DNA from: a virus
Strand: one strand, 5' to 3'
IMG/VR virus record: IMGVR_UViG_3300012642_000011
Coordinates: 64,001-128,000 of that record
Length of the DNA: 64,000 bases
This document shows positions 1 to 64,000 of this stretch, piece after piece; the first letter of the stretch is position 1; every line of letters starts with the position of its first letter. The notes beneath the pieces are model-generated. The model was not told the DNA's origin and made no database searches. It saw only the letters and a list, made by a program, of their open reading frames with translations. The translations under genes were made by a program, and so were the position numbers.

Positions 1-91
1 CAAATTACAATGTGAAGCAGCAGAAAACAATTAATACTGATTTCTTTATCGATGAAGATGATGAATTTGACATCGAGGGAGGATGGGATAA

Positions 92-634
92 ATGAATGAA
101 TTCGTATTGACCTATTTGGTGCATTTTATCCCGCTATTTCTTGCTTTCGTATTATTGATAGTGACAAAGTTGGATATGGTTAGATTCATCTTCCTGATGA
201 TTTTTCTGACTGGTTTGAAGATTGTTGCTTCTTACTTCCTTTTGGGGACAATTCTCATATTCTCTCCGCTTATTGTTCTTGCCGTGTCATTGGCCGCACT
301 GTTCTTAATGGCAGGTCTGTTTGGGCAGAAAGCAGGGGCTGAGGATTACAAAGTGTTCCTTGTCATCATGTCTATGTTCCCATGGTATATTGGATTCTGG
401 CCGTCTGCAATGTTTGTTGTCTTGCTCATTGCTTTCATAGGAATTGCTACATATAGAAGTTTTTCCAAAGCAAAGAAAGAATGGGGAGTCACCGGAGGAA
501 CTCCTGCAAGTATCATGTTAGAGGTAGGAGAAGACAAGTGGAATAAGATGATTGGTGGGATTCACTTCATTTCCCCTGCGATGTTAGCAGCAATGGTGAC
601 AGCAGTGACCACTATTATTACTACAATGCTGTAA
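92..634 (+). CDS. polytopic membrane protein (about 5 TM), hypothetical
   Basis: GGAGG RBS 8 nt upstream of ATG; 180 aa with repeated hydrophobic helices; no recognisable catalytic motif. Confidence 0.5.
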   Translation: MNEFVLTYLVHFIPLFLAFVLLIVTKLDMVRFIFLMIFLTGLKIVASYFLLGTILIFSPLIVLAVSLAALFLMAGLFGQKAGAEDYKVFLVIMSMFPWYIGFWPSAMFVVLLIAFIGIATYRSFSKAKKEWGVTGGTPASIMLEVGEDKWNKMIGGIHFISPAMLAAMVTAVTTIITTML

Positions 635-703
635 AATAGATCAATTTTTTCGATATACATATTACGATACCATTGGCAACTCTGATCAGGAAAGTGACAA
701 TTC

Positions 704-1738
704 ATGGCTAAAAAGAAATATGATGATCCATTTGAGGAATACCTCAATGAAGGTCGTGATAAACAGGAGGCTGAGAGGAAGAAACTCATCATCGGCGGCG
801 TAGCAAGTCTGGCTGTCGTGGGCGCTCTGACTGGTGGTACTTTACTTCTTCTCAATAACGATAAGGATGATACTCCTAAAGACGATTCATCTTCTTCAGA
901 TAGCAATTATATGAAGAAGGGTGACCCTAATTCTGGGAACACAAACACAGAAGCAAACATTGCTCAAGACCTCAGCCTTGCTGATAGCAATGACATTGAT
1001 GATAAGCCTGAATGGCTGGAAAAGTTCACAGAAAAATCTTCTCCTATCAGTTTTGATGGTACTACATGGGCTACTCAAGCGGACAAAGAGATGGTTGATG
1101 CTGTGATTGCTAGTGTAAACACTCAGGAAAGCGATCTCTACGCTGCTTCAAACATGCTTCCTTCTGAAGAGGCAGGTTTCACCTCTGATGATTCCAAGGC
1201 TGTAGATGAAACTGGATTCCCTAACCCTATGTACAGTTACTGGACTCAAGAGCAATTTGTTTTTGATACCAATATGATTCTGGAAATGTTCACCAATCCT
1301 GATGTTGGCGAGTGGGGAGAGTATGAGTTGCCTGGATCTGATCCTGCAAAGAACTTTAAAGCAACATCATTGAATCCTGTTTTGAGTTCAAGTCTTAAGG
1401 AAAAGATTGATAATGATGGCGCAAAGCAAACCAATATTGGTCTTCCTCTTGATTGGGGGAACAATGAATATGGTATGGCTGGTCAGTTCCCTGAATTCGG
1501 CTATAGATGGTATGGAGAGGTCAATGGAATTAAAACGCAGATGAAGTATGATGATTCTTCTTCGGCATATGATGTCACATTGACTGCTGATGTCACCTAT
1601 CGTGCTCTTTTAAAGAATGGTGGCTCTATAGAGAAACAAGGAACACTAGTCTTGGATCTCATTTCTGGTCAGAAGGAAAACGTTGAAAGTTCAAGGAAGA
1701 TATTAGTTAATAATGCTTCTTTGACTATGGAGGAATAA
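704..1738 (+). CDS. N-terminally membrane-anchored Ser/Asp-rich hypothetical protein
   Basis: single TM after a basic N-terminus (KKLIIGGVASLAVVGALTGGTLLLL), followed by a low-complexity acidic ectodomain. Confidence 0.5.
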   Translation: MAKKKYDDPFEEYLNEGRDKQEAERKKLIIGGVASLAVVGALTGGTLLLLNNDKDDTPKDDSSSSDSNYMKKGDPNSGNTNTEANIAQDLSLADSNDIDDKPEWLEKFTEKSSPISFDGTTWATQADKEMVDAVIASVNTQESDLYAASNMLPSEEAGFTSDDSKAVDETGFPNPMYSYWTQEQFVFDTNMILEMFTNPDVGEWGEYELPGSDPAKNFKATSLNPVLSSSLKEKIDNDGAKQTNIGLPLDWGNNEYGMAGQFPEFGYRWYGEVNGIKTQMKYDDSSSAYDVTLTADVTYRALLKNGGSIEKQGTLVLDLISGQKENVESSRKILVNNASLTMEE

Positions 1739-3933
1739 TGAAAAAGCAAACACGAAAGGTCAACATGTTGGCATTGTCCGTCATTGCTGGCGGAACTGCT
1801 CTAGCAACGGCTGCTCCTGCTGTTGCTCAGGGTATTAATTTCGGTATCTGGGGAAATGATGGCGGATCAAGTACAGAAAACTTGAGTTCTGATTCTGTCA
1901 ACTGGTTCTCCGTATCTGCTAGAAATGGAAATACTGCTTGGGAAAACTTCCGAAAGTTCAGTGGTCTTGAGCCAAAGTATCTTGATGGTGAACTTAATGA
2001 GTTGAAAAACTTTGATAGAGAAGTCTGCGAAAAATCAAATACTATTTGGTACACGGTAAATAATAATAATGGAAGTTATTATTGGGTAAACACTATCAAT
2101 GGTACAGATAAGAGAACTATCTTGACTAAGGATGGTAAACTTGCCAGCACTGCTGACCACAAGGCAATTGGTGTCAATGGAACAGTATTGAACCCTGCTT
2201 TGACATATGGAGTCAAACCAACTCAGAAACAGATTGATGCCATGATCAAGGAGTATGGTACGGCTAAGTTGAACTCCCAGCCATGGACGCTTGTCTGCTC
2301 TGGCTCTCTTGTTGGTGCCCAGCCTCAGGGAAATAAGTGGACAGAGTACAAAGATAAAGATGGTAAGGCCACAAGAGACAGGAATGATGCTCTTGAAAAG
2401 ACAAGGGCTACAGGAAAGGTGAAAAGCTGGACCAATCCTATCAATGTGAACTTGATTGCAAAGCCAGATTTTGACCCAGGAAAAATCGCTTTGCAGAGCC
2501 AGTCAAAAGCAAATGTAACTCAGTTTGGAAACCTGTGGAAACAGGCTCAAGCAGAAGATCTTAATGGAAAATCCATTGAAGATGTAAATACATTGGTTGA
2601 AAGCGCTATGTCTAAAGACAAGGCCGCTTCTTACGAGATGGACTTAAATGACCAAAACAAGGAGGCTATTGCTGAAGGTGGAGTTATGTCCATTAATCAG
2701 TTCAATCAGCCAGGAACAATTACTGTTCGAGAAACTGAGACAGTGATTGAGAAGAGAACATGTGAAAAGAAGTATGAATTGAAAAATGAAGAATGGGTAC
2801 CAAGCACAACCTGTAGTGGATGGGGTGAAGAGAAAGTAGGGGTTGGCTCCACTGTCAGCACTACAAATACAACACAGGAGAACGTAGGTTTCTGGCAGAT
2901 CCTTGTTGTTCAGTGTAATCCTGAAGAATTTAACAAGGTCAAGAGTACTCTGGAAAATGCTGTTCAGAAAAATGGTGAACAGAAAAATGAAGTACTTTCT
3001 TCTGAGATAATTAATCAGGGAACAGGAACTGCTGGCGTTATCAAGACTATTATGTATAATGATACCACTCAGAAGAAACTTGGAAATCCAAGTCAGACTG
3101 ATGGAGTATTGCGTAGAACTGCACAAAATGGTTTCTATGATAAAGAATGTGGTCTTCAGTGCTATGCTCCACCTACATCAAGGGTAAGTGGTGGCGATGA
3201 TGGAAGGATTCAACCCAACGAACTTCCTGCTTATTCTCCAGGCAAGGATGGTGGAACTGGTGTGAAGATTTCTGATGATAGTAAGTTTGATGGAAAGAAT
3301 TTGGCAATCTTCAGAGATAACGATCCAAAAAGAACGATTACGATTAACCTTTGGAGACCTGAGATTGCTCCCAAGGCTACACCAAAGACAACAACAGTCT
3401 TCAAAGATCCCAACGGCACACCTGGTGCTGATGGTTCTGCAGGAGAATTTGTCATGACCGATAGTAAAAAGAACTCTGTTTTTGGATCTGATTCCGTAGC
3501 AGAGCAAAAGGGTTGGGATAAAGCGACATTCAAATCCCCCAATGTTTCCGTTCTTGATGGATCTCACAATGTGTTCAATGTAAGAGCAAATTGGCCTTCA
3601 GAAAAGGGTAATCCTCAAGTATTGAATGCTGCATGGGAATATGATGTGACAGGTAAAGCGGATATTCCAACTACGGTGGGAGTATCTAAGAATGTTTCTA
3701 CACCTGTCATGAAAAACGTTGGCACAGTGGAAGCACCTATTGAGGGTAGATGCTTTGCTATGTTTAACTCTAACGCTGAGGATCTTGGTAGTGAGTACTT
3801 GAATGCAAACACAGGAAGTGGAACTTCAACTGGTTTCAATAATCCGTTTGCTTATAAAACTGAAGGTGATGAAAGAATTTACAATAACCCTTACAACATT
3901 GTCATTGACTTTGTGAGGGCAACAGCAGAGTGA
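1738..3933 (+). CDS. secreted protein with cleavable signal peptide (731 aa), function unknown
   Basis: start overlaps upstream stop (ATGA); signal peptide MKKQTRKVNMLALSVIAGGTALATAAPAVAQG; large soluble domain with no recognised motif. Confidence 0.55.
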   Translation: MKKQTRKVNMLALSVIAGGTALATAAPAVAQGINFGIWGNDGGSSTENLSSDSVNWFSVSARNGNTAWENFRKFSGLEPKYLDGELNELKNFDREVCEKSNTIWYTVNNNNGSYYWVNTINGTDKRTILTKDGKLASTADHKAIGVNGTVLNPALTYGVKPTQKQIDAMIKEYGTAKLNSQPWTLVCSGSLVGAQPQGNKWTEYKDKDGKATRDRNDALEKTRATGKVKSWTNPINVNLIAKPDFDPGKIALQSQSKANVTQFGNLWKQAQAEDLNGKSIEDVNTLVESAMSKDKAASYEMDLNDQNKEAIAEGGVMSINQFNQPGTITVRETETVIEKRTCEKKYELKNEEWVPSTTCSGWGEEKVGVGSTVSTTNTTQENVGFWQILVVQCNPEEFNKVKSTLENAVQKNGEQKNEVLSSEIINQGTGTAGVIKTIMYNDTTQKKLGNPSQTDGVLRRTAQNGFYDKECGLQCYAPPTSRVSGGDDGRIQPNELPAYSPGKDGGTGVKISDDSKFDGKNLAIFRDNDPKRTITINLWRPEIAPKATPKTTTVFKDPNGTPGADGSAGEFVMTDSKKNSVFGSDSVAEQKGWDKATFKSPNVSVLDGSHNVFNVRANWPSEKGNPQVLNAAWEYDVTGKADIPTTVGVSKNVSTPVMKNVGTVEAPIEGRCFAMFNSNAEDLGSEYLNANTGSGTSTGFNNPFAYKTEGDERIYNNPYNIVIDFVRATAE

Positions 3934-3950
3934 TCTGATGTTCTCTGATA

Positions 3951-3990
3951 AAATGGGCTGGGTGTTAAACATCCGGCCCATTTGTCTTTG
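3951..3990 (+). terminator. putative intrinsic terminator
   Basis: hairpin AATGGGCTGG...CCGGCCCATT followed by TTTGTCTTTG. Confidence 0.4.
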
Positions 3991-4062
3991 GGTTGAAATT
4001 TTGGTATGATTGTTACAGAATGATCGATATAGCTATAGATCTGAAGGAATCGAGAGGACAAC

Positions 4063-5769
4063 ATGGCGTCACCAGAGCAGATGAATGACAACCATCCCGA
4101 TAACAAGGCTGCATCAGGACAGAAAAGGACAAGAAAGAAGTATCCTATTTCTGATACTGCTGTAGCAGGCAGTCTTGTGGCCCTTGCTGCTGCAGGCGCG
4201 TTGGCAATCGGCGGCAGTGTTGTCATGAATGTTAACAATTACAACAGCATTGTTTCTCCTGTGAAGAAGGAATCTCCTTATATTGAGGTTTCTCAAGTAA
4301 GTTCCATTTCAAAGGATTGGGCTAGATCACTTGCTAATCAGAGGCCATCTGTCATACCCAAGGATGATAAGTGGAATGTTCAGGATAATTCCTCCCCTCA
4401 GCATCCTATTGATCCCTCTATATGTTCTGAGATGAAGGAAGTTCCTGCCACTGTGACTTCAACGTTTAAAGCGGGCAGTGATTCCATGAGCGTTCATGTG
4501 CAGGCATATGGTGCCGGTCAGGCTGCAGATCAGTTCTACGCTTATAAGAATATGCTTGAATCGTGCTCCAATGTCAAGGAAGTCAAGACCAGTAATGGTA
4601 AGGCTATTATTTTTGACGATGGGTTCCTCATCACAATGGGTGATGGTATGGTAGGTGGCTTTGGGTTCAAGGACAGCAAGGTAAGAGACGGTGCTGTAAA
4701 GTTCTATGAAGAGAAGATGTTCTCTACTTTGAAGGATACTCAGTGTCGTGATCTTAGCGTGGTTCAGGGAGCAAGTTCGCGTTCTCCGTTCTATGGAGAG
4801 GACAAGTATAAGGGTCTCTTTGATAAGGCTAGGATGTCTACAAGCGTTCCTGTGAATGATGTTCCTAAGCCCAAGGAAGTCAAGTTGACATCGATTAAGG
4901 ATAAGGATATTTCTCAGCCTGAGTCTCCTATCCCTTCAAGTTATCCAAAGATGCCTGATAAGGAAGTGAAGAAGCCTGAGGTTCCTGCTGCTATTCCTGT
5001 CCAGAAGGCAGATGACTTTGATCAGTACGCTTCCTTTGAGATTCCTGATGACAATGGTCCCGGTTGTGGTTGGGAGTGGAGTGCTCAGCACGCTTTGAAT
5101 TATGATCGTCCTGCCCTCTCTCAGAAGGCTGATGCTGAGAAGCAAAAGGTTCAGTCTGAAGTTGATCGTACTGCACAGAAGTATGTAGATGATCAGAAGG
5201 CGTGGAGAGATAAGATTGAGCAGTTAACACCTGCTATTAATTCATGGAATACATATTCTACTAAGGTCAACAATGTTCACGATAAGTGGAATTATCTGAA
5301 TACTGAGCGCGCTAAGATTGAAGGCGCGTGGAATGAGTATATTTCCAGATACGAGGACTGGTTCACTTTTGATGACAGGCAGGCGGCAGCATCTGATCGC
5401 TATGACGCCGCATTGAAGAAGTGTGTTGATCAGCAGGATAAGGTTTCAGAGTGGGAGGAAAAGTGGGGCGAGAAGTATGCTCAGCAGGATGCTATCATTA
5501 ATTCTGCCACTGTGGAAAAGGAAATCGAGGAAGATGGGGAGACAAGGAAAGAGAGAGTCTTTGATCCTGATAAGTTGAGTGATGAACAGAAGAAGATCAT
5601 TGCTGAGGACATTCCTGACAGGCCAGAGGACTGCACAGAACTTCCTGAGAAGCCAAGTATCCTCACACAGTCTCGTCCAAAGGAGCCTAAGGCACCTAGC
5701 ATTCCAAGCGATGTGACAATTCCTGAATCTTGGAGAAGTGTGGATGATGTAATCAAAGAAAATCAGTGA
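4063..5769 (+). CDS. membrane-anchored hypothetical protein (568 aa)
   Basis: single TM (AVAGSLVALAAAGALAIGGSVVM) after a basic N-terminus; Lys/Glu-rich C-terminal coiled region. Confidence 0.5.
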   Translation: MASPEQMNDNHPDNKAASGQKRTRKKYPISDTAVAGSLVALAAAGALAIGGSVVMNVNNYNSIVSPVKKESPYIEVSQVSSISKDWARSLANQRPSVIPKDDKWNVQDNSSPQHPIDPSICSEMKEVPATVTSTFKAGSDSMSVHVQAYGAGQAADQFYAYKNMLESCSNVKEVKTSNGKAIIFDDGFLITMGDGMVGGFGFKDSKVRDGAVKFYEEKMFSTLKDTQCRDLSVVQGASSRSPFYGEDKYKGLFDKARMSTSVPVNDVPKPKEVKLTSIKDKDISQPESPIPSSYPKMPDKEVKKPEVPAAIPVQKADDFDQYASFEIPDDNGPGCGWEWSAQHALNYDRPALSQKADAEKQKVQSEVDRTAQKYVDDQKAWRDKIEQLTPAINSWNTYSTKVNNVHDKWNYLNTERAKIEGAWNEYISRYEDWFTFDDRQAAASDRYDAALKKCVDQQDKVSEWEEKWGEKYAQQDAIINSATVEKEIEEDGETRKERVFDPDKLSDEQKKIIAEDIPDRPEDCTELPEKPSILTQSRPKEPKAPSIPSDVTIPESWRSVDDVIKENQ

Positions 5770-5782
5770 TCATTGTTTGCTG

Positions 5783-5820
5783 AATTGGGGAAGGTGAACT
5801 GCCTTCCCCAATTCTCTTTG
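5783..5820 (+). terminator. intrinsic terminator
   Basis: perfect 12-bp stem AATTGGGGAAGG/CCTTCCCCAATT with 7-nt loop, then CTCTTTG. Confidence 0.7.
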
Positions 5821-5874
5821 TAAATATAAGTTTTTAAAGTTTCTTTTCAAGGATGAGTTTTATAGAAGTGTGTT

Positions 5875-5883
5875 TGTTAGAAT
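5875..5883 (+). promoter_or_regulatory. extended -10 promoter-like motif TGTTAGAAT
   Basis: TGnTAGAAT about 100 nt upstream of the SSB-like gene; the same motif recurs at 10870, 17396, 38553, 60318 and as TGATACAAT at 25661. Confidence 0.4.
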
Positions 5884-5981
5884 ATAAATAGTCCACACCA
5901 CAGGGGTGAGGAGGCAGACTTCGTAAACTGAAGCCCGCATAAATAGCCGAATAGGCGAGTAACAAAAAGGATGGTATAATC

Positions 5982-6548
5982 ATGAAAGATCCAGTTCACG
6001 TTGAGGGAAGCGTTATCAAGATCGAGGAAATGCGTAAGGTTGGAAAGGACAACCAGAGCGTTCTTAACTTCCTCGTAGTTGAAGAGTATAGGGAGAAGGT
6101 TGGAGAGAATGAGTGGAATGTTAAAGCCACTAAGTTCTACAACTGTACAGCATGGAGAAGTCGTGCTGAGGCTCTTGAAAAGACACTTGTTCCAGGCATG
6201 AAGGTATACTTCTCATTGAGCAGAGATTTGGAGCCTAAGAAGGATAAGAACGGCGAGGTTATCCTTGATTCCAATGACCGTCCTGAGACTGTTTACGAGC
6301 GATACACAGTTCTTAATGGTGGACCTGATATCATGTGGGATGCTATGCAGTACTCTGATGAGGAGAAGCGCACTAAGGCAGAAGAGAGTCTTGAGAAGAT
6401 GCTGAAGAAGAGGGGCGATAGCGGTTCTAGTTCTAGAAGTTCTTCATCTTCCTCAACGTCATCTTCAAAGAAGACGACTTCTGCTAAGAAGTCAGAACCT
6501 GTCGATGATATTGACGATTTTGATGATGATGAATTCAGTGACTTCTGA
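5982..6548 (+). CDS. ssb: single-stranded DNA-binding protein-like (OB fold with acidic C-terminal tail)
   Basis: OB-fold-like core (ATKFYNCTAWRSRAEALEKTLVPGMKVYFSLSRDL resembles SSB L45-strand region); Ser-rich linker; C-terminal DDIDDFDDDEFSDF tail like the SSB DDDIPF interaction tail. Confidence 0.5.
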   Translation: MKDPVHVEGSVIKIEEMRKVGKDNQSVLNFLVVEEYREKVGENEWNVKATKFYNCTAWRSRAEALEKTLVPGMKVYFSLSRDLEPKKDKNGEVILDSNDRPETVYERYTVLNGGPDIMWDAMQYSDEEKRTKAEESLEKMLKKRGDSGSSSRSSSSSSTSSSKKTTSAKKSEPVDDIDDFDDDEFSDF

Positions 6549-6582
6549 GATTAAAAAGTAATTTCATTCTGATCACTCCCTT

Positions 6583-6616
6583 GAGGGTCTGCCAATAAGG
6601 CAGGCCCTCTTTCAAT
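6583..6616 (+). terminator. intrinsic terminator
   Basis: GAGGGTCTGCC aataa GGCAGGCCCTC hairpin followed by TTTCAATG. Confidence 0.6.
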
Positions 6617-6739
6617 GTGTATATTTATACGTCTGATATAAAAGATAGTGAGTTATCATCAGGGCACAACTGTGTTCGTGATCATTCTCGGGATCATATT
6701 GATGATCCATTATACTGCAGACTTTAAAAAGAGGACGTT

Positions 6740-7465
6740 ATGAGTTCAACATATGATAATGATGCCATAGAGGAAGAAGGTAAAGACAACGAGAGCGTAT
6801 TCTTCTTGGATGGAGATGAAAAGATTGAATATGATGTCAGTGTGTACAACAAGAACTATATTGAGCAGAACAGATTGACACATCAAAAATGGTTCAAGAT
6901 CACAGTTGCTATCGTGGCATCATTGGCGGCAGTGTCCATTCTGACATATCTGGTGCTTCTTTCTTTTCTTTCTCCGGTATCGTTGAATAATAAATCATCA
7001 AATGATAAAAGCTTTTCCATGCCTATGTTTGAGGCTATGGGGAAACCTGATCCTGTTAAATATGGTCATGTTAACATCAAAGTATCCAAAAATACTATTT
7101 CAGCATCAGACGGTAACAGTCTTGCTCTCAAGAACGCTTCTCTTACATCTGCTCAAAGCGATACATGCCAAATTGCAGATCCCCAAAGTTTCTGTTTAGT
7201 TGCACAAGGGGAATTTAAGGGAGAAAAGATTGATGTATACTATTTCAAGGACATTGCCGGTTCTCTTTTCTTCAATTCTCCTTCTGCATTCAAGCAGGTT
7301 GAGGGTGTTAAGGGAAGAATCGTGGCTTTAAGTGATATTTCGTTTAAAGGTGAAAACAGAACTGTGGTAGCAACGGGAGAAAAGAATTCATCTGGATTCC
7401 TGATCCTTACACCAAAGAACAGTAGTGTAGATTTTGTCAAGGATTTGGCTTCATCATTGAATTGA
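6740..7465 (+). CDS. single-pass membrane protein, hypothetical
   Basis: 241 aa with a TM around residues 50-75 (WFKITVAIVASLAAVSILTYLVLLSFL). Confidence 0.45.
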   Translation: MSSTYDNDAIEEEGKDNESVFFLDGDEKIEYDVSVYNKNYIEQNRLTHQKWFKITVAIVASLAAVSILTYLVLLSFLSPVSLNNKSSNDKSFSMPMFEAMGKPDPVKYGHVNIKVSKNTISASDGNSLALKNASLTSAQSDTCQIADPQSFCLVAQGEFKGEKIDVYYFKDIAGSLFFNSPSAFKQVEGVKGRIVALSDISFKGENRTVVATGEKNSSGFLILTPKNSSVDFVKDLASSLN

Positions 7466-7480
7466 TTATAAGGAGTAAAA

Positions 7481-8491
7481 ATGACGAATGCAATTATAGT
7501 GATATGCGTATACTTGTTTGTATACCCTATTCTTTTTAGATTGATGGCTGTATTGCATACTGAAATGAGAGTGAAGCCTGCTATGGAGAAGGCAAGGAAG
7601 AATAAGGCTAAAAAGATCCCTAAACCTATCTGGTCTAATAAATGGGGACCAAGGCTTTCCTTTGCCTTCAAAGATAAGAGAGTAGCCACTTTTGGTAAGT
7701 CAACTTTAGGATCACTTCAAAATAGACAGATCGCTTTAATAATCTACATACTAGGAATGATCCTGATGGTTTACTCAACATTCTCAAGCGAAATTATGAA
7801 TCAAGCTCTTGGATACGTAGCAGCATTCTGTGTGTTTCTCATAGCGGTATTCTACGCTATGAATCGTGCCAAGAGCGTAGTTGATGTTAGGAGCAATAAG
7901 ATTGGGAAGATGTTTGAAATTGCTGCTGCCAAATTGAGCATCTCAAGAGAGTATGCTGAAAACCCCAATGCTGTTGTTGAAGTAAAAGAATGGAGAGATC
8001 TTGTTTACCCCCAAGAAGTAAAGTTTTATATCCCACCTACACTTGACCAAAATGCTGAAGATGGGTTCTTGAGACAATTCAATCAAGTGTTTGGATCAGA
8101 AACCACATTTGTGACGCACAATACTCAAGATAATGGTAATCCTGGTTGGGATGGAGAGAATGGAGAGTACACTATCAAGGCTGTGCCACCATTGCCTATG
8201 AAAGCACCATGGAGTGAGAAGTATGTGCTGGATGAAAGAATTGCATGGAGCTTTTTCCCTATTGCTCTTGGCGTTGAAAATGGTGTAGAACTCGTTGATC
8301 CAGAGACAGGGGAAAAGGAGAATGTTCTTGGATTTGATCTTGCAGGAGAGCAAGTCTCCCTTGCCAAGAAACATGGTGTTAAATTAGGTGGAGAAATCGT
8401 TGTAGCACCCATGGTACTCATTGCAGGTGGTACTGGTGGTGGCAAGGCAGAGGACATCAACACCAAAGTCTTGAGATATGTCGAAGATTGA
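7481..8491 (+). CDS. membrane protein with Gly-rich C-terminus, hypothetical
   Basis: RBS AAGGAG; two N-terminal TM segments plus two more; C-terminal AGGTGGGKAED (P-loop-like but not a canonical Walker A). Confidence 0.45.
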   Translation: MTNAIIVICVYLFVYPILFRLMAVLHTEMRVKPAMEKARKNKAKKIPKPIWSNKWGPRLSFAFKDKRVATFGKSTLGSLQNRQIALIIYILGMILMVYSTFSSEIMNQALGYVAAFCVFLIAVFYAMNRAKSVVDVRSNKIGKMFEIAAAKLSISREYAENPNAVVEVKEWRDLVYPQEVKFYIPPTLDQNAEDGFLRQFNQVFGSETTFVTHNTQDNGNPGWDGENGEYTIKAVPPLPMKAPWSEKYVLDERIAWSFFPIALGVENGVELVDPETGEKENVLGFDLAGEQVSLAKKHGVKLGGEIVVAPMVLIAGGTGGGKAEDINTKVLRYVED

Positions 8492-8503
8492 GAGAAACAG
8501 TCT

Positions 8504-9349
8504 ATGGCACGTTACCGTGGTAAGTCAAAAGTAGAAAACGATCCGTTAGATGAAGCGTTTGAGAATGGTTTCTATTTCAATCACTCTGACGTGAAGTTCA
8601 CTCTATATAGGTCAAGGATGAGTCCATTCAGGTGGTCACCCACGGATGCTAGAAGTGTGCTCATAGGATACAACACCCAAGATGAAATTGATCATATTCT
8701 ACAAAGAGTGAAAAATCATTCTAGGACACATCAAGACTCCATGTACTTTGAAATCATTGATTTCTCTGAAAACAAGAAAGATGAGTTCAAGAACAACATC
8801 AGAGAACATAGCAAAGCAATCAATTTCAAGTATGCCCACAGTGTTGAAAAAGAAGTCACAAGAATACAAAAGTACAGACAGAGAATTCATGAATCCAATT
8901 ATGGTTATTATGATTCTACAAGGAGATTCTATATCCCTTTCTTTATTTTGGCGGATAGAAAGTTGACATCATCAGAATCAAAAGCCATTCATGTGTTGAT
9001 CACTTCTCCCAACAAGAACGTGTACCCATTCTTTGCTATTGAAGATGTGACTGCTATGCCAGACGATCTCATTAAAAAATTCGATATGTTTGCTGCCATA
9101 GGTGATACCAACACATATGCCATGTCTTCTCTCTATCCTCAAAGATATGTGGAATCTGGAACGCCTAAAAAAGATTGGATAGGTGTAGGTTACTCTAAGA
9201 GTAAAAAACACAATGTGATTCTGCATTCGACAAACACACGAGAAATCAATGAATATGGCATGGAAGTCAACAACCTGAAAAAGAAAAAACTTGAGGCATA
9301 TAAGAAGTATTTGACCACTCTGGATGATATGATCATAGAAATGGAATGA
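8504..9349 (+). CDS. hypothetical protein
   Basis: 281-aa ORF with ATGA overlap to the next gene; no recognised motif. Confidence 0.45.
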   Translation: MARYRGKSKVENDPLDEAFENGFYFNHSDVKFTLYRSRMSPFRWSPTDARSVLIGYNTQDEIDHILQRVKNHSRTHQDSMYFEIIDFSENKKDEFKNNIREHSKAINFKYAHSVEKEVTRIQKYRQRIHESNYGYYDSTRRFYIPFFILADRKLTSSESKAIHVLITSPNKNVYPFFAIEDVTAMPDDLIKKFDMFAAIGDTNTYAMSSLYPQRYVESGTPKKDWIGVGYSKSKKHNVILHSTNTREINEYGMEVNNLKKKKLEAYKKYLTTLDDMIIEME

Positions 9350-10008
9350 GGTATATAATGGGAAGATTTGAAGAAGTAACTTTAGGTGAATTGAGAGAAG
9401 GGGATAAAATCCCCGGACCTAATGGTGAATTGGTAACAGTGGTGAAAGGATACGATCATCACATTCCAGAGAAAATGTATGAGATAGAAAATGATAATGG
9501 GGATACTCTAAAAGTGTCAGGAAATCATTTAATGTATGTGGAATCCTCTATTGATACAAGTTACCATCCGACTAGAGTGAAGAATGATAAGAAAACCCTG
9601 AAAAAATATGATAATAATAAAATGTCTGACATCAGGGATTACGTCAACACTCATCAAACAGGAGACCACGATGTATCTCTTCATGAAGTAGTATCTTTTA
9701 TGGATGCCCAAAATGATCAAGCAGTCATTAACGTTCTACAAAGAATTGCTGCATCTATCGGACCAGTGGCAGAAGACAACTATAGTGTCCGTGACCTCTA
9801 TGATGATGAAGTAGTACAAGATAATAATTCTATTCAAAAGTATGATAAAAGGGAATTTTTTCAACAGATTCTGGCGTTATCCCCTAGAGACAAGAAAGAC
9901 AAAAATATACCTGTCATTATAGGCAGAGTGATCACAGCAGACCAGATGTTTGAAGAAATGGAATACTCTGAAATTTCCATACCAAATCCCCCTTCGATCA
10001 CAAGTTGA
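9346..10008 (+). CDS. hypothetical protein, possible Hint (intein-like) N-terminal fold
   Basis: segment TLGELREGDKIPGPNGELVTVV...GDTLKVSGNHLMYV resembles Hint block A/B spacing (GD-x-I...G..v.V...T..H.l.v); weak. Confidence 0.35.
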   Translation: MRYIMGRFEEVTLGELREGDKIPGPNGELVTVVKGYDHHIPEKMYEIENDNGDTLKVSGNHLMYVESSIDTSYHPTRVKNDKKTLKKYDNNKMSDIRDYVNTHQTGDHDVSLHEVVSFMDAQNDQAVINVLQRIAASIGPVAEDNYSVRDLYDDEVVQDNNSIQKYDKREFFQQILALSPRDKKDKNIPVIIGRVITADQMFEEMEYSEISIPNPPSITS

Positions 10009-10075
10009 AGCATGATCAGTTGCGTTGCTTATTGTGATAATATAGTTAAGAAAACTTCTAACGGAGGAATAACAC

Positions 10076-10777
10076 ATGGACCAAAAAACTTATCAGGGAT
10101 CTTCCTTGAACGGCTATCAGATGAGTCAGGGATATCCTGACACTGAAGTTGACAATAATCAGAAATTCTATCGTAGTGTCCTGACATGGACAGCGGCCAC
10201 TTTGGTGATCTGTGGTCTTTCTGCCCTTTTCATTGGCCCACTCGTCCCACCTGCAATGGTGCTCCCCATCTCTATTGCTGTGCTTGTAGGCTTGCTGGTT
10301 GCCTCATTTGTAAGGAACCTTTTATACAAATTTGCTGATTTCTTCGCTATCGTGGTTCCTGCTGCACTCGGTCCTGTGATCTATGCTGTAGTAGCGCAGT
10401 ATACTAGCGCAGGTATGGGTTCAGTCGTCATCAATGCTCTTCTTGGAACTGCTATGATCTTCTGCATTATGGCTGCTATTGGATGGACCAGTAAGAAGAA
10501 CTTCATGTCCATGGGCAAGTATCTCTTTGCCATCGTACTTGGATTGATCGCTTTCTCCTTGCTGAATATCTTCCTTCTGAAGTCAGCAATGATCTCCTTT
10601 GTCATCTCCATTGGAGTCTTGATCATCTTTTCCCTTTACATCATATATGATTTGCAGGCTGTGAAGACAAGGGCATTTGGAGACAAGGCATCTATCTACG
10701 CTTTGAACATATTCCTTGACATTTACAACATCTTCATCAGTCTACTGCAAATCTTGGGGTTCCTTTCCAAAGACTGA
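10076..10777 (+). CDS. BI-1/YccA (TMBIM) family 7-TM membrane protein
   Basis: 233 aa with 7 predicted TM; N-terminal FYRSVLTWTAATLVICGLSALF and C-terminal DIYNIFISLLQILGF typical of the Bax-inhibitor-1/YccA family. Confidence 0.55.
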   Translation: MDQKTYQGSSLNGYQMSQGYPDTEVDNNQKFYRSVLTWTAATLVICGLSALFIGPLVPPAMVLPISIAVLVGLLVASFVRNLLYKFADFFAIVVPAALGPVIYAVVAQYTSAGMGSVVINALLGTAMIFCIMAAIGWTSKKNFMSMGKYLFAIVLGLIAFSLLNIFLLKSAMISFVISIGVLIIFSLYIIYDLQAVKTRAFGDKASIYALNIFLDIYNIFISLLQILGFLSKD

Positions 10778-10803
10778 TAAGACTAATTGATTCAGTTCAC
10801 GTT

Positions 10804-10840
10804 ACAGGCCAGAGCATACGTTCTGGCCTGTTTTCTTTGT
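10804..10840 (+). terminator. intrinsic terminator
   Basis: ACAGGCCAGA/TCTGGCCTGT hairpin followed by TTTTCTTTG. Confidence 0.7.
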
Positions 10841-10869
10841 GGACATTCTTTGCAAAATGGCATGCTCTG

Positions 10870-10878
10870 TGATAGAAT
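10870..10878 (+). promoter_or_regulatory. extended -10 promoter-like motif TGATAGAAT
   Basis: TGTGATAGAAT about 55 nt upstream of the RNA ligase-like gene. Confidence 0.4.
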
Positions 10879-10934
10879 TGCCTCTTTAGAGAAGAAGATA
10901 TCATTTAACCTATTTCAAGGGAGTGGATTGCAAA

Positions 10935-12386
10935 ATGGCATCAAATAAAAAATATGCATTGAATGTGAAAACAGGTGAAGTCACATTGTGTACTGCAAGT
11001 GTAGGCTCATGCCCACATCAGAAGGACTCAGAACATTTCAGTAATGAGTCAGAAGCAAGAGCCGCTTATGAGGAAATGAATCAGACTTTGAGCACACCAT
11101 TGAAGAAATCTGATAAGAAAGTTTCACTTGATTCCATCATGGATATTACCCAGATTCAGCCTTTGATCAAGAATAAGTATCTCCGTTCACCGCAGCACCC
11201 CAAGGATGATACTTTGAGGATTCTCTGCTATGCACCCCGAGCACAGATGGAAGGCAAGTGGAACAACATCACTAGGCAGGCTAGAGGATTGATAGTTCAG
11301 TCTTCAAGAGATGACTTTGCTGACGCAGTTGTCGTCCAGAGGCCATGGGAAAAGTTCTATACATTGAGTCAGATGGAGTCGGGTTGGCATTTGGGAGATG
11401 ATGAAGAAGGCACAGAGTCTGTCGATGACGATCAGTTGGGCACTATTGATTTCAATGCTAAGGCTGAAGTCACAGATAAACTTGATGGTTCCATGCTTGT
11501 TCTCTACAGAGACCCTGATGGTCAGCCAGCAGTGGCAACCAAGGGTTCCTTTGACATGCCTAAAGAGTTTAATAAGCATATTCAAGAGAATGAGAACATG
11601 TACAATACGATGAACGATCTTCTTGACAATCATTCTCAGAACACATTTATTTTCGAAGGCGTCAGCCCTACTAATAGGATTGTTTTGAAATACGATAAGC
11701 GAGATATAAGACTTATCGGCATCACCCAGAAGAAGAGTGGATTGTATGTTCCTCTTGATGATTATAATGATGTGTGGAGTGCAGACAAAGGTCTTAACAG
11801 AACGTCTCCAATGAAGGCAAACACTCTCAATGAGGCTCTTGCTTTGCCTCCAAGGCAGAACGCAGAAGGAATCATTGTCAGAATCATCACTGATGACCCT
11901 ACTACACAGAAGCAAATCAAGATCAAACAGGAAGATTATCTTGCTTTGCACAAGGTGAGAACAAACTTCTCCCCCGTTGACATCAGAAATGCTATGCGTG
12001 AAGAGAATCCAAGTCAGTATGAAGTCTTTGAAGCGTTGAAGAAGGGTGATTCATCATGGATGAAGTCAAACCACACTATAACCAATGGTCTTGATCCCAA
12101 GGATGACGCTGAAGAGATTGAGAGGAGGAAGAAGATGCTGAACAAGGCATTCACTGAAGGCTTGTCAGAGCAGTTGAAAGGCTATGAGATCGCTCAACAG
12201 TTCAGTCACATCAAGGAGAAGAAGGACGCAGTAATGCAGATTCAGAAACTTGATGCAAGCAAGGAAGCAAAGTCAACAGCGATGTCTCTTCACGGCTTAT
12301 CCAAAGAGGATCTGAAGCAAGCGGATGGAAAAAGATTCATCACTATAGCGGCTAGAAAGGTCGGACTTGACATCTTGGATGGATAA
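10935..12386 (+). CDS. ATP-dependent RNA ligase-like nucleotidyltransferase (Rnl1-like)
   Basis: covalent nucleotidyltransferase motifs: I KLDGSM (compare T4 Rnl1 KEDGSL), III FIFEGV, IV EGIIVRI, V IKIKQED; no OB domain visible; ATG 10935 with AAGGGAG RBS (a GTG at 10923 is also possible). Confidence 0.5.
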   Translation: MASNKKYALNVKTGEVTLCTASVGSCPHQKDSEHFSNESEARAAYEEMNQTLSTPLKKSDKKVSLDSIMDITQIQPLIKNKYLRSPQHPKDDTLRILCYAPRAQMEGKWNNITRQARGLIVQSSRDDFADAVVVQRPWEKFYTLSQMESGWHLGDDEEGTESVDDDQLGTIDFNAKAEVTDKLDGSMLVLYRDPDGQPAVATKGSFDMPKEFNKHIQENENMYNTMNDLLDNHSQNTFIFEGVSPTNRIVLKYDKRDIRLIGITQKKSGLYVPLDDYNDVWSADKGLNRTSPMKANTLNEALALPPRQNAEGIIVRIITDDPTTQKQIKIKQEDYLALHKVRTNFSPVDIRNAMREENPSQYEVFEALKKGDSSWMKSNHTITNGLDPKDDAEEIERRKKMLNKAFTEGLSEQLKGYEIAQQFSHIKEKKDAVMQIQKLDASKEAKSTAMSLHGLSKEDLKQADGKRFITIAARKVGLDILDG

Positions 12387-12433
12387 GTGGTATACTTTAC
12401 CTCGGTGGGGTCACAGAAGAACCCACAGGCACC

Positions 12434-13048
12434 TTGTATGTGCTTTCAATGAACACAAGGAAGATACCGATGGAGAGCTTAATTGAGTTAAACAAGAGAA
12501 TCACTAAGGACATTGCTGTTATCGTCAATCCCTCATTTCAGGTGATTGAGAAGAAGTCATGGAAGGATGTAGCGACACTGCTAAGCAGAAATGAAGCATA
12601 TGTCATCCTGCCACGTGAAGATAACAGCCTGATTCGTAGTGCTCATCTTGAGTTCTCATGGCCTCTCGTGGTATGCCAGACACGTTATTCTCGCCCAAAT
12701 CACTCAAACAAGAAGAAGAGGGAACTTGATTCTCCTTCTAACAAGAATGAGATCTTGAAGAGGGACGGTAAGGTGTGTAGGTACTGCAATGGTTATGGTG
12801 ACACCCTTGACCACGTTGTGCCTAAGTCCAAGTTGATCAAGCAGGGAAAGAACCCAAACACTTGGGGAAACCTTGTGATCGCTTGCAAGGCTTGCAACTC
12901 TAAGAAGTCTGACAAGACTCCTGAGGAAGTTGGATTCAAGTCTCCTGTCATCACACCAGGATACGTAGAGACATCTCCTTCCAGTGTTGACGGTCTTGAA
13001 GAGTTGATCTACACTGCTATCATGGAGGGCAGTGCAGCCTCAATGTAA
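12434..13048 (+). CDS. HNH family endonuclease
   Basis: C-terminal CRYCNGYGDTLDHVVPKS...NTWGNLVIACKACNSKKSDK, an HNH/HNN zinc-finger nuclease motif. Confidence 0.75.
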   Translation: MYVLSMNTRKIPMESLIELNKRITKDIAVIVNPSFQVIEKKSWKDVATLLSRNEAYVILPREDNSLIRSAHLEFSWPLVVCQTRYSRPNHSNKKKRELDSPSNKNEILKRDGKVCRYCNGYGDTLDHVVPKSKLIKQGKNPNTWGNLVIACKACNSKKSDKTPEEVGFKSPVITPGYVETSPSSVDGLEELIYTAIMEGSAASM

Positions 13049-13058
13049 TCCATGAATC

Positions 13059-13115
13059 ATGTGGCCGTTGCTGATAATCAATCTGATTGTTAGCAACGGC
13101 CACATTTGTTTTCTG
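13059..13115 (+). terminator. intrinsic terminator
   Basis: 14-bp stem ATGTGGCCGTTGCT/AGCAACGGCCACAT followed by TTGTTTTCTG. Confidence 0.7.
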
Positions 13116-13127
13116 TTATTATAAGGT

Positions 13128-14723
13128 ATGAAGAAGAATTTTATTAGACACTTGACACCAGAAGAGAAAGAGACCTTCTATGGGGCTATCGTCCTTGCAC
13201 AGTCAGAGATGCCTCACCTGATTGATATATTCCTTTCCATGCGTCCTTTCTATGACTCTACTGCTAAAACAGCCTATGTGGATGCTGACATCAGAGTGGG
13301 ATTGAGCGATTGGTTTTTCACTAAAACCACGCCAGCAGAAAGAGCGTTTGTTGTCACACATGAAGCATTGCATGTGCTTAATGCCCATGTGATTAGAACC
13401 CAAGAGTACGAATTGGATGATGCTCAAATTAGTGCAGACCTTGAAATCAACACCACATTGTTGGATTCCATGAAACTTACTGTGATAAAGGCACCTCAAG
13501 GAATCTTAACGCCCAAAAGATATGGACTTGCTCCCCGAAAGTCTATGGAATATTATTTAAAGAAATTAAATGCGAAGAAGAAAAGAAATCCTGACGACAT
13601 TGAGATCACAGATGAACCTCATGACTATGATGAACAAGAACAGGATGAAGATCAGGAGATAGAAGAGGAAGAAAATGCAACTGTCAATGAGGGCGAGTCT
13701 GACTCAGAAGATTACTATGAGACAGAGAACAAAATAGAGGAAGATGGTGATGAGGGAAGTTCCTCTGAGGACAGTTCTAGTGATGGTGATGAAAGCCAAG
13801 AGGGAGATGGTAACCAAGAAGGAGAAGGGGCCGGAGAGGGCGCTGAGAGCGATTCTGAGAGCAGTGGAGACGGTGAAGGATCAGAGTCAGGGTCAAGTGG
13901 TTCTAACGCTTCAGAAGGCTATGCAGAGTCTTCTGAAGCAGGATATGAATGCGACCAACTGAATGATGAAAGAAAGCATCATGCTGATGAAGCAGGTATT
14001 GAAAAGGCAGGATCAGTAGAGCAGATTAATGCAATTTCATCTGCAATACAAAGGATTGAAGAGGAAATCAAATCTTCTTCTGGATATAGCGAGAATGTCA
14101 GTGATGCTTTGGCGGCAATGGTGGCTAATATCACAGCGCCGAAGATGGATTGGACAAAAGAGTTTGCTCGTCTGATCAGTCAGGCTTACACAGAAGCAAA
14201 ATCAGGTCATGAGCACCTTTCTTACAAGAGAGTGAACAGAAGGTCACAGGGTGATTTCATCATGCCAGGTAGAATCTCCTATGAGCCTACTTTGATGTTT
14301 GCAACTGATATCTCTGGTTCCATGGGGACAGAGAAAATTGAGGCCGCTGTATCTGAGGCAGAAGGAATTGTTGCAAAGGCTTTCAAGACAAGAAGGAACA
14401 TGAGTTTTTTCGCGGTATCAACTTCTGTTTCTCAGATCAGAAAAGTAAGGTCGTTTAAAGAACTTGACTTGAGTATCGGTGGTGGCACCACGATGTCTGT
14501 AGGGTATAGGTATGTGACAGAACTGCCTCGTAAAGATCAGCCTGATGTTTTCGTACTTGCCACAGATGCCGAACTCGGGGGAGATGATTGGCAGAAGATC
14601 GCTGACATAGTAAGCGCTAACCCTCAAATCGTTTATGTAATGCTTGTCATATCTGAAAAAGACAACCTTGTTCCCGAAGGAATTAAAGGATTGATAAAAA
14701 TTTTGCAACTCTCTGAGTTTTAG
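13128..14723 (+). CDS. DUF2201-like protein: N-terminal HExxH putative metallopeptidase, acidic linker, C-terminal vWA domain
   Basis: VVTHEALHVLNAHV (HExxH); about 150-aa D/E/S/G-rich linker; vWA MIDAS FATDISGSMGTEKIEAA; domain pairing characteristic of partners of MoxR-type ATPases. Confidence 0.55.
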   Translation: MKKNFIRHLTPEEKETFYGAIVLAQSEMPHLIDIFLSMRPFYDSTAKTAYVDADIRVGLSDWFFTKTTPAERAFVVTHEALHVLNAHVIRTQEYELDDAQISADLEINTTLLDSMKLTVIKAPQGILTPKRYGLAPRKSMEYYLKKLNAKKKRNPDDIEITDEPHDYDEQEQDEDQEIEEEENATVNEGESDSEDYYETENKIEEDGDEGSSSEDSSSDGDESQEGDGNQEGEGAGEGAESDSESSGDGEGSESGSSGSNASEGYAESSEAGYECDQLNDERKHHADEAGIEKAGSVEQINAISSAIQRIEEEIKSSSGYSENVSDALAAMVANITAPKMDWTKEFARLISQAYTEAKSGHEHLSYKRVNRRSQGDFIMPGRISYEPTLMFATDISGSMGTEKIEAAVSEAEGIVAKAFKTRRNMSFFAVSTSVSQIRKVRSFKELDLSIGGGTTMSVGYRYVTELPRKDQPDVFVLATDAELGGDDWQKIADIVSANPQIVYVMLVISEKDNLVPEGIKGLIKILQLSEF

Positions 14724-14820
14724 AAACAGCCTTTAGTTAAAATAGACTTGTGTCGGCAGAGTCCGAAGAGATAAGAAATACTTTAACGTATAGATGCCAG
14801 AAATAAAAGGAGAATGTCAA

Positions 14821-15957
14821 ATGGTAGCAAAAAGTGAAATTGAAAAGAATATTCAGGATTATGTACAATCGTTTAGCAACGATAAGAGCGTTTTCAAAAG
14901 TTCTGGCATCATGCTTATGAGCGATAAGCCTAAGAATGTTCCCACTATAAGCACAGGATCAATGGTTCTGGACAATGCTTTGGGCGGTGGAATCCCTGTA
15001 GGCAGAGTTATTGAGATCTTTGGGCCAGAATCCTCAGGTAAGACGACGTTCGCTTTGACATCCATTGCTGAAGTCCATAAGAATGGTGGTTATGCGGGTT
15101 TCATTGACATGGAATATGCCCTTGATCCCAGTTATGCTGCGAAATTGGGCGTAGATATGGATAAATTGGTTTATGCACAGCCTTCTTATGCTGAAAAGGC
15201 AATTGATCTCATGTGTCAACTTGCTGAAGACGGCATGCTTAAACTTGTTGTCTTGGACTCTATTGCTGCTATGGTTCCACTTGCTGAACTTGAAGGCGGT
15301 GCAGAAGATATCACTGTTGGGCTTCTTGCTCGTAAACTCTCTGCGGGATTGAGAAAGTTGATTGGTCTCGCCAGTCAGACAGGAACAACTTTTATTTTGA
15401 TCAACCAGACTCGTGATCAGATTGGTGGATTCTCTCCTTATGGTACACCACAGACGACTCCCGGTGGTAAGGCAACGAAGTTCTATGCTTCACAGAGAAT
15501 TGAAATTAAGAGGTCGAAGATTGAAGAGCGTTCAGGAAACAATGAATCTGCAGCATCTGCATCAAAGTTGACGTTCGAGGTCAAGAAGAACAAGATTGCA
15601 CCTCCCGGTGCCAAGGGTTCTACAGTTATCAGGTTCGGGTCAGGACTGGATAGAGTAGCAGAACTTCTTACAGTTGGGGATAAGTTCGGAGTTATTCAGA
15701 GACCGAACAATAGGACTTATATTGACGCTGAGACAGGTGAAATCATCGGTAAGTCAAGGGCAGAGGCTGAGACATTCCTCTCAGAAAACCCCGATGTCAT
15801 TGATAGGATGATGAGAACTGCTCGTGAAAACATGAAGGAAGGTGGTTTTGATTCTCAGAACCTTGAAGTTGATTTGAATGATGATATCGATGAGGATCTT
15901 GCTGCCGTTGAGGAAACGGAAACTGTTTCCATCAAGGCTCCTGAGTCAAAGAAGTGA
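14821..15957 (+). CDS. recA: RecA recombinase (bacterial type)
   Basis: near-identity to bacterial RecA core: GRVIEIFGPESSGKTTFAL (Walker A), KLVVLDSIAAMVP, INQTRDQIGGFSPYGTPQTTPGGKATKFYASQRIEIKR; start chosen at ATG 14821 with AAAGGAGAA RBS. Confidence 0.95.
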   Translation: MVAKSEIEKNIQDYVQSFSNDKSVFKSSGIMLMSDKPKNVPTISTGSMVLDNALGGGIPVGRVIEIFGPESSGKTTFALTSIAEVHKNGGYAGFIDMEYALDPSYAAKLGVDMDKLVYAQPSYAEKAIDLMCQLAEDGMLKLVVLDSIAAMVPLAELEGGAEDITVGLLARKLSAGLRKLIGLASQTGTTFILINQTRDQIGGFSPYGTPQTTPGGKATKFYASQRIEIKRSKIEERSGNNESAASASKLTFEVKKNKIAPPGAKGSTVIRFGSGLDRVAELLTVGDKFGVIQRPNNRTYIDAETGEIIGKSRAEAETFLSENPDVIDRMMRTARENMKEGGFDSQNLEVDLNDDIDEDLAAVEETETVSIKAPESKK

Positions 15958-15980
15958 TGATCTTCTAACATCCAATTGAT

Positions 15981-16020
15981 AACTCTCCCAGATATAACTC
16001 TGGGAGAGTTATTTATTTTA
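15981..16020 (+). terminator. intrinsic terminator after recA
   Basis: AACTCTCCCAGA/TCTGGGAGAGTT hairpin followed by ATTTATTTTA. Confidence 0.7.
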
Positions 16021-16029
16021 AGGAAGACA

Positions 16030-17367
16030 ATGGTATCATTAAAAGAAACAGACTTTGTAGCCTATCACACTATGGAAGCGGCCATGCGCGCCCGAATCAT
16101 GCCTATGCTTGTGGGCGATCCTGCAACATCAAAGACGGCTATGGTTAAAGCACTGGCAGAACGTTTAGGGTATTTTTTGATCATTATTGTGCCGTCAAGA
16201 ATGGAGCCACAGGATATCTCTGGTTTCCCTACGAAAGAAGACGTTATCAATGAGAGTGGCGAAAAAATAGGAATCATGACTGCATATGCTCCACAATATT
16301 GGCAGTGGATAGTGATGGAGAAAAAGAGAGTCATGGTTTTCGTTGATGAATTCTCCAACACACCGCCATCAGTGCGTGCATCATTGCTTTCCTTCTTCCA
16401 AGACAGGCAATTTCCCAATGGTGATTATCTTCCTGAGGAGACGATTTTAGTAGGGGCAATGAACCCAACGTCTTCAGCAGCAGATGGTTATGAGATGGAT
16501 AAGGCAACAGTGAACAGAATGATGTTCATTGCGTGGAAGCCAACAGTGGAATCATGGTTATCGGGAATGATTGATAATTGGGGAAAGGGTGATCAACTTT
16601 CTGATGAAGAGAAAAGATGGAGGCAGATTGTTCACGACTTCATTAAGGAGAATCCTGGATGGCTACACAATATGGATGGGACTATAGATGATGGTAAATC
16701 GGTAAGTGGTTCAACATTAAATGATAGGATGAAAGGTAACTCACGTCAAGTGTCCAATTCCAGTATTGACGGCATGGCTGCAATGATGGGGATGGGGGAT
16801 ATAAATGACGATGTATCTATGACTGTGATGCAGTATGCATGGCCGTCAAGAAGAAGTTGGGATAATCTGATTAAAGTGCTTTCCTCTATGCAGACAACAG
16901 ACCCCATGATTGAGGATAATGCTGCTGTGGGGCTTATTGGAATCAAGGCTGCTAGTGTCTTTAGGGGATGGCTGAAAAGAAATAATCTTGAGTCAAGGAT
17001 CAACGTCTCCGAAATATTTGCAGATCCCCAATCCTTTGATGGTTGGGGAACATTGTCACATAGTGAGGTCAATGATGTTCTTCGCTATGCTGAACAGAAT
17101 TCAGTTGATCCAAAGTCAATCAATAATTTTGCCAAAGTATTGACATTCTTGGCAAGAGCAGACAGGTCATCAGAGGCTGCACCTTACGTGATGAAACTCA
17201 TGGATAGTCAGAAGCGGGCTATTTCTAGTATCAGAGAAGATGAGATTAGAGAAAAGATGAAAGAGTTCTTCAACAACCAGATGATGAGCATCACAAGATT
17301 GTATCAGGGTGTTCATGGTGCTTCATATAAGGCGCGTGAGAGCGCTAACAAGAGCATCAAGGATTAA
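16030..17367 (+). CDS. MoxR-like AAA+ ATPase (AAA_5 type)
   Basis: Walker A variant LVGDPATSKTAMVKALAE (MoxR GxPGxAKT-like); Walker B VMVFVDEFSN; start at ATG 16030 with AAGGAAG RBS just after the terminator. Confidence 0.55.
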   Translation: MVSLKETDFVAYHTMEAAMRARIMPMLVGDPATSKTAMVKALAERLGYFLIIIVPSRMEPQDISGFPTKEDVINESGEKIGIMTAYAPQYWQWIVMEKKRVMVFVDEFSNTPPSVRASLLSFFQDRQFPNGDYLPEETILVGAMNPTSSAADGYEMDKATVNRMMFIAWKPTVESWLSGMIDNWGKGDQLSDEEKRWRQIVHDFIKENPGWLHNMDGTIDDGKSVSGSTLNDRMKGNSRQVSNSSIDGMAAMMGMGDINDDVSMTVMQYAWPSRRSWDNLIKVLSSMQTTDPMIEDNAAVGLIGIKAASVFRGWLKRNNLESRINVSEIFADPQSFDGWGTLSHSEVNDVLRYAEQNSVDPKSINNFAKVLTFLARADRSSEAAPYVMKLMDSQKRAISSIREDEIREKMKEFFNNQMMSITRLYQGVHGASYKARESANKSIKD

Positions 17368-17395
17368 AAGACAGTAACTGATCAGACGGCGATTT

Positions 17396-17404
17396 TGATA
17401 GAAT
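17396..17404 (+). promoter_or_regulatory. extended -10 promoter-like motif TGATAGAAT
   Basis: TTTTGATAGAAT about 40 nt upstream of dnaB. Confidence 0.4.
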
Positions 17405-17441
17405 CTCAATCGGAAGAATTTTTATAGGGGTGGTTTTGGAG

Positions 17442-18905
17442 ATGACTGACAAATCTAAAGAGTTGTATGATTTGGCGCAGAGACAGTTGGTTGCGTCTTT
17501 ACTCTATGATAGCAGTGAATCTAAAAGAGCTCTTGAGATTGTCAGTTATGAAGACTTCGAAGATCCAGTCATGGAGAGTATTTTCTATGCTATTTTCCAG
17601 TTGTCCAGAACAGACAGTGACATCAACCAGTATACTGTTAGCCAAGAACTTGCAAGATCCAACAATCTTGAAACCATTGGTGGTATTTCAGCAATTTACT
17701 CATTGACTAGCGAGGGCGAAGAGTACGCTACAAAGTCAACAATAGAAAGACTTTCTTCTGTCGTCAGTGAGTTCGCCACAAAGAATAGAATCAAAAAGGT
17801 ACTTGAGGAAAACAAAGATTTCCTTTCGCTTGATTCAGGAGTGACAGCATCTGAGACCATCTCTGGTATGATGAGCAGTTTCAACACGGAATTGATCAGT
17901 CTTTCTGATAATGCTACAACAACCGACTTGTCTGAGTATCTTGAGAATTACAATGAAATACTTGAGGATAGGAAGATCAAGGCAGAGGAGAACAAGGAAC
18001 TTGCCAATGGGTTGCAAGGAATCCCCTCGTGGTTAGACACTTTAGACAAGTACACGCGAGGCTGGCAAGATAGCCAGTTGATTACAGTGGGTGCTCGTAC
18101 TGGTGTTGGTAAGTCCGTTTTTGCTGTCATGTCTGCCGTGAGCGCTGCATCGGCAGGAAAATCTGTTCTCTTCTTCTCATTGGAGATGGGACATGCGTCC
18201 ATTGTTGACAGGATTGTTTCTTGCCTTTCAAACGTTTCCTTGAACAATTTGAAGAGTGGAAATATTGATGAGGAAGATCAAGAGAACTTGGACGTTGCTC
18301 TTGAGCGATTTAAAGACATGAAGATTAAAATTGATACGGATGAGAAGTTGACTACTGATTCCATTCGTGCGCGTTGTGATCGTCAAGCACAGTCTGAGGC
18401 AGGATTAGACATGGTGATCATTGATTATCTTCAGTTGATCACACCTAAAGGCAAACATGGAAGCCGTCAGGAACAGGTTGCTGAAATCTCTAGAGATATG
18501 AAGTTGATTGCAAAGAGTCTTGGCGTTCCTGTGATGGTGCTCGCTCAGTTGAAGAGATCAAGCGGCAACGAAAGTGAAGAAGAGGATAAACTGCCAAAGA
18601 TTGATGACATTCGTGAGTCTGGATCTTTGGGACAGGATTCTGATATCGTTATTCTTCTCCATAGAGAGCCTTCAAAGGATGGGTCAACACCAAAGACAAC
18701 AGTCATCCTTGCAAAGAACAGAGATGGTGAATCGCAGAAATTCATCCATTGTCATTCCAATCTCCAATATTCTCGATTTGATGAGATTAAAACAGAGGAT
18801 TCGATTGATAACATTGATGAAGAGATTGAAGAAAGTGCAGGAGATGAGGGCAGTGATTTTGAAGATTTCGATTTCGATGATGACGATGTGAGTGATTTCC
18901 TATGA
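17442..18905 (+). CDS. dnaB: DnaB-family replicative DNA helicase
   Basis: Walker A GARTGVGKSVFA; VIIDYLQLI; LAQLKRS; SGSLGQDSDIVILLHRE; acidic DxF-rich C-terminal tail; start could also be GTG 17430. Confidence 0.9.
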   Translation: MTDKSKELYDLAQRQLVASLLYDSSESKRALEIVSYEDFEDPVMESIFYAIFQLSRTDSDINQYTVSQELARSNNLETIGGISAIYSLTSEGEEYATKSTIERLSSVVSEFATKNRIKKVLEENKDFLSLDSGVTASETISGMMSSFNTELISLSDNATTTDLSEYLENYNEILEDRKIKAEENKELANGLQGIPSWLDTLDKYTRGWQDSQLITVGARTGVGKSVFAVMSAVSAASAGKSVLFFSLEMGHASIVDRIVSCLSNVSLNNLKSGNIDEEDQENLDVALERFKDMKIKIDTDEKLTTDSIRARCDRQAQSEAGLDMVIIDYLQLITPKGKHGSRQEQVAEISRDMKLIAKSLGVPVMVLAQLKRSSGNESEEEDKLPKIDDIRESGSLGQDSDIVILLHREPSKDGSTPKTTVILAKNRDGESQKFIHCHSNLQYSRFDEIKTEDSIDNIDEEIEESAGDEGSDFEDFDFDDDDVSDFL

Positions 18906-19369
18906 CACAGACAGATTTTAATGGATTACTAGATGTTATGCGTCTGGATGAAGATGATAAGATTGCTTCTGCTCTCAAGAAGTCTGAAACAGAAGACAAG
19001 GTGAATGCTTTCTTATCTTTATTTCTTACTTATATCCAGAACGAAGAACCGGCTAAGAAGTATAGGAAACTCTTCAGTAAAAAGTCTCAATCTGAGATTG
19101 CTCGATTCATGGCAGATGTAAAGAACACGTATAGGATTATGGTGCTTAATGGGGATTGGAGTGAGAGGAAGTTAGTGGAGATGATTGATCTTGCTGTTGA
19201 TCACAGGAGAGACATCAATCAGTATACACTATCATCTTTAGATCAAATGAGGAGTAGGAATAAAAAGCCAACTCAGCGAACAAGAAATGTTAAGAAAAGA
19301 TCAACTTCAGGAGTGTCTCCTGAATCACATTCTGCATCCCCGCGCAATAGAAGGAGGAAGGCGTCATGA
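18902..19369 (+). CDS. hypothetical protein with basic C-terminus
   Basis: 155-aa ORF overlapping the dnaB stop (ATGA); Arg/Lys-rich tail. Confidence 0.4.
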   Translation: MTQTDFNGLLDVMRLDEDDKIASALKKSETEDKVNAFLSLFLTYIQNEEPAKKYRKLFSKKSQSEIARFMADVKNTYRIMVLNGDWSERKLVEMIDLAVDHRRDINQYTLSSLDQMRSRNKKPTQRTRNVKKRSTSGVSPESHSASPRNRRRKAS

Positions 19370-20082
19370 CAAAGGATCTCTCAGAAATCAGAGTATCTGA
19401 AAGAAGGATGGCAGTAAACCACAATGAGACTGATTATGAGTCTTTCAAAGAGGTCAAAGAGTCTATCAGGCGCGGTGTTGGCAAGGTCAACAGGGACATT
19501 GAGAAACAGAGACGAAAAGAGTCTTTGATGGAGTGGGTGCGAAGCGTGCCACAAAGATGGTCAAAAGTAACAGTCAATAATCTACCTGAAGAGAATGCGC
19601 AAAGGATCAAAGATCTCATAGATGAAAAAGGCGTGTCATCTGTCTACATCTGTCATGGGTCAACAACAGAGATGATGGATATATGTTATGCTCTCGGGAG
19701 AAGATTTGTCAGTGGTGGCAGAGCGAGGTTTGAGAACTTTGCTTTTGTTAACGAAGAGTCTCTTTCTGCCCTGTCCAAATCAGGTTTTGAGGGTAAGAAA
19801 GAAGTTGATAAACTTTTCGCAAAGAATAAAAGAGTCTACGTCCTTACAGGCGTGATTAGAGATCATTACGATCCAAGAGAACTTTCTTTTATGAAGAGAT
19901 TGATTGAACATATCTATAGTAATGAATTATTCCTGATTGTTTCATCTTCTATTGATTTCCATGAGTTCTGTGGAAACATTGAAGGGGCAGAGGATATTCT
20001 TCAGGAGATTTTCAAGGATTCAGTAATCGTGTTGGAAGACAAGAAGGACTCTGATTTGTTAGACATGTTCAGCAAAGACTAA
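19366..20082 (+). CDS. hypothetical protein (possibly a degenerate helicase-loader-like fold)
   Basis: strong GGAGGAAGG RBS; position downstream of dnaB; VYICHGSTTEMMDICYALG sits where a loader Walker A would be, but is degenerate; speculative. Confidence 0.4.
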   Translation: MTKDLSEIRVSERRMAVNHNETDYESFKEVKESIRRGVGKVNRDIEKQRRKESLMEWVRSVPQRWSKVTVNNLPEENAQRIKDLIDEKGVSSVYICHGSTTEMMDICYALGRRFVSGGRARFENFAFVNEESLSALSKSGFEGKKEVDKLFAKNKRVYVLTGVIRDHYDPRELSFMKRLIEHIYSNELFLIVSSSIDFHEFCGNIEGAEDILQEIFKDSVIVLEDKKDSDLLDMFSKD

Positions 20083-20155
20083 TGATTCAACTTGTGTTCT
20101 TCTGATCTCTTTGCTATCATAGGTACAAACCAGACCGTAGAGTTAGGAAGAAATA

Positions 20156-22645
20156 GTGAGTTTTTTCAAGGACAGGAAAGTAGAGGAAGAGGATACTAAC
20201 CTCTCAGGATTGCTCGGGGAGAAGGGTCTTCCCTCTGATGAGTATGATCCCAATTCCGTGGCTAACAAGCGTGTTCCTAAGAAGACATGGCTGACTCTTG
20301 GCGCAGCAGGTCTTGTTTTTGGAACTGCCGCACTTGGAGCAGGATCTGTCGTGATGGCACCTGCCTTGGCTATTGCTGCTCCGAGCGTTGAGAGTTATAA
20401 GAATCTTCCTGAAAGTCTCCCTGATGCAACCATTGCTCAGAGAAGTGTGATGTATGACATCAATGGTGAGCCTTTCGCTGAAATCTATTCTCAGGATCGA
20501 GTGGTACTTGATTCTCTCGACAAGGTGAGTGACAACGTAAAGAATGCTTTGATCTCCACTGAGGACAAGAGATTCTATGAGCACAGTGGTTTTGACCCTG
20601 TGGGAACTGCACGTGCTGCCATTAGTGGTTCTGGTGGTGGATCTGGTATTACTCAGCAGTTGATCAAGAACTATCAGTTCTATGACATGGCTGGAAAAAA
20701 CAAGGAAAAGGCTATTGAGGCAACTTTAAGTCGTAAGATTCAGGAGTTGAAGTTTTCTCTTGATTATGAGAAGAACCACTCAAAGGATGAGATTCTTCTC
20801 AACTACTTGAACCTTGTTTCATTCGGCTCTCCCTCTACTTACTCCATTGAAGGAGCATCCAAGTACTTCTTTGGAAAGTCTGCCAAGGATCTTGATGTGG
20901 CTGAAGCCGCAGTCCTTGTAGGTACTGTGCAGAATCCAGTTAGCCTAAATCTCAACAAGGTCAACAAGGATGTTTTCAACGAGTACTCTAAGATCTATGT
21001 AGAAAAGTCTTCTAAGCAGGCAAGAATGTATCTCGACAAGGAGATCGAGAAGGGAAACATTGATGAGGCTCAGAAGAAGACAACAATCAAGATTAAAGAA
21101 CGTCAGAATGAGGTCTTGTCAAGAATGGCCGATGAGGGCCATATTGACAAGGATAAGGTTGAGGAGTTTTATGCGACTCCGTTGAACCTTGTCTACAAGA
21201 AGTCTTCTACAGGAAACTGTACCTCATCCGAGTATGAGTCTTATTGTGAGCGTGTCCTTAAAGAATTGAGCAATTCACCTCGTCTTGGAGAGACTGAGGA
21301 AGAGCGTGCTATTGTCATTGATAAGGGCGGATTGCATATTCATACTTATCTTGATCCTAAGGTTCAGGACAAGGTAACCAATCGACTGAAGAGTGACTTT
21401 GGTTATGAGAATCGTGTCGTTGCCCCTACTGCTATCGTCCAGCCCGGAACAGGTGGAATCCTTGCCGCTGATGTGAACAGAGAATACGGAGATGGTGACG
21501 GAAAGACCACTATCGATGTTCCTTCTGTCAGGACAGGTACAGGTTCTGCTTACAAGATGTTCACACTTGCTGCTGCTCTTGAAAATGGCATGTCTCCACA
21601 GCAGTTGGAATTCTCCACACCATGTCCTCTTTATTTCAGTGACTTCGATGAGCCTAGTGGCGGATTCAGTAACAGCCTTGGTTGTAGCAAACTTCAGTCA
21701 CAGAATTTGAACTTTGAGCAGGCTACTGCTTACTCATCAAACACATGGTTCACTGCCCTTGCTGAGAAGATTGCTTATCCCAATGGAGAGTTTGTTGGTC
21801 TTGAGCCTGTCTTTAAAATGACAGATTCACTCGGTCTGCATACTCCTGAGAACGTCACTAACAGGTCAATGTCCTATGTCCTTGGTGCTACAGGAAACTC
21901 TACTATTGATATGGCTGCTGCCTATGCCGCCTTCGCTAATGAAGGTGTGTACTGTCCTCCTACATCAGTGAAGAGTTATGAATACTCTGATGGAACTTCA
22001 CCCGTTGTTCCTGAGAGTTATAACCCTGAAGACACTAGTTGCCGTGCGGCTATGAGTCCTAGAACAGCGTCCACTGTTCTTCGTGCTATGCGAGCAAACA
22101 CTGTACCTGGTCATGTTGACAATGCCTTCGGTTTGATGGGTAACGTTCCCGGTTATGATGCTGTAGGAAAGTCTGGTACTAACCAGAACTACAACTACAC
22201 ATGGGGTCAGGTTTCCAAGAATTATTCTCTCTTCATCAACATCACTGACATGGATAAGATGACTCGTGGTGTGAATGGAAACTTCTGGTTCCGTGGTGGC
22301 CGTGCAGGTACAAGCACTGCTGTGATTGCTGGATCATCTGTGATGAAGGATGTACTCAAGGGAACTACACCTGTTCCTCTTGACTTCAACAACACCAGCA
22401 CTGATCGTGTCAATGTCCCTGTTGAGCGAAAGGATTTCTTTACAGTTCCTTCCGTAGTGGGTATGTCTCCTGAGCAGGCATTGGATACGTTGAGGTCAAC
22501 TGGCGTCAAGTCCAATGTAAGCAAGGAGAAGATTGCTTCTCAGAATGGTCTCCCATCCGGTGTGATCGGTGAACAGTCAATTCCTGCTGGGGAGAAACTT
22601 GCTGTGGGAACGCAGAAGGAGATTGTTCTCAAGATGGTCAATTGA
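20156..22645 (+). CDS. class A penicillin-binding protein (GT51 transglycosylase + transpeptidase + C-terminal PASTA)
   Basis: GT51 motifs EDKRFYEHSGFD, GSGITQQL, RKIQELKFSLDYEKNHSKDEILLNYLN; transpeptidase SAYK (SxxK), SSN (SxN), KSG (KTG variant); C-terminal PASTA (FFTVPSVVGMSPEQALDTLRSTGV); N-terminal TM; GTG start with AGGAAG RBS. Confidence 0.8.
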   Translation: MSFFKDRKVEEEDTNLSGLLGEKGLPSDEYDPNSVANKRVPKKTWLTLGAAGLVFGTAALGAGSVVMAPALAIAAPSVESYKNLPESLPDATIAQRSVMYDINGEPFAEIYSQDRVVLDSLDKVSDNVKNALISTEDKRFYEHSGFDPVGTARAAISGSGGGSGITQQLIKNYQFYDMAGKNKEKAIEATLSRKIQELKFSLDYEKNHSKDEILLNYLNLVSFGSPSTYSIEGASKYFFGKSAKDLDVAEAAVLVGTVQNPVSLNLNKVNKDVFNEYSKIYVEKSSKQARMYLDKEIEKGNIDEAQKKTTIKIKERQNEVLSRMADEGHIDKDKVEEFYATPLNLVYKKSSTGNCTSSEYESYCERVLKELSNSPRLGETEEERAIVIDKGGLHIHTYLDPKVQDKVTNRLKSDFGYENRVVAPTAIVQPGTGGILAADVNREYGDGDGKTTIDVPSVRTGTGSAYKMFTLAAALENGMSPQQLEFSTPCPLYFSDFDEPSGGFSNSLGCSKLQSQNLNFEQATAYSSNTWFTALAEKIAYPNGEFVGLEPVFKMTDSLGLHTPENVTNRSMSYVLGATGNSTIDMAAAYAAFANEGVYCPPTSVKSYEYSDGTSPVVPESYNPEDTSCRAAMSPRTASTVLRAMRANTVPGHVDNAFGLMGNVPGYDAVGKSGTNQNYNYTWGQVSKNYSLFINITDMDKMTRGVNGNFWFRGGRAGTSTAVIAGSSVMKDVLKGTTPVPLDFNNTSTDRVNVPVERKDFFTVPSVVGMSPEQALDTLRSTGVKSNVSKEKIASQNGLPSGVIGEQSIPAGEKLAVGTQKEIVLKMVN

Positions 22646-22661
22646 CAATTTTGAAAAAACG

Positions 22662-22695
22662 AAAGAGCAAGTCATTCATTGGCTTGCTCTTTCGC
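22662..22695 (+). terminator. intrinsic terminator
   Basis: AAAGAGCAAG/CTTGCTCTTT hairpin; immediately followed by a CGCTATAAT -10-like element. Confidence 0.6.
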
Positions 22696-22741
22696 TATAA
22701 TAAAGTAAAGTTTAGACCATTTTAAAGGGAGTGTATCATTG

Positions 22742-23902
22742 ATGAAGTTTAAAATAAATTCCGAAGATTTTTCCAATGCAATTTCTTGGGTTACACAGGG
22801 AGCAGCGTTAAAGGAAACACATCCCGTCATTTTGGCATTGGATTCAGAGGATTCAGCGCATGTGTACTTCTTTGATGGTACACAATATGCAAAGGATAAT
22901 CTTGACATCAGCAACTTCAATGGTGATTTTGAGGAAACAAAAATTCTCATGGACGCCAAGTTTGTGAAGAACCTTGCCAAAGTCATCAAGGATTTTCCTG
23001 GTGAAATGCAGATCGAAGAGCAGAAGAGCCAACTTCTTGTGAAAACGCAAGGGGGAAACAAGTTCCATATTCCTCTTCTGGATCAAGTCTCACCATCAGA
23101 GCCAGAGATTATCACTATTGGTGAAGTTGATGAAGCAGAGTTCTTTGAAATCATTTCAAGAGTGTCCAAGATTTCCGATCCATCCAGTACGCTGACACTT
23201 GTCAACTCTGTTGGGTTTGTTTTCGATATGGAGAAAACAGGATCTGAACAGGTTATTGCTATTGCGACAGACAAGTTCGCATTCAGTGAAGTCAGAGTTC
23301 CCTTCGTGCCAGCAAAGACAGCAGGTGGAAAGAAAAAACAGCAGTTGACATATGCTCTTCCTGCTTCCAAGGCTACTATCGCCAACTCCACTAAGACAGT
23401 AGGGTCTCCTGTTGCATTGATTACATCTACCAATATGGGATTCGGTTATTCCTTCGGTGACGGTAGAATCGTCCTTTTCTCAACCAACTCTGATGAAGTT
23501 ATGATGAAGCCTTCCGAACAGATGAAGGCGGCTGCTGAAAAAACGAATCAGTCTGCTACATTCAGCAAGAAGGATTTTGAGAAAGCATTGAACGCTATTT
23601 CCAACCTTTCTTTGGATTCTAACACCAAGAATCTAAAGGTTGTCATCAAGAATTCTAAGATGAGCATGAGTGACATTGATGACAATAACAGCATTAATAT
23701 TGACCTCATTGATTCAGAGATTGAAGAAGACATTGAGATCACTGTTCTCAGAGATGCTGTGAGAAAGGCTATGTTGCCTGTCACTACCGCCAACATGAAA
23801 ATCAAGTGGGTGGAGCAATCAAAGGTCATGCAGGTTGTCTGTGTAGACAATGATGGAAATGACATTGAAGAGATCTTCACTGTGTGTATTGTCGCGCTCT
23901 GA
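22742..23902 (+). CDS. possible DNA polymerase sliding clamp (DnaN-like), low confidence
   Basis: 387 aa, DnaN-like length; N-terminal MKFKINSEDFSNAISWVTQGAA... resembles the DnaN N-terminal pattern; AAAGGGAG RBS. Confidence 0.3.
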   Translation: MKFKINSEDFSNAISWVTQGAALKETHPVILALDSEDSAHVYFFDGTQYAKDNLDISNFNGDFEETKILMDAKFVKNLAKVIKDFPGEMQIEEQKSQLLVKTQGGNKFHIPLLDQVSPSEPEIITIGEVDEAEFFEIISRVSKISDPSSTLTLVNSVGFVFDMEKTGSEQVIAIATDKFAFSEVRVPFVPAKTAGGKKKQQLTYALPASKATIANSTKTVGSPVALITSTNMGFGYSFGDGRIVLFSTNSDEVMMKPSEQMKAAAEKTNQSATFSKKDFEKALNAISNLSLDSNTKNLKVVIKNSKMSMSDIDDNNSINIDLIDSEIEEDIEITVLRDAVRKAMLPVTTANMKIKWVEQSKVMQVVCVDNDGNDIEEIFTVCIVAL

Positions 23903-23917
23903 TTGATCATTGATCAA

Positions 23918-23955
23918 AATAGCACTGAGATTTTCTTCTCAGTGCTATTTTGCTG
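23918..23955 (+). terminator. intrinsic terminator
   Basis: AATAGCACTGAG/TCAGTGCTATT hairpin followed by TTGC. Confidence 0.6.
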
Positions 23956-24005
23956 TAAACATCTGATATTTTTATTCGATACCATAGTTATTTAAAGGCG
24001 GACAC

Positions 24006-24671
24006 ATGTTGTTTCTTAGTTTATCAGTTATTTTTTCTCTTCTCCTTTTCTTCATCAGTTTTAAGACTCAAGAAAAATGGATGAAGAGTGAAAAAATGCA
24101 CCCATTTGATTGGAAGAAACTCAACCTTGTTGCACTTAGTGTCACATTACTTGCAAATTTTGGCTTGTCCTTTTTTATAGCAGATCACATTAATAATTCT
24201 ACATCATTGAGTGCTTTGCTTGCTGCTGTAACCTCTTCTCTTGTGTACACATCAGTACAAACAGTCACTGACTTCAAGGTGAGAAGAGCATACAGATGGA
24301 CACTTATCATGGGTTATGTTTCTGTGATTGCTTGCGCCTTATGGGATTACGCGGCAAACGATATGATGTCCTCATTCATGTTCTACCTGCTTGTTCTTAT
24401 TATTGTAGGACTGGGAATCCTCTTCAAAGGTATTGGAATGTCTGATACCAGAGCAATGATCCTTGTCTGTGCTTCCATTGTTCCCATTGCAGGTGTGCAA
24501 GGTTTGAATTACTACCTCTACTTATTCCTCTTTTTCCTCATTGGTTATACATTGATTTTTAAAATCAGGAATAAAGAGGTAAAGATATTGACTACTAAAA
24601 TTTCATTCCCCATGGTGCCCATTTTTATCTGGCCTGCATTGATCATAGTATTAAAAACAGTTTTGCTATGA
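24006..24671 (+). CDS. polytopic membrane protein (weak resemblance to A24 prepilin-peptidase-like aspartyl proteases)
   Basis: 6-7 TM; VTDFKVRRAYRW and GIGMSDTRAM loosely resemble the two Asp-containing motifs of the CpaA/TadV family; speculative. Confidence 0.4.
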   Translation: MLFLSLSVIFSLLLFFISFKTQEKWMKSEKMHPFDWKKLNLVALSVTLLANFGLSFFIADHINNSTSLSALLAAVTSSLVYTSVQTVTDFKVRRAYRWTLIMGYVSVIACALWDYAANDMMSSFMFYLLVLIIVGLGILFKGIGMSDTRAMILVCASIVPIAGVQGLNYYLYLFLFFLIGYTLIFKIRNKEVKILTTKISFPMVPIFIWPALIIVLKTVLL

Positions 24672-24704
24672 TAGGGGAAAGTTTTATGACAAAGGAGAAA
24701 ACCC

Positions 24705-25646
24705 ATGGATGACATTCTCGACAGTATTGAAGACCTTGAACTTGAAGATCAAGAAGAGGACTTTTCCGGTGAAGTAATTGAAGTAGATGATTCAATGATC
24801 TCAGATGTCAATGACATCATTGAAAGTTCTGCAACCATGAGTCGTGAGGAAGCAGAAGACCTCACTACAGCAATCAGATCAACTTCAGATGCTCTTTATA
24901 TTCTTCTTGCTAGAGCACACGATGGCAAGGCATACAGAATTCTTGGCTACAATACGTGGAAAGAGTATGTGCAGACAGAGTTCGAAATCTCTCCACAAAC
25001 CAGTTATAGACTTCTTGACATGTCAAGAGTCATCCGTGAACTTGAGCAAGCAACACCTGAAGGAACAAAGGTAAAGTTGACACAAGCTCAGGCTATCGCT
25101 ATCAAGAAGGAACTTCCTCGCATCACTGATGAGGTGAGAGAAGCCACAGAAGGTAAGACTGCAGAAGAGGCAGAAGACTTCCTTGAAGAGATGATGAAGA
25201 AAAAGAAAGAGCAGCAGAAAGAAGACAAGAAGGCTATTGAGGCCAAGGAGAAGTCATTGGCTGAAGCGGAGGCTGACGGCATCAGTAAGGGCCTTGAAAT
25301 GGCTGCAGATGCTTTCCTTGAAGAGCATGATGGAAAGGAAACCAATAAGGACAGTGAAGGGTTCACACCAGACGCTCCTGACAACATCACTTCATCTGCA
25401 GATGGTGAGTTCATTGATGTTCAAATCAAGGGCGAAGGTGGAGTTTCACCAGAAGTAATGTATGTGCTGAGCAACCTCTCCAACATGGCTATCTCCTCCG
25501 AGACCTTCCCTGATCCTGAAGTGATTGTTGACGCTGTTCCTGGCTCTTCACTTGACCAGATGTACGATCAGATCACTAGCCTTCAGGAGTACGTCAACAG
25601 GCTTGCTACTCTCCTTGAAGAGAGAAAGTACAGGGAGAGTGAGTGA
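24705..25646 (+). CDS. highly acidic hypothetical protein
   Basis: AAAGGAGAA RBS; 313 aa, rich in D/E, especially at both termini. Confidence 0.45.
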   Translation: MDDILDSIEDLELEDQEEDFSGEVIEVDDSMISDVNDIIESSATMSREEAEDLTTAIRSTSDALYILLARAHDGKAYRILGYNTWKEYVQTEFEISPQTSYRLLDMSRVIRELEQATPEGTKVKLTQAQAIAIKKELPRITDEVREATEGKTAEEAEDFLEEMMKKKKEQQKEDKKAIEAKEKSLAEAEADGISKGLEMAADAFLEEHDGKETNKDSEGFTPDAPDNITSSADGEFIDVQIKGEGGVSPEVMYVLSNLSNMAISSETFPDPEVIVDAVPGSSLDQMYDQITSLQEYVNRLATLLEERKYRESE

Positions 25647-25660
25647 TCTTCTACTGTTTT

Positions 25661-25669
25661 TGATACAAT
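25661..25669 (+). promoter_or_regulatory. extended -10 promoter-like motif TGATACAAT
   Basis: TTTTTGATACAAT about 40 nt upstream of the Clp-like gene. Confidence 0.35.
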
Positions 25670-25709
25670 GCTGAACATAAGCACATAAGACAGAAGAAAG
25701 AGGTTGCGA

Positions 25710-27788
25710 GTGACAAACTTCGCCAATGAAACAACAGAAAACACTTCCGTAGTAACACTGGATGTCACGATGAAAGATAATGGATTTTCACCTATGGAGA
25801 TCTCGCAACTTCCTAAAAATTATAAAGAAGAAATAGACGAGATGGCTGTCGGATTCTATGAATCCGGCAGAATCTGTGTACTTGCAGATGATAAACTATC
25901 TTCCCGTTTCCTTACCCATCAGTTCGTTTCTGACTTCTCTCGCTATTCCACGAGGATCGATGAAGATTCAGATATGAGATTTGTTCATATTGACGATGAG
26001 AACTTGCAGATTTTCTCTCGCGCCTTTGCTTCCTCTGTAAACAATGATGAATCCACAGATGAGGATTCCAATGATGACGATGATGTGAGAGAGGAAAATC
26101 TCACACACGAGGAAGAATCATACTCCAAGGCTGCAAAGCATATTAAGGGACTTATTTCTCGATTCAAAAAGAATGATGTCAAAGAGAATGATGAAGATGA
26201 GTTCCCTTCGGATTACTTCAACATTAACACTGTCGATGAAGACAGTGTAGACATCGATGCGAGCGATCTTTTTAACTTCATCTTTGAGAAAGTAACAGAT
26301 GACCATGCCATTGAGGATTCCTCTATCTGCGTAGTGACAGATTCCCCAACTGTTGCACAGGCTGTCTCATTGCTCAAGAGCGATGCGAAGATCATCATCT
26401 ATGGTGAGAAAGAACACCTTGTAGAGTTCTTGAATGAGGGCGTTAGCGAAGATGACAATTGGGAAGTAAGCGATGCAGATATCCCGCTTGAGAAGAACTT
26501 CATTGAGGACTATTTGTACCACAATACCAATAAGTACATCAATGAAAAGTTCAAGATTGACTTCACTAAGGAAGACATCAGGATTGCTATCAATGCTGTA
26601 GAGGAAAAGGTCGGAAAGAGTGCTGCATATCATGATGGTTTCTCAGTGCTCTCGCCTTCCATCTGGATCATCATTACACAGAAAATTGCGGGTAACTATG
26701 TTCTTGCACAGAATGAAGATCTTTACGACGATGAAGGAAAGCCTTCACTTGTCAAAGTAGCAGATCACTTTGCTGATGGAAAGATTGTCAGTGACATTGT
26801 TAAGTTGAACCCCATCTCTTACAAGAAGTCATCTGACTTGTACAAAATTCTTTCAGACAAGATTATAGGTCAGGATGAAGCACTCAAACAGATTGTCGAT
26901 AGCCTTAAGATTGCTACCAATGGCCTCACTGATGACCAGAAGCCTTTGAGATCATTCCTCTTCGCTGGACCTACAGGAACAGGAAAGACAGAAGCGGCAA
27001 AGCAGATTGCTGAGAACATTGCTGACGAGAAGATGAGTTTCCTTTTCATCAACATGTCTGAATACACTGAAAAGCACAAGGTATCATCACTCTTCGGTGC
27101 TCCTCCTGGCTATGCTGGCTTCGATGAGAACGGTGGCGGCATTTTGACAAAGTTTGTCAAGGACAATCCGCGTACAGTGATCCTTCTTGATGAGGTAGAA
27201 AAGGCGCACGAGGACATTTGGATGGCGTTCATGAGCGTTCTTGATGAGGGAAAGGCAACATCATCCTCTGGTGACGTTGTTGACTTTTCCAAGTCTATTA
27301 TTGTCCTCACAACCAATACAGGAGTTGAGTCTTCTGCGAATGCTAAGAAGATCTCCGGGTTCCAGCCGTCAAACTTCATGGACAATGCTGAAAAAGAATC
27401 CAAGGATGCTTTCAGAAAAGAGATGGAGAAAAACTTCAAACCTGAGTTCCTCAACAGACTTGACGGAATGATCATCTTCAATAATCTTGATGAAAAAACG
27501 GGTTACCTTATTGCTCAGAAGGAAATCAATACTCTGTCAGAAAGAATGAAAAGGAATTCTGATGTTCACATTGAGGACTTTGATCACAGCATTCTTGACA
27601 TCATCATTGAGAAATCTCAGATCAATAAGTATGGCGCAAGAGAAATCAAGCGAGAGACATCTAAAGTCATCTCCCATGCTCTTGCTGAATACCTTGAGAC
27701 AAGAGATAATAATTCTTCGCACGGAATTGTCATCTCTGTAAACGAAAATAAGGATATTGTAATTACTGAATCAATTCAAACAAAGTGA
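25710..27788 (+). CDS. Clp/Hsp100-type AAA+ ATPase (single ClpB-D2-like module) with a novel acidic N-terminal domain
   Basis: LFAGPTGTGKTEAAKQIA; FINMSEYTEKHKVSSLFGAPPGYAGFDENGGGILTKFVKDNPRTVILLDEVEKAHEDIWMAFMSVLDEGKATSSSGDVVDFSKSIIVLTTN (near-canonical ClpB D2); YGAREIKRE sensor; start could be TTG 25704 or GTG 25710. Confidence 0.75.
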   Translation: MTNFANETTENTSVVTLDVTMKDNGFSPMEISQLPKNYKEEIDEMAVGFYESGRICVLADDKLSSRFLTHQFVSDFSRYSTRIDEDSDMRFVHIDDENLQIFSRAFASSVNNDESTDEDSNDDDDVREENLTHEEESYSKAAKHIKGLISRFKKNDVKENDEDEFPSDYFNINTVDEDSVDIDASDLFNFIFEKVTDDHAIEDSSICVVTDSPTVAQAVSLLKSDAKIIIYGEKEHLVEFLNEGVSEDDNWEVSDADIPLEKNFIEDYLYHNTNKYINEKFKIDFTKEDIRIAINAVEEKVGKSAAYHDGFSVLSPSIWIIITQKIAGNYVLAQNEDLYDDEGKPSLVKVADHFADGKIVSDIVKLNPISYKKSSDLYKILSDKIIGQDEALKQIVDSLKIATNGLTDDQKPLRSFLFAGPTGTGKTEAAKQIAENIADEKMSFLFINMSEYTEKHKVSSLFGAPPGYAGFDENGGGILTKFVKDNPRTVILLDEVEKAHEDIWMAFMSVLDEGKATSSSGDVVDFSKSIIVLTTNTGVESSANAKKISGFQPSNFMDNAEKESKDAFRKEMEKNFKPEFLNRLDGMIIFNNLDEKTGYLIAQKEINTLSERMKRNSDVHIEDFDHSILDIIIEKSQINKYGAREIKRETSKVISHALAEYLETRDNNSSHGIVISVNENKDIVITESIQTK

Positions 27789-27796
27789 GAGTAAAT

Positions 27797-29101
27797 ATGA
27801 GTTCATCTTATCATTCAGAAGAGTCCGATTTCAATACGGGCAAAGAGTCAGAGTACGACTTCATTACTGAAGCCATGTCAGAGGAATCTGATGAAGGCGA
27901 TATCCCCTACGACCCAAGTATTTTCACGAGAGAGCCTGCTTTCTCAAGCAGTGCTGATTATTTTGGGAGCAGTGGCTTAACAGATGATGAAGACGAAGGT
28001 AATGACTTCTTCAACGATGAAGAAGATGAATCACCTACAACTCCATCTTATTCTCAGACAAACAACGAGGAAGACGTGAAGAAGATCAGCATTTTCGGAA
28101 ACAGTAAGAAAGCAGAACCTGAGCCACAAAACGACATGGTTAACCAGAGTCAAGAAGAGATGTTCAGCACGGATTATTCTGAGAATGAAACACAGGATGA
28201 TTATTCTTCACCAGTTGCGTCTGAATATACTTCTGCACCAGAAGATAACACTCAGGAATCTTCTACCACCATTGAGTATGAAGACACTAAAGAAGGAGAA
28301 ACAGAAACAGTCTCACCAACAGAGGATTATTCTTCATACTACAATGAAGAGGAACCCTCTACTAATACCAATGAAAGCGATACTGAAAAGCCCTTTGATT
28401 CAAGTGTCTTTGAACCCAGGGTTGAAGAGATCACTTACTCCTTCGGATACGATAACATTGCTCTCAATGAAAACAATGCTGAAGAGTCAACTGTTGCAAA
28501 CACAGATAATAAAACACAAAATGTTGAGCATGTCAACGATGATGTGACATCTGTAGTCACAGATGCACAAGAAGATACTGTTTCATCTACAGATGAGACA
28601 ACGGAAGATCATCAGTCTTCTGTTAGTGATCATCACGTTTCAGATAGCACACCTGTTGCAAATAGCACACCTGTTCAGATGGTGACACCACCTGAAGAGC
28701 ATTCAACATATGAGATTACTCTTAGTGACGTTGAGAATGTTTTTGCTACCTACAATGAATATTCTAAGATGTCAGACGATGAGAAGAAGAGGATTCATGA
28801 GCAGGTAGAAGGCGAATTGAATTATGCAAACATCGTCTACCACATGATGACAGGAAAGATCACTGAAGAAGATGAAGGATTGAATCTTCTTCGATCAGTC
28901 ATCAATATTGAAGACCCACTGGATAGAGCATTCACTGTACTCGATTACGATAATGATAATCTCATGCTCCTTGGCGCTAAAGTTGAAGAGTATTCCAACA
29001 TTGATCTTGGAGACCCTTTTGATAAAATAAAGTATGCAAGACGAATAGTTTATGCAATCGGAGAGTTGGATCAGGATTCTTTAGATCGTATCCAGAAGTG
29101 A
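27797..29101 (+). CDS. extremely acidic, low-complexity protein
   Basis: about 435 aa, about 30% D/E, S/T-rich; a start at 27785 (GTG) is also possible. Confidence 0.45.
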   Translation: MSSSYHSEESDFNTGKESEYDFITEAMSEESDEGDIPYDPSIFTREPAFSSSADYFGSSGLTDDEDEGNDFFNDEEDESPTTPSYSQTNNEEDVKKISIFGNSKKAEPEPQNDMVNQSQEEMFSTDYSENETQDDYSSPVASEYTSAPEDNTQESSTTIEYEDTKEGETETVSPTEDYSSYYNEEEPSTNTNESDTEKPFDSSVFEPRVEEITYSFGYDNIALNENNAEESTVANTDNKTQNVEHVNDDVTSVVTDAQEDTVSSTDETTEDHQSSVSDHHVSDSTPVANSTPVQMVTPPEEHSTYEITLSDVENVFATYNEYSKMSDDEKKRIHEQVEGELNYANIVYHMMTGKITEEDEGLNLLRSVINIEDPLDRAFTVLDYDNDNLMLLGAKVEEYSNIDLGDPFDKIKYARRIVYAIGELDQDSLDRIQK

Positions 29102-29165
29102 AGCAGTCAACTAAGTAGTAACAACGATCTTCCTCTCTGAAATAGATTCGAATGGAGAGTAGAAG

Positions 29166-31934
29166 ATGAGAATAGTTGAAGTTGACTTGTGGGAGGGAGA
29201 GGAGATTGTACCTCTTCTCCCTCCTGAGGGCGTTGATGAACTTTCAGAAGATAATGAGACTTTAGAAGAAGAGAAGTTTAATCTATTTAGTGAAGACAAT
29301 AAGCCAGAATGGGCATACACTAAAACTTATAAAAGAGTCATCATTCATGTTGACAACAACAAGATCAAATTCTATTCCATTGAAGATCTTTCTACAGATG
29401 AAGATCTTAATAAACTAGAGGGTTTCTCCAAAACTTCCAAAAACATCTGGGAAGCTAACAGGTCATCTGTCAATGCATTTATTCTTCGCCATATTATCAA
29501 GTCTATTCATGGTGGATTGTCCTCCAAAGAAGACGTGAAAGCATTGGCTACACTTGCTGACAACGCTGTTGATCCGCATGTGAGAATTAGTGATGATAAG
29601 ACCACTATTGAAATCTCTGCTCCACAAGTATGGGTGTATACTGATGTGTTGAGAAAACTTAGTGCCTACTACAGAAGAACAGGCATTTATTCCCTTCAAA
29701 TAGGAAAACTTCTTGATTTCCAATCTCTTTGTGAGAACATGGATGAAAGGTTTCCCCCATTCCGTGTAGATGATGACGTGTACGGACTAGTCAATGACCC
29801 AATTGAAGGATTTGATGGCACACTGGATTCATTGAGGTTCGTTGACATTGAAGAACTCAATGTCATCAGAGCAAACAAACAAAGCAATGACCAGTTGAGG
29901 AAATCAGAGAAAACTCTCGCTGAGAAGATGAGGGAATCAGGATATGCCACCCTGCATGACCTTATTATGACTATTCCACGAAAGTATATTTTCAAGAATG
30001 AATCACAGGACTTAAAAGACCTTGAAGAAGGAGAAACAGCGACAATCGTTGGAAAGATTGATTCCTCAGGAGAATTCGGCAACCCAAGAACAAGAGCATC
30101 AGGAATCTATTTCATGATCAAAACTGAAGGTGGTAACAACCTCCGAGTCAGTTTCTTCAATCAAAGATGGTTGCTTACACGTTTCAAGACGGGTGATGAA
30201 GTCATTGTTACAGGAAAATTCGGTTACTTCAATTTAAAGCCCCAAATCAGTGGAATCTCCATTGATCACATGGAAGATGCTGAACTTCTTCCTGTTGTCC
30301 CTGTGTACAAACAGCAACCCTCCAAGGGAATCACTACCAAACTGATTCTTTCTGCTATCAGAGAGTTGATAGCAAGAAGCGGTGCTGATATCTCCATGCC
30401 TGAATACTTTGAACCAGATAATAAGATGCCTACAGGAGAAGCGTTCAATGAACTGCACTTCCCATCTTCCCCAGAGCACCATGAAGCATGCATGGACACA
30501 CTTGCCTTCTATGAGATGGTCTATATGCAACTCGTCCTTCAAGAATCAAGAAGGAATCAGGTTTCTCATCAAGGAATCAAGATGGAAGAATCCGATTCAG
30601 CATTACAACAGAAAGCAATTGAGTCTCTTCCATTTACGTTGACCAATGCTCAGTCTCAAGCACTAGAGAAAATTAATCATTCTCTAGCAGGAAGTGAACC
30701 ATCATCAACCCTCGTCAACGCTGACGTAGGTTCAGGAAAGTCTATCATTGCTTTCCTGTCATGCCTGAGAGCAGCAGAATCGGGCTACCAGTCTGCTATT
30801 GTTGGCCCAACAGATGTTCTTGCCCGACAGTTGTATGCAGGTCTTGAGAGGGCTGTTGCGCCCCTTGGAGACGATGTTAGCATTGCTCTGATCACAGGAA
30901 GCATGAAAGTAAAAGAGAAGAATGCTATTTACAAGAAGGTGGCGGATGGAGAGATCGACATTGTGGTAGGAACACTGTCACTCGTCAAAACAAAAATGAA
31001 ATACAATAATCTCGGATTGATTGTGATTGACGAACAACAGAAATTCTCCGCAGAAGATCGAAGCAGACTTCTTTCCAGCAGAGAAGATGAGCGTGTTCCA
31101 GATCTCATCCAGCAGACAGCAACGCCTATTCCACGCTCTATTGCTCAGAGTTTCTTTGGCGATGTAGATATGATTATTCTTGATGAGAAGCCACCTGGCA
31201 GAATCCCCATTGTCACTGAATGGATACAAGAATCTCCTACTCAAATTATCAATGAGAAGGATCACCCCATGTGGCAGGACATCATAGATGAAGCAAAAAC
31301 AGGGAACCAGACCTTCATCATTGCCCCAATGGTGAAGGAATCAGATAAGATCGATGCAGCATCAGTGGAAAAAGCATATGAATCCATTAACAATGGAGTG
31401 CTGTCCTCTATTAATGTAGGATACGTCCATGGAAAAATGAAACCAGATGATCAAATGGAAGCAATGACCAAGTTCCGCAACAAGGAATATGATGTCCTTG
31501 TCGCATCCACTGTTGTTGAAGTTGGTGTAGACATCCCTGATGCCACTAGGGTCATTGTACTCTCTGCAGACAGATTGGGATCAGCCTCATTGCACCAAAT
31601 TAGAGGTCGTGTAGGAAGAAACCAAAAGCCATCCAAATGCTATCTCGTCTCCATTGGAAACACTAAGAATAGCCAAAAGAGACTACAGAACATTGTGGAT
31701 CACGCAGATGGATTCGATGTTGCTCAGGCAGACATGGAAAACCGTGGAACAGGAACTGTCTTCGGAACAGAGCAATCAGGAAACAGCGAAATGCTCTTTG
31801 CTGACCTTCTGACACATAAACACTTGATTGATGAAACAGTGGAATCTGCAAAGAGGATATTGAATTCAGAGAACAGAGAACAAGCACTTAAAGATGCATC
31901 TCAACTATTCATTTCAAAGGGGAGACTACTGTGA
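29166..31934 (+). CDS. RecG-like SF2 DNA helicase with about 450-aa N-terminal extension
   Basis: TxAQ motif LPFTLTNAQSQALEKI; Walker A VNADVGSGKSIIAF; Walker B VIDEQQKFS; helicase C region; GGAGAG RBS. Confidence 0.65.
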   Translation: MRIVEVDLWEGEEIVPLLPPEGVDELSEDNETLEEEKFNLFSEDNKPEWAYTKTYKRVIIHVDNNKIKFYSIEDLSTDEDLNKLEGFSKTSKNIWEANRSSVNAFILRHIIKSIHGGLSSKEDVKALATLADNAVDPHVRISDDKTTIEISAPQVWVYTDVLRKLSAYYRRTGIYSLQIGKLLDFQSLCENMDERFPPFRVDDDVYGLVNDPIEGFDGTLDSLRFVDIEELNVIRANKQSNDQLRKSEKTLAEKMRESGYATLHDLIMTIPRKYIFKNESQDLKDLEEGETATIVGKIDSSGEFGNPRTRASGIYFMIKTEGGNNLRVSFFNQRWLLTRFKTGDEVIVTGKFGYFNLKPQISGISIDHMEDAELLPVVPVYKQQPSKGITTKLILSAIRELIARSGADISMPEYFEPDNKMPTGEAFNELHFPSSPEHHEACMDTLAFYEMVYMQLVLQESRRNQVSHQGIKMEESDSALQQKAIESLPFTLTNAQSQALEKINHSLAGSEPSSTLVNADVGSGKSIIAFLSCLRAAESGYQSAIVGPTDVLARQLYAGLERAVAPLGDDVSIALITGSMKVKEKNAIYKKVADGEIDIVVGTLSLVKTKMKYNNLGLIVIDEQQKFSAEDRSRLLSSREDERVPDLIQQTATPIPRSIAQSFFGDVDMIILDEKPPGRIPIVTEWIQESPTQIINEKDHPMWQDIIDEAKTGNQTFIIAPMVKESDKIDAASVEKAYESINNGVLSSINVGYVHGKMKPDDQMEAMTKFRNKEYDVLVASTVVEVGVDIPDATRVIVLSADRLGSASLHQIRGRVGRNQKPSKCYLVSIGNTKNSQKRLQNIVDHADGFDVAQADMENRGTGTVFGTEQSGNSEMLFADLLTHKHLIDETVESAKRILNSENREQALKDASQLFISKGRLL

Positions 31935-32548
31935 GCACAGCAGCAGAACAAACAACAAAGAGAAACAAGTTTGCTTGGCTTGACAAAGATAAACCTTTCA
32001 TATCTTATCTTGTCATGCTAAGAAAACAGTACAACACGAATTTCAAGCAGTTCTTCACCGTAACAGGAATCTCTTTAGTCGTCTTCATTGTCATCGCTGC
32101 ACTCATTGATATCTTTACTCCCTTTACGCAATTGTTCATGGTATTGAGATCCCTCATGCTCATTCCCGGTTCTCTTCTCTTCTTCAGTCTGTTTTATAAT
32201 GTCAGCATCTTCTTAAGCAATGTCATGAAAGCAAGAGACCCACAATGGATTCCCTTTAGGTTCAGATTGTCCTATGCATGGCGTGTACGTATTGCAATCG
32301 TGGCTGCTGTGTTCCTTATCGTCTTGATCTATGGTGGCGAGTTTGACGCAGCCTACACGGCGAGATCTGCACTATATGCATCCCTCTTCCTTTCCCTCCT
32401 AGCATTCATCAGAATGACAAGCAAAGAAGCGGATTTGAGGAAGTATGGAATACCTGACCCACGAGACATTGAGAACAAGAGAAAAACATATGAAATGAGA
32501 AGTTCTCTTTCTGACAGAGGAACAAGAAGGAAAAACAAGAAACGATAA
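31931..32548 (+). CDS. membrane protein, hypothetical
   Basis: GTG start with AAAGGGGAG RBS; 4 TM; basic C-terminus. Confidence 0.45.
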   Translation: MSTAAEQTTKRNKFAWLDKDKPFISYLVMLRKQYNTNFKQFFTVTGISLVVFIVIAALIDIFTPFTQLFMVLRSLMLIPGSLLFFSLFYNVSIFLSNVMKARDPQWIPFRFRLSYAWRVRIAIVAAVFLIVLIYGGEFDAAYTARSALYASLFLSLLAFIRMTSKEADLRKYGIPDPRDIENKRKTYEMRSSLSDRGTRRKNKKR

Positions 32549-32559
32549 TTAAAAACAAT

Positions 32560-32602
32560 AAAGCACACAGGTCAACTAAAAACCTGTGTGCTTTATTGTT
32601 TC
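32560..32602 (+). terminator. intrinsic terminator
   Basis: AAAGCACACAGG/CCTGTGTGCTTT hairpin followed by ATTGTTTC. Confidence 0.7.
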
Positions 32603-32667
32603 ATACCAAAATATGATCGTTTGCTATCATAAGAGGTGAACATAGACATCAACATGATTGGACAAGG

Positions 32668-33231
32668 TTGAAACACATGAAGAAATACACCAAGCCATTG
32701 GTCTTTGGAGCAAGTATTGCAATGGTCGTTGCAGCATCTACTACCTCTGCCTACGCTCTGATGAATGAGATAGACAACAATGACGCTTCTACCACAAGCG
32801 GAACTGTAGGCTTTAAGAGCATGCATGATAAGTTCACAGAGGCATCCTACATTAAGAACTCTCCCAAGGAAGTATTTGTCAAGACAGCATTGGATAAAGA
32901 ACAAGTTCATCTTACATCTGATGGCAGTAGGGTTGCTCTCAGCGGTGAGCAACTGGTCTTCCCCAATAGTTATGAGACTAAAGAAGAGGGAGATTATGAT
33001 TTCGCCCTTGCCACGCTTGACAGCGTAGAAGACTTCATCAAGAAAGATGACGTTGACGTAGAGTACATTGGAGAGAAGACTATCCATGATGTCAAGGTCA
33101 AAGAATACTACATTGACTCACATGGACAAGGATCAACAGGAACAATGTACAAAGATGACAAGGATATCATCAGAGGATACACCTCAAAATCTGGTGAAGT
33201 TGATATCTTCATCACTGAATACAACCAGTGA
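32668..33231 (+). CDS. secreted protein with signal peptide, hypothetical
   Basis: MKHMKKYTKPLVFGASIAMVVAASTTSAYA signal peptide; preceded by a TTGCTATCATAAG promoter-like element also seen at 20111. Confidence 0.45.
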   Translation: MKHMKKYTKPLVFGASIAMVVAASTTSAYALMNEIDNNDASTTSGTVGFKSMHDKFTEASYIKNSPKEVFVKTALDKEQVHLTSDGSRVALSGEQLVFPNSYETKEEGDYDFALATLDSVEDFIKKDDVDVEYIGEKTIHDVKVKEYYIDSHGQGSTGTMYKDDKDIIRGYTSKSGEVDIFITEYNQ

Positions 33232-33278
33232 TCATTGTCCTATGTTCAAAACTACAACTTCATAGATAACACGAAGAA

Positions 33279-33318
33279 GGTGGGATAGATTTGATTTCTA
33301 TCCCACCTTCTCTGTTTC
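33279..33318. terminator. bidirectional terminator between convergent genes
   Basis: GGTGGGATAGA/CTATCCCACC hairpin flanked by T-rich tracts on both strands. Confidence 0.6.
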
Positions 33319-33338
33319 AATCAATTGTCAATTCAGCA

Positions 33339-34361
33339 TCATACTGCAGTCAACATCTTCATTTTAGATGTGGATTCAATGGCTGTATAGAACTTTGTCA
33401 CGTTAAAGGACATACGCCCATAGTCATTCCTCAACTTGTCAACTACATTAGCCAATGATTTCAGTGCTCCGTGCCTTTCATTTTCAGATGCTGACTCATC
33501 TGACACCATGTTCAACAATTGCTTTGCTGTTTTCAAAAGTTTCTTCTCTTCCCTAGAGAGAACTCCCCACTTGACTTGCTCCGCGTACTCTTTAGCCGTC
33601 TCCAACTGTGCAGCGAACTCGCTGGAAGCATGTTCTACTTCCTTGATGTCATCTGTAGTCAAAGAATCATCTGGGACATTTTTGATGAAATCGGCTTTAG
33701 AAACAGCAATCTTTTGTTTTCTAGAGAGTTCAATGATCACAGGAGAAGACATGTTAGTAAACTCGGGGTAATCAAAAGTCCATACTGGGTCAAGTTCAAT
33801 TCGTCCTCTTTCTGTGACGGTAGACTCAATAGAAGCAATTGCTCTATTCCTCCTGTCGATGAGATCATTTCTATGATTTCTCTGATTGATCTCCATCTGT
33901 TTCCTCTGGTCTCTTGCAGACATCATCTTAGGAAGATAATGAGCCATCACAAAGAAGGCAGCAACAACTGCAATCAATACAATAGCAATGCCAACAAACC
34001 ATGGAAGGAATGACCAATCTACAGGATCAGGTATAGATTCTGCTGGTGGCGGTGTTGTCTCTACTGCCGTGGCTGGTTCTTGTGTGTCTGTTTCAATGAC
34101 GCCCCCAGCAGGGTTAGCAGATTGTTTATCTTCAAGGTTTCGTACAAAAAAGAAAATAGGTAAAATTAAAAACGAGGATAATACTAAGTAAAGCATAGCA
34201 GATGCTACTTTTCCTTTGAGGACCAAATTCAAAATCATTAAAAGCCAAATAACAAGAAGTATGATGCATGTTAACCATATTAATGAACTGCCTGTTAAAA
34301 TTGCTAATAATGGTACATAGTTTGACAATGTTTCCATGGCTATGGACTTTCTGATGATCAT
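33339..34361 (-). CDS. membrane protein with coiled-coil C-terminal region (minus strand)
   Basis: one of only two minus-strand genes; AGGGAAA RBS; 3-4 TM then coiled-coil; no recognised enzymatic motif. Confidence 0.5.
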   Translation of the reverse strand: MIIRKSIAMETLSNYVPLLAILTGSSLIWLTCIILLVIWLLMILNLVLKGKVASAMLYLVLSSFLILPIFFFVRNLEDKQSANPAGGVIETDTQEPATAVETTPPPAESIPDPVDWSFLPWFVGIAIVLIAVVAAFFVMAHYLPKMMSARDQRKQMEINQRNHRNDLIDRRNRAIASIESTVTERGRIELDPVWTFDYPEFTNMSSPVIIELSRKQKIAVSKADFIKNVPDDSLTTDDIKEVEHASSEFAAQLETAKEYAEQVKWGVLSREEKKLLKTAKQLLNMVSDESASENERHGALKSLANVVDKLRNDYGRMSFNVTKFYTAIESTSKMKMLTAV

Positions 34362-34431
34362 GATTTTCCCTATTTTACCAAATGCCTATTTTAACTGTTC
34401 CTATCGGGCGAAAACCTCAACACCATAGTAT

Positions 34432-34460
34432 TTGACAACCCCATCCTACCGTGATACAAT
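34432..34460 (+). promoter_or_regulatory. consensus sigma70-type promoter
   Basis: TTGACA, 17-nt spacer, TACAAT; divergent from the minus-strand gene. Confidence 0.6.
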
Positions 34461-34712
34461 AACGAAGTATTACATCAACGATATGAGTGTATGAAAAGAG
34501 GTGGGTGTCATGTCTGCAATGCTTATAAGAGTGAACAGCACATTGCTCTCATTGACGACGCTCTCTTCTAGAAGCCTTGATTCTGGCATCATGCCATGCT
34601 CATTGCCATGCTTGGAAAAAATTGGTAAGACAATTGTAGCCACGCATAGCAATACATGGGGAACATGGGCCAAAACAAGAACAAAATTAAATACAAAAAA
34701 CAAAATAGAAAA

Positions 34713-34756
34713 GCATCACAGAGATAAGAAGAAAATATCTCCTGTGGTGCTTTTCT
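34713..34756 (+). terminator. leader terminator / attenuator-like hairpin
   Basis: 14-bp hairpin GCATCACAGAGATA...TATCTC(C)TGTGGTGC followed by TTTTCT, about 30 nt upstream of the next start codon and about 260 nt downstream of the promoter. Confidence 0.5.
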
Positions 34757-34789
34757 ACATCCGAAAGAAAGAAAACAAGGAGAATCCTC

Positions 34790-35182
34790 GTGAAAAGAAC
34801 ATCCCTCATCAACGCATTCGGCAATATCCTTCCAACATCTGTGGCAGAGACAACCGAAACTTTTGAACACCTAATCAATGCCAGCAGAGGACATGATCTG
34901 TCCTCTATTGACCCGAAGCAATTATTCGACTTGGCTGAAACCCAAGAAGTTGAATCATCATGGGTGACCAAGAGTTCTATTACTAACGCACATGAAGTAC
35001 ATACAGAAATCTTAGACAGAGCAAACAACACGATTGAATATAGGATTTATACAGGCTTTAGTAATGAAACTGTAGCAGATGAAGATAATAATTTCACTTA
35101 CTATGATCCAAGTGAATGTAGGTTCACCCACAAAGAAGCGACCAAAGTCAACGAAGAGATCAAGAAACTCGTTGCTTTTTGA
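34790..35182 (+). CDS. hypothetical protein
   Basis: GTG start with AAGGAGAA RBS; 130 aa. Confidence 0.4.
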   Translation: MKRTSLINAFGNILPTSVAETTETFEHLINASRGHDLSSIDPKQLFDLAETQEVESSWVTKSSITNAHEVHTEILDRANNTIEYRIYTGFSNETVADEDNNFTYYDPSECRFTHKEATKVNEEIKKLVAF

Positions 35183-35199
35183 GAAAGAGAGATATATCA

Positions 35200-35547
35200 A
35201 TGCCTACCGATACAAGGTGCGGGGACACGTTATGCGAATGCTGTTACCCAGAAAACATTGAAGAACCAGAAGGATGCCTCAAGATCATCCCTGTAAGCAA
35301 AGAAGAAACAATGTTAGCAATGATGACATCAGTATACTTGTGCATTCATATTGAAGCAAACGGGAATACACACATTAAAGGAAAGATCTGTTTAAAGAAT
35401 GGAAAATCAGGATTTGACAAAGAAGACTTTGTTTTCATTCACTCCAACAATAGACGATATCCTGACAACATCACAATGAGCGAATCAGCAATCGATATCG
35501 TGAAGTACGTGGCAGCATATAGGACAAGGAAAAAACTATCAGTTTGA
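35200..35547 (+). CDS. Cys-rich hypothetical protein
   Basis: C-x-C-C and CLK..GKIC motifs suggest a zinc-binding small protein; a TTG start at 35179 is also possible. Confidence 0.4.
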   Translation: MPTDTRCGDTLCECCYPENIEEPEGCLKIIPVSKEETMLAMMTSVYLCIHIEANGNTHIKGKICLKNGKSGFDKEDFVFIHSNNRRYPDNITMSESAIDIVKYVAAYRTRKKLSV

Positions 35548-35688
35548 TAAGATAATAAAACTGTTTCTTAGAGATACGAAAAAGAAATAATATACATACT
35601 TCAATCCGTTGAGAGTAGAGAGGGTATGTATTGTAATCATGTATGCAAACATACGAGTTTATTTTAAATTGAGCATAACAGGAGATAG

Positions 35689-36663
<975 letters not shown>

Positions 36664-36744
36664 TTGATAGAAATTGGTAAGATCCTGTGAACATGGTCAA
36701 CTCATGTTCACAGGATCTTACTTTTGCTCAAGGAGACATTATAG

Positions 36745-38407
36745 AATGAGAATCAGGAATACAGAGGACTTCATTCAAAGAGCAAAAAGTATTCATGGGG
36801 ACAGGTTTGACTACTCTCCAACGCAGTACACTAAACTCAAAGAAAAAGTGATCATCATCTGTCCTGATCATGGTGAATTCTCTACTTACCCTAACACACA
36901 TTTGGGAAGCAAAGGTGGTACAGGGTGCAAAGAATGCGCTATGGCAACAAGAAGAATGTCTCCTGAAGAGTATATTCAAAAGGCAAAAGAAATCCATGGG
37001 GATAAATTTGATTACTCCCAGACGAGATTTACCAAAATGGCTGACCAGATCACTGTTCTTTGCAGAGAACATGGCGAGTTCACCCAGAATGCTCAAAATC
37101 ATTTACGAGGAATGAACGGTTGCTCTGAATGCAATGGGCAAAGTGTGATCTCTGTACAAGAATATGTCACAAGAGCAAAAGAGAAACATGGAGATCGATT
37201 TGATTACTCCAAAGTGATGCAATTCAAGAACCTTCATGAGAAAATCACTGTCATCTGTAATGAGCACCGTGAATCCTATAGGATTGAAGCCAACTCTCAC
37301 TTAAGAGGAAACAACGGCTGTAGAAAATGTAATAAATATGCCCCATATGATACTGCCAAGTTTGACAACAAGATACAATCTCATGGATCTGGCAGGTATG
37401 ATTACTCCAAGGTTGACTTGAGTTCCTTCAATGTTAAAACATCTTCTCCTATCATCTGCACAATAGATGATCATGGCACATTCTATCAGTCCTTTGATGC
37501 TCACTTTGCTGGCAAGGAAGGGTGTCGTAAATGTGATGAAGCAGGGACATCTAAGCGGGAGAAGGAATTCATTGAATTCATTATGGATGTCTATGATGGC
37601 AGAATCATCACTAATGATAGGAAAGTTCTCAACGGAAAGGAACTTGACATCTATCTTCCAGAGATCAATGTAGCCATTGAATTTAATGGTATTTATTGGC
37701 ATCAGGAAAAATTCTCGGGGAAGAAAAAGCACTCTGAAAAATATTGGGCATGCCATGATCAAGGGATCAGATTGTTAACTGTGTGGGAGGATGATTGGAA
37801 TAATAAGAAAGAGATTGTCAAGAAGCATGTTCAGCATGTGATGGGAATTAATAATCAGAGAAGAATTTATGCAAGGAATACGAATGTCAGCATAGTGGAC
37901 AGGTGGGAAGCATCAGCATTCCATGAGAGTAATCACATTCAAGGATCAGTGAGTGCTTCTGAACATTGGGGTCTGAAAGACAAGGGATCAGGCGTTCTTG
38001 TAGCAATTGCATCCTTCAAGAAGGCAAAGAATGGTTACATATTGGAGAGGTATTCTACGTCTGAACATGTCATTGGTGGTCATTCTAAAATAGTCAAAGC
38101 ATTCATGAAAGAGCATCCGAATTCTATGCTAACGACGTTTGCTGATTTATCTTTTTCTGATGGTGGTTTGTATGAGAAAACAGGATGGATTCAGGATAAG
38201 ATATTGCCTCCTGATTATTACTACATCTTCAGGAATGAGAGGAAGCATAAGTTCGGTTTCAGGAAGAAGAGGTTTAAGAATGATCCTTCGCTTTTTTATG
38301 ATGAATCTTTAACTGAATCACAGTTGGCTCATATCAATGGGATTCAGAGAGTTTATGATTGTGGTAAGATACGTTTTACGTTTCCTTTTCATCAAGACAG
38401 ACCCTGA
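36745..38407 (+). CDS. free-standing homing-endonuclease-like protein: tandem Cys/His DNA-binding repeats + Vsr/DUF559-like PD-(D/E)xK nuclease domain
   Basis: at least 4 repeats of about 65 aa (F.QRAK.IHGD+FDYS...V..IC..HGEF......HL.G..GC..C); C-terminal GKELDIYLPEINVAIEFNGIYWH (DUF559/Vsr-like); sits between nrdF and nrdE like T4 mobE; start 36745 has an AAGGAG RBS. Confidence 0.5.
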
Positions 38408-38552
38408 ATTTTAATTGTTCGTTGAGAGAAAATTCATGTGTATTATCTCACATCGAAATTATCCATGATGGAAGAACAGCATGAAATCAATGGTTGCTTA
38501 ACAGGTAATGGTGATATAGGAAGTTATGAGAGGAATATTTTTAAACTACTCT

Positions 38553-38561
38553 TGTTAGAAT
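38553..38561 (+). promoter_or_regulatory. extended -10 promoter-like motif TGTTAGAAT
   Basis: CTTGTTAGAATATACT about 160 nt upstream of nrdE; same motif as at 5875. Confidence 0.4.
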
Positions 38562-38717
38562 ATACTCCGACAACAAAATAAAAAGAAAAAGTACGGCATC
38601 ATGTCGATGATGCTCATGTGTGACCTACGTAAGTGCTGTTTTCGTGGGTCATTTTTTACCCCAAGCATTGATTACCAATGCCCATAGACTTTAAAACACG
38701 ACACAAGGAGGACAAGT

Positions 38718-41700
38718 ATGTCTGAATTCAATGGAACAACCCACGACAAAGAAGAGAACGTGGATTACCATGAGTTGAACGCCCAGGTGAAACTGATGGG
38801 TGAAGATGGAAAACTTCAGTTGCATAAGGACAAAGAGGCAGCCAGAGCATTCTTCCTCCACCATGTCAATGAGAACACAGTGTTCTTCCACGATCTTGAA
38901 GAGAAACTGGATTACCTCTTCAAGAATGACTACTACGAGAAGGAACTCTTCGACAAGTATGACTTCGATTTCGTGAAGTCACTTTACAAGAAGGCATACG
39001 CTTACAAGTTCCGTTTCCCATCCTTCATGGGAGCATTCAAGTACTACACATCCTATACTCTGAAGACATTCGACGGCAAGAGATATCTTGAACGCTATGA
39101 GGATAGGGTTGTCGTTGTTGCTCTTTACCTTGCTGATGGTGACGAGGATGCTGCAGAGCACTTGCTTGATGAGATGATGGGCGGACGTTTCCAGCCTGCC
39201 ACTCCAACCTTCTTGAATGCAGGAAAGAAGCAGCGTGGTGAGATGGTGTCGTGTTTCGAAGGCGATACACCAATTTCTACACCCCATGGTGAAATTACAA
39301 TCTCCAACATTGTTGAGGGGGATTCAGTTTACACACACGATGGCAGCGTGCAAAAGGTAACAGGAGTTATGTCTCGTGAGGAAAGTGACGGAATAGTTTC
39401 TCTTACTGTTATTGGACAAAAAGAAAAGTTCTCTTCTACTAAAGAGCACCCTGTCCTTGTTTACAGAAAAAACTCATCTCAAGACACCTTAATTGATGGT
39501 GATGGAAGTACTGAGAATGTAAAGTGGATTGCAGCGGGAGAAGTTCTTCCTGGTGATTTCATTGCTCTGTCTGTTCCAAGAAGAAGTTCCGAATCTGTTT
39601 CAGAACTGAAGATTTCAGATTACGTTAAAACGCCATCTACATGGGGTAGGACTCTTGATGTTGATGTAGAAAACGATCTTGTTTACATTGGATCAATCGA
39701 CAAGAAAAACAATAAAAAGAAGGGGTCTAATGTTTTAAAGAACTCATATTCTTTGAAAAACACCATCTCTGTGAACGAAGATTTCGGACGACTTGTAGGA
39801 TACTACATTTCTGAGGGATATGCTCATTACACGAATGGGGTAAATAAGGGAATTCGATTCACTTTCGGATCAAAAGAAGATATCTTTATCAAGGATACCG
39901 TCAATCTGATTGAAAGAATCTTCGGCTTTACGCCTACTGTGAGAGAAAACGTAGATGGCTCAACGAATGTGGCTGCTTGGTCTCAAATTATGGGAGAATT
40001 CTTTGTTTCCCTTATCGGAACTGGATTTAATAAGAAGAGGTTGAACACTCTTCTACTTGATGCTTCTGATGAATTCCTCAAAGGTATGCTTGTAGGATGC
40101 TTCAGAGGGGATGGAACAGTCCTTGACAGAAGCGCAGAAGTCTCTTTGTCCAACCCTGAGATTATTTCTCAATTAAGAACTGCTGCTTTGAGGATTGGAC
40201 TTCTTCCGTATGAGAGAACCTTCTTCAGTGCTTCAGGGTCACCTACATCCACCTTGAAGATTCCTGCTATCAGCGAAAACAATGTTGACTTCATTAAATA
40301 CATTGATAAAAATGCAGATAGATTTGATGGTGTACTTGCCTCTGATCAGTTTAGATTTGCAAGGATCATTGATGGATACGTAATGTATAAAGTAAAGGCA
40401 TCTTCATTCGAAGAAAAAACTACTACTGTTTACAATCTTGAAGTAGAGAACAATCATACCTATGTAGCAAGAGGGTACATTGCTCACAACTGCTTCCTCT
40501 TGAGAACAGAAGACAACCTTGAATCCATTGCAAGAAACATTACCAACGCTTTGCAGTTGTCTAAGCGTGGTGGCGGTGTTGCTTTGAACCTCACCAACGT
40601 TCGTGAGCAGGGTGCTCCTATTAAGAACATTGAGGGACAGTCCTCTGGAATCATTCCTGTCATGAAACTTCTTGAGGATTCATTCTCCTATGCTAACCAG
40701 TTGGGAGCACGTCAGGGAGCAGGTGCAGTGTACTTGAACGCACACCACCCTGACATCATGAGATTCCTTGACACTAAGCGTGAGAACGCAGATGAGAAGA
40801 TCAGGATTAAGACACTTTCCATTGGTATTGTCATTCCTGACATCACTTTTGAACTTGCTAAGCGCAATGATGACATGTATCTGTTCTCACCTTATGATGT
40901 TGAGAAATTCTACGGTAAGCCTTTCAGTGACATCGATATCACGGAAGAGTACTACGATATGGTAGATAACCCCAAGATCCGTAAGCAAAAGATTAAAGCA
41001 CGTTCACTCTTCCAGACCATTGCTGAGCTACAGTTTGAGTCAGGATACCCCTACCTCATGTTTGAGGACAACGTAAACGCGCAGTCACAGTTGGATGGAA
41101 AGGTTACACATTCCAACCTCTGCGTCACAGCAGAGACACAGTTGCTTACAGATTCAGGAAACGTCCGTGCAGGAGACCTCTTTGAATCACAAAATTCCTT
41201 CAACGTCATCGTTGATGAGAGAGCACGTACTATGGATCTTGATGCAGACGGAGTAGCCAGTGTTACATCAACCAAGATGTTCAAGACAGCAGAGAATACT
41301 CCTGTGTTCAAAATGTCCACTATTGAGGGGTATGAGTTAAGAGCAACAGAGTACCATAAGATCTACGTGGAGCGTAAGGACGAGAATGATGATCCTATCC
41401 TTGTGAAGATCCCCTTGGGTGAGGTCAAGCCAGGTGACAAAGTTCTCATTCAACCATCAGAGGGTGCATACGGACACGTTCACAAGCCTGATCTTGCATT
41501 CATTGCAGGATTCATTGCAGGTGAGGGTTCTCTTGTAGAGGACAAGGACTCTAAGTACTCACCATCTGCAAGACTGACAATCAAGCCAAAGAATAAGTCA
41601 GAGATCAGCAAGATCAATAAGATCGTGGAGAACATCTTCTACAGTGATGATGCCATTGGTCTCGTTGATGAGTCCACACGTATTCCTACTTTCACTGAAA

Positions 41701-50056: not shown

Positions 50057-51631
50057 ATGGATACTGAATTATATGATCATGACGCTACAGGAGCATATGG
50101 AAGGTTCTTGAAAGACCCTTTCCTTGGTTATGATACACTGGAAAAAGCAATTGAAGATTGCAAAGCGACTTCTCAGGCAGAGGTAGTTGCGCGTATTCTT
50201 AACGGGGAGAATGTTTTCGTCTCTGGTCCTGCTGGTTCTGGTAAGTCTACTGTTGTTGCCTTGGTGAACAGTATTCTTGAGGATAAGTTCAAGAATCATT
50301 TCATTGTCGCTATTACAGCATCTACAGGTCTTGCTGCTTCTAACATTGGAGGAAAGACGATTCATTCATGGAGTGGTCTTGGCATCTATGACGGGCAGTT
50401 GAGCCAAAGAGGAAAGATGGACAATGAGGCATTGGGCATTTATAGGGCTGAGTCGAATCTCAAATATGCTGATCTCCTTGTAGTAGATGAGGTATCCATG
50501 TTGCACGCTTACTATCTTGACAACGTTGATACTGCCTTGAAAAGAATCAGAAAGAATGATCGTCCTTTTGGCGGTGTTCAGGTAATCCTCATGGGTGATT
50601 TCATGCAGTTGCCCCCTATAAATCCTCCTTCCCATAAGAAAAAGGATGGATTGAATTATGGTTTTGCCATCACATCACGAGCATGGAAAGAAGCAGATAT
50701 CAAAATCTGCTATCTTGATAAGGTGCATCGTGCATCTGATCCTGATTTGAAGCACATGCTGTGGAAGATCTCTGTAGGAAAGCCCGATGAGAAAACTATG
50801 CAGATGATCGGTAAGGCGGAAGCCAGAGAAAGAGATCCCGACAAGGTATATTCTGTTCTTTTCACGACAAATAAGAACGTGGATGCTTACAACAAGGAAA
50901 AACTGGATGAGAATCCCAATGATTCTGTCTATCTTTACCCTGAAGTGTACGGTGCCAAGAAAGATTATGAAGAACTGATGAAACAGCATGCTGTTCCTCA
51001 TGAGTTGGAGATGAAAGAAGGCGCTGTTGTCATTGTCACAGCAAACAATAACGAGGTTGGAGTTTTCAATGGAACAGTGGCTAAGTTTGTTAGGTATAAC
51101 AAGTCATCAGATGAAGTTGTCCTTGCATTGAATGATGGTAGGATTGTCAACTTGCCTAAAGTCTCAAGGGATAAAGAGGTCAAGAGAACAAAGTCTGGGG
51201 CACATGTTGCCGAAGAGACGCTGTTGGATGAAGTGGTCTTCAAAGATGTTGTCGCAGCAGTATCTTACTTCCCTATTAAATTGGGATATGCGATCACTGT
51301 TCACAAATCACAGGGACAGACTTTTGATGCTGTTGAAGTTGATTTGTCCAAGTGCTTCATTCCTGGTTTAGGATATGTTGCTTTGTCCCGTGTGCGCAAC
51401 GCTAATGACTTGATTATTTCAGGGTTTAGCCAGAAAGCACTGGAAGTTGACACTGATTCTTTGAAGTACAGTAGATACGTCAAAAAGAAGGCTCTTGAGA
51501 ATAGGGCGATATTCATTGAGAACATTGAACACTATAGGGAAGTTCTCACTAGCCCAGAAAAACTTGAAACTCTATGGAAGATTGAAGATTCAGGAATTTC
51601 AAGATCACTCAAAGACTTGAATAAAAAGTAA
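50057..51631 (+). CDS. Pif1/RecD/Dda-like SF1B DNA helicase
   Basis: Walker A VSGPAGSGKSTVVA; Walker B LLVVDEVSMLH; motif V/VI VHKSQGQTFDAVEV, YVALSRVRNANDL; the ORF opens at 50009 overlapping the previous gene, and ATG 50057 was chosen as start. Confidence 0.7.
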   Translation: MDTELYDHDATGAYGRFLKDPFLGYDTLEKAIEDCKATSQAEVVARILNGENVFVSGPAGSGKSTVVALVNSILEDKFKNHFIVAITASTGLAASNIGGKTIHSWSGLGIYDGQLSQRGKMDNEALGIYRAESNLKYADLLVVDEVSMLHAYYLDNVDTALKRIRKNDRPFGGVQVILMGDFMQLPPINPPSHKKKDGLNYGFAITSRAWKEADIKICYLDKVHRASDPDLKHMLWKISVGKPDEKTMQMIGKAEARERDPDKVYSVLFTTNKNVDAYNKEKLDENPNDSVYLYPEVYGAKKDYEELMKQHAVPHELEMKEGAVVIVTANNNEVGVFNGTVAKFVRYNKSSDEVVLALNDGRIVNLPKVSRDKEVKRTKSGAHVAEETLLDEVVFKDVVAAVSYFPIKLGYAITVHKSQGQTFDAVEVDLSKCFIPGLGYVALSRVRNANDLIISGFSQKALEVDTDSLKYSRYVKKKALENRAIFIENIEHYREVLTSPEKLETLWKIEDSGISRSLKDLNKK

Positions 51632-51648
51632 GGGAGAACATATTAATC

Positions 51649-52791
51649 ATGGATAATAATTATGAATTCAATGAGGATGACACACGTCCGATACATACAG
51701 GTTCCTCTGTAGACAGTACACAGGTTGAAACCACTACTGAGCCAGAGCCAGTAGAAGACAATCAAACACCATGGGGAAAGATCATTGCAGGAGCATTGAT
51801 TGCTCTGGGTCTTCTTGCACTTCTTGCTTGGTTCCTCTTCCAAGGAATGAACAAGGGCGACAGGATTGTTCCTACCGCATCCAACGAGTTGCTTAAAGAC
51901 GCTCAGACTACTTGTGAGCCATTTGAGCAGAATGATTTGAAATGTTCTGTTGATCTTGTCTTTGATGACGAAGTTTCAAGGGATTCATTGATCTCTCAAT
52001 CTGTTGCTCCCAATGAAAAAGTTCCCGCTGGAACAAAGATCGATCTTGCTTATTCTCGTGGGCCTGAAACATCTAAGTTCCCTGACATCACTGGGATGAC
52101 TGTTGAGGAAGCACAGAAGACACTCTACTCTATTGGTGTTGACATTGAAACTGTCAACATTGTAGATGACCCAGAAGTTGAAAGAGATCACATTGTTTCT
52201 GCTTCAACTGAAACTGGTGCTACAGTGAAGAATGGCGACACTGTGACTGTAAATGTTTCCAGTGGATCTGTAGAATTGCCTAATTGGGTAGGCAAGCAAG
52301 CAGATGAGGCTACTCAGGAAGCACAGGATCTTGGGCTTGACGTGAAAATCACAGAAGAAGAGTCAGACAAGGAAGAAGGAACTGTGATTGCACAGACACC
52401 TCAGCCAGGTGAAGTTGATTCTTCCTCTACTGTTGAACTCACTATTGCTGTCCCCTTTGAGGCTAAGTCAGCAAACGTTCCTAACGTGATCGGAATGTCT
52501 CCTGATGCTGCCAACGCTGCATTGGCTTCTGCTGGCTTCAGGAACATCTCTGTGATCGAGCAATCCAGTGAGAAGGTTTCTGAACCATCTGTGACTCAGA
52601 TCATTCCTGGTGTTAACGATAGCGTCAAGACAGACACTTCCATTGTGATCGTTGTGTCTTACCCAACCGAGGAAGCGCCTTCAAGCGCCCCTCAGGAGAC
52701 GGAAAACGCTAGAGGTACTGATAGTGCATCTACTGCCCCATCATCCTCTCCTGAGGCCATAGAGGGCGCTGAGGCATCACCTACATCATGA
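51649..52791 (+). CDS. membrane-anchored protein with three extracellular PASTA domains (no kinase or PBP catalytic domain)
   Basis: acidic cytoplasmic N-terminus, TM (IIAGALIALGLLALLAWFLF), PASTA-like repeats (PDITGMTVEEAQKTLYSIGV..., LPNWVGKQADEATQEAQDLGL..., VPNVIGMSPDAANAALASAGF...). Confidence 0.6.
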   Translation: MDNNYEFNEDDTRPIHTGSSVDSTQVETTTEPEPVEDNQTPWGKIIAGALIALGLLALLAWFLFQGMNKGDRIVPTASNELLKDAQTTCEPFEQNDLKCSVDLVFDDEVSRDSLISQSVAPNEKVPAGTKIDLAYSRGPETSKFPDITGMTVEEAQKTLYSIGVDIETVNIVDDPEVERDHIVSASTETGATVKNGDTVTVNVSSGSVELPNWVGKQADEATQEAQDLGLDVKITEEESDKEEGTVIAQTPQPGEVDSSSTVELTIAVPFEAKSANVPNVIGMSPDAANAALASAGFRNISVIEQSSEKVSEPSVTQIIPGVNDSVKTDTSIVIVVSYPTEEAPSSAPQETENARGTDSASTAPSSSPEAIEGAEASPTS

Positions 52792-52807
52792 TATGATCCC
52801 CTTATAG

Positions 52808-52848
52808 AACAGGGTGGGTAGAAATTTCTACCCACCCTGTTTCTGTCT
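52808..52848 (+). terminator. intrinsic terminator
   Basis: 17-bp stem AACAGGGTGGGTAGAAA/TTTCTACCCACCCTGTT followed by TCTGTCTG. Confidence 0.75.
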
Positions 52849-52870
52849 GAACTTGCAATAGAGCATTCAT

Positions 52871-53530
52871 GTGTGTTATCCTTTCAGCATGAACAACGAG
52901 ACTAACACGACCAACGCCCTTTCTGACGACAATGCTCCTTTTGGGATCAATCGTATTCCTCTGATCACTTTCGAGGATCATACTGAGAACCTTGAGTTGC
53001 GTAACGTCAAGGATGAGTATCGCGCCATGTTCAATGATGAGATCTCTGCCGACATCGATACCAAGCGTGTGCCTATGGTTTCCGTCTGCATGAACCTGAC
53101 CAGCGATTTCAACAAGGCATCTATTATTCGTGCAAACAATGCTTTTGCAGGCAGTGATGTAATTATTGCAGGTAAGAAGAAGTTTGATCGTCGTGGTACT
53201 GTAGGGTCTCATCATTATGAGCATCTTCGTCACCATAATGATGTCAATGTGATCATTGATGCTCTCAAGGAGGATGGTTACACGCTTTTTGCTGTTGACA
53301 ATACTCCTGAGTTTAACCCTGAGGTTATCTATGATTTCAAGTTCCCTGAGAAGAGCGCCTTCTTCTATGGAGAAGAGCAGAAAGGGCTTGACACTGACGT
53401 AGTGGCACAGTGTGATCATTGTGTCTACATCCCTCAGTTTGGATCTGTGCGCTCCATCAATGTGGCACAGGCTGCTTCTGTTGTCATGAGTGAGTACTCT
53501 CGACAGATGAGGTTCGCTGATAACTCCTGA
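52871..53530 (+). CDS. SpoU/TrmH-family RNA 2'-O-methyltransferase (SPOUT)
   Basis: SPOUT motifs SIIRANNAFAGSDVIIAG, AFFYGEEQKGLD, VYIPQFGSVRSINVAQAASVVMSEY; start uncertain (52871 or 52889). Confidence 0.75.
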   Translation: MCYPFSMNNETNTTNALSDDNAPFGINRIPLITFEDHTENLELRNVKDEYRAMFNDEISADIDTKRVPMVSVCMNLTSDFNKASIIRANNAFAGSDVIIAGKKKFDRRGTVGSHHYEHLRHHNDVNVIIDALKEDGYTLFAVDNTPEFNPEVIYDFKFPEKSAFFYGEEQKGLDTDVVAQCDHCVYIPQFGSVRSINVAQAASVVMSEYSRQMRFADNS

Positions 53531-53538
53531 TTTAAACG

Positions 53539-53597
53539 CACAGCAATATGGTGTGCAGTGATAAGATCAATCACTGCACACCATTGCTGATTTTGTT
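53539..53597 (+). terminator. intrinsic terminator (20-bp stem)
   Basis: CAGCAATATGGTGTGCAGTGAT aagatca ATCACTGCACACCATTGCTG followed by ATTTTGTT. Confidence 0.75.
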
Positions 53598-53636
53598 AAG
53601 ATACTCTTATCAGAAGACATCGATAGGAGAGACTTA

Positions 53637-54908
53637 ATGAGTACTGCTTTAAAGATTGCGCACTTGTCAGACATTCACAATGGGTACAGGACAGATACTC
53701 GAAGACATGAAAGTGGAGTTAACTTAAGAGAACATGACGGTGATGTTGCTCTCTCTGCTATGGTTACAGACATCATTGACAATGAGGTTGATATCGTACT
53801 GATTGCAGGTGATCTCTTTCATAGCCCATTCCCTACCCCACGAAATATCTTCTTTGTACAGAATCAGTTGAGAAGATTCTATGATGCAGGTATCAAAGTC
53901 TACACACTTGCAGGAAACCATGATACTAACGATATCGCTTCTGACATTGCTGCATCTAAATTAATTGATGATCCATTGCGCGGAATCTATTCTTATGCAA
54001 CACCTTATGAGCGTATTGAGGTTGCTGATGGAATCCATCTTCATATGATCTCTCATCACATGTATAGTCAGCAGTCGGAGACAATGAAGGACGTGAAAAC
54101 CGTTGACGGAGAAGTGAATATTCTCTCTACTCATGGCTCTGTCATTGATCCTATCCTCCACATGCGCTTGAGTGCCAATGAATCTCCTCGTGAAGTTGTC
54201 ATCCCTGATCCCATCATCAAGGACCAGAACTGGTCTTACACGCTTTTGGGACATATCCATGAAAGAGGATGGGTTGGCTCTATGAACGGCAAAGAAGATA
54301 CTGCTGAAACAAGAATCTACTATAATGGGTCTTTGATCAGAAGAGGATTCAGCGATGCTGAGACGCCTTTAGGAAGAGGATGGACATTGTGGACAGTGGA
54401 TTCTGATGGAAATTTCTCCCATGAGATGAAACAGATTGCACAAAGACCACAGTATGATTTCCCCATTATCAACGCTCTTGACCTGACACCTAAAGAGATC
54501 ACAGAGAAGATGATCTCCAATCTTCAGTCTACTCAGATTGATGGTACAACCTTCAATCCTGAAATTGCACCAATTCTTAGACAGAAGATCCAAAACATCA
54601 CGCCTGCTAAGAAGGCAGCATTGGATTTCAAGTCGATTGACACAGAGAAACAGCACGCTTTCAGTTACAAGTATGAGATTGAAAAATTGATCACAGAGAA
54701 GAATTCTGACAAGTCTGATAATGGCAAGAAAACTGATCACTTGGAAAACATTCGAGGCAAAGACATCCTTGAAGGCTATGACCTCTGGAAAGATAATTCC
54801 GTCCAGTTGTCTCAGGTATCTGAAGTTAACAGAGATGCTGTAGCAAAGGCGTCAAGAGCGTTCATCAAAATGGGACATGACGAGGTGCTTAATAGTGAAG
54901 GAAACTGA
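53637..54908 (+). CDS. sbcD: SbcD/Mre11-family DNA repair nuclease (calcineurin-like phosphoesterase)
   Basis: phosphoesterase motifs HLSDIH, GDLFH, LAGNHD, GHIHE; TAGGAGAG RBS; no adjacent SbcC/Rad50-like gene. Confidence 0.75.
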   Translation: MSTALKIAHLSDIHNGYRTDTRRHESGVNLREHDGDVALSAMVTDIIDNEVDIVLIAGDLFHSPFPTPRNIFFVQNQLRRFYDAGIKVYTLAGNHDTNDIASDIAASKLIDDPLRGIYSYATPYERIEVADGIHLHMISHHMYSQQSETMKDVKTVDGEVNILSTHGSVIDPILHMRLSANESPREVVIPDPIIKDQNWSYTLLGHIHERGWVGSMNGKEDTAETRIYYNGSLIRRGFSDAETPLGRGWTLWTVDSDGNFSHEMKQIAQRPQYDFPIINALDLTPKEITEKMISNLQSTQIDGTTFNPEIAPILRQKIQNITPAKKAALDFKSIDTEKQHAFSYKYEIEKLITEKNSDKSDNGKKTDHLENIRGKDILEGYDLWKDNSVQLSQVSEVNRDAVAKASRAFIKMGHDEVLNSEGN

Positions 54909-54912
54909 TAAC

Positions 54913-55824
54913 ATGGATAATGAGAACAATTCCACTCTTAACGGCTCTAAATCTTCGGAAGAATTGATTCAAGAGAGTAACAATCTTTCAGATGATACTG
55001 AGATCACAGAGGAGGACAAGGGCCATAAGTTCCTTAATAGAAGATCTCTTCTGATGGGGGCTGTCACTGTGGGGGCTATGGCAGTAAGTTATCCCTTGAT
55101 GAACTATGCTCTTGATGAGTATGATAATAAGAAAGCCAAGGATCAATTGAATGGCATCAAATCTCTCAGGGGTGAAGTATTCGCTATGAACACAGAGAAG
55201 GTGGTGTTCGAGGGTCAACGGGCAGAAGTAGCGTCATCTGATCAGAAAGCATTGGCTACTCCCGGTGGTAGTCATGAGAATTCTGCTGTCTGGTCTTTCT
55301 CCAACAAAAAGGAGAATGAAAATAGAAAAATTGTAGACCTCTTCCTTGACTTTAACTCCCCATCGTCTCGTGATATGTTATTGATTAATGCTGGAATGCT
55401 TCATGGCATGGTTTCCAATGCAACCATCGATTTAAATGTGCATCCATTGCCGTCAGGTGAGATCCTTTCCATGTATTCTTATACTGCTCTGTGTGAGACA
55501 TTCGTCACATCACCTTCTTTGGGTTGGGACGCGATGTTGGAGATGGCGAAGGTGAATGCCGAAAAGAAAGATGAGAGAACAAGGGAAGAATTCGCCAATC
55601 TGGTTGTGAAAAAACTCACAGATCTGGGAGTTGAAAAAATTTATAACGATTTGATATACTTAGGGGAGTTCACAAGCTGGATCATTGCATCTGGCAATAA
55701 CGACATGGTTAAAAATGCGGCAACTTCGGCCCCAATTTTGTATGTCAATGGAACAATGATCAACCTAAATAATATCAACGCCAATAACACGGAAGAAGTA
55801 CGAAAGTCTATCATAGAGCAGTGA
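54913..55824 (+). CDS. DsbA-like thioredoxin-fold protein with CxxC replaced by SPSS, preceded by a Tat-like RR motif
   Basis: NRRSLLMGAVTVGAMAV (Tat-like); FLDFNSPSSRDML aligns to the DsbA-family FFDYxCPxC active site but lacks both cysteines; start set at ATG 54913 with GAAGGAAA RBS (ORF opens at 54877). Confidence 0.4.
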   Translation: MDNENNSTLNGSKSSEELIQESNNLSDDTEITEEDKGHKFLNRRSLLMGAVTVGAMAVSYPLMNYALDEYDNKKAKDQLNGIKSLRGEVFAMNTEKVVFEGQRAEVASSDQKALATPGGSHENSAVWSFSNKKENENRKIVDLFLDFNSPSSRDMLLINAGMLHGMVSNATIDLNVHPLPSGEILSMYSYTALCETFVTSPSLGWDAMLEMAKVNAEKKDERTREEFANLVVKKLTDLGVEKIYNDLIYLGEFTSWIIASGNNDMVKNAATSAPILYVNGTMINLNNINANNTEEVRKSIIEQ

Positions 55825-55865
55825 ACAGTTGTGTTTCTTTTGTATTGGTGCAATATGGAGGAAAC

Positions 55866-57134
55866 ATGAAAACCAAAAATAAAAAGATGCTTTCAACACT
55901 TGTTCTTTTGCCTATGGCATATGGACTTGTTGCTCCAAGCGCTGCTTTTGCACAAGAAGTTCCGTCATCAGCACAGTATCAAGAAAACATTGACAATGTG
56001 ACTATTGACTTGGAGAAAACAATGGAGAAGAAGACCGTTGTGTCTTCAGAGTCTGTTCCATTCCAGACAAGAGTCATTATGGACACCTCTCTTCCTGAAG
56101 GGACAGAGATTGTAGAACAAGAAGGAACAGAAGGCATTAAAGAGCAGTATCTCTCCACTTCACCTACCATCAAATCCGATGGATCACCTTCTACAATCAA
56201 AGTTAATCACGAGAAAGTGACAACTCTCCCTAAAGATAGGGTCATCAGAAAAGGTGCTGCTGACAATGTGGTAAAGAGCGTTGATTCTGACGTTATTGCG
56301 CTTGAAACTCAAAAGAAGATCGATGCTAGAAAGGCTGCTGAAGCAGAGAAGAAGCGTGAGGAAGAAGTCAGAAAGGCAGAGATCGCTAAGAAAGAGGCTG
56401 AAATAAAAGCAGCGAAGGAAAAGAGAGAGAAGGAGAAAGCCGCTAAGAAGGCAGAAGCACAAAGAAAGGTTGAGGAACAGTTGGCAAAGGAAGCCGCTGA
56501 AGCCAAGGCCAAGGAAGAGCAGGAGCGCAAAGAAGAACAGAAGAGTGCCGAATCCGCTCCTGTTGAATCTGCAGATCCAACACCTTCAGTATCTGCAACA
56601 CCTACACCAACACCTACACCAACTCCTACACCAACTCCTTCCAAGACTTCGGCCCCTAAGCCTGCTGCCGTAGAGAGAACATCTGAGTCTTCAACAACAC
56701 AAAAAACCGCAGCACCTAAGAAGACAGTGAAGCCTACACCTAAGGCGTCTAAGAAAAGCGTCTCCAAACCAAAGGCAACATATTCTGCTCCTGTGGCATC
56801 AGGAAATGCTATGAGTCCTTCACAGGCTAAAGCATATGCGAAAAAGTACATCCTCGATACATATGGCTGGGGAGAAAGAGACTATCAAGCATTGGTAAAG
56901 TTGTGGAATAGGGAATCAGGCTGGAACTACAAGGCTGCTAACCCTGCTTCTTCTGCAAGGGGAATTCCACAGGCTATGGTGACTATTCATTTTGGCGGAT
57001 ATAACACTCCTGCTGCTAGAGAGTACATGAATTCTGTTCCTGTTCAGGTTGCATGGGGAACAAAATACATCAAGGGAAGGTACGGATCTCCATCTGCTGC
57101 CCTTGCTCACAGCGATGCTGTAGGATGGTACTGA
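55866..57134 (+). CDS. secreted peptidoglycan hydrolase-like protein: signal peptide + G5-like domain + K/E/A coiled coil + PT linker + SceD/IsaA-type transglycosylase-like domain
   Basis: GGAGG RBS before ATG 55866; signal peptide ...LVAPSAAFAQ; (PT)n linker; C-terminal WNRESGWNYKAANPASSARGIPQAM matches the RESGGNY..NP.S.A.G.YQF motif of staphylococcal SceD/IsaA-like transglycosylases. Confidence 0.55.
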   Translation: MKTKNKKMLSTLVLLPMAYGLVAPSAAFAQEVPSSAQYQENIDNVTIDLEKTMEKKTVVSSESVPFQTRVIMDTSLPEGTEIVEQEGTEGIKEQYLSTSPTIKSDGSPSTIKVNHEKVTTLPKDRVIRKGAADNVVKSVDSDVIALETQKKIDARKAAEAEKKREEEVRKAEIAKKEAEIKAAKEKREKEKAAKKAEAQRKVEEQLAKEAAEAKAKEEQERKEEQKSAESAPVESADPTPSVSATPTPTPTPTPTPTPSKTSAPKPAAVERTSESSTTQKTAAPKKTVKPTPKASKKSVSKPKATYSAPVASGNAMSPSQAKAYAKKYILDTYGWGERDYQALVKLWNRESGWNYKAANPASSARGIPQAMVTIHFGGYNTPAAREYMNSVPVQVAWGTKYIKGRYGSPSAALAHSDAVGWY

Positions 57135-57246
57135 TACCGATTGTGTCCTTTGGGAACATCAATCATCATAAAATAAAGTTTACCCCCTGTTGAACTCTTC
57201 TTTTTTCGATATGATTATAAAGGAAGTTCAGACAGGGGGTAACCTT

Positions 57247-57612
57247 ATGATTTTCAAAGTACTGGATGCGTCATACTTTGATGAAGAAGAAATCATGTCT
57301 TCCGAAGTTAAAAAGAGTGACCTAGAAGACATGGAAGTTATCGAATCTGGATTGTCATCAGGAGAGATCAGACAATCCATTCTTGATAGATGTAAGGCAG
57401 AAATGAGAGAAACTCTATCCACATCGCTAATTAATATTTCATTGGAAAAATTTGATTTCTCAATCACACCTGAAAAACTTGAAGACGAAAATGAAGTCAA
57501 TGGAATCTCTGAAGACATTGAAACGCTTCTCTATGAATTAGAAGATGAAGAGATCCTCAATACTTCATGGGTATTCACCCATGAAATCATCACTGTAACA
57601 GAAGATGAGTGA
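57247..57612 (+). CDS. acidic hypothetical protein
   Basis: AGGGGGT RBS before ATG 57247 (ORF opens at 57190). Confidence 0.4.
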   Translation: MIFKVLDASYFDEEEIMSSEVKKSDLEDMEVIESGLSSGEIRQSILDRCKAEMRETLSTSLINISLEKFDFSITPEKLEDENEVNGISEDIETLLYELEDEEILNTSWVFTHEIITVTEDE

Positions 57613-57613
57613 A

Positions 57614-57757
57614 ATGAGCAAAAAGCAATTAATTATCCTGATCATCGTAGCAATCATTGTCATCATTGTTGCAAATATTCTTATGACAGTCAACAATAAA
57701 CCACAGATTATGGCACCTGGCCAAGACACAGCCCCCATTGTCTATGATGTGTCATAA
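57614..57757 (+). CDS. small single-TM protein (47 aa), not in ORF track; holin-like candidate
   Basis: ATG 57614 two nt after the upstream stop; MSKKQLIILIIVAIIVIIVANILMTVNNKPQIMAPGQDTAPIVYDVS. Confidence 0.3.
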   Translation: MSKKQLIILIIVAIIVIIVANILMTVNNKPQIMAPGQDTAPIVYDVS

Positions 57758-57786
57758 ATGATACATGTGCCAGAGAAGGAGAGTAA

Positions 57787-59559
57787 ATGATTCACGTTCT
57801 TGAAGACCTGCCATGGGGGTTCAAACACCCTGAGATACAATACTGGAAGAATGAAAAAGTCCATGTCTACAAAGGCACCTTCCTGCCTGATGAACTTCAC
57901 CCTTTCGCCAGCAAAGACTTTTCTTATGCCAGATGGAAAGAAGATGAACTCAACGGTGTAGTACAGACACCTGAGAAGTCTGCCAATAGATTTTCCTTAA
58001 GAGAGCACCAAGCAGAAGGTGTAAAATACATAGTACAGCATTATATTCAAGGATCTTCTGACTTCTTGCTTGCAGATAAGACAGGTATTGGAAAGACTCT
58101 TACAGGTCTTGCATCCATAGCGCTTTGCGCGAAACAAGCCGGATTCTCTACTTCAATGAAGGCAAAGGTTCTCATTGTGTGCCCGAAAACCGCCAGAGCA
58201 CAATGGAGAAACACTATACAGTCTTATCCTCTTGCGACAGGGTTCTGTAGGTTTATGATCATCAATTATCAACAGTTGAACAAACTCCTTGAAGCACCTC
58301 CTAAAGCGAGAGTAGCGAAGAAAAGATCAACAAAAAACAGGCAGACAGCCAGAGAGGGAAAACCCCTCATCAATTGGGATTTCGTCATCTTTGATGAATC
58401 TCAGTATTTGAAGAACTACGGAAAGTCCGCCGTCTCCATGAGTGCTGCCAATGTTGCGCAATTGAATAATACCTACATCAAAGGTAAAACCCCTTATGTG
58501 TTATTTTCCACAGCAACACCGGGGTCAACACCCTTGCATATGGCTGTCCTTAGTCGCATGCTTGCGCCACTGATCACAGACAACGGGAAAGCAACTCCGA
58601 ATACATGGGGAAAATTCCTCAAGGAAAATGGGTTCAATGTTGAACTTGGGAAGTCAGGATGGGTATGGAAAGAGCCATTCTCCATGAATAAAAACTCTTC
58701 TGATGCATCCAAGAGAGCACAGTATGAGTATGACAAGATGAAAAATGATCAAGCAAAGAGAAGGGACACAAGAAGAATTGGATTAGCACTGAAGAAAAAG
58801 AATTCTCCCTTCTTGATGAGGTCACCTAAAGACATTGAAGGATGGCCTGATCAAGTTCCTGTCAAAGTTCCCATTGAAATGAATGCTACACAAATCTCTG
58901 TTTACAAGAAGGAATGGTCTGAATTCAGACGTTTCCTTCTCCTTCCTGCAGCAAAGAAAAACCCCCAAACTGCACTTGTAAAACGTAAGAGGTATCGACA
59001 AAAATCATCTCTGCTCAAAGTTGACAGCATGGTTGATTTCGTCATGGACAGATTAGACGTAGGCGAACAAGTATACATTTCCTGTGAATTCATGGATACT
59101 ATTGACCGCTATAGAGAATTATTGGAGAAGAACAACGTAACAGTGGCAGAAATTACAGGAAGATACACAGGTTCAGAAAGAGAGAACCAAAGATTGATGT
59201 TCCAAAAAGGCAAAGCCAAAGTTGTTCTATGCTCCATTGTAGAGGCTATCTCATTGCATGCAGGTGAATCCCTCAGTGATGGCACGAAAGCCACAGATAA
59301 CATCAGAGCGACAATTATTCATGACATCAGAGAAGACCCCAACAAAGCCGTACAGTCTTTCGGTAGAGCACATAGAGAAGGACAAAACTCAATCTGCTAC
59401 TTCCCCTACCTTGACAAAACTGTAGATGTGAAAATCCTTGACAGTTTCATCGATAAGGATGGAAACATGAAGGCTATGACAGGGGAAGAAGAGAATACTA
59501 TTGAAAGAGTATTCAAGGAAGCATCAGCAAGGACAACACCACCAAAAGAATACAGTTGA
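57787..59559 (+). CDS. SNF2-family SF2 helicase/ATPase
   Basis: motif I LLADKTGIGKTLTG; motif II DESQYLKN (SNF2 DEAHxxKN type); motif VI QSFGRAHREGQ; GAAGGAGAG RBS. Confidence 0.75.
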   Translation: MIHVLEDLPWGFKHPEIQYWKNEKVHVYKGTFLPDELHPFASKDFSYARWKEDELNGVVQTPEKSANRFSLREHQAEGVKYIVQHYIQGSSDFLLADKTGIGKTLTGLASIALCAKQAGFSTSMKAKVLIVCPKTARAQWRNTIQSYPLATGFCRFMIINYQQLNKLLEAPPKARVAKKRSTKNRQTAREGKPLINWDFVIFDESQYLKNYGKSAVSMSAANVAQLNNTYIKGKTPYVLFSTATPGSTPLHMAVLSRMLAPLITDNGKATPNTWGKFLKENGFNVELGKSGWVWKEPFSMNKNSSDASKRAQYEYDKMKNDQAKRRDTRRIGLALKKKNSPFLMRSPKDIEGWPDQVPVKVPIEMNATQISVYKKEWSEFRRFLLLPAAKKNPQTALVKRKRYRQKSSLLKVDSMVDFVMDRLDVGEQVYISCEFMDTIDRYRELLEKNNVTVAEITGRYTGSERENQRLMFQKGKAKVVLCSIVEAISLHAGESLSDGTKATDNIRATIIHDIREDPNKAVQSFGRAHREGQNSICYFPYLDKTVDVKILDSFIDKDGNMKAMTGEEENTIERVFKEASARTTPPKEYS

Positions 59560-59597
59560 TATATATTCATATAGAAGACAAAATTAAGGAGAACAAA

Positions 59598-64000: not shown

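Follow-up and report, generated by a model that had tools for sequence, protein, structure and literature searches.

Mobile elements normally degrade the cell wall and do not build it, and the wall-building gene set described here, which an earlier note on this DNA had picked out as unusual for such an element, is indeed so. The closest precedent is provided by the Inocles, circular giant oral extrachromosomal elements of 245–395 kb with a GC content of 24–32% (Kiguchi et al., Nat Commun 2025, PMC12340149). A protein combining a transmembrane (TM) segment with transglycosylase/transpeptidase domains is conserved in all Inocle taxa, and the elements also encode an S26 signal peptidase, a RecD-like helicase, pol III, IS elements and tRNAs, with ~20% envelope genes, mostly unknown ORFs and a replichore-like gene orientation (PMC12340149). 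InoC (PF13814) together with VirB4/VirD4 defines the Inocles, which have been linked to Streptococcus salivarius and encode sortase A as well as LPXTG proteins; transcription of their envelope kit has been detected in saliva, and the idea of envelope control was raised for this one Streptococcus-associated group (PMC12340149).

We analyzed a 64-kb stretch of DNA (hereafter, the window) and its flanks, 10 kb on the upstream and 22 kb on the downstream side, in all ~96 kb from a replicon whose size is at least 332–437 kb. Like the Inocles, the lineage to which it belongs consists of giant elements from human samples with a conserved bifunctional penicillin-binding protein (PBP) and S26 peptidase, a RecD-like helicase, pol III, IS elements, tRNAs and many envelope proteins, in which most genes lack an assigned function. 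However, it is set apart from the published Inocle description by its GC content (0.345–0.615 across the lineage, 41.8% in the window) and by contigs of 332–728 kb; furthermore, its PBP ends in a PASTA domain, and it adds a PASTA-only protein, a cysteine-free pseudo-DsbA, G5-hydrolases and a BI-1 protein. InoC (PF13814) and VirB4/VirD4 were not detected in the window, its 32 kb of flanks or the relatives' loci, and the window ORFs contained neither a sortase Pfam match nor a C-terminal LPXTG signal, with at least 70% of the replicon lying beyond this sequence. The present lineage is different from the Inocles, larger and more diverse, and a literature search found no published description of it.

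All window genes lie on one strand (the plus strand, to which all coordinates below refer), and the GC skew is uniformly positive. About half of the ORFs have no family assignment, and about one-third encode membrane or secreted proteins. The genes for replication, repair and chaperone functions include DnaB, SSB, RecA, RecG, pol III beta/delta-like subunits, ribonucleotide reductase (RNR), a ClpB-like protein, SpoU and a PIF1/RecD-like helicase, and they are accompanied by a T4-type RNA ligase, ~20 loosely spaced tRNAs (the only RNAs matched in Rfam), inteins, HNH/DUF723/LAGLIDADG homing endonucleases and an ADP-ribosyltransferase. The relatives' contigs span 42–728 kb, the largest reaching 437–728 kb, and the PBP gene is found in conserved synteny in >30 of these relatives. 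The gene order DUF2201-RecA-AAA5-DnaB-x-x-PBP-...-ClpB-like-x-RecG is kept in L001/L002/L003 and in most loci from IMG/VR, which lists 26 syntenic relatives, some of them only 42–77 kb long and covering just the same replication module. A second module, S26-delta-PIF1-PASTA-(G5-NlpC/P60)-SpoU-Metallophos-pseudoDsbA-(G5-LT)-SNF2, is kept in L160 and L164–166, and the L164–166 copies share contigs with the PBP. The S26, PASTA and pseudo-DsbA genes recur on PBP-bearing contigs, and in the most divergent clade (60% GC), the S26, delta and PASTA genes adjoin PBP-RecG. Profile searches recovered most of the domains that the earlier note had read from the sequence, in place and well above chance, and we consider it probable that the six genes flagged there form a functional, vertically inherited envelope module of giant extrachromosomal replicons (at least 330 to ~730 kb) in human-associated Gram-positive bacteria.

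The central gene of this module (20156..22645) encodes a class A bifunctional PBP with a cytoplasmic N-terminal tail, a hydrophobic membrane anchor at about aa 44–75 (hydropathy), and GT51 (Transgly, E = 5.9e-43, aa 104–273), transpeptidase (4.8e-20, 427–694) and C-terminal PASTA (3.8e-10, 763–820) domains. The translation contains all five GT51 motifs (EDKRFYEHSG, GGSGITQQ, RKIQE, KDEILLNYLN and RQNEVL) as well as the transpeptidase motifs SAYK, SSN and KSG. In an alignment of the PBP family, whose members span 39–97% identity, residues E136, D137, E197, S464, K467, S527, N529, K672 and G674 are invariant in 149 of 149 proteins, E136 and E197 being the two catalytic Glu of GT51, and the sole variation within the transpeptidase motifs is S or T at position 673. 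Thus, the catalytic residues are intact, as are those of the S26 peptidase, in agreement with the earlier note, and the protein is predicted to polymerize and cross-link lipid II. The same architecture is known from class A PBPs of actinobacteria that end in a PASTA domain (PonA2 type) and from the PBPs of Arthrobacter and Streptomyces megaplasmids; however, the element PBPs are only ~30% identical to these, form a coherent group of their own and are embedded in the replication module. These proteins are the best matches outside the lineage, and the similarity extends over the PASTA domain, the PBP of Arthrobacter plasmid NZ_CP099467 being 30.6% identical over aa 59–827. The PBP appears to be a vertically inherited core gene of the lineage, and in codon usage, the kit genes do not stand out from the rest of the window. 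The conserved synteny, the fully invariant catalytic residues and the distance to cellular and plasmid PBPs argue that the kit genes are not recent pickups from a host. The recent acquisition from Firmicutes envisaged in the earlier note is contradicted by the syntenic position and native composition of the PBP and by its nearest cellular or plasmid relatives found, which belong to Actinomycetota (~25–33% identity).

The affinities of the PBP and the PASTA-only protein to cellular proteins are actinobacterial, not Firmicute, and, judging from these sequence similarities, the hosts are most likely Actinomycetota. The assignment to this phylum draws on distant similarities (28–33%) and on two MAG bin labels, which are possibly mis-binnings. 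In several clades, the GC content of the element is 35–49%, which is low for most Actinomycetota.

The PASTA-only gene (51649..52791) encodes a type II membrane protein with an acidic cytoplasmic tail, a single TM segment (45–63), PASTA repeats beyond it and a Ser/Pro-rich tail. The earlier note correctly described a membrane protein lacking a catalytic domain but counted three PASTA domains; the Pfam match (4.7e-40, 135.8 bits) covers four stretches, the first of which is degenerate. This organization, a TM segment followed by tandem PASTA domains, is that of the Stk1/PknB ectodomain, and the best cellular matches are the PASTA regions of Streptomyces and Arthrobacter Stk1 kinases (28–35%). 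In contrast to these kinases, and to all its cellular homologs, which contain PF00069/PF07714, the element protein has no Pkinase or other catalytic domain in Pfam, and only 44 residues, forming the acidic tail, precede the TM segment. By its predicted domains, the protein could bind a ligand but could not signal through phosphorylation. Orthologs are present in L022/L023/L031, L160 and L164–166.

In addition, the module encodes a type I signal peptidase of family S26 (48334..49086; Peptidase_S26 1.1e-21, 77.9 bits; cut-off, 22.9) whose N-terminal tail is long and acidic and is followed by a TM anchor (72–90); it contains the conserved boxes SGSSMEPS, VKRVVGLP and GDN..SLDS. Both catalytic boxes align to those of Staphylococcus aureus SpsB (4wvh; SSMEPS/GESMDPT and VKRVVGLP/VKRVIGVP), and the protein shares with SpsB/LepB the Ser-Lys dyad boxes and the N-terminal anchor, the differences being its 70-aa acidic N-terminal extension and its location on a mobile element. 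Orthologs 31–39% identical were found in all subclades examined. Candidate Sec substrates for this peptidase are encoded in the same window, as the earlier note had proposed: inspection confirmed Sec-type signal peptides with AxA sites on the three proteins it named. These are a 731-aa protein (1738..3933; signal peptide ending in APAVA, followed by QG) that had no match in Pfam, PHROG or PDB searches; a small protein (32677..33231) with the signal peptide MKKYTKPLVFGASIAMVVAASTTSAYA, followed by LM, read from an internal Met at 32677 (earlier start, 32668); and the G5 hydrolase.

The latter protein (55866..57134) consists of a G5 domain (Pfam, 4.1e-12), a coiled coil, a Pro/Thr linker and a putative SLT-like lytic transglycosylase (LT) domain at the C-terminus, and translation from its true start at 55866 yields a signal peptide ending in SAAFA, followed by QE. 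The start, secretion, G5 domain and transglycosylase-like domain agree with the earlier note, but the specific relationship to SceD/IsaA proposed there was not borne out: the C-terminal domain, which contains an SLT-type RESGWN...SSARGIPQ motif, matches a PHROG 'transglycosylase' profile (5.7e-18), with a weak Pfam SLT match (0.057) and no match to PF06737 or in PDB. Orthologs of this gene are present in L160/L164 and absent from the expected position in L165/L166, and relatives also carry a G5+NlpC/P60 endopeptidase. In gene content, a G5-tethered glycan hydrolase (with an NlpC/P60 endopeptidase in relatives) beside a class A PBP recalls the mycobacterial wall-remodeling partnership RpfB/RipA/PonA1, as well as staphylococcal SceD/IsaA; however, the element protein is SLT-like, not demonstrably of the Rpf or SceD type, and lacks DUF348 repeats.

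The gene at 54877..55824 (gene callers place the start at ~54895) encodes a cysteine-free pseudo-DsbA of the Thioredoxin_4 fold with an RR-containing N-terminal anchor. The window protein itself had no direct Pfam match even at E<=5, but Thioredoxin_4 (PF13462) was matched by 11 of 45 family members, and an hhalign comparison with the CxxC-containing paralog of the lineage gave 96.7% probability (E 3.8e-10), with S161-P-S-S164 in register with the C-P-G-C of the paralog. Hence, the fold, but not the CxxC, is shared with DsbA/MdbA-type Thioredoxin_4 oxidoreductases. Across the family, CxxC is replaced by [ST]-Q-[RK]-S (consensus S-Q-R-S), and most members contain no Cys; the family is therefore no oxidoreductase. 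Orthologs bearing SxxS are found in L160 and L164–166, and relatives keep a true CPGC paralog too. The 'dead DsbA' of the earlier note was right as to the SPSS in place of CxxC; the gene, however, has not decayed but belongs to a conserved family that does without cysteines.

The last of the six genes (10076..10777) encodes a polytopic membrane protein of the BI-1/YccA family, with six TM segments (hydropathy) and a match to positions 1–207 of the 207-position Bax1-I profile (6.4e-33, 114.7 bits; cut-off, 34.1). A search of the relatives' loci did not show its conservation beyond its own species. A functional pairing of BI-1 with FtsH was considered and rejected, the AAA protein at 46202 being Cdc48/VCP-like and not FtsH-like.

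The earlier note took the DNA to be that of a phage, and the replicon could indeed be a huge jumbo- or megaphage whose kit would remodel or maintain the envelope during a long infection and process phage-encoded secreted proteins, a serious candidate that stops short of being probable. The listing of the 26 relatives in IMG/VR is consistent with this, and so are the phage-typical T4-type RNA ligase and tRNA set, the inteins, homing endonucleases and ADP-ribosyltransferase, and, in relatives, a PHA02142-type ligase, DUF3310 and a 'phage tail lysozyme' domain. The lineage is also missing from the 185,579 species representatives of GTDB, a single 5 kb contig excepted, and from PLSDB at >33% identity, and oral contigs of >300–500 kb from the same HMP cohort have been called jumbo- or megaphages by the major capsid protein (MCP) criterion (bioRxiv 10.1101/2020.07.06.186817). 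However, searches of the ~96 kb of the replicon and of ~40 relatives' loci turned up no capsid, portal, terminase or tail gene, and the phage premise is unproven. The sole hints, phrog_2666 (2e-7; probably FtsK-like ATPases) and a 'minor head protein' (1e-4), are in loci not assignable to the lineage. The 24 ORFs without annotation match no PHROG of known function, and 38 + 69 unannotated ORFs of relatives (Pfam, PHROG) contain no convincing virion hallmark. There is also no relative among GenBank phages: neither the PBP nor 25 kb of window sequence gave a megablast match, and tblastn of the DnaB, VWA and DUF2201 proteins gave distant relatives or none. The viral label rests on the IMG/VR listing of relatives, which includes the short fragments of just the replication module, and replication markers may explain it.

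These data fit a giant plasmid-like element resembling the Inocles equally well. The kit would then aid the host through wall robustness, surface display, or stress or beta-lactam tolerance, which we regard as plausible, at somewhat under an even chance. The Inocle gene pattern recurs in the window (genes on one strand, positive GC skew, IS200/605, a PIF1/RecD-like helicase and pol III beta/delta-like subunits), but the GC content is higher, the contigs reach 437–728 kb, InoC, VirB4/VirD4, sortase and LPXTG were not found in the sequence examined, and the affinities are actinobacterial instead of streptococcal. Relaxase and VirB4 were likewise not found in the ~96 kb.

An origin of the window from a small cellular genome, that of a reduced Gram-positive or CPR bacterium with the kit as housekeeping genes, is very improbable. 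The gene list is cell-like (DnaB to RNR, ClpB-like, SpoU, PBP1, LepB and tRNAs), and related contigs of 670–728 kb have the size of small bacterial genomes, but Pfam and Rfam searches of the ~96 kb found no ribosomal protein, rRNA, aminoacyl-tRNA synthetase, RNA polymerase or translation factor. On this test, which the earlier note had suggested, the sequence examined does not look chromosomal; the absence of the lineage from GTDB, the RNA ligase, the loose tRNA array, the inteins with homing endonucleases and ADP-ribosyltransferase, the many ORFs without a family and a single synteny across 35–61% GC also speak against a cell. A CPR/Saccharibacteria genome, raised by the 700 kb contigs, was rejected on the same absence from GTDB and lack of translation genes. 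Least credible of all, and largely refuted, is the idea of auxiliary-type cargo captured from a host in recent times and lacking a conserved role, for which class A PBPs on Arthrobacter, Bacillus and Streptomyces megaplasmids and the few phage records with such genes (e.g. mtgA of Microcystis phage MaAM05) offer precedents, but which is contradicted by the deep, syntenic, lineage-wide distribution, the invariant catalytic residues, the identity of <=33% to every PBP found in cells or on plasmids and the native composition.

Returning to the vertically inherited envelope module, we propose that the membrane-anchored PBP would polymerize lipid II through GT51 and cross-link the glycan through its transpeptidase domain. 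The PASTA domains of the PBP and of the kinase-less four-PASTA protein would bind un-crosslinked peptidoglycan or lipid II, which could place the synthase or, by analogy, compete with the host PknB-type wall sensor. The G5-tethered secreted glycan or peptide hydrolase (SLT-like here, NlpC/P60 or both in relatives) would open the old wall for insertion, and the S26 peptidase would mature the many Sec-exported proteins of the element. BI-1/YccA and the cysteine-free DsbA-fold protein may, again by analogy, serve as membrane/export quality-control and holdase factors.

More tentatively, and with a good deal of doubt, we suggest that this previously undescribed, widespread human-associated lineage of giant replicons (up to ~0.73 Mb, 35–61% GC) includes in its conserved core a self-sufficient wall-building and export unit. 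With it, the element would go beyond adjusting the envelope of its actinobacterial host and would build or keep up a dedicated wall or septal structure there, or seize control of wall growth. The proposed unit comprises the PBP-PASTA synthase, the PknB-ectodomain decoy, the G5 LT and/or NlpC/P60 enzymes, the signal peptidase, the DsbA-fold holdase and two giant membrane proteins. A synthase, a leader peptidase and a wall-sensor mimic under purifying selection in 0.3–0.7 Mb replicons would suggest a life strategy based on control of host envelope growth and secretion, broader than that envisaged for the Inocles, in that the hosts differ, divergence covers a fourfold range and further components are added. 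Should the replicons form virions, they would rank among the largest phages known and would be the first to encode a conserved peptidoglycan synthase complex. Class A PBPs carried by such elements in human commensals could also affect beta-lactam tolerance. The case bears on giant oral contigs in general, which different pipelines label 'jumbo phage' or 'plasmid-like' without decisive evidence.

Several other genes were followed up. A 904-aa core protein encoded downstream was ruled out as a virion protein, being an NPPY N6-adenine methyltransferase (MTase); a search with its profile brought up environmental viral contigs (22–33% identity), all of them unrelated. L161–L163, which have only the MTase in common with the lineage, were left out of it, and the large L161 proteins have no counterpart among GenBank phages. 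A sequence scan with an upstream 1389-aa protein gave no match. For the IS200/605 element of the window (TnpB start, 44833), a search for further copies recovered a single locus.

The kit itself, whose existence was corroborated, extends beyond the genes listed in the earlier note and includes two giant polytopic and further conserved membrane proteins. A block of membrane-anchored or polytopic proteins (hydropathy; genes at 92, 704, 4063, 6740 and 7481) occupies 92..8491, interrupted by the SSB gene, and extends upstream into two giant 7-TM paralogs (L112 297-7780); PDB sequence searches with the giant membrane proteins gave no match. Two genes downstream of the PBP is a conserved 6-TM protein (24006..24671), with orthologs 24–31% identical at the equivalent position in relatives, and a conserved 3-TM protein (31931..32548), present in 14 relatives' loci, directly follows RecG. 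In L030, the giant membrane-protein trio adjoins the PBP, and in L020, RmlA/B-like genes do.

All six envelope and export genes called in the earlier note hold, namely a penicillin-binding protein (PBP), a PASTA-only protein, an S26 signal peptidase, a G5 protein, a BI-1 protein and a DsbA-like protein (hereafter, the kit). The PBP (20156-22645) matched the Transgly, Transpeptidase and PASTA families of Pfam far above threshold, and five of five GT51 motifs and three of three transpeptidase motifs are legible in its translation. Mutation of the catalytic residues, a possibility raised previously, was not observed: E136, D137, E197, S464, K467, S527, N529, K672 and G674 are invariant in 149 of 149 aligned family members. 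More than 120 homologs, 42-97% identical and all sharing the three-domain architecture, were identified in databases; their source is metagenomic contigs, the very large ones among which span 727,572 (ENA ERZ27247443 k141_1824502), 681,645, 670,635, 542,517, 436,884/436,870 and 385,639 bp. The contig that encodes the window's PBP measures 332,269 bp (ENA ERZ27289831 k141_11150), and an almost identical PBP is encoded on a JGI contig of 437,576 bp.

Relatives with about 50% PBP identity share the gene order DUF2201-RecA-AAA5-DnaB-two small ORFs-PBP-four ORFs-ClpB-like-ORF-RecG. In IMG/VR, we identified 26 loci with this order (39-51% identity, contigs of 42-420 kb), and synteny is kept across a GC content of 0.345-0.615. 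Outside the lineage formed by the window's replicon and these relatives, plasmid-borne PBPs reached 33% identity at best (on megaplasmids of Arthrobacter and Streptomyces) and those of GenBank phages about 27%; a pattern-seeded scan of 185,579 species genomes yielded best PBPs of 25-30%, save for a single Actinomyces-binned contig of 5 kb. In one clade, RmlA/RmlB-like genes probably lie beside the PBP. In the relative's locus L020, the PBP is directly preceded by two inserted ORFs (L020 8126-9965) that have no counterpart in the window, and a bulk Pfam scan, which does not state the matching ORF, gave RmlB-like (GDP_Man_Dehyd/Epimerase, 4.7e-31) and RmlA-like (NTP_transferase, 1.9e-13) matches. 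The two inserted ORFs are probably the source of these matches, in which case more wall-polymer chemistry would be linked to the PBP.

Most of the remaining kit genes belong to a second module, ordered 137-aa ORF-S26-pol III delta-like-PIF1-PASTA-(G5+NlpC/P60)-SpoU-Metallophos-pseudoDsbA-(G5-LT)-140-aa ORF-SNF2. This module is kept in a relative with 35% GC (L160) and in three IMG/VR contigs (L164-166), which carry the PBP 23-26 kb upstream; in the most divergent clade (60% GC), the S26, delta and PASTA genes directly follow PBP-RecG. The S26 peptidase (48334-49086) retains the Ser and Lys boxes, both of which align with those of S. aureus SpsB. The PASTA-only protein (51649-52791) is, as described in the earlier note, a membrane protein without a catalytic domain, but it carries four PASTA repeats rather than three, preceded by a 44-aa acidic tail and one transmembrane segment. 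The start of the G5 protein at 55866 stands as originally called, and its signal peptide is a classic one (AFA|QE); behind it come a G5 domain, a coiled-coil with a Pro/Thr linker, and the C-terminal domain. The latter has matches among PHROGs annotated as phage 'transglycosylase' (5.7e-18) and an E-S motif of the SLT type. Because its match to Pfam SLT falls below threshold, we use the designation 'lytic transglycosylase-like', and the proposed SceD/IsaA likeness is only putative. The type of secreted G5-hydrolase varies among relatives (LT, NlpC/P60 or both), and at least one is present in each of the window, L160 and L164-166, the relatives examined at this module. Sec signal peptides with AxA sites are present in all three proteins previously named as secreted, at 1738, 32668 (internal Met 32677) and 55866. 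BI-1 (10076-10777) matches Bax1-I over its full length, and is the sole kit component for which conservation beyond the window's species was not found among the relatives.

The region 1-10 kb upstream of the window (297-9392 of the flanking locus L112) encodes a pair of giant 7-TM paralogs of 1389 and 1105 aa, both bearing a signal or anchor and approximately seven TM segments, and after them a highly acidic protein of 401 aa. This trio had no Pfam, PHROG or PDB match; in another relative (L030), a trio of this type lies directly upstream of the PBP. The codon usage of the kit genes is typical of the window. For the kit, we observed directly that the domains are as called, that the active sites are intact and under purifying conservation, and that the genes are syntenic and co-occur; we regard it as a lineage-wide core, not cargo.

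The DsbA-like protein (54877-55824) had no Pfam match of its own, even at E<=5, and an exhaustive search identified 97 representative homologs. In a 45-sequence alignment, the CxxC position is occupied by a conserved [ST]-Q-[RK]-S-R-D-F motif, cysteines are absent in most members, and 11 of the 45 match Thioredoxin_4. Profile-profile comparison with the lineage's CPGC-bearing paralog gave a probability of 96.7%, with S161-P-S-S164 placed exactly on C-P-G-C. Thus, the 'dead DsbA' of the earlier note is indeed DsbA-like with SPSS in place of CxxC, but it is not a decayed gene: the family-wide CxxC replacement, the Thioredoxin_4 matches and the alignment to the CPGC paralog mark it as a conserved pseudo-enzyme. 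In low-GC relatives (L001 49-900, L002 711-1574), a genuine CPGC Thioredoxin_4 (DsbA/MdbA-like) membrane protein is encoded between HNH and DUF2201. Because the window has no gene at this position, its species may retain only the cysteine-free paralog.

In the reading best supported by these comparisons, the element would supply its own wall-synthesis and export capacity; the activities, partnerships and selective benefit of the kit are what we infer here. The membrane-anchored PBP would polymerise and cross-link peptidoglycan, and the PASTA modules of the PBP and of the PASTA-only protein, which is PknB-like but kinase-less, would recognise nascent wall and could position the synthase or else dampen signalling by the host's PknB. 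The secreted G5-tethered hydrolases would open the sacculus, and the dedicated signal peptidase would serve the element's unusually large secretome, with membrane or secreted proteins making up about one third of the window ORFs. BI-1/YccA and the redox-dead DsbA-fold protein may act as membrane or export quality-control factors.

Firmicute donors had been expected, but the matches point to Actinomycetota. The best non-lineage matches of the PBP, PASTA domain included, come from actinobacteria, and the best cellular matches of the PASTA-only protein are the PASTA ectodomains of Streptomyces/Arthrobacter Stk1/PknB kinases. Several features are actinobacterial themes: class A PBPs that end in a PASTA domain follow the PonA2 architecture, glycan hydrolases tethered through G5 recall RpfB/RipA, and membrane-bound Thioredoxin_4 oxidoreductases resemble MdbA. 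In addition, a 50%-identical lineage-type PBP is found on a fragment binned with an Actinomyces MAG, and a 44%-identical lineage-type methyltransferase on a fragment binned with a Corynebacterium urealyticum MAG. The kit therefore appears to have actinobacterial affinities, a reading that calls for caution because some clades are low-GC.

The nature of the replicon was assessed from the 64 kb window, 10 kb upstream (L112), 22 kb downstream (L115/L127) and approximately 40 relatives' loci. Across the window, these 32 kb of flanks and the relatives' loci, we found no capsid, portal, terminase or tail genes, no relaxase, VirB4/VirD4, InoC-type or partition genes, and no ribosomal or translation genes. 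A huge phage would be consistent with the T4 RNA ligase and large tRNA array, the inteins and homing endonucleases, the ADP-ribosyltransferase, the DUF3310 and phage-tail-lysozyme domains in relatives, and the listing of relatives in IMG/VR. However, the viral label may reflect replication-type markers only, because IMG/VR also lists 42-77 kb pieces of the replication module alone. Giant oral contigs from HMP tongue and plaque (circular genomes >300 kb, linear contigs >500 kb) have been called 'Jumbo/megaphages' by an MCP criterion (bioRxiv 10.1101/2020.07.06.186817). By comparison, Inocles, giant oral extrachromosomal elements that are plasmid-like and intracellular, encode InoC and VirB4/VirD4 together with a conserved bifunctional PBP, S26 peptidase and sortase (PMC12340149). 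We consider an Inocle-like element and a huge phage roughly equally likely, because the lineage shares the type of kit with Inocles yet differs in GC content (35-61% vs 24-32%), size (up to 728 kb vs a maximum of 395 kb), the markers seen so far and taxonomic affinity. A cellular origin, including the bacterial chromosome considered in the earlier note, is unlikely, since the sequence covered has no translation genes and the lineage was absent from GTDB in the pattern-seeded scan, the 5 kb contig aside.

Since the Inocle paper, there is a precedent for a giant human-associated element that carries a PBP together with a signal peptidase. What appears to be new is the lineage itself, with its breadth, size and actinobacterial-type kit. 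The same seems to hold for its added conserved components, namely a PASTA-only protein that mimics a sensor, a cysteine-free DsbA family, alternative G5-hydrolases and PBP-linked giant membrane proteins. If complete genomes held virion genes, these would be megaphages with a conserved wall-synthase complex.

The window (GC ~42%, GC skew positive throughout) contains approximately 50 long ORFs, of which almost all are + strand and about half have no family; its only Rfam matches are tRNAs, and nine tRNAs lie loosely spaced at the 3' end. Downstream of the window are ~20 tRNAs, genes resembling homing endonucleases, and the gene of a conserved NPPY DNA methyltransferase of 904 aa. Within the tRNA array (61892-63981, continuing into L115 11554-17646; ~20 tRNAs spaced by 50-300 nt), some tRNAs are duplicated (Lys-CTT x2, His-GTG x2, five Leu), and one call is anomalous in having an anticodon of only 2 nt. 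The 904-aa core protein (L127 10001-12715, ~16 kb past the window 3' end) carries an invariant FFANPPYGQ (N6-adenine DNA methyltransferase motif IV) and has no Pfam match; its orthologs, 41-53% identical, number in the hundreds, and related proteins of 22-33% identity occur on unrelated environmental IMG/VR contigs. A 46%-identical copy lies ~4 kb from a type I-E CRISPR-Cas operon (Cas3, Cse1, Cse2, Cas7, Cas5; 16697-22622) on L162 (ENA ERZ28603807, JOJA21-1 scaffold_4, 59% GC); an NlpC/P60 protein of 605 aa and a crescentin-like coiled-coil protein are encoded nearby. L162, which may or may not belong to the lineage, has only the methyltransferase in common with confirmed lineage sequence.

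Pfam annotation of every major window ORF revealed a replication, recombination and nucleotide-metabolism module, between whose genes the kit genes are scattered: SSB, T4-type RNA ligase (10923-12386), HNH, DUF2201/VWA, RecA, a MoxR-like AAA_5 protein, DnaB, a pol III beta-like protein, a ClpB-like ATPase, RecG and class Ib RNR. Also present are a DUF723 homing-type protein, an ADP-ribosyltransferase, IS200/605 (TnpA/TnpB), a Cdc48-like AAA protein, a pol III delta-like protein, a PIF1/RecD-like helicase, and SpoU, Metallophos, SNF2 and VWA proteins. The intein-bearing RNR large subunit (38718-43298, +, 1526 aa) is interrupted twice, by a Hint_2 element (~aa 179-221) and by a LAGLIDADG-containing intein (~aa 813-1193), and the DUF723 ORF (36674-38407) lies between nrdF and nrdE. 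The length of DnaB in relatives (651-766 aa vs 491 aa in the window) suggests inteins there. The ADP-ribosyltransferase exoenzyme-family protein (PF03496, 8.5e-13; 43492-44271, +) adjoins a complete IS200/IS605 unit (44379-46125), comprising TnpA (Y1_Tnp; 44379-44780, -) and TnpB (+), whose true start is ATG 44833, preceded by an AAGGAGG Shine-Dalgarno. Several short-read assemblies end precisely at this unit, of which exact-protein look-up found just one copy. RecA is flanked by DUF2201 (metallopeptidase/VWA-like; phrog_1314, 2e-40) and the MoxR-like AAA_5 ATPase, a MoxR-VWA type pair (13128-17367, +), in an order kept in all relatives. A VWA-domain protein (59556-60299, +) matches phrog_28389 (2.7e-49) and, among GenBank phages, is found only in two unannotated human-faecal 'Bacteriophage sp.' contigs (31%). 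Finally, a 313-aa protein without a family and with an acidic N-terminus (24705-25646, +) is among the best-conserved genes of the lineage, at 37-49% identity, the most divergent clades included.
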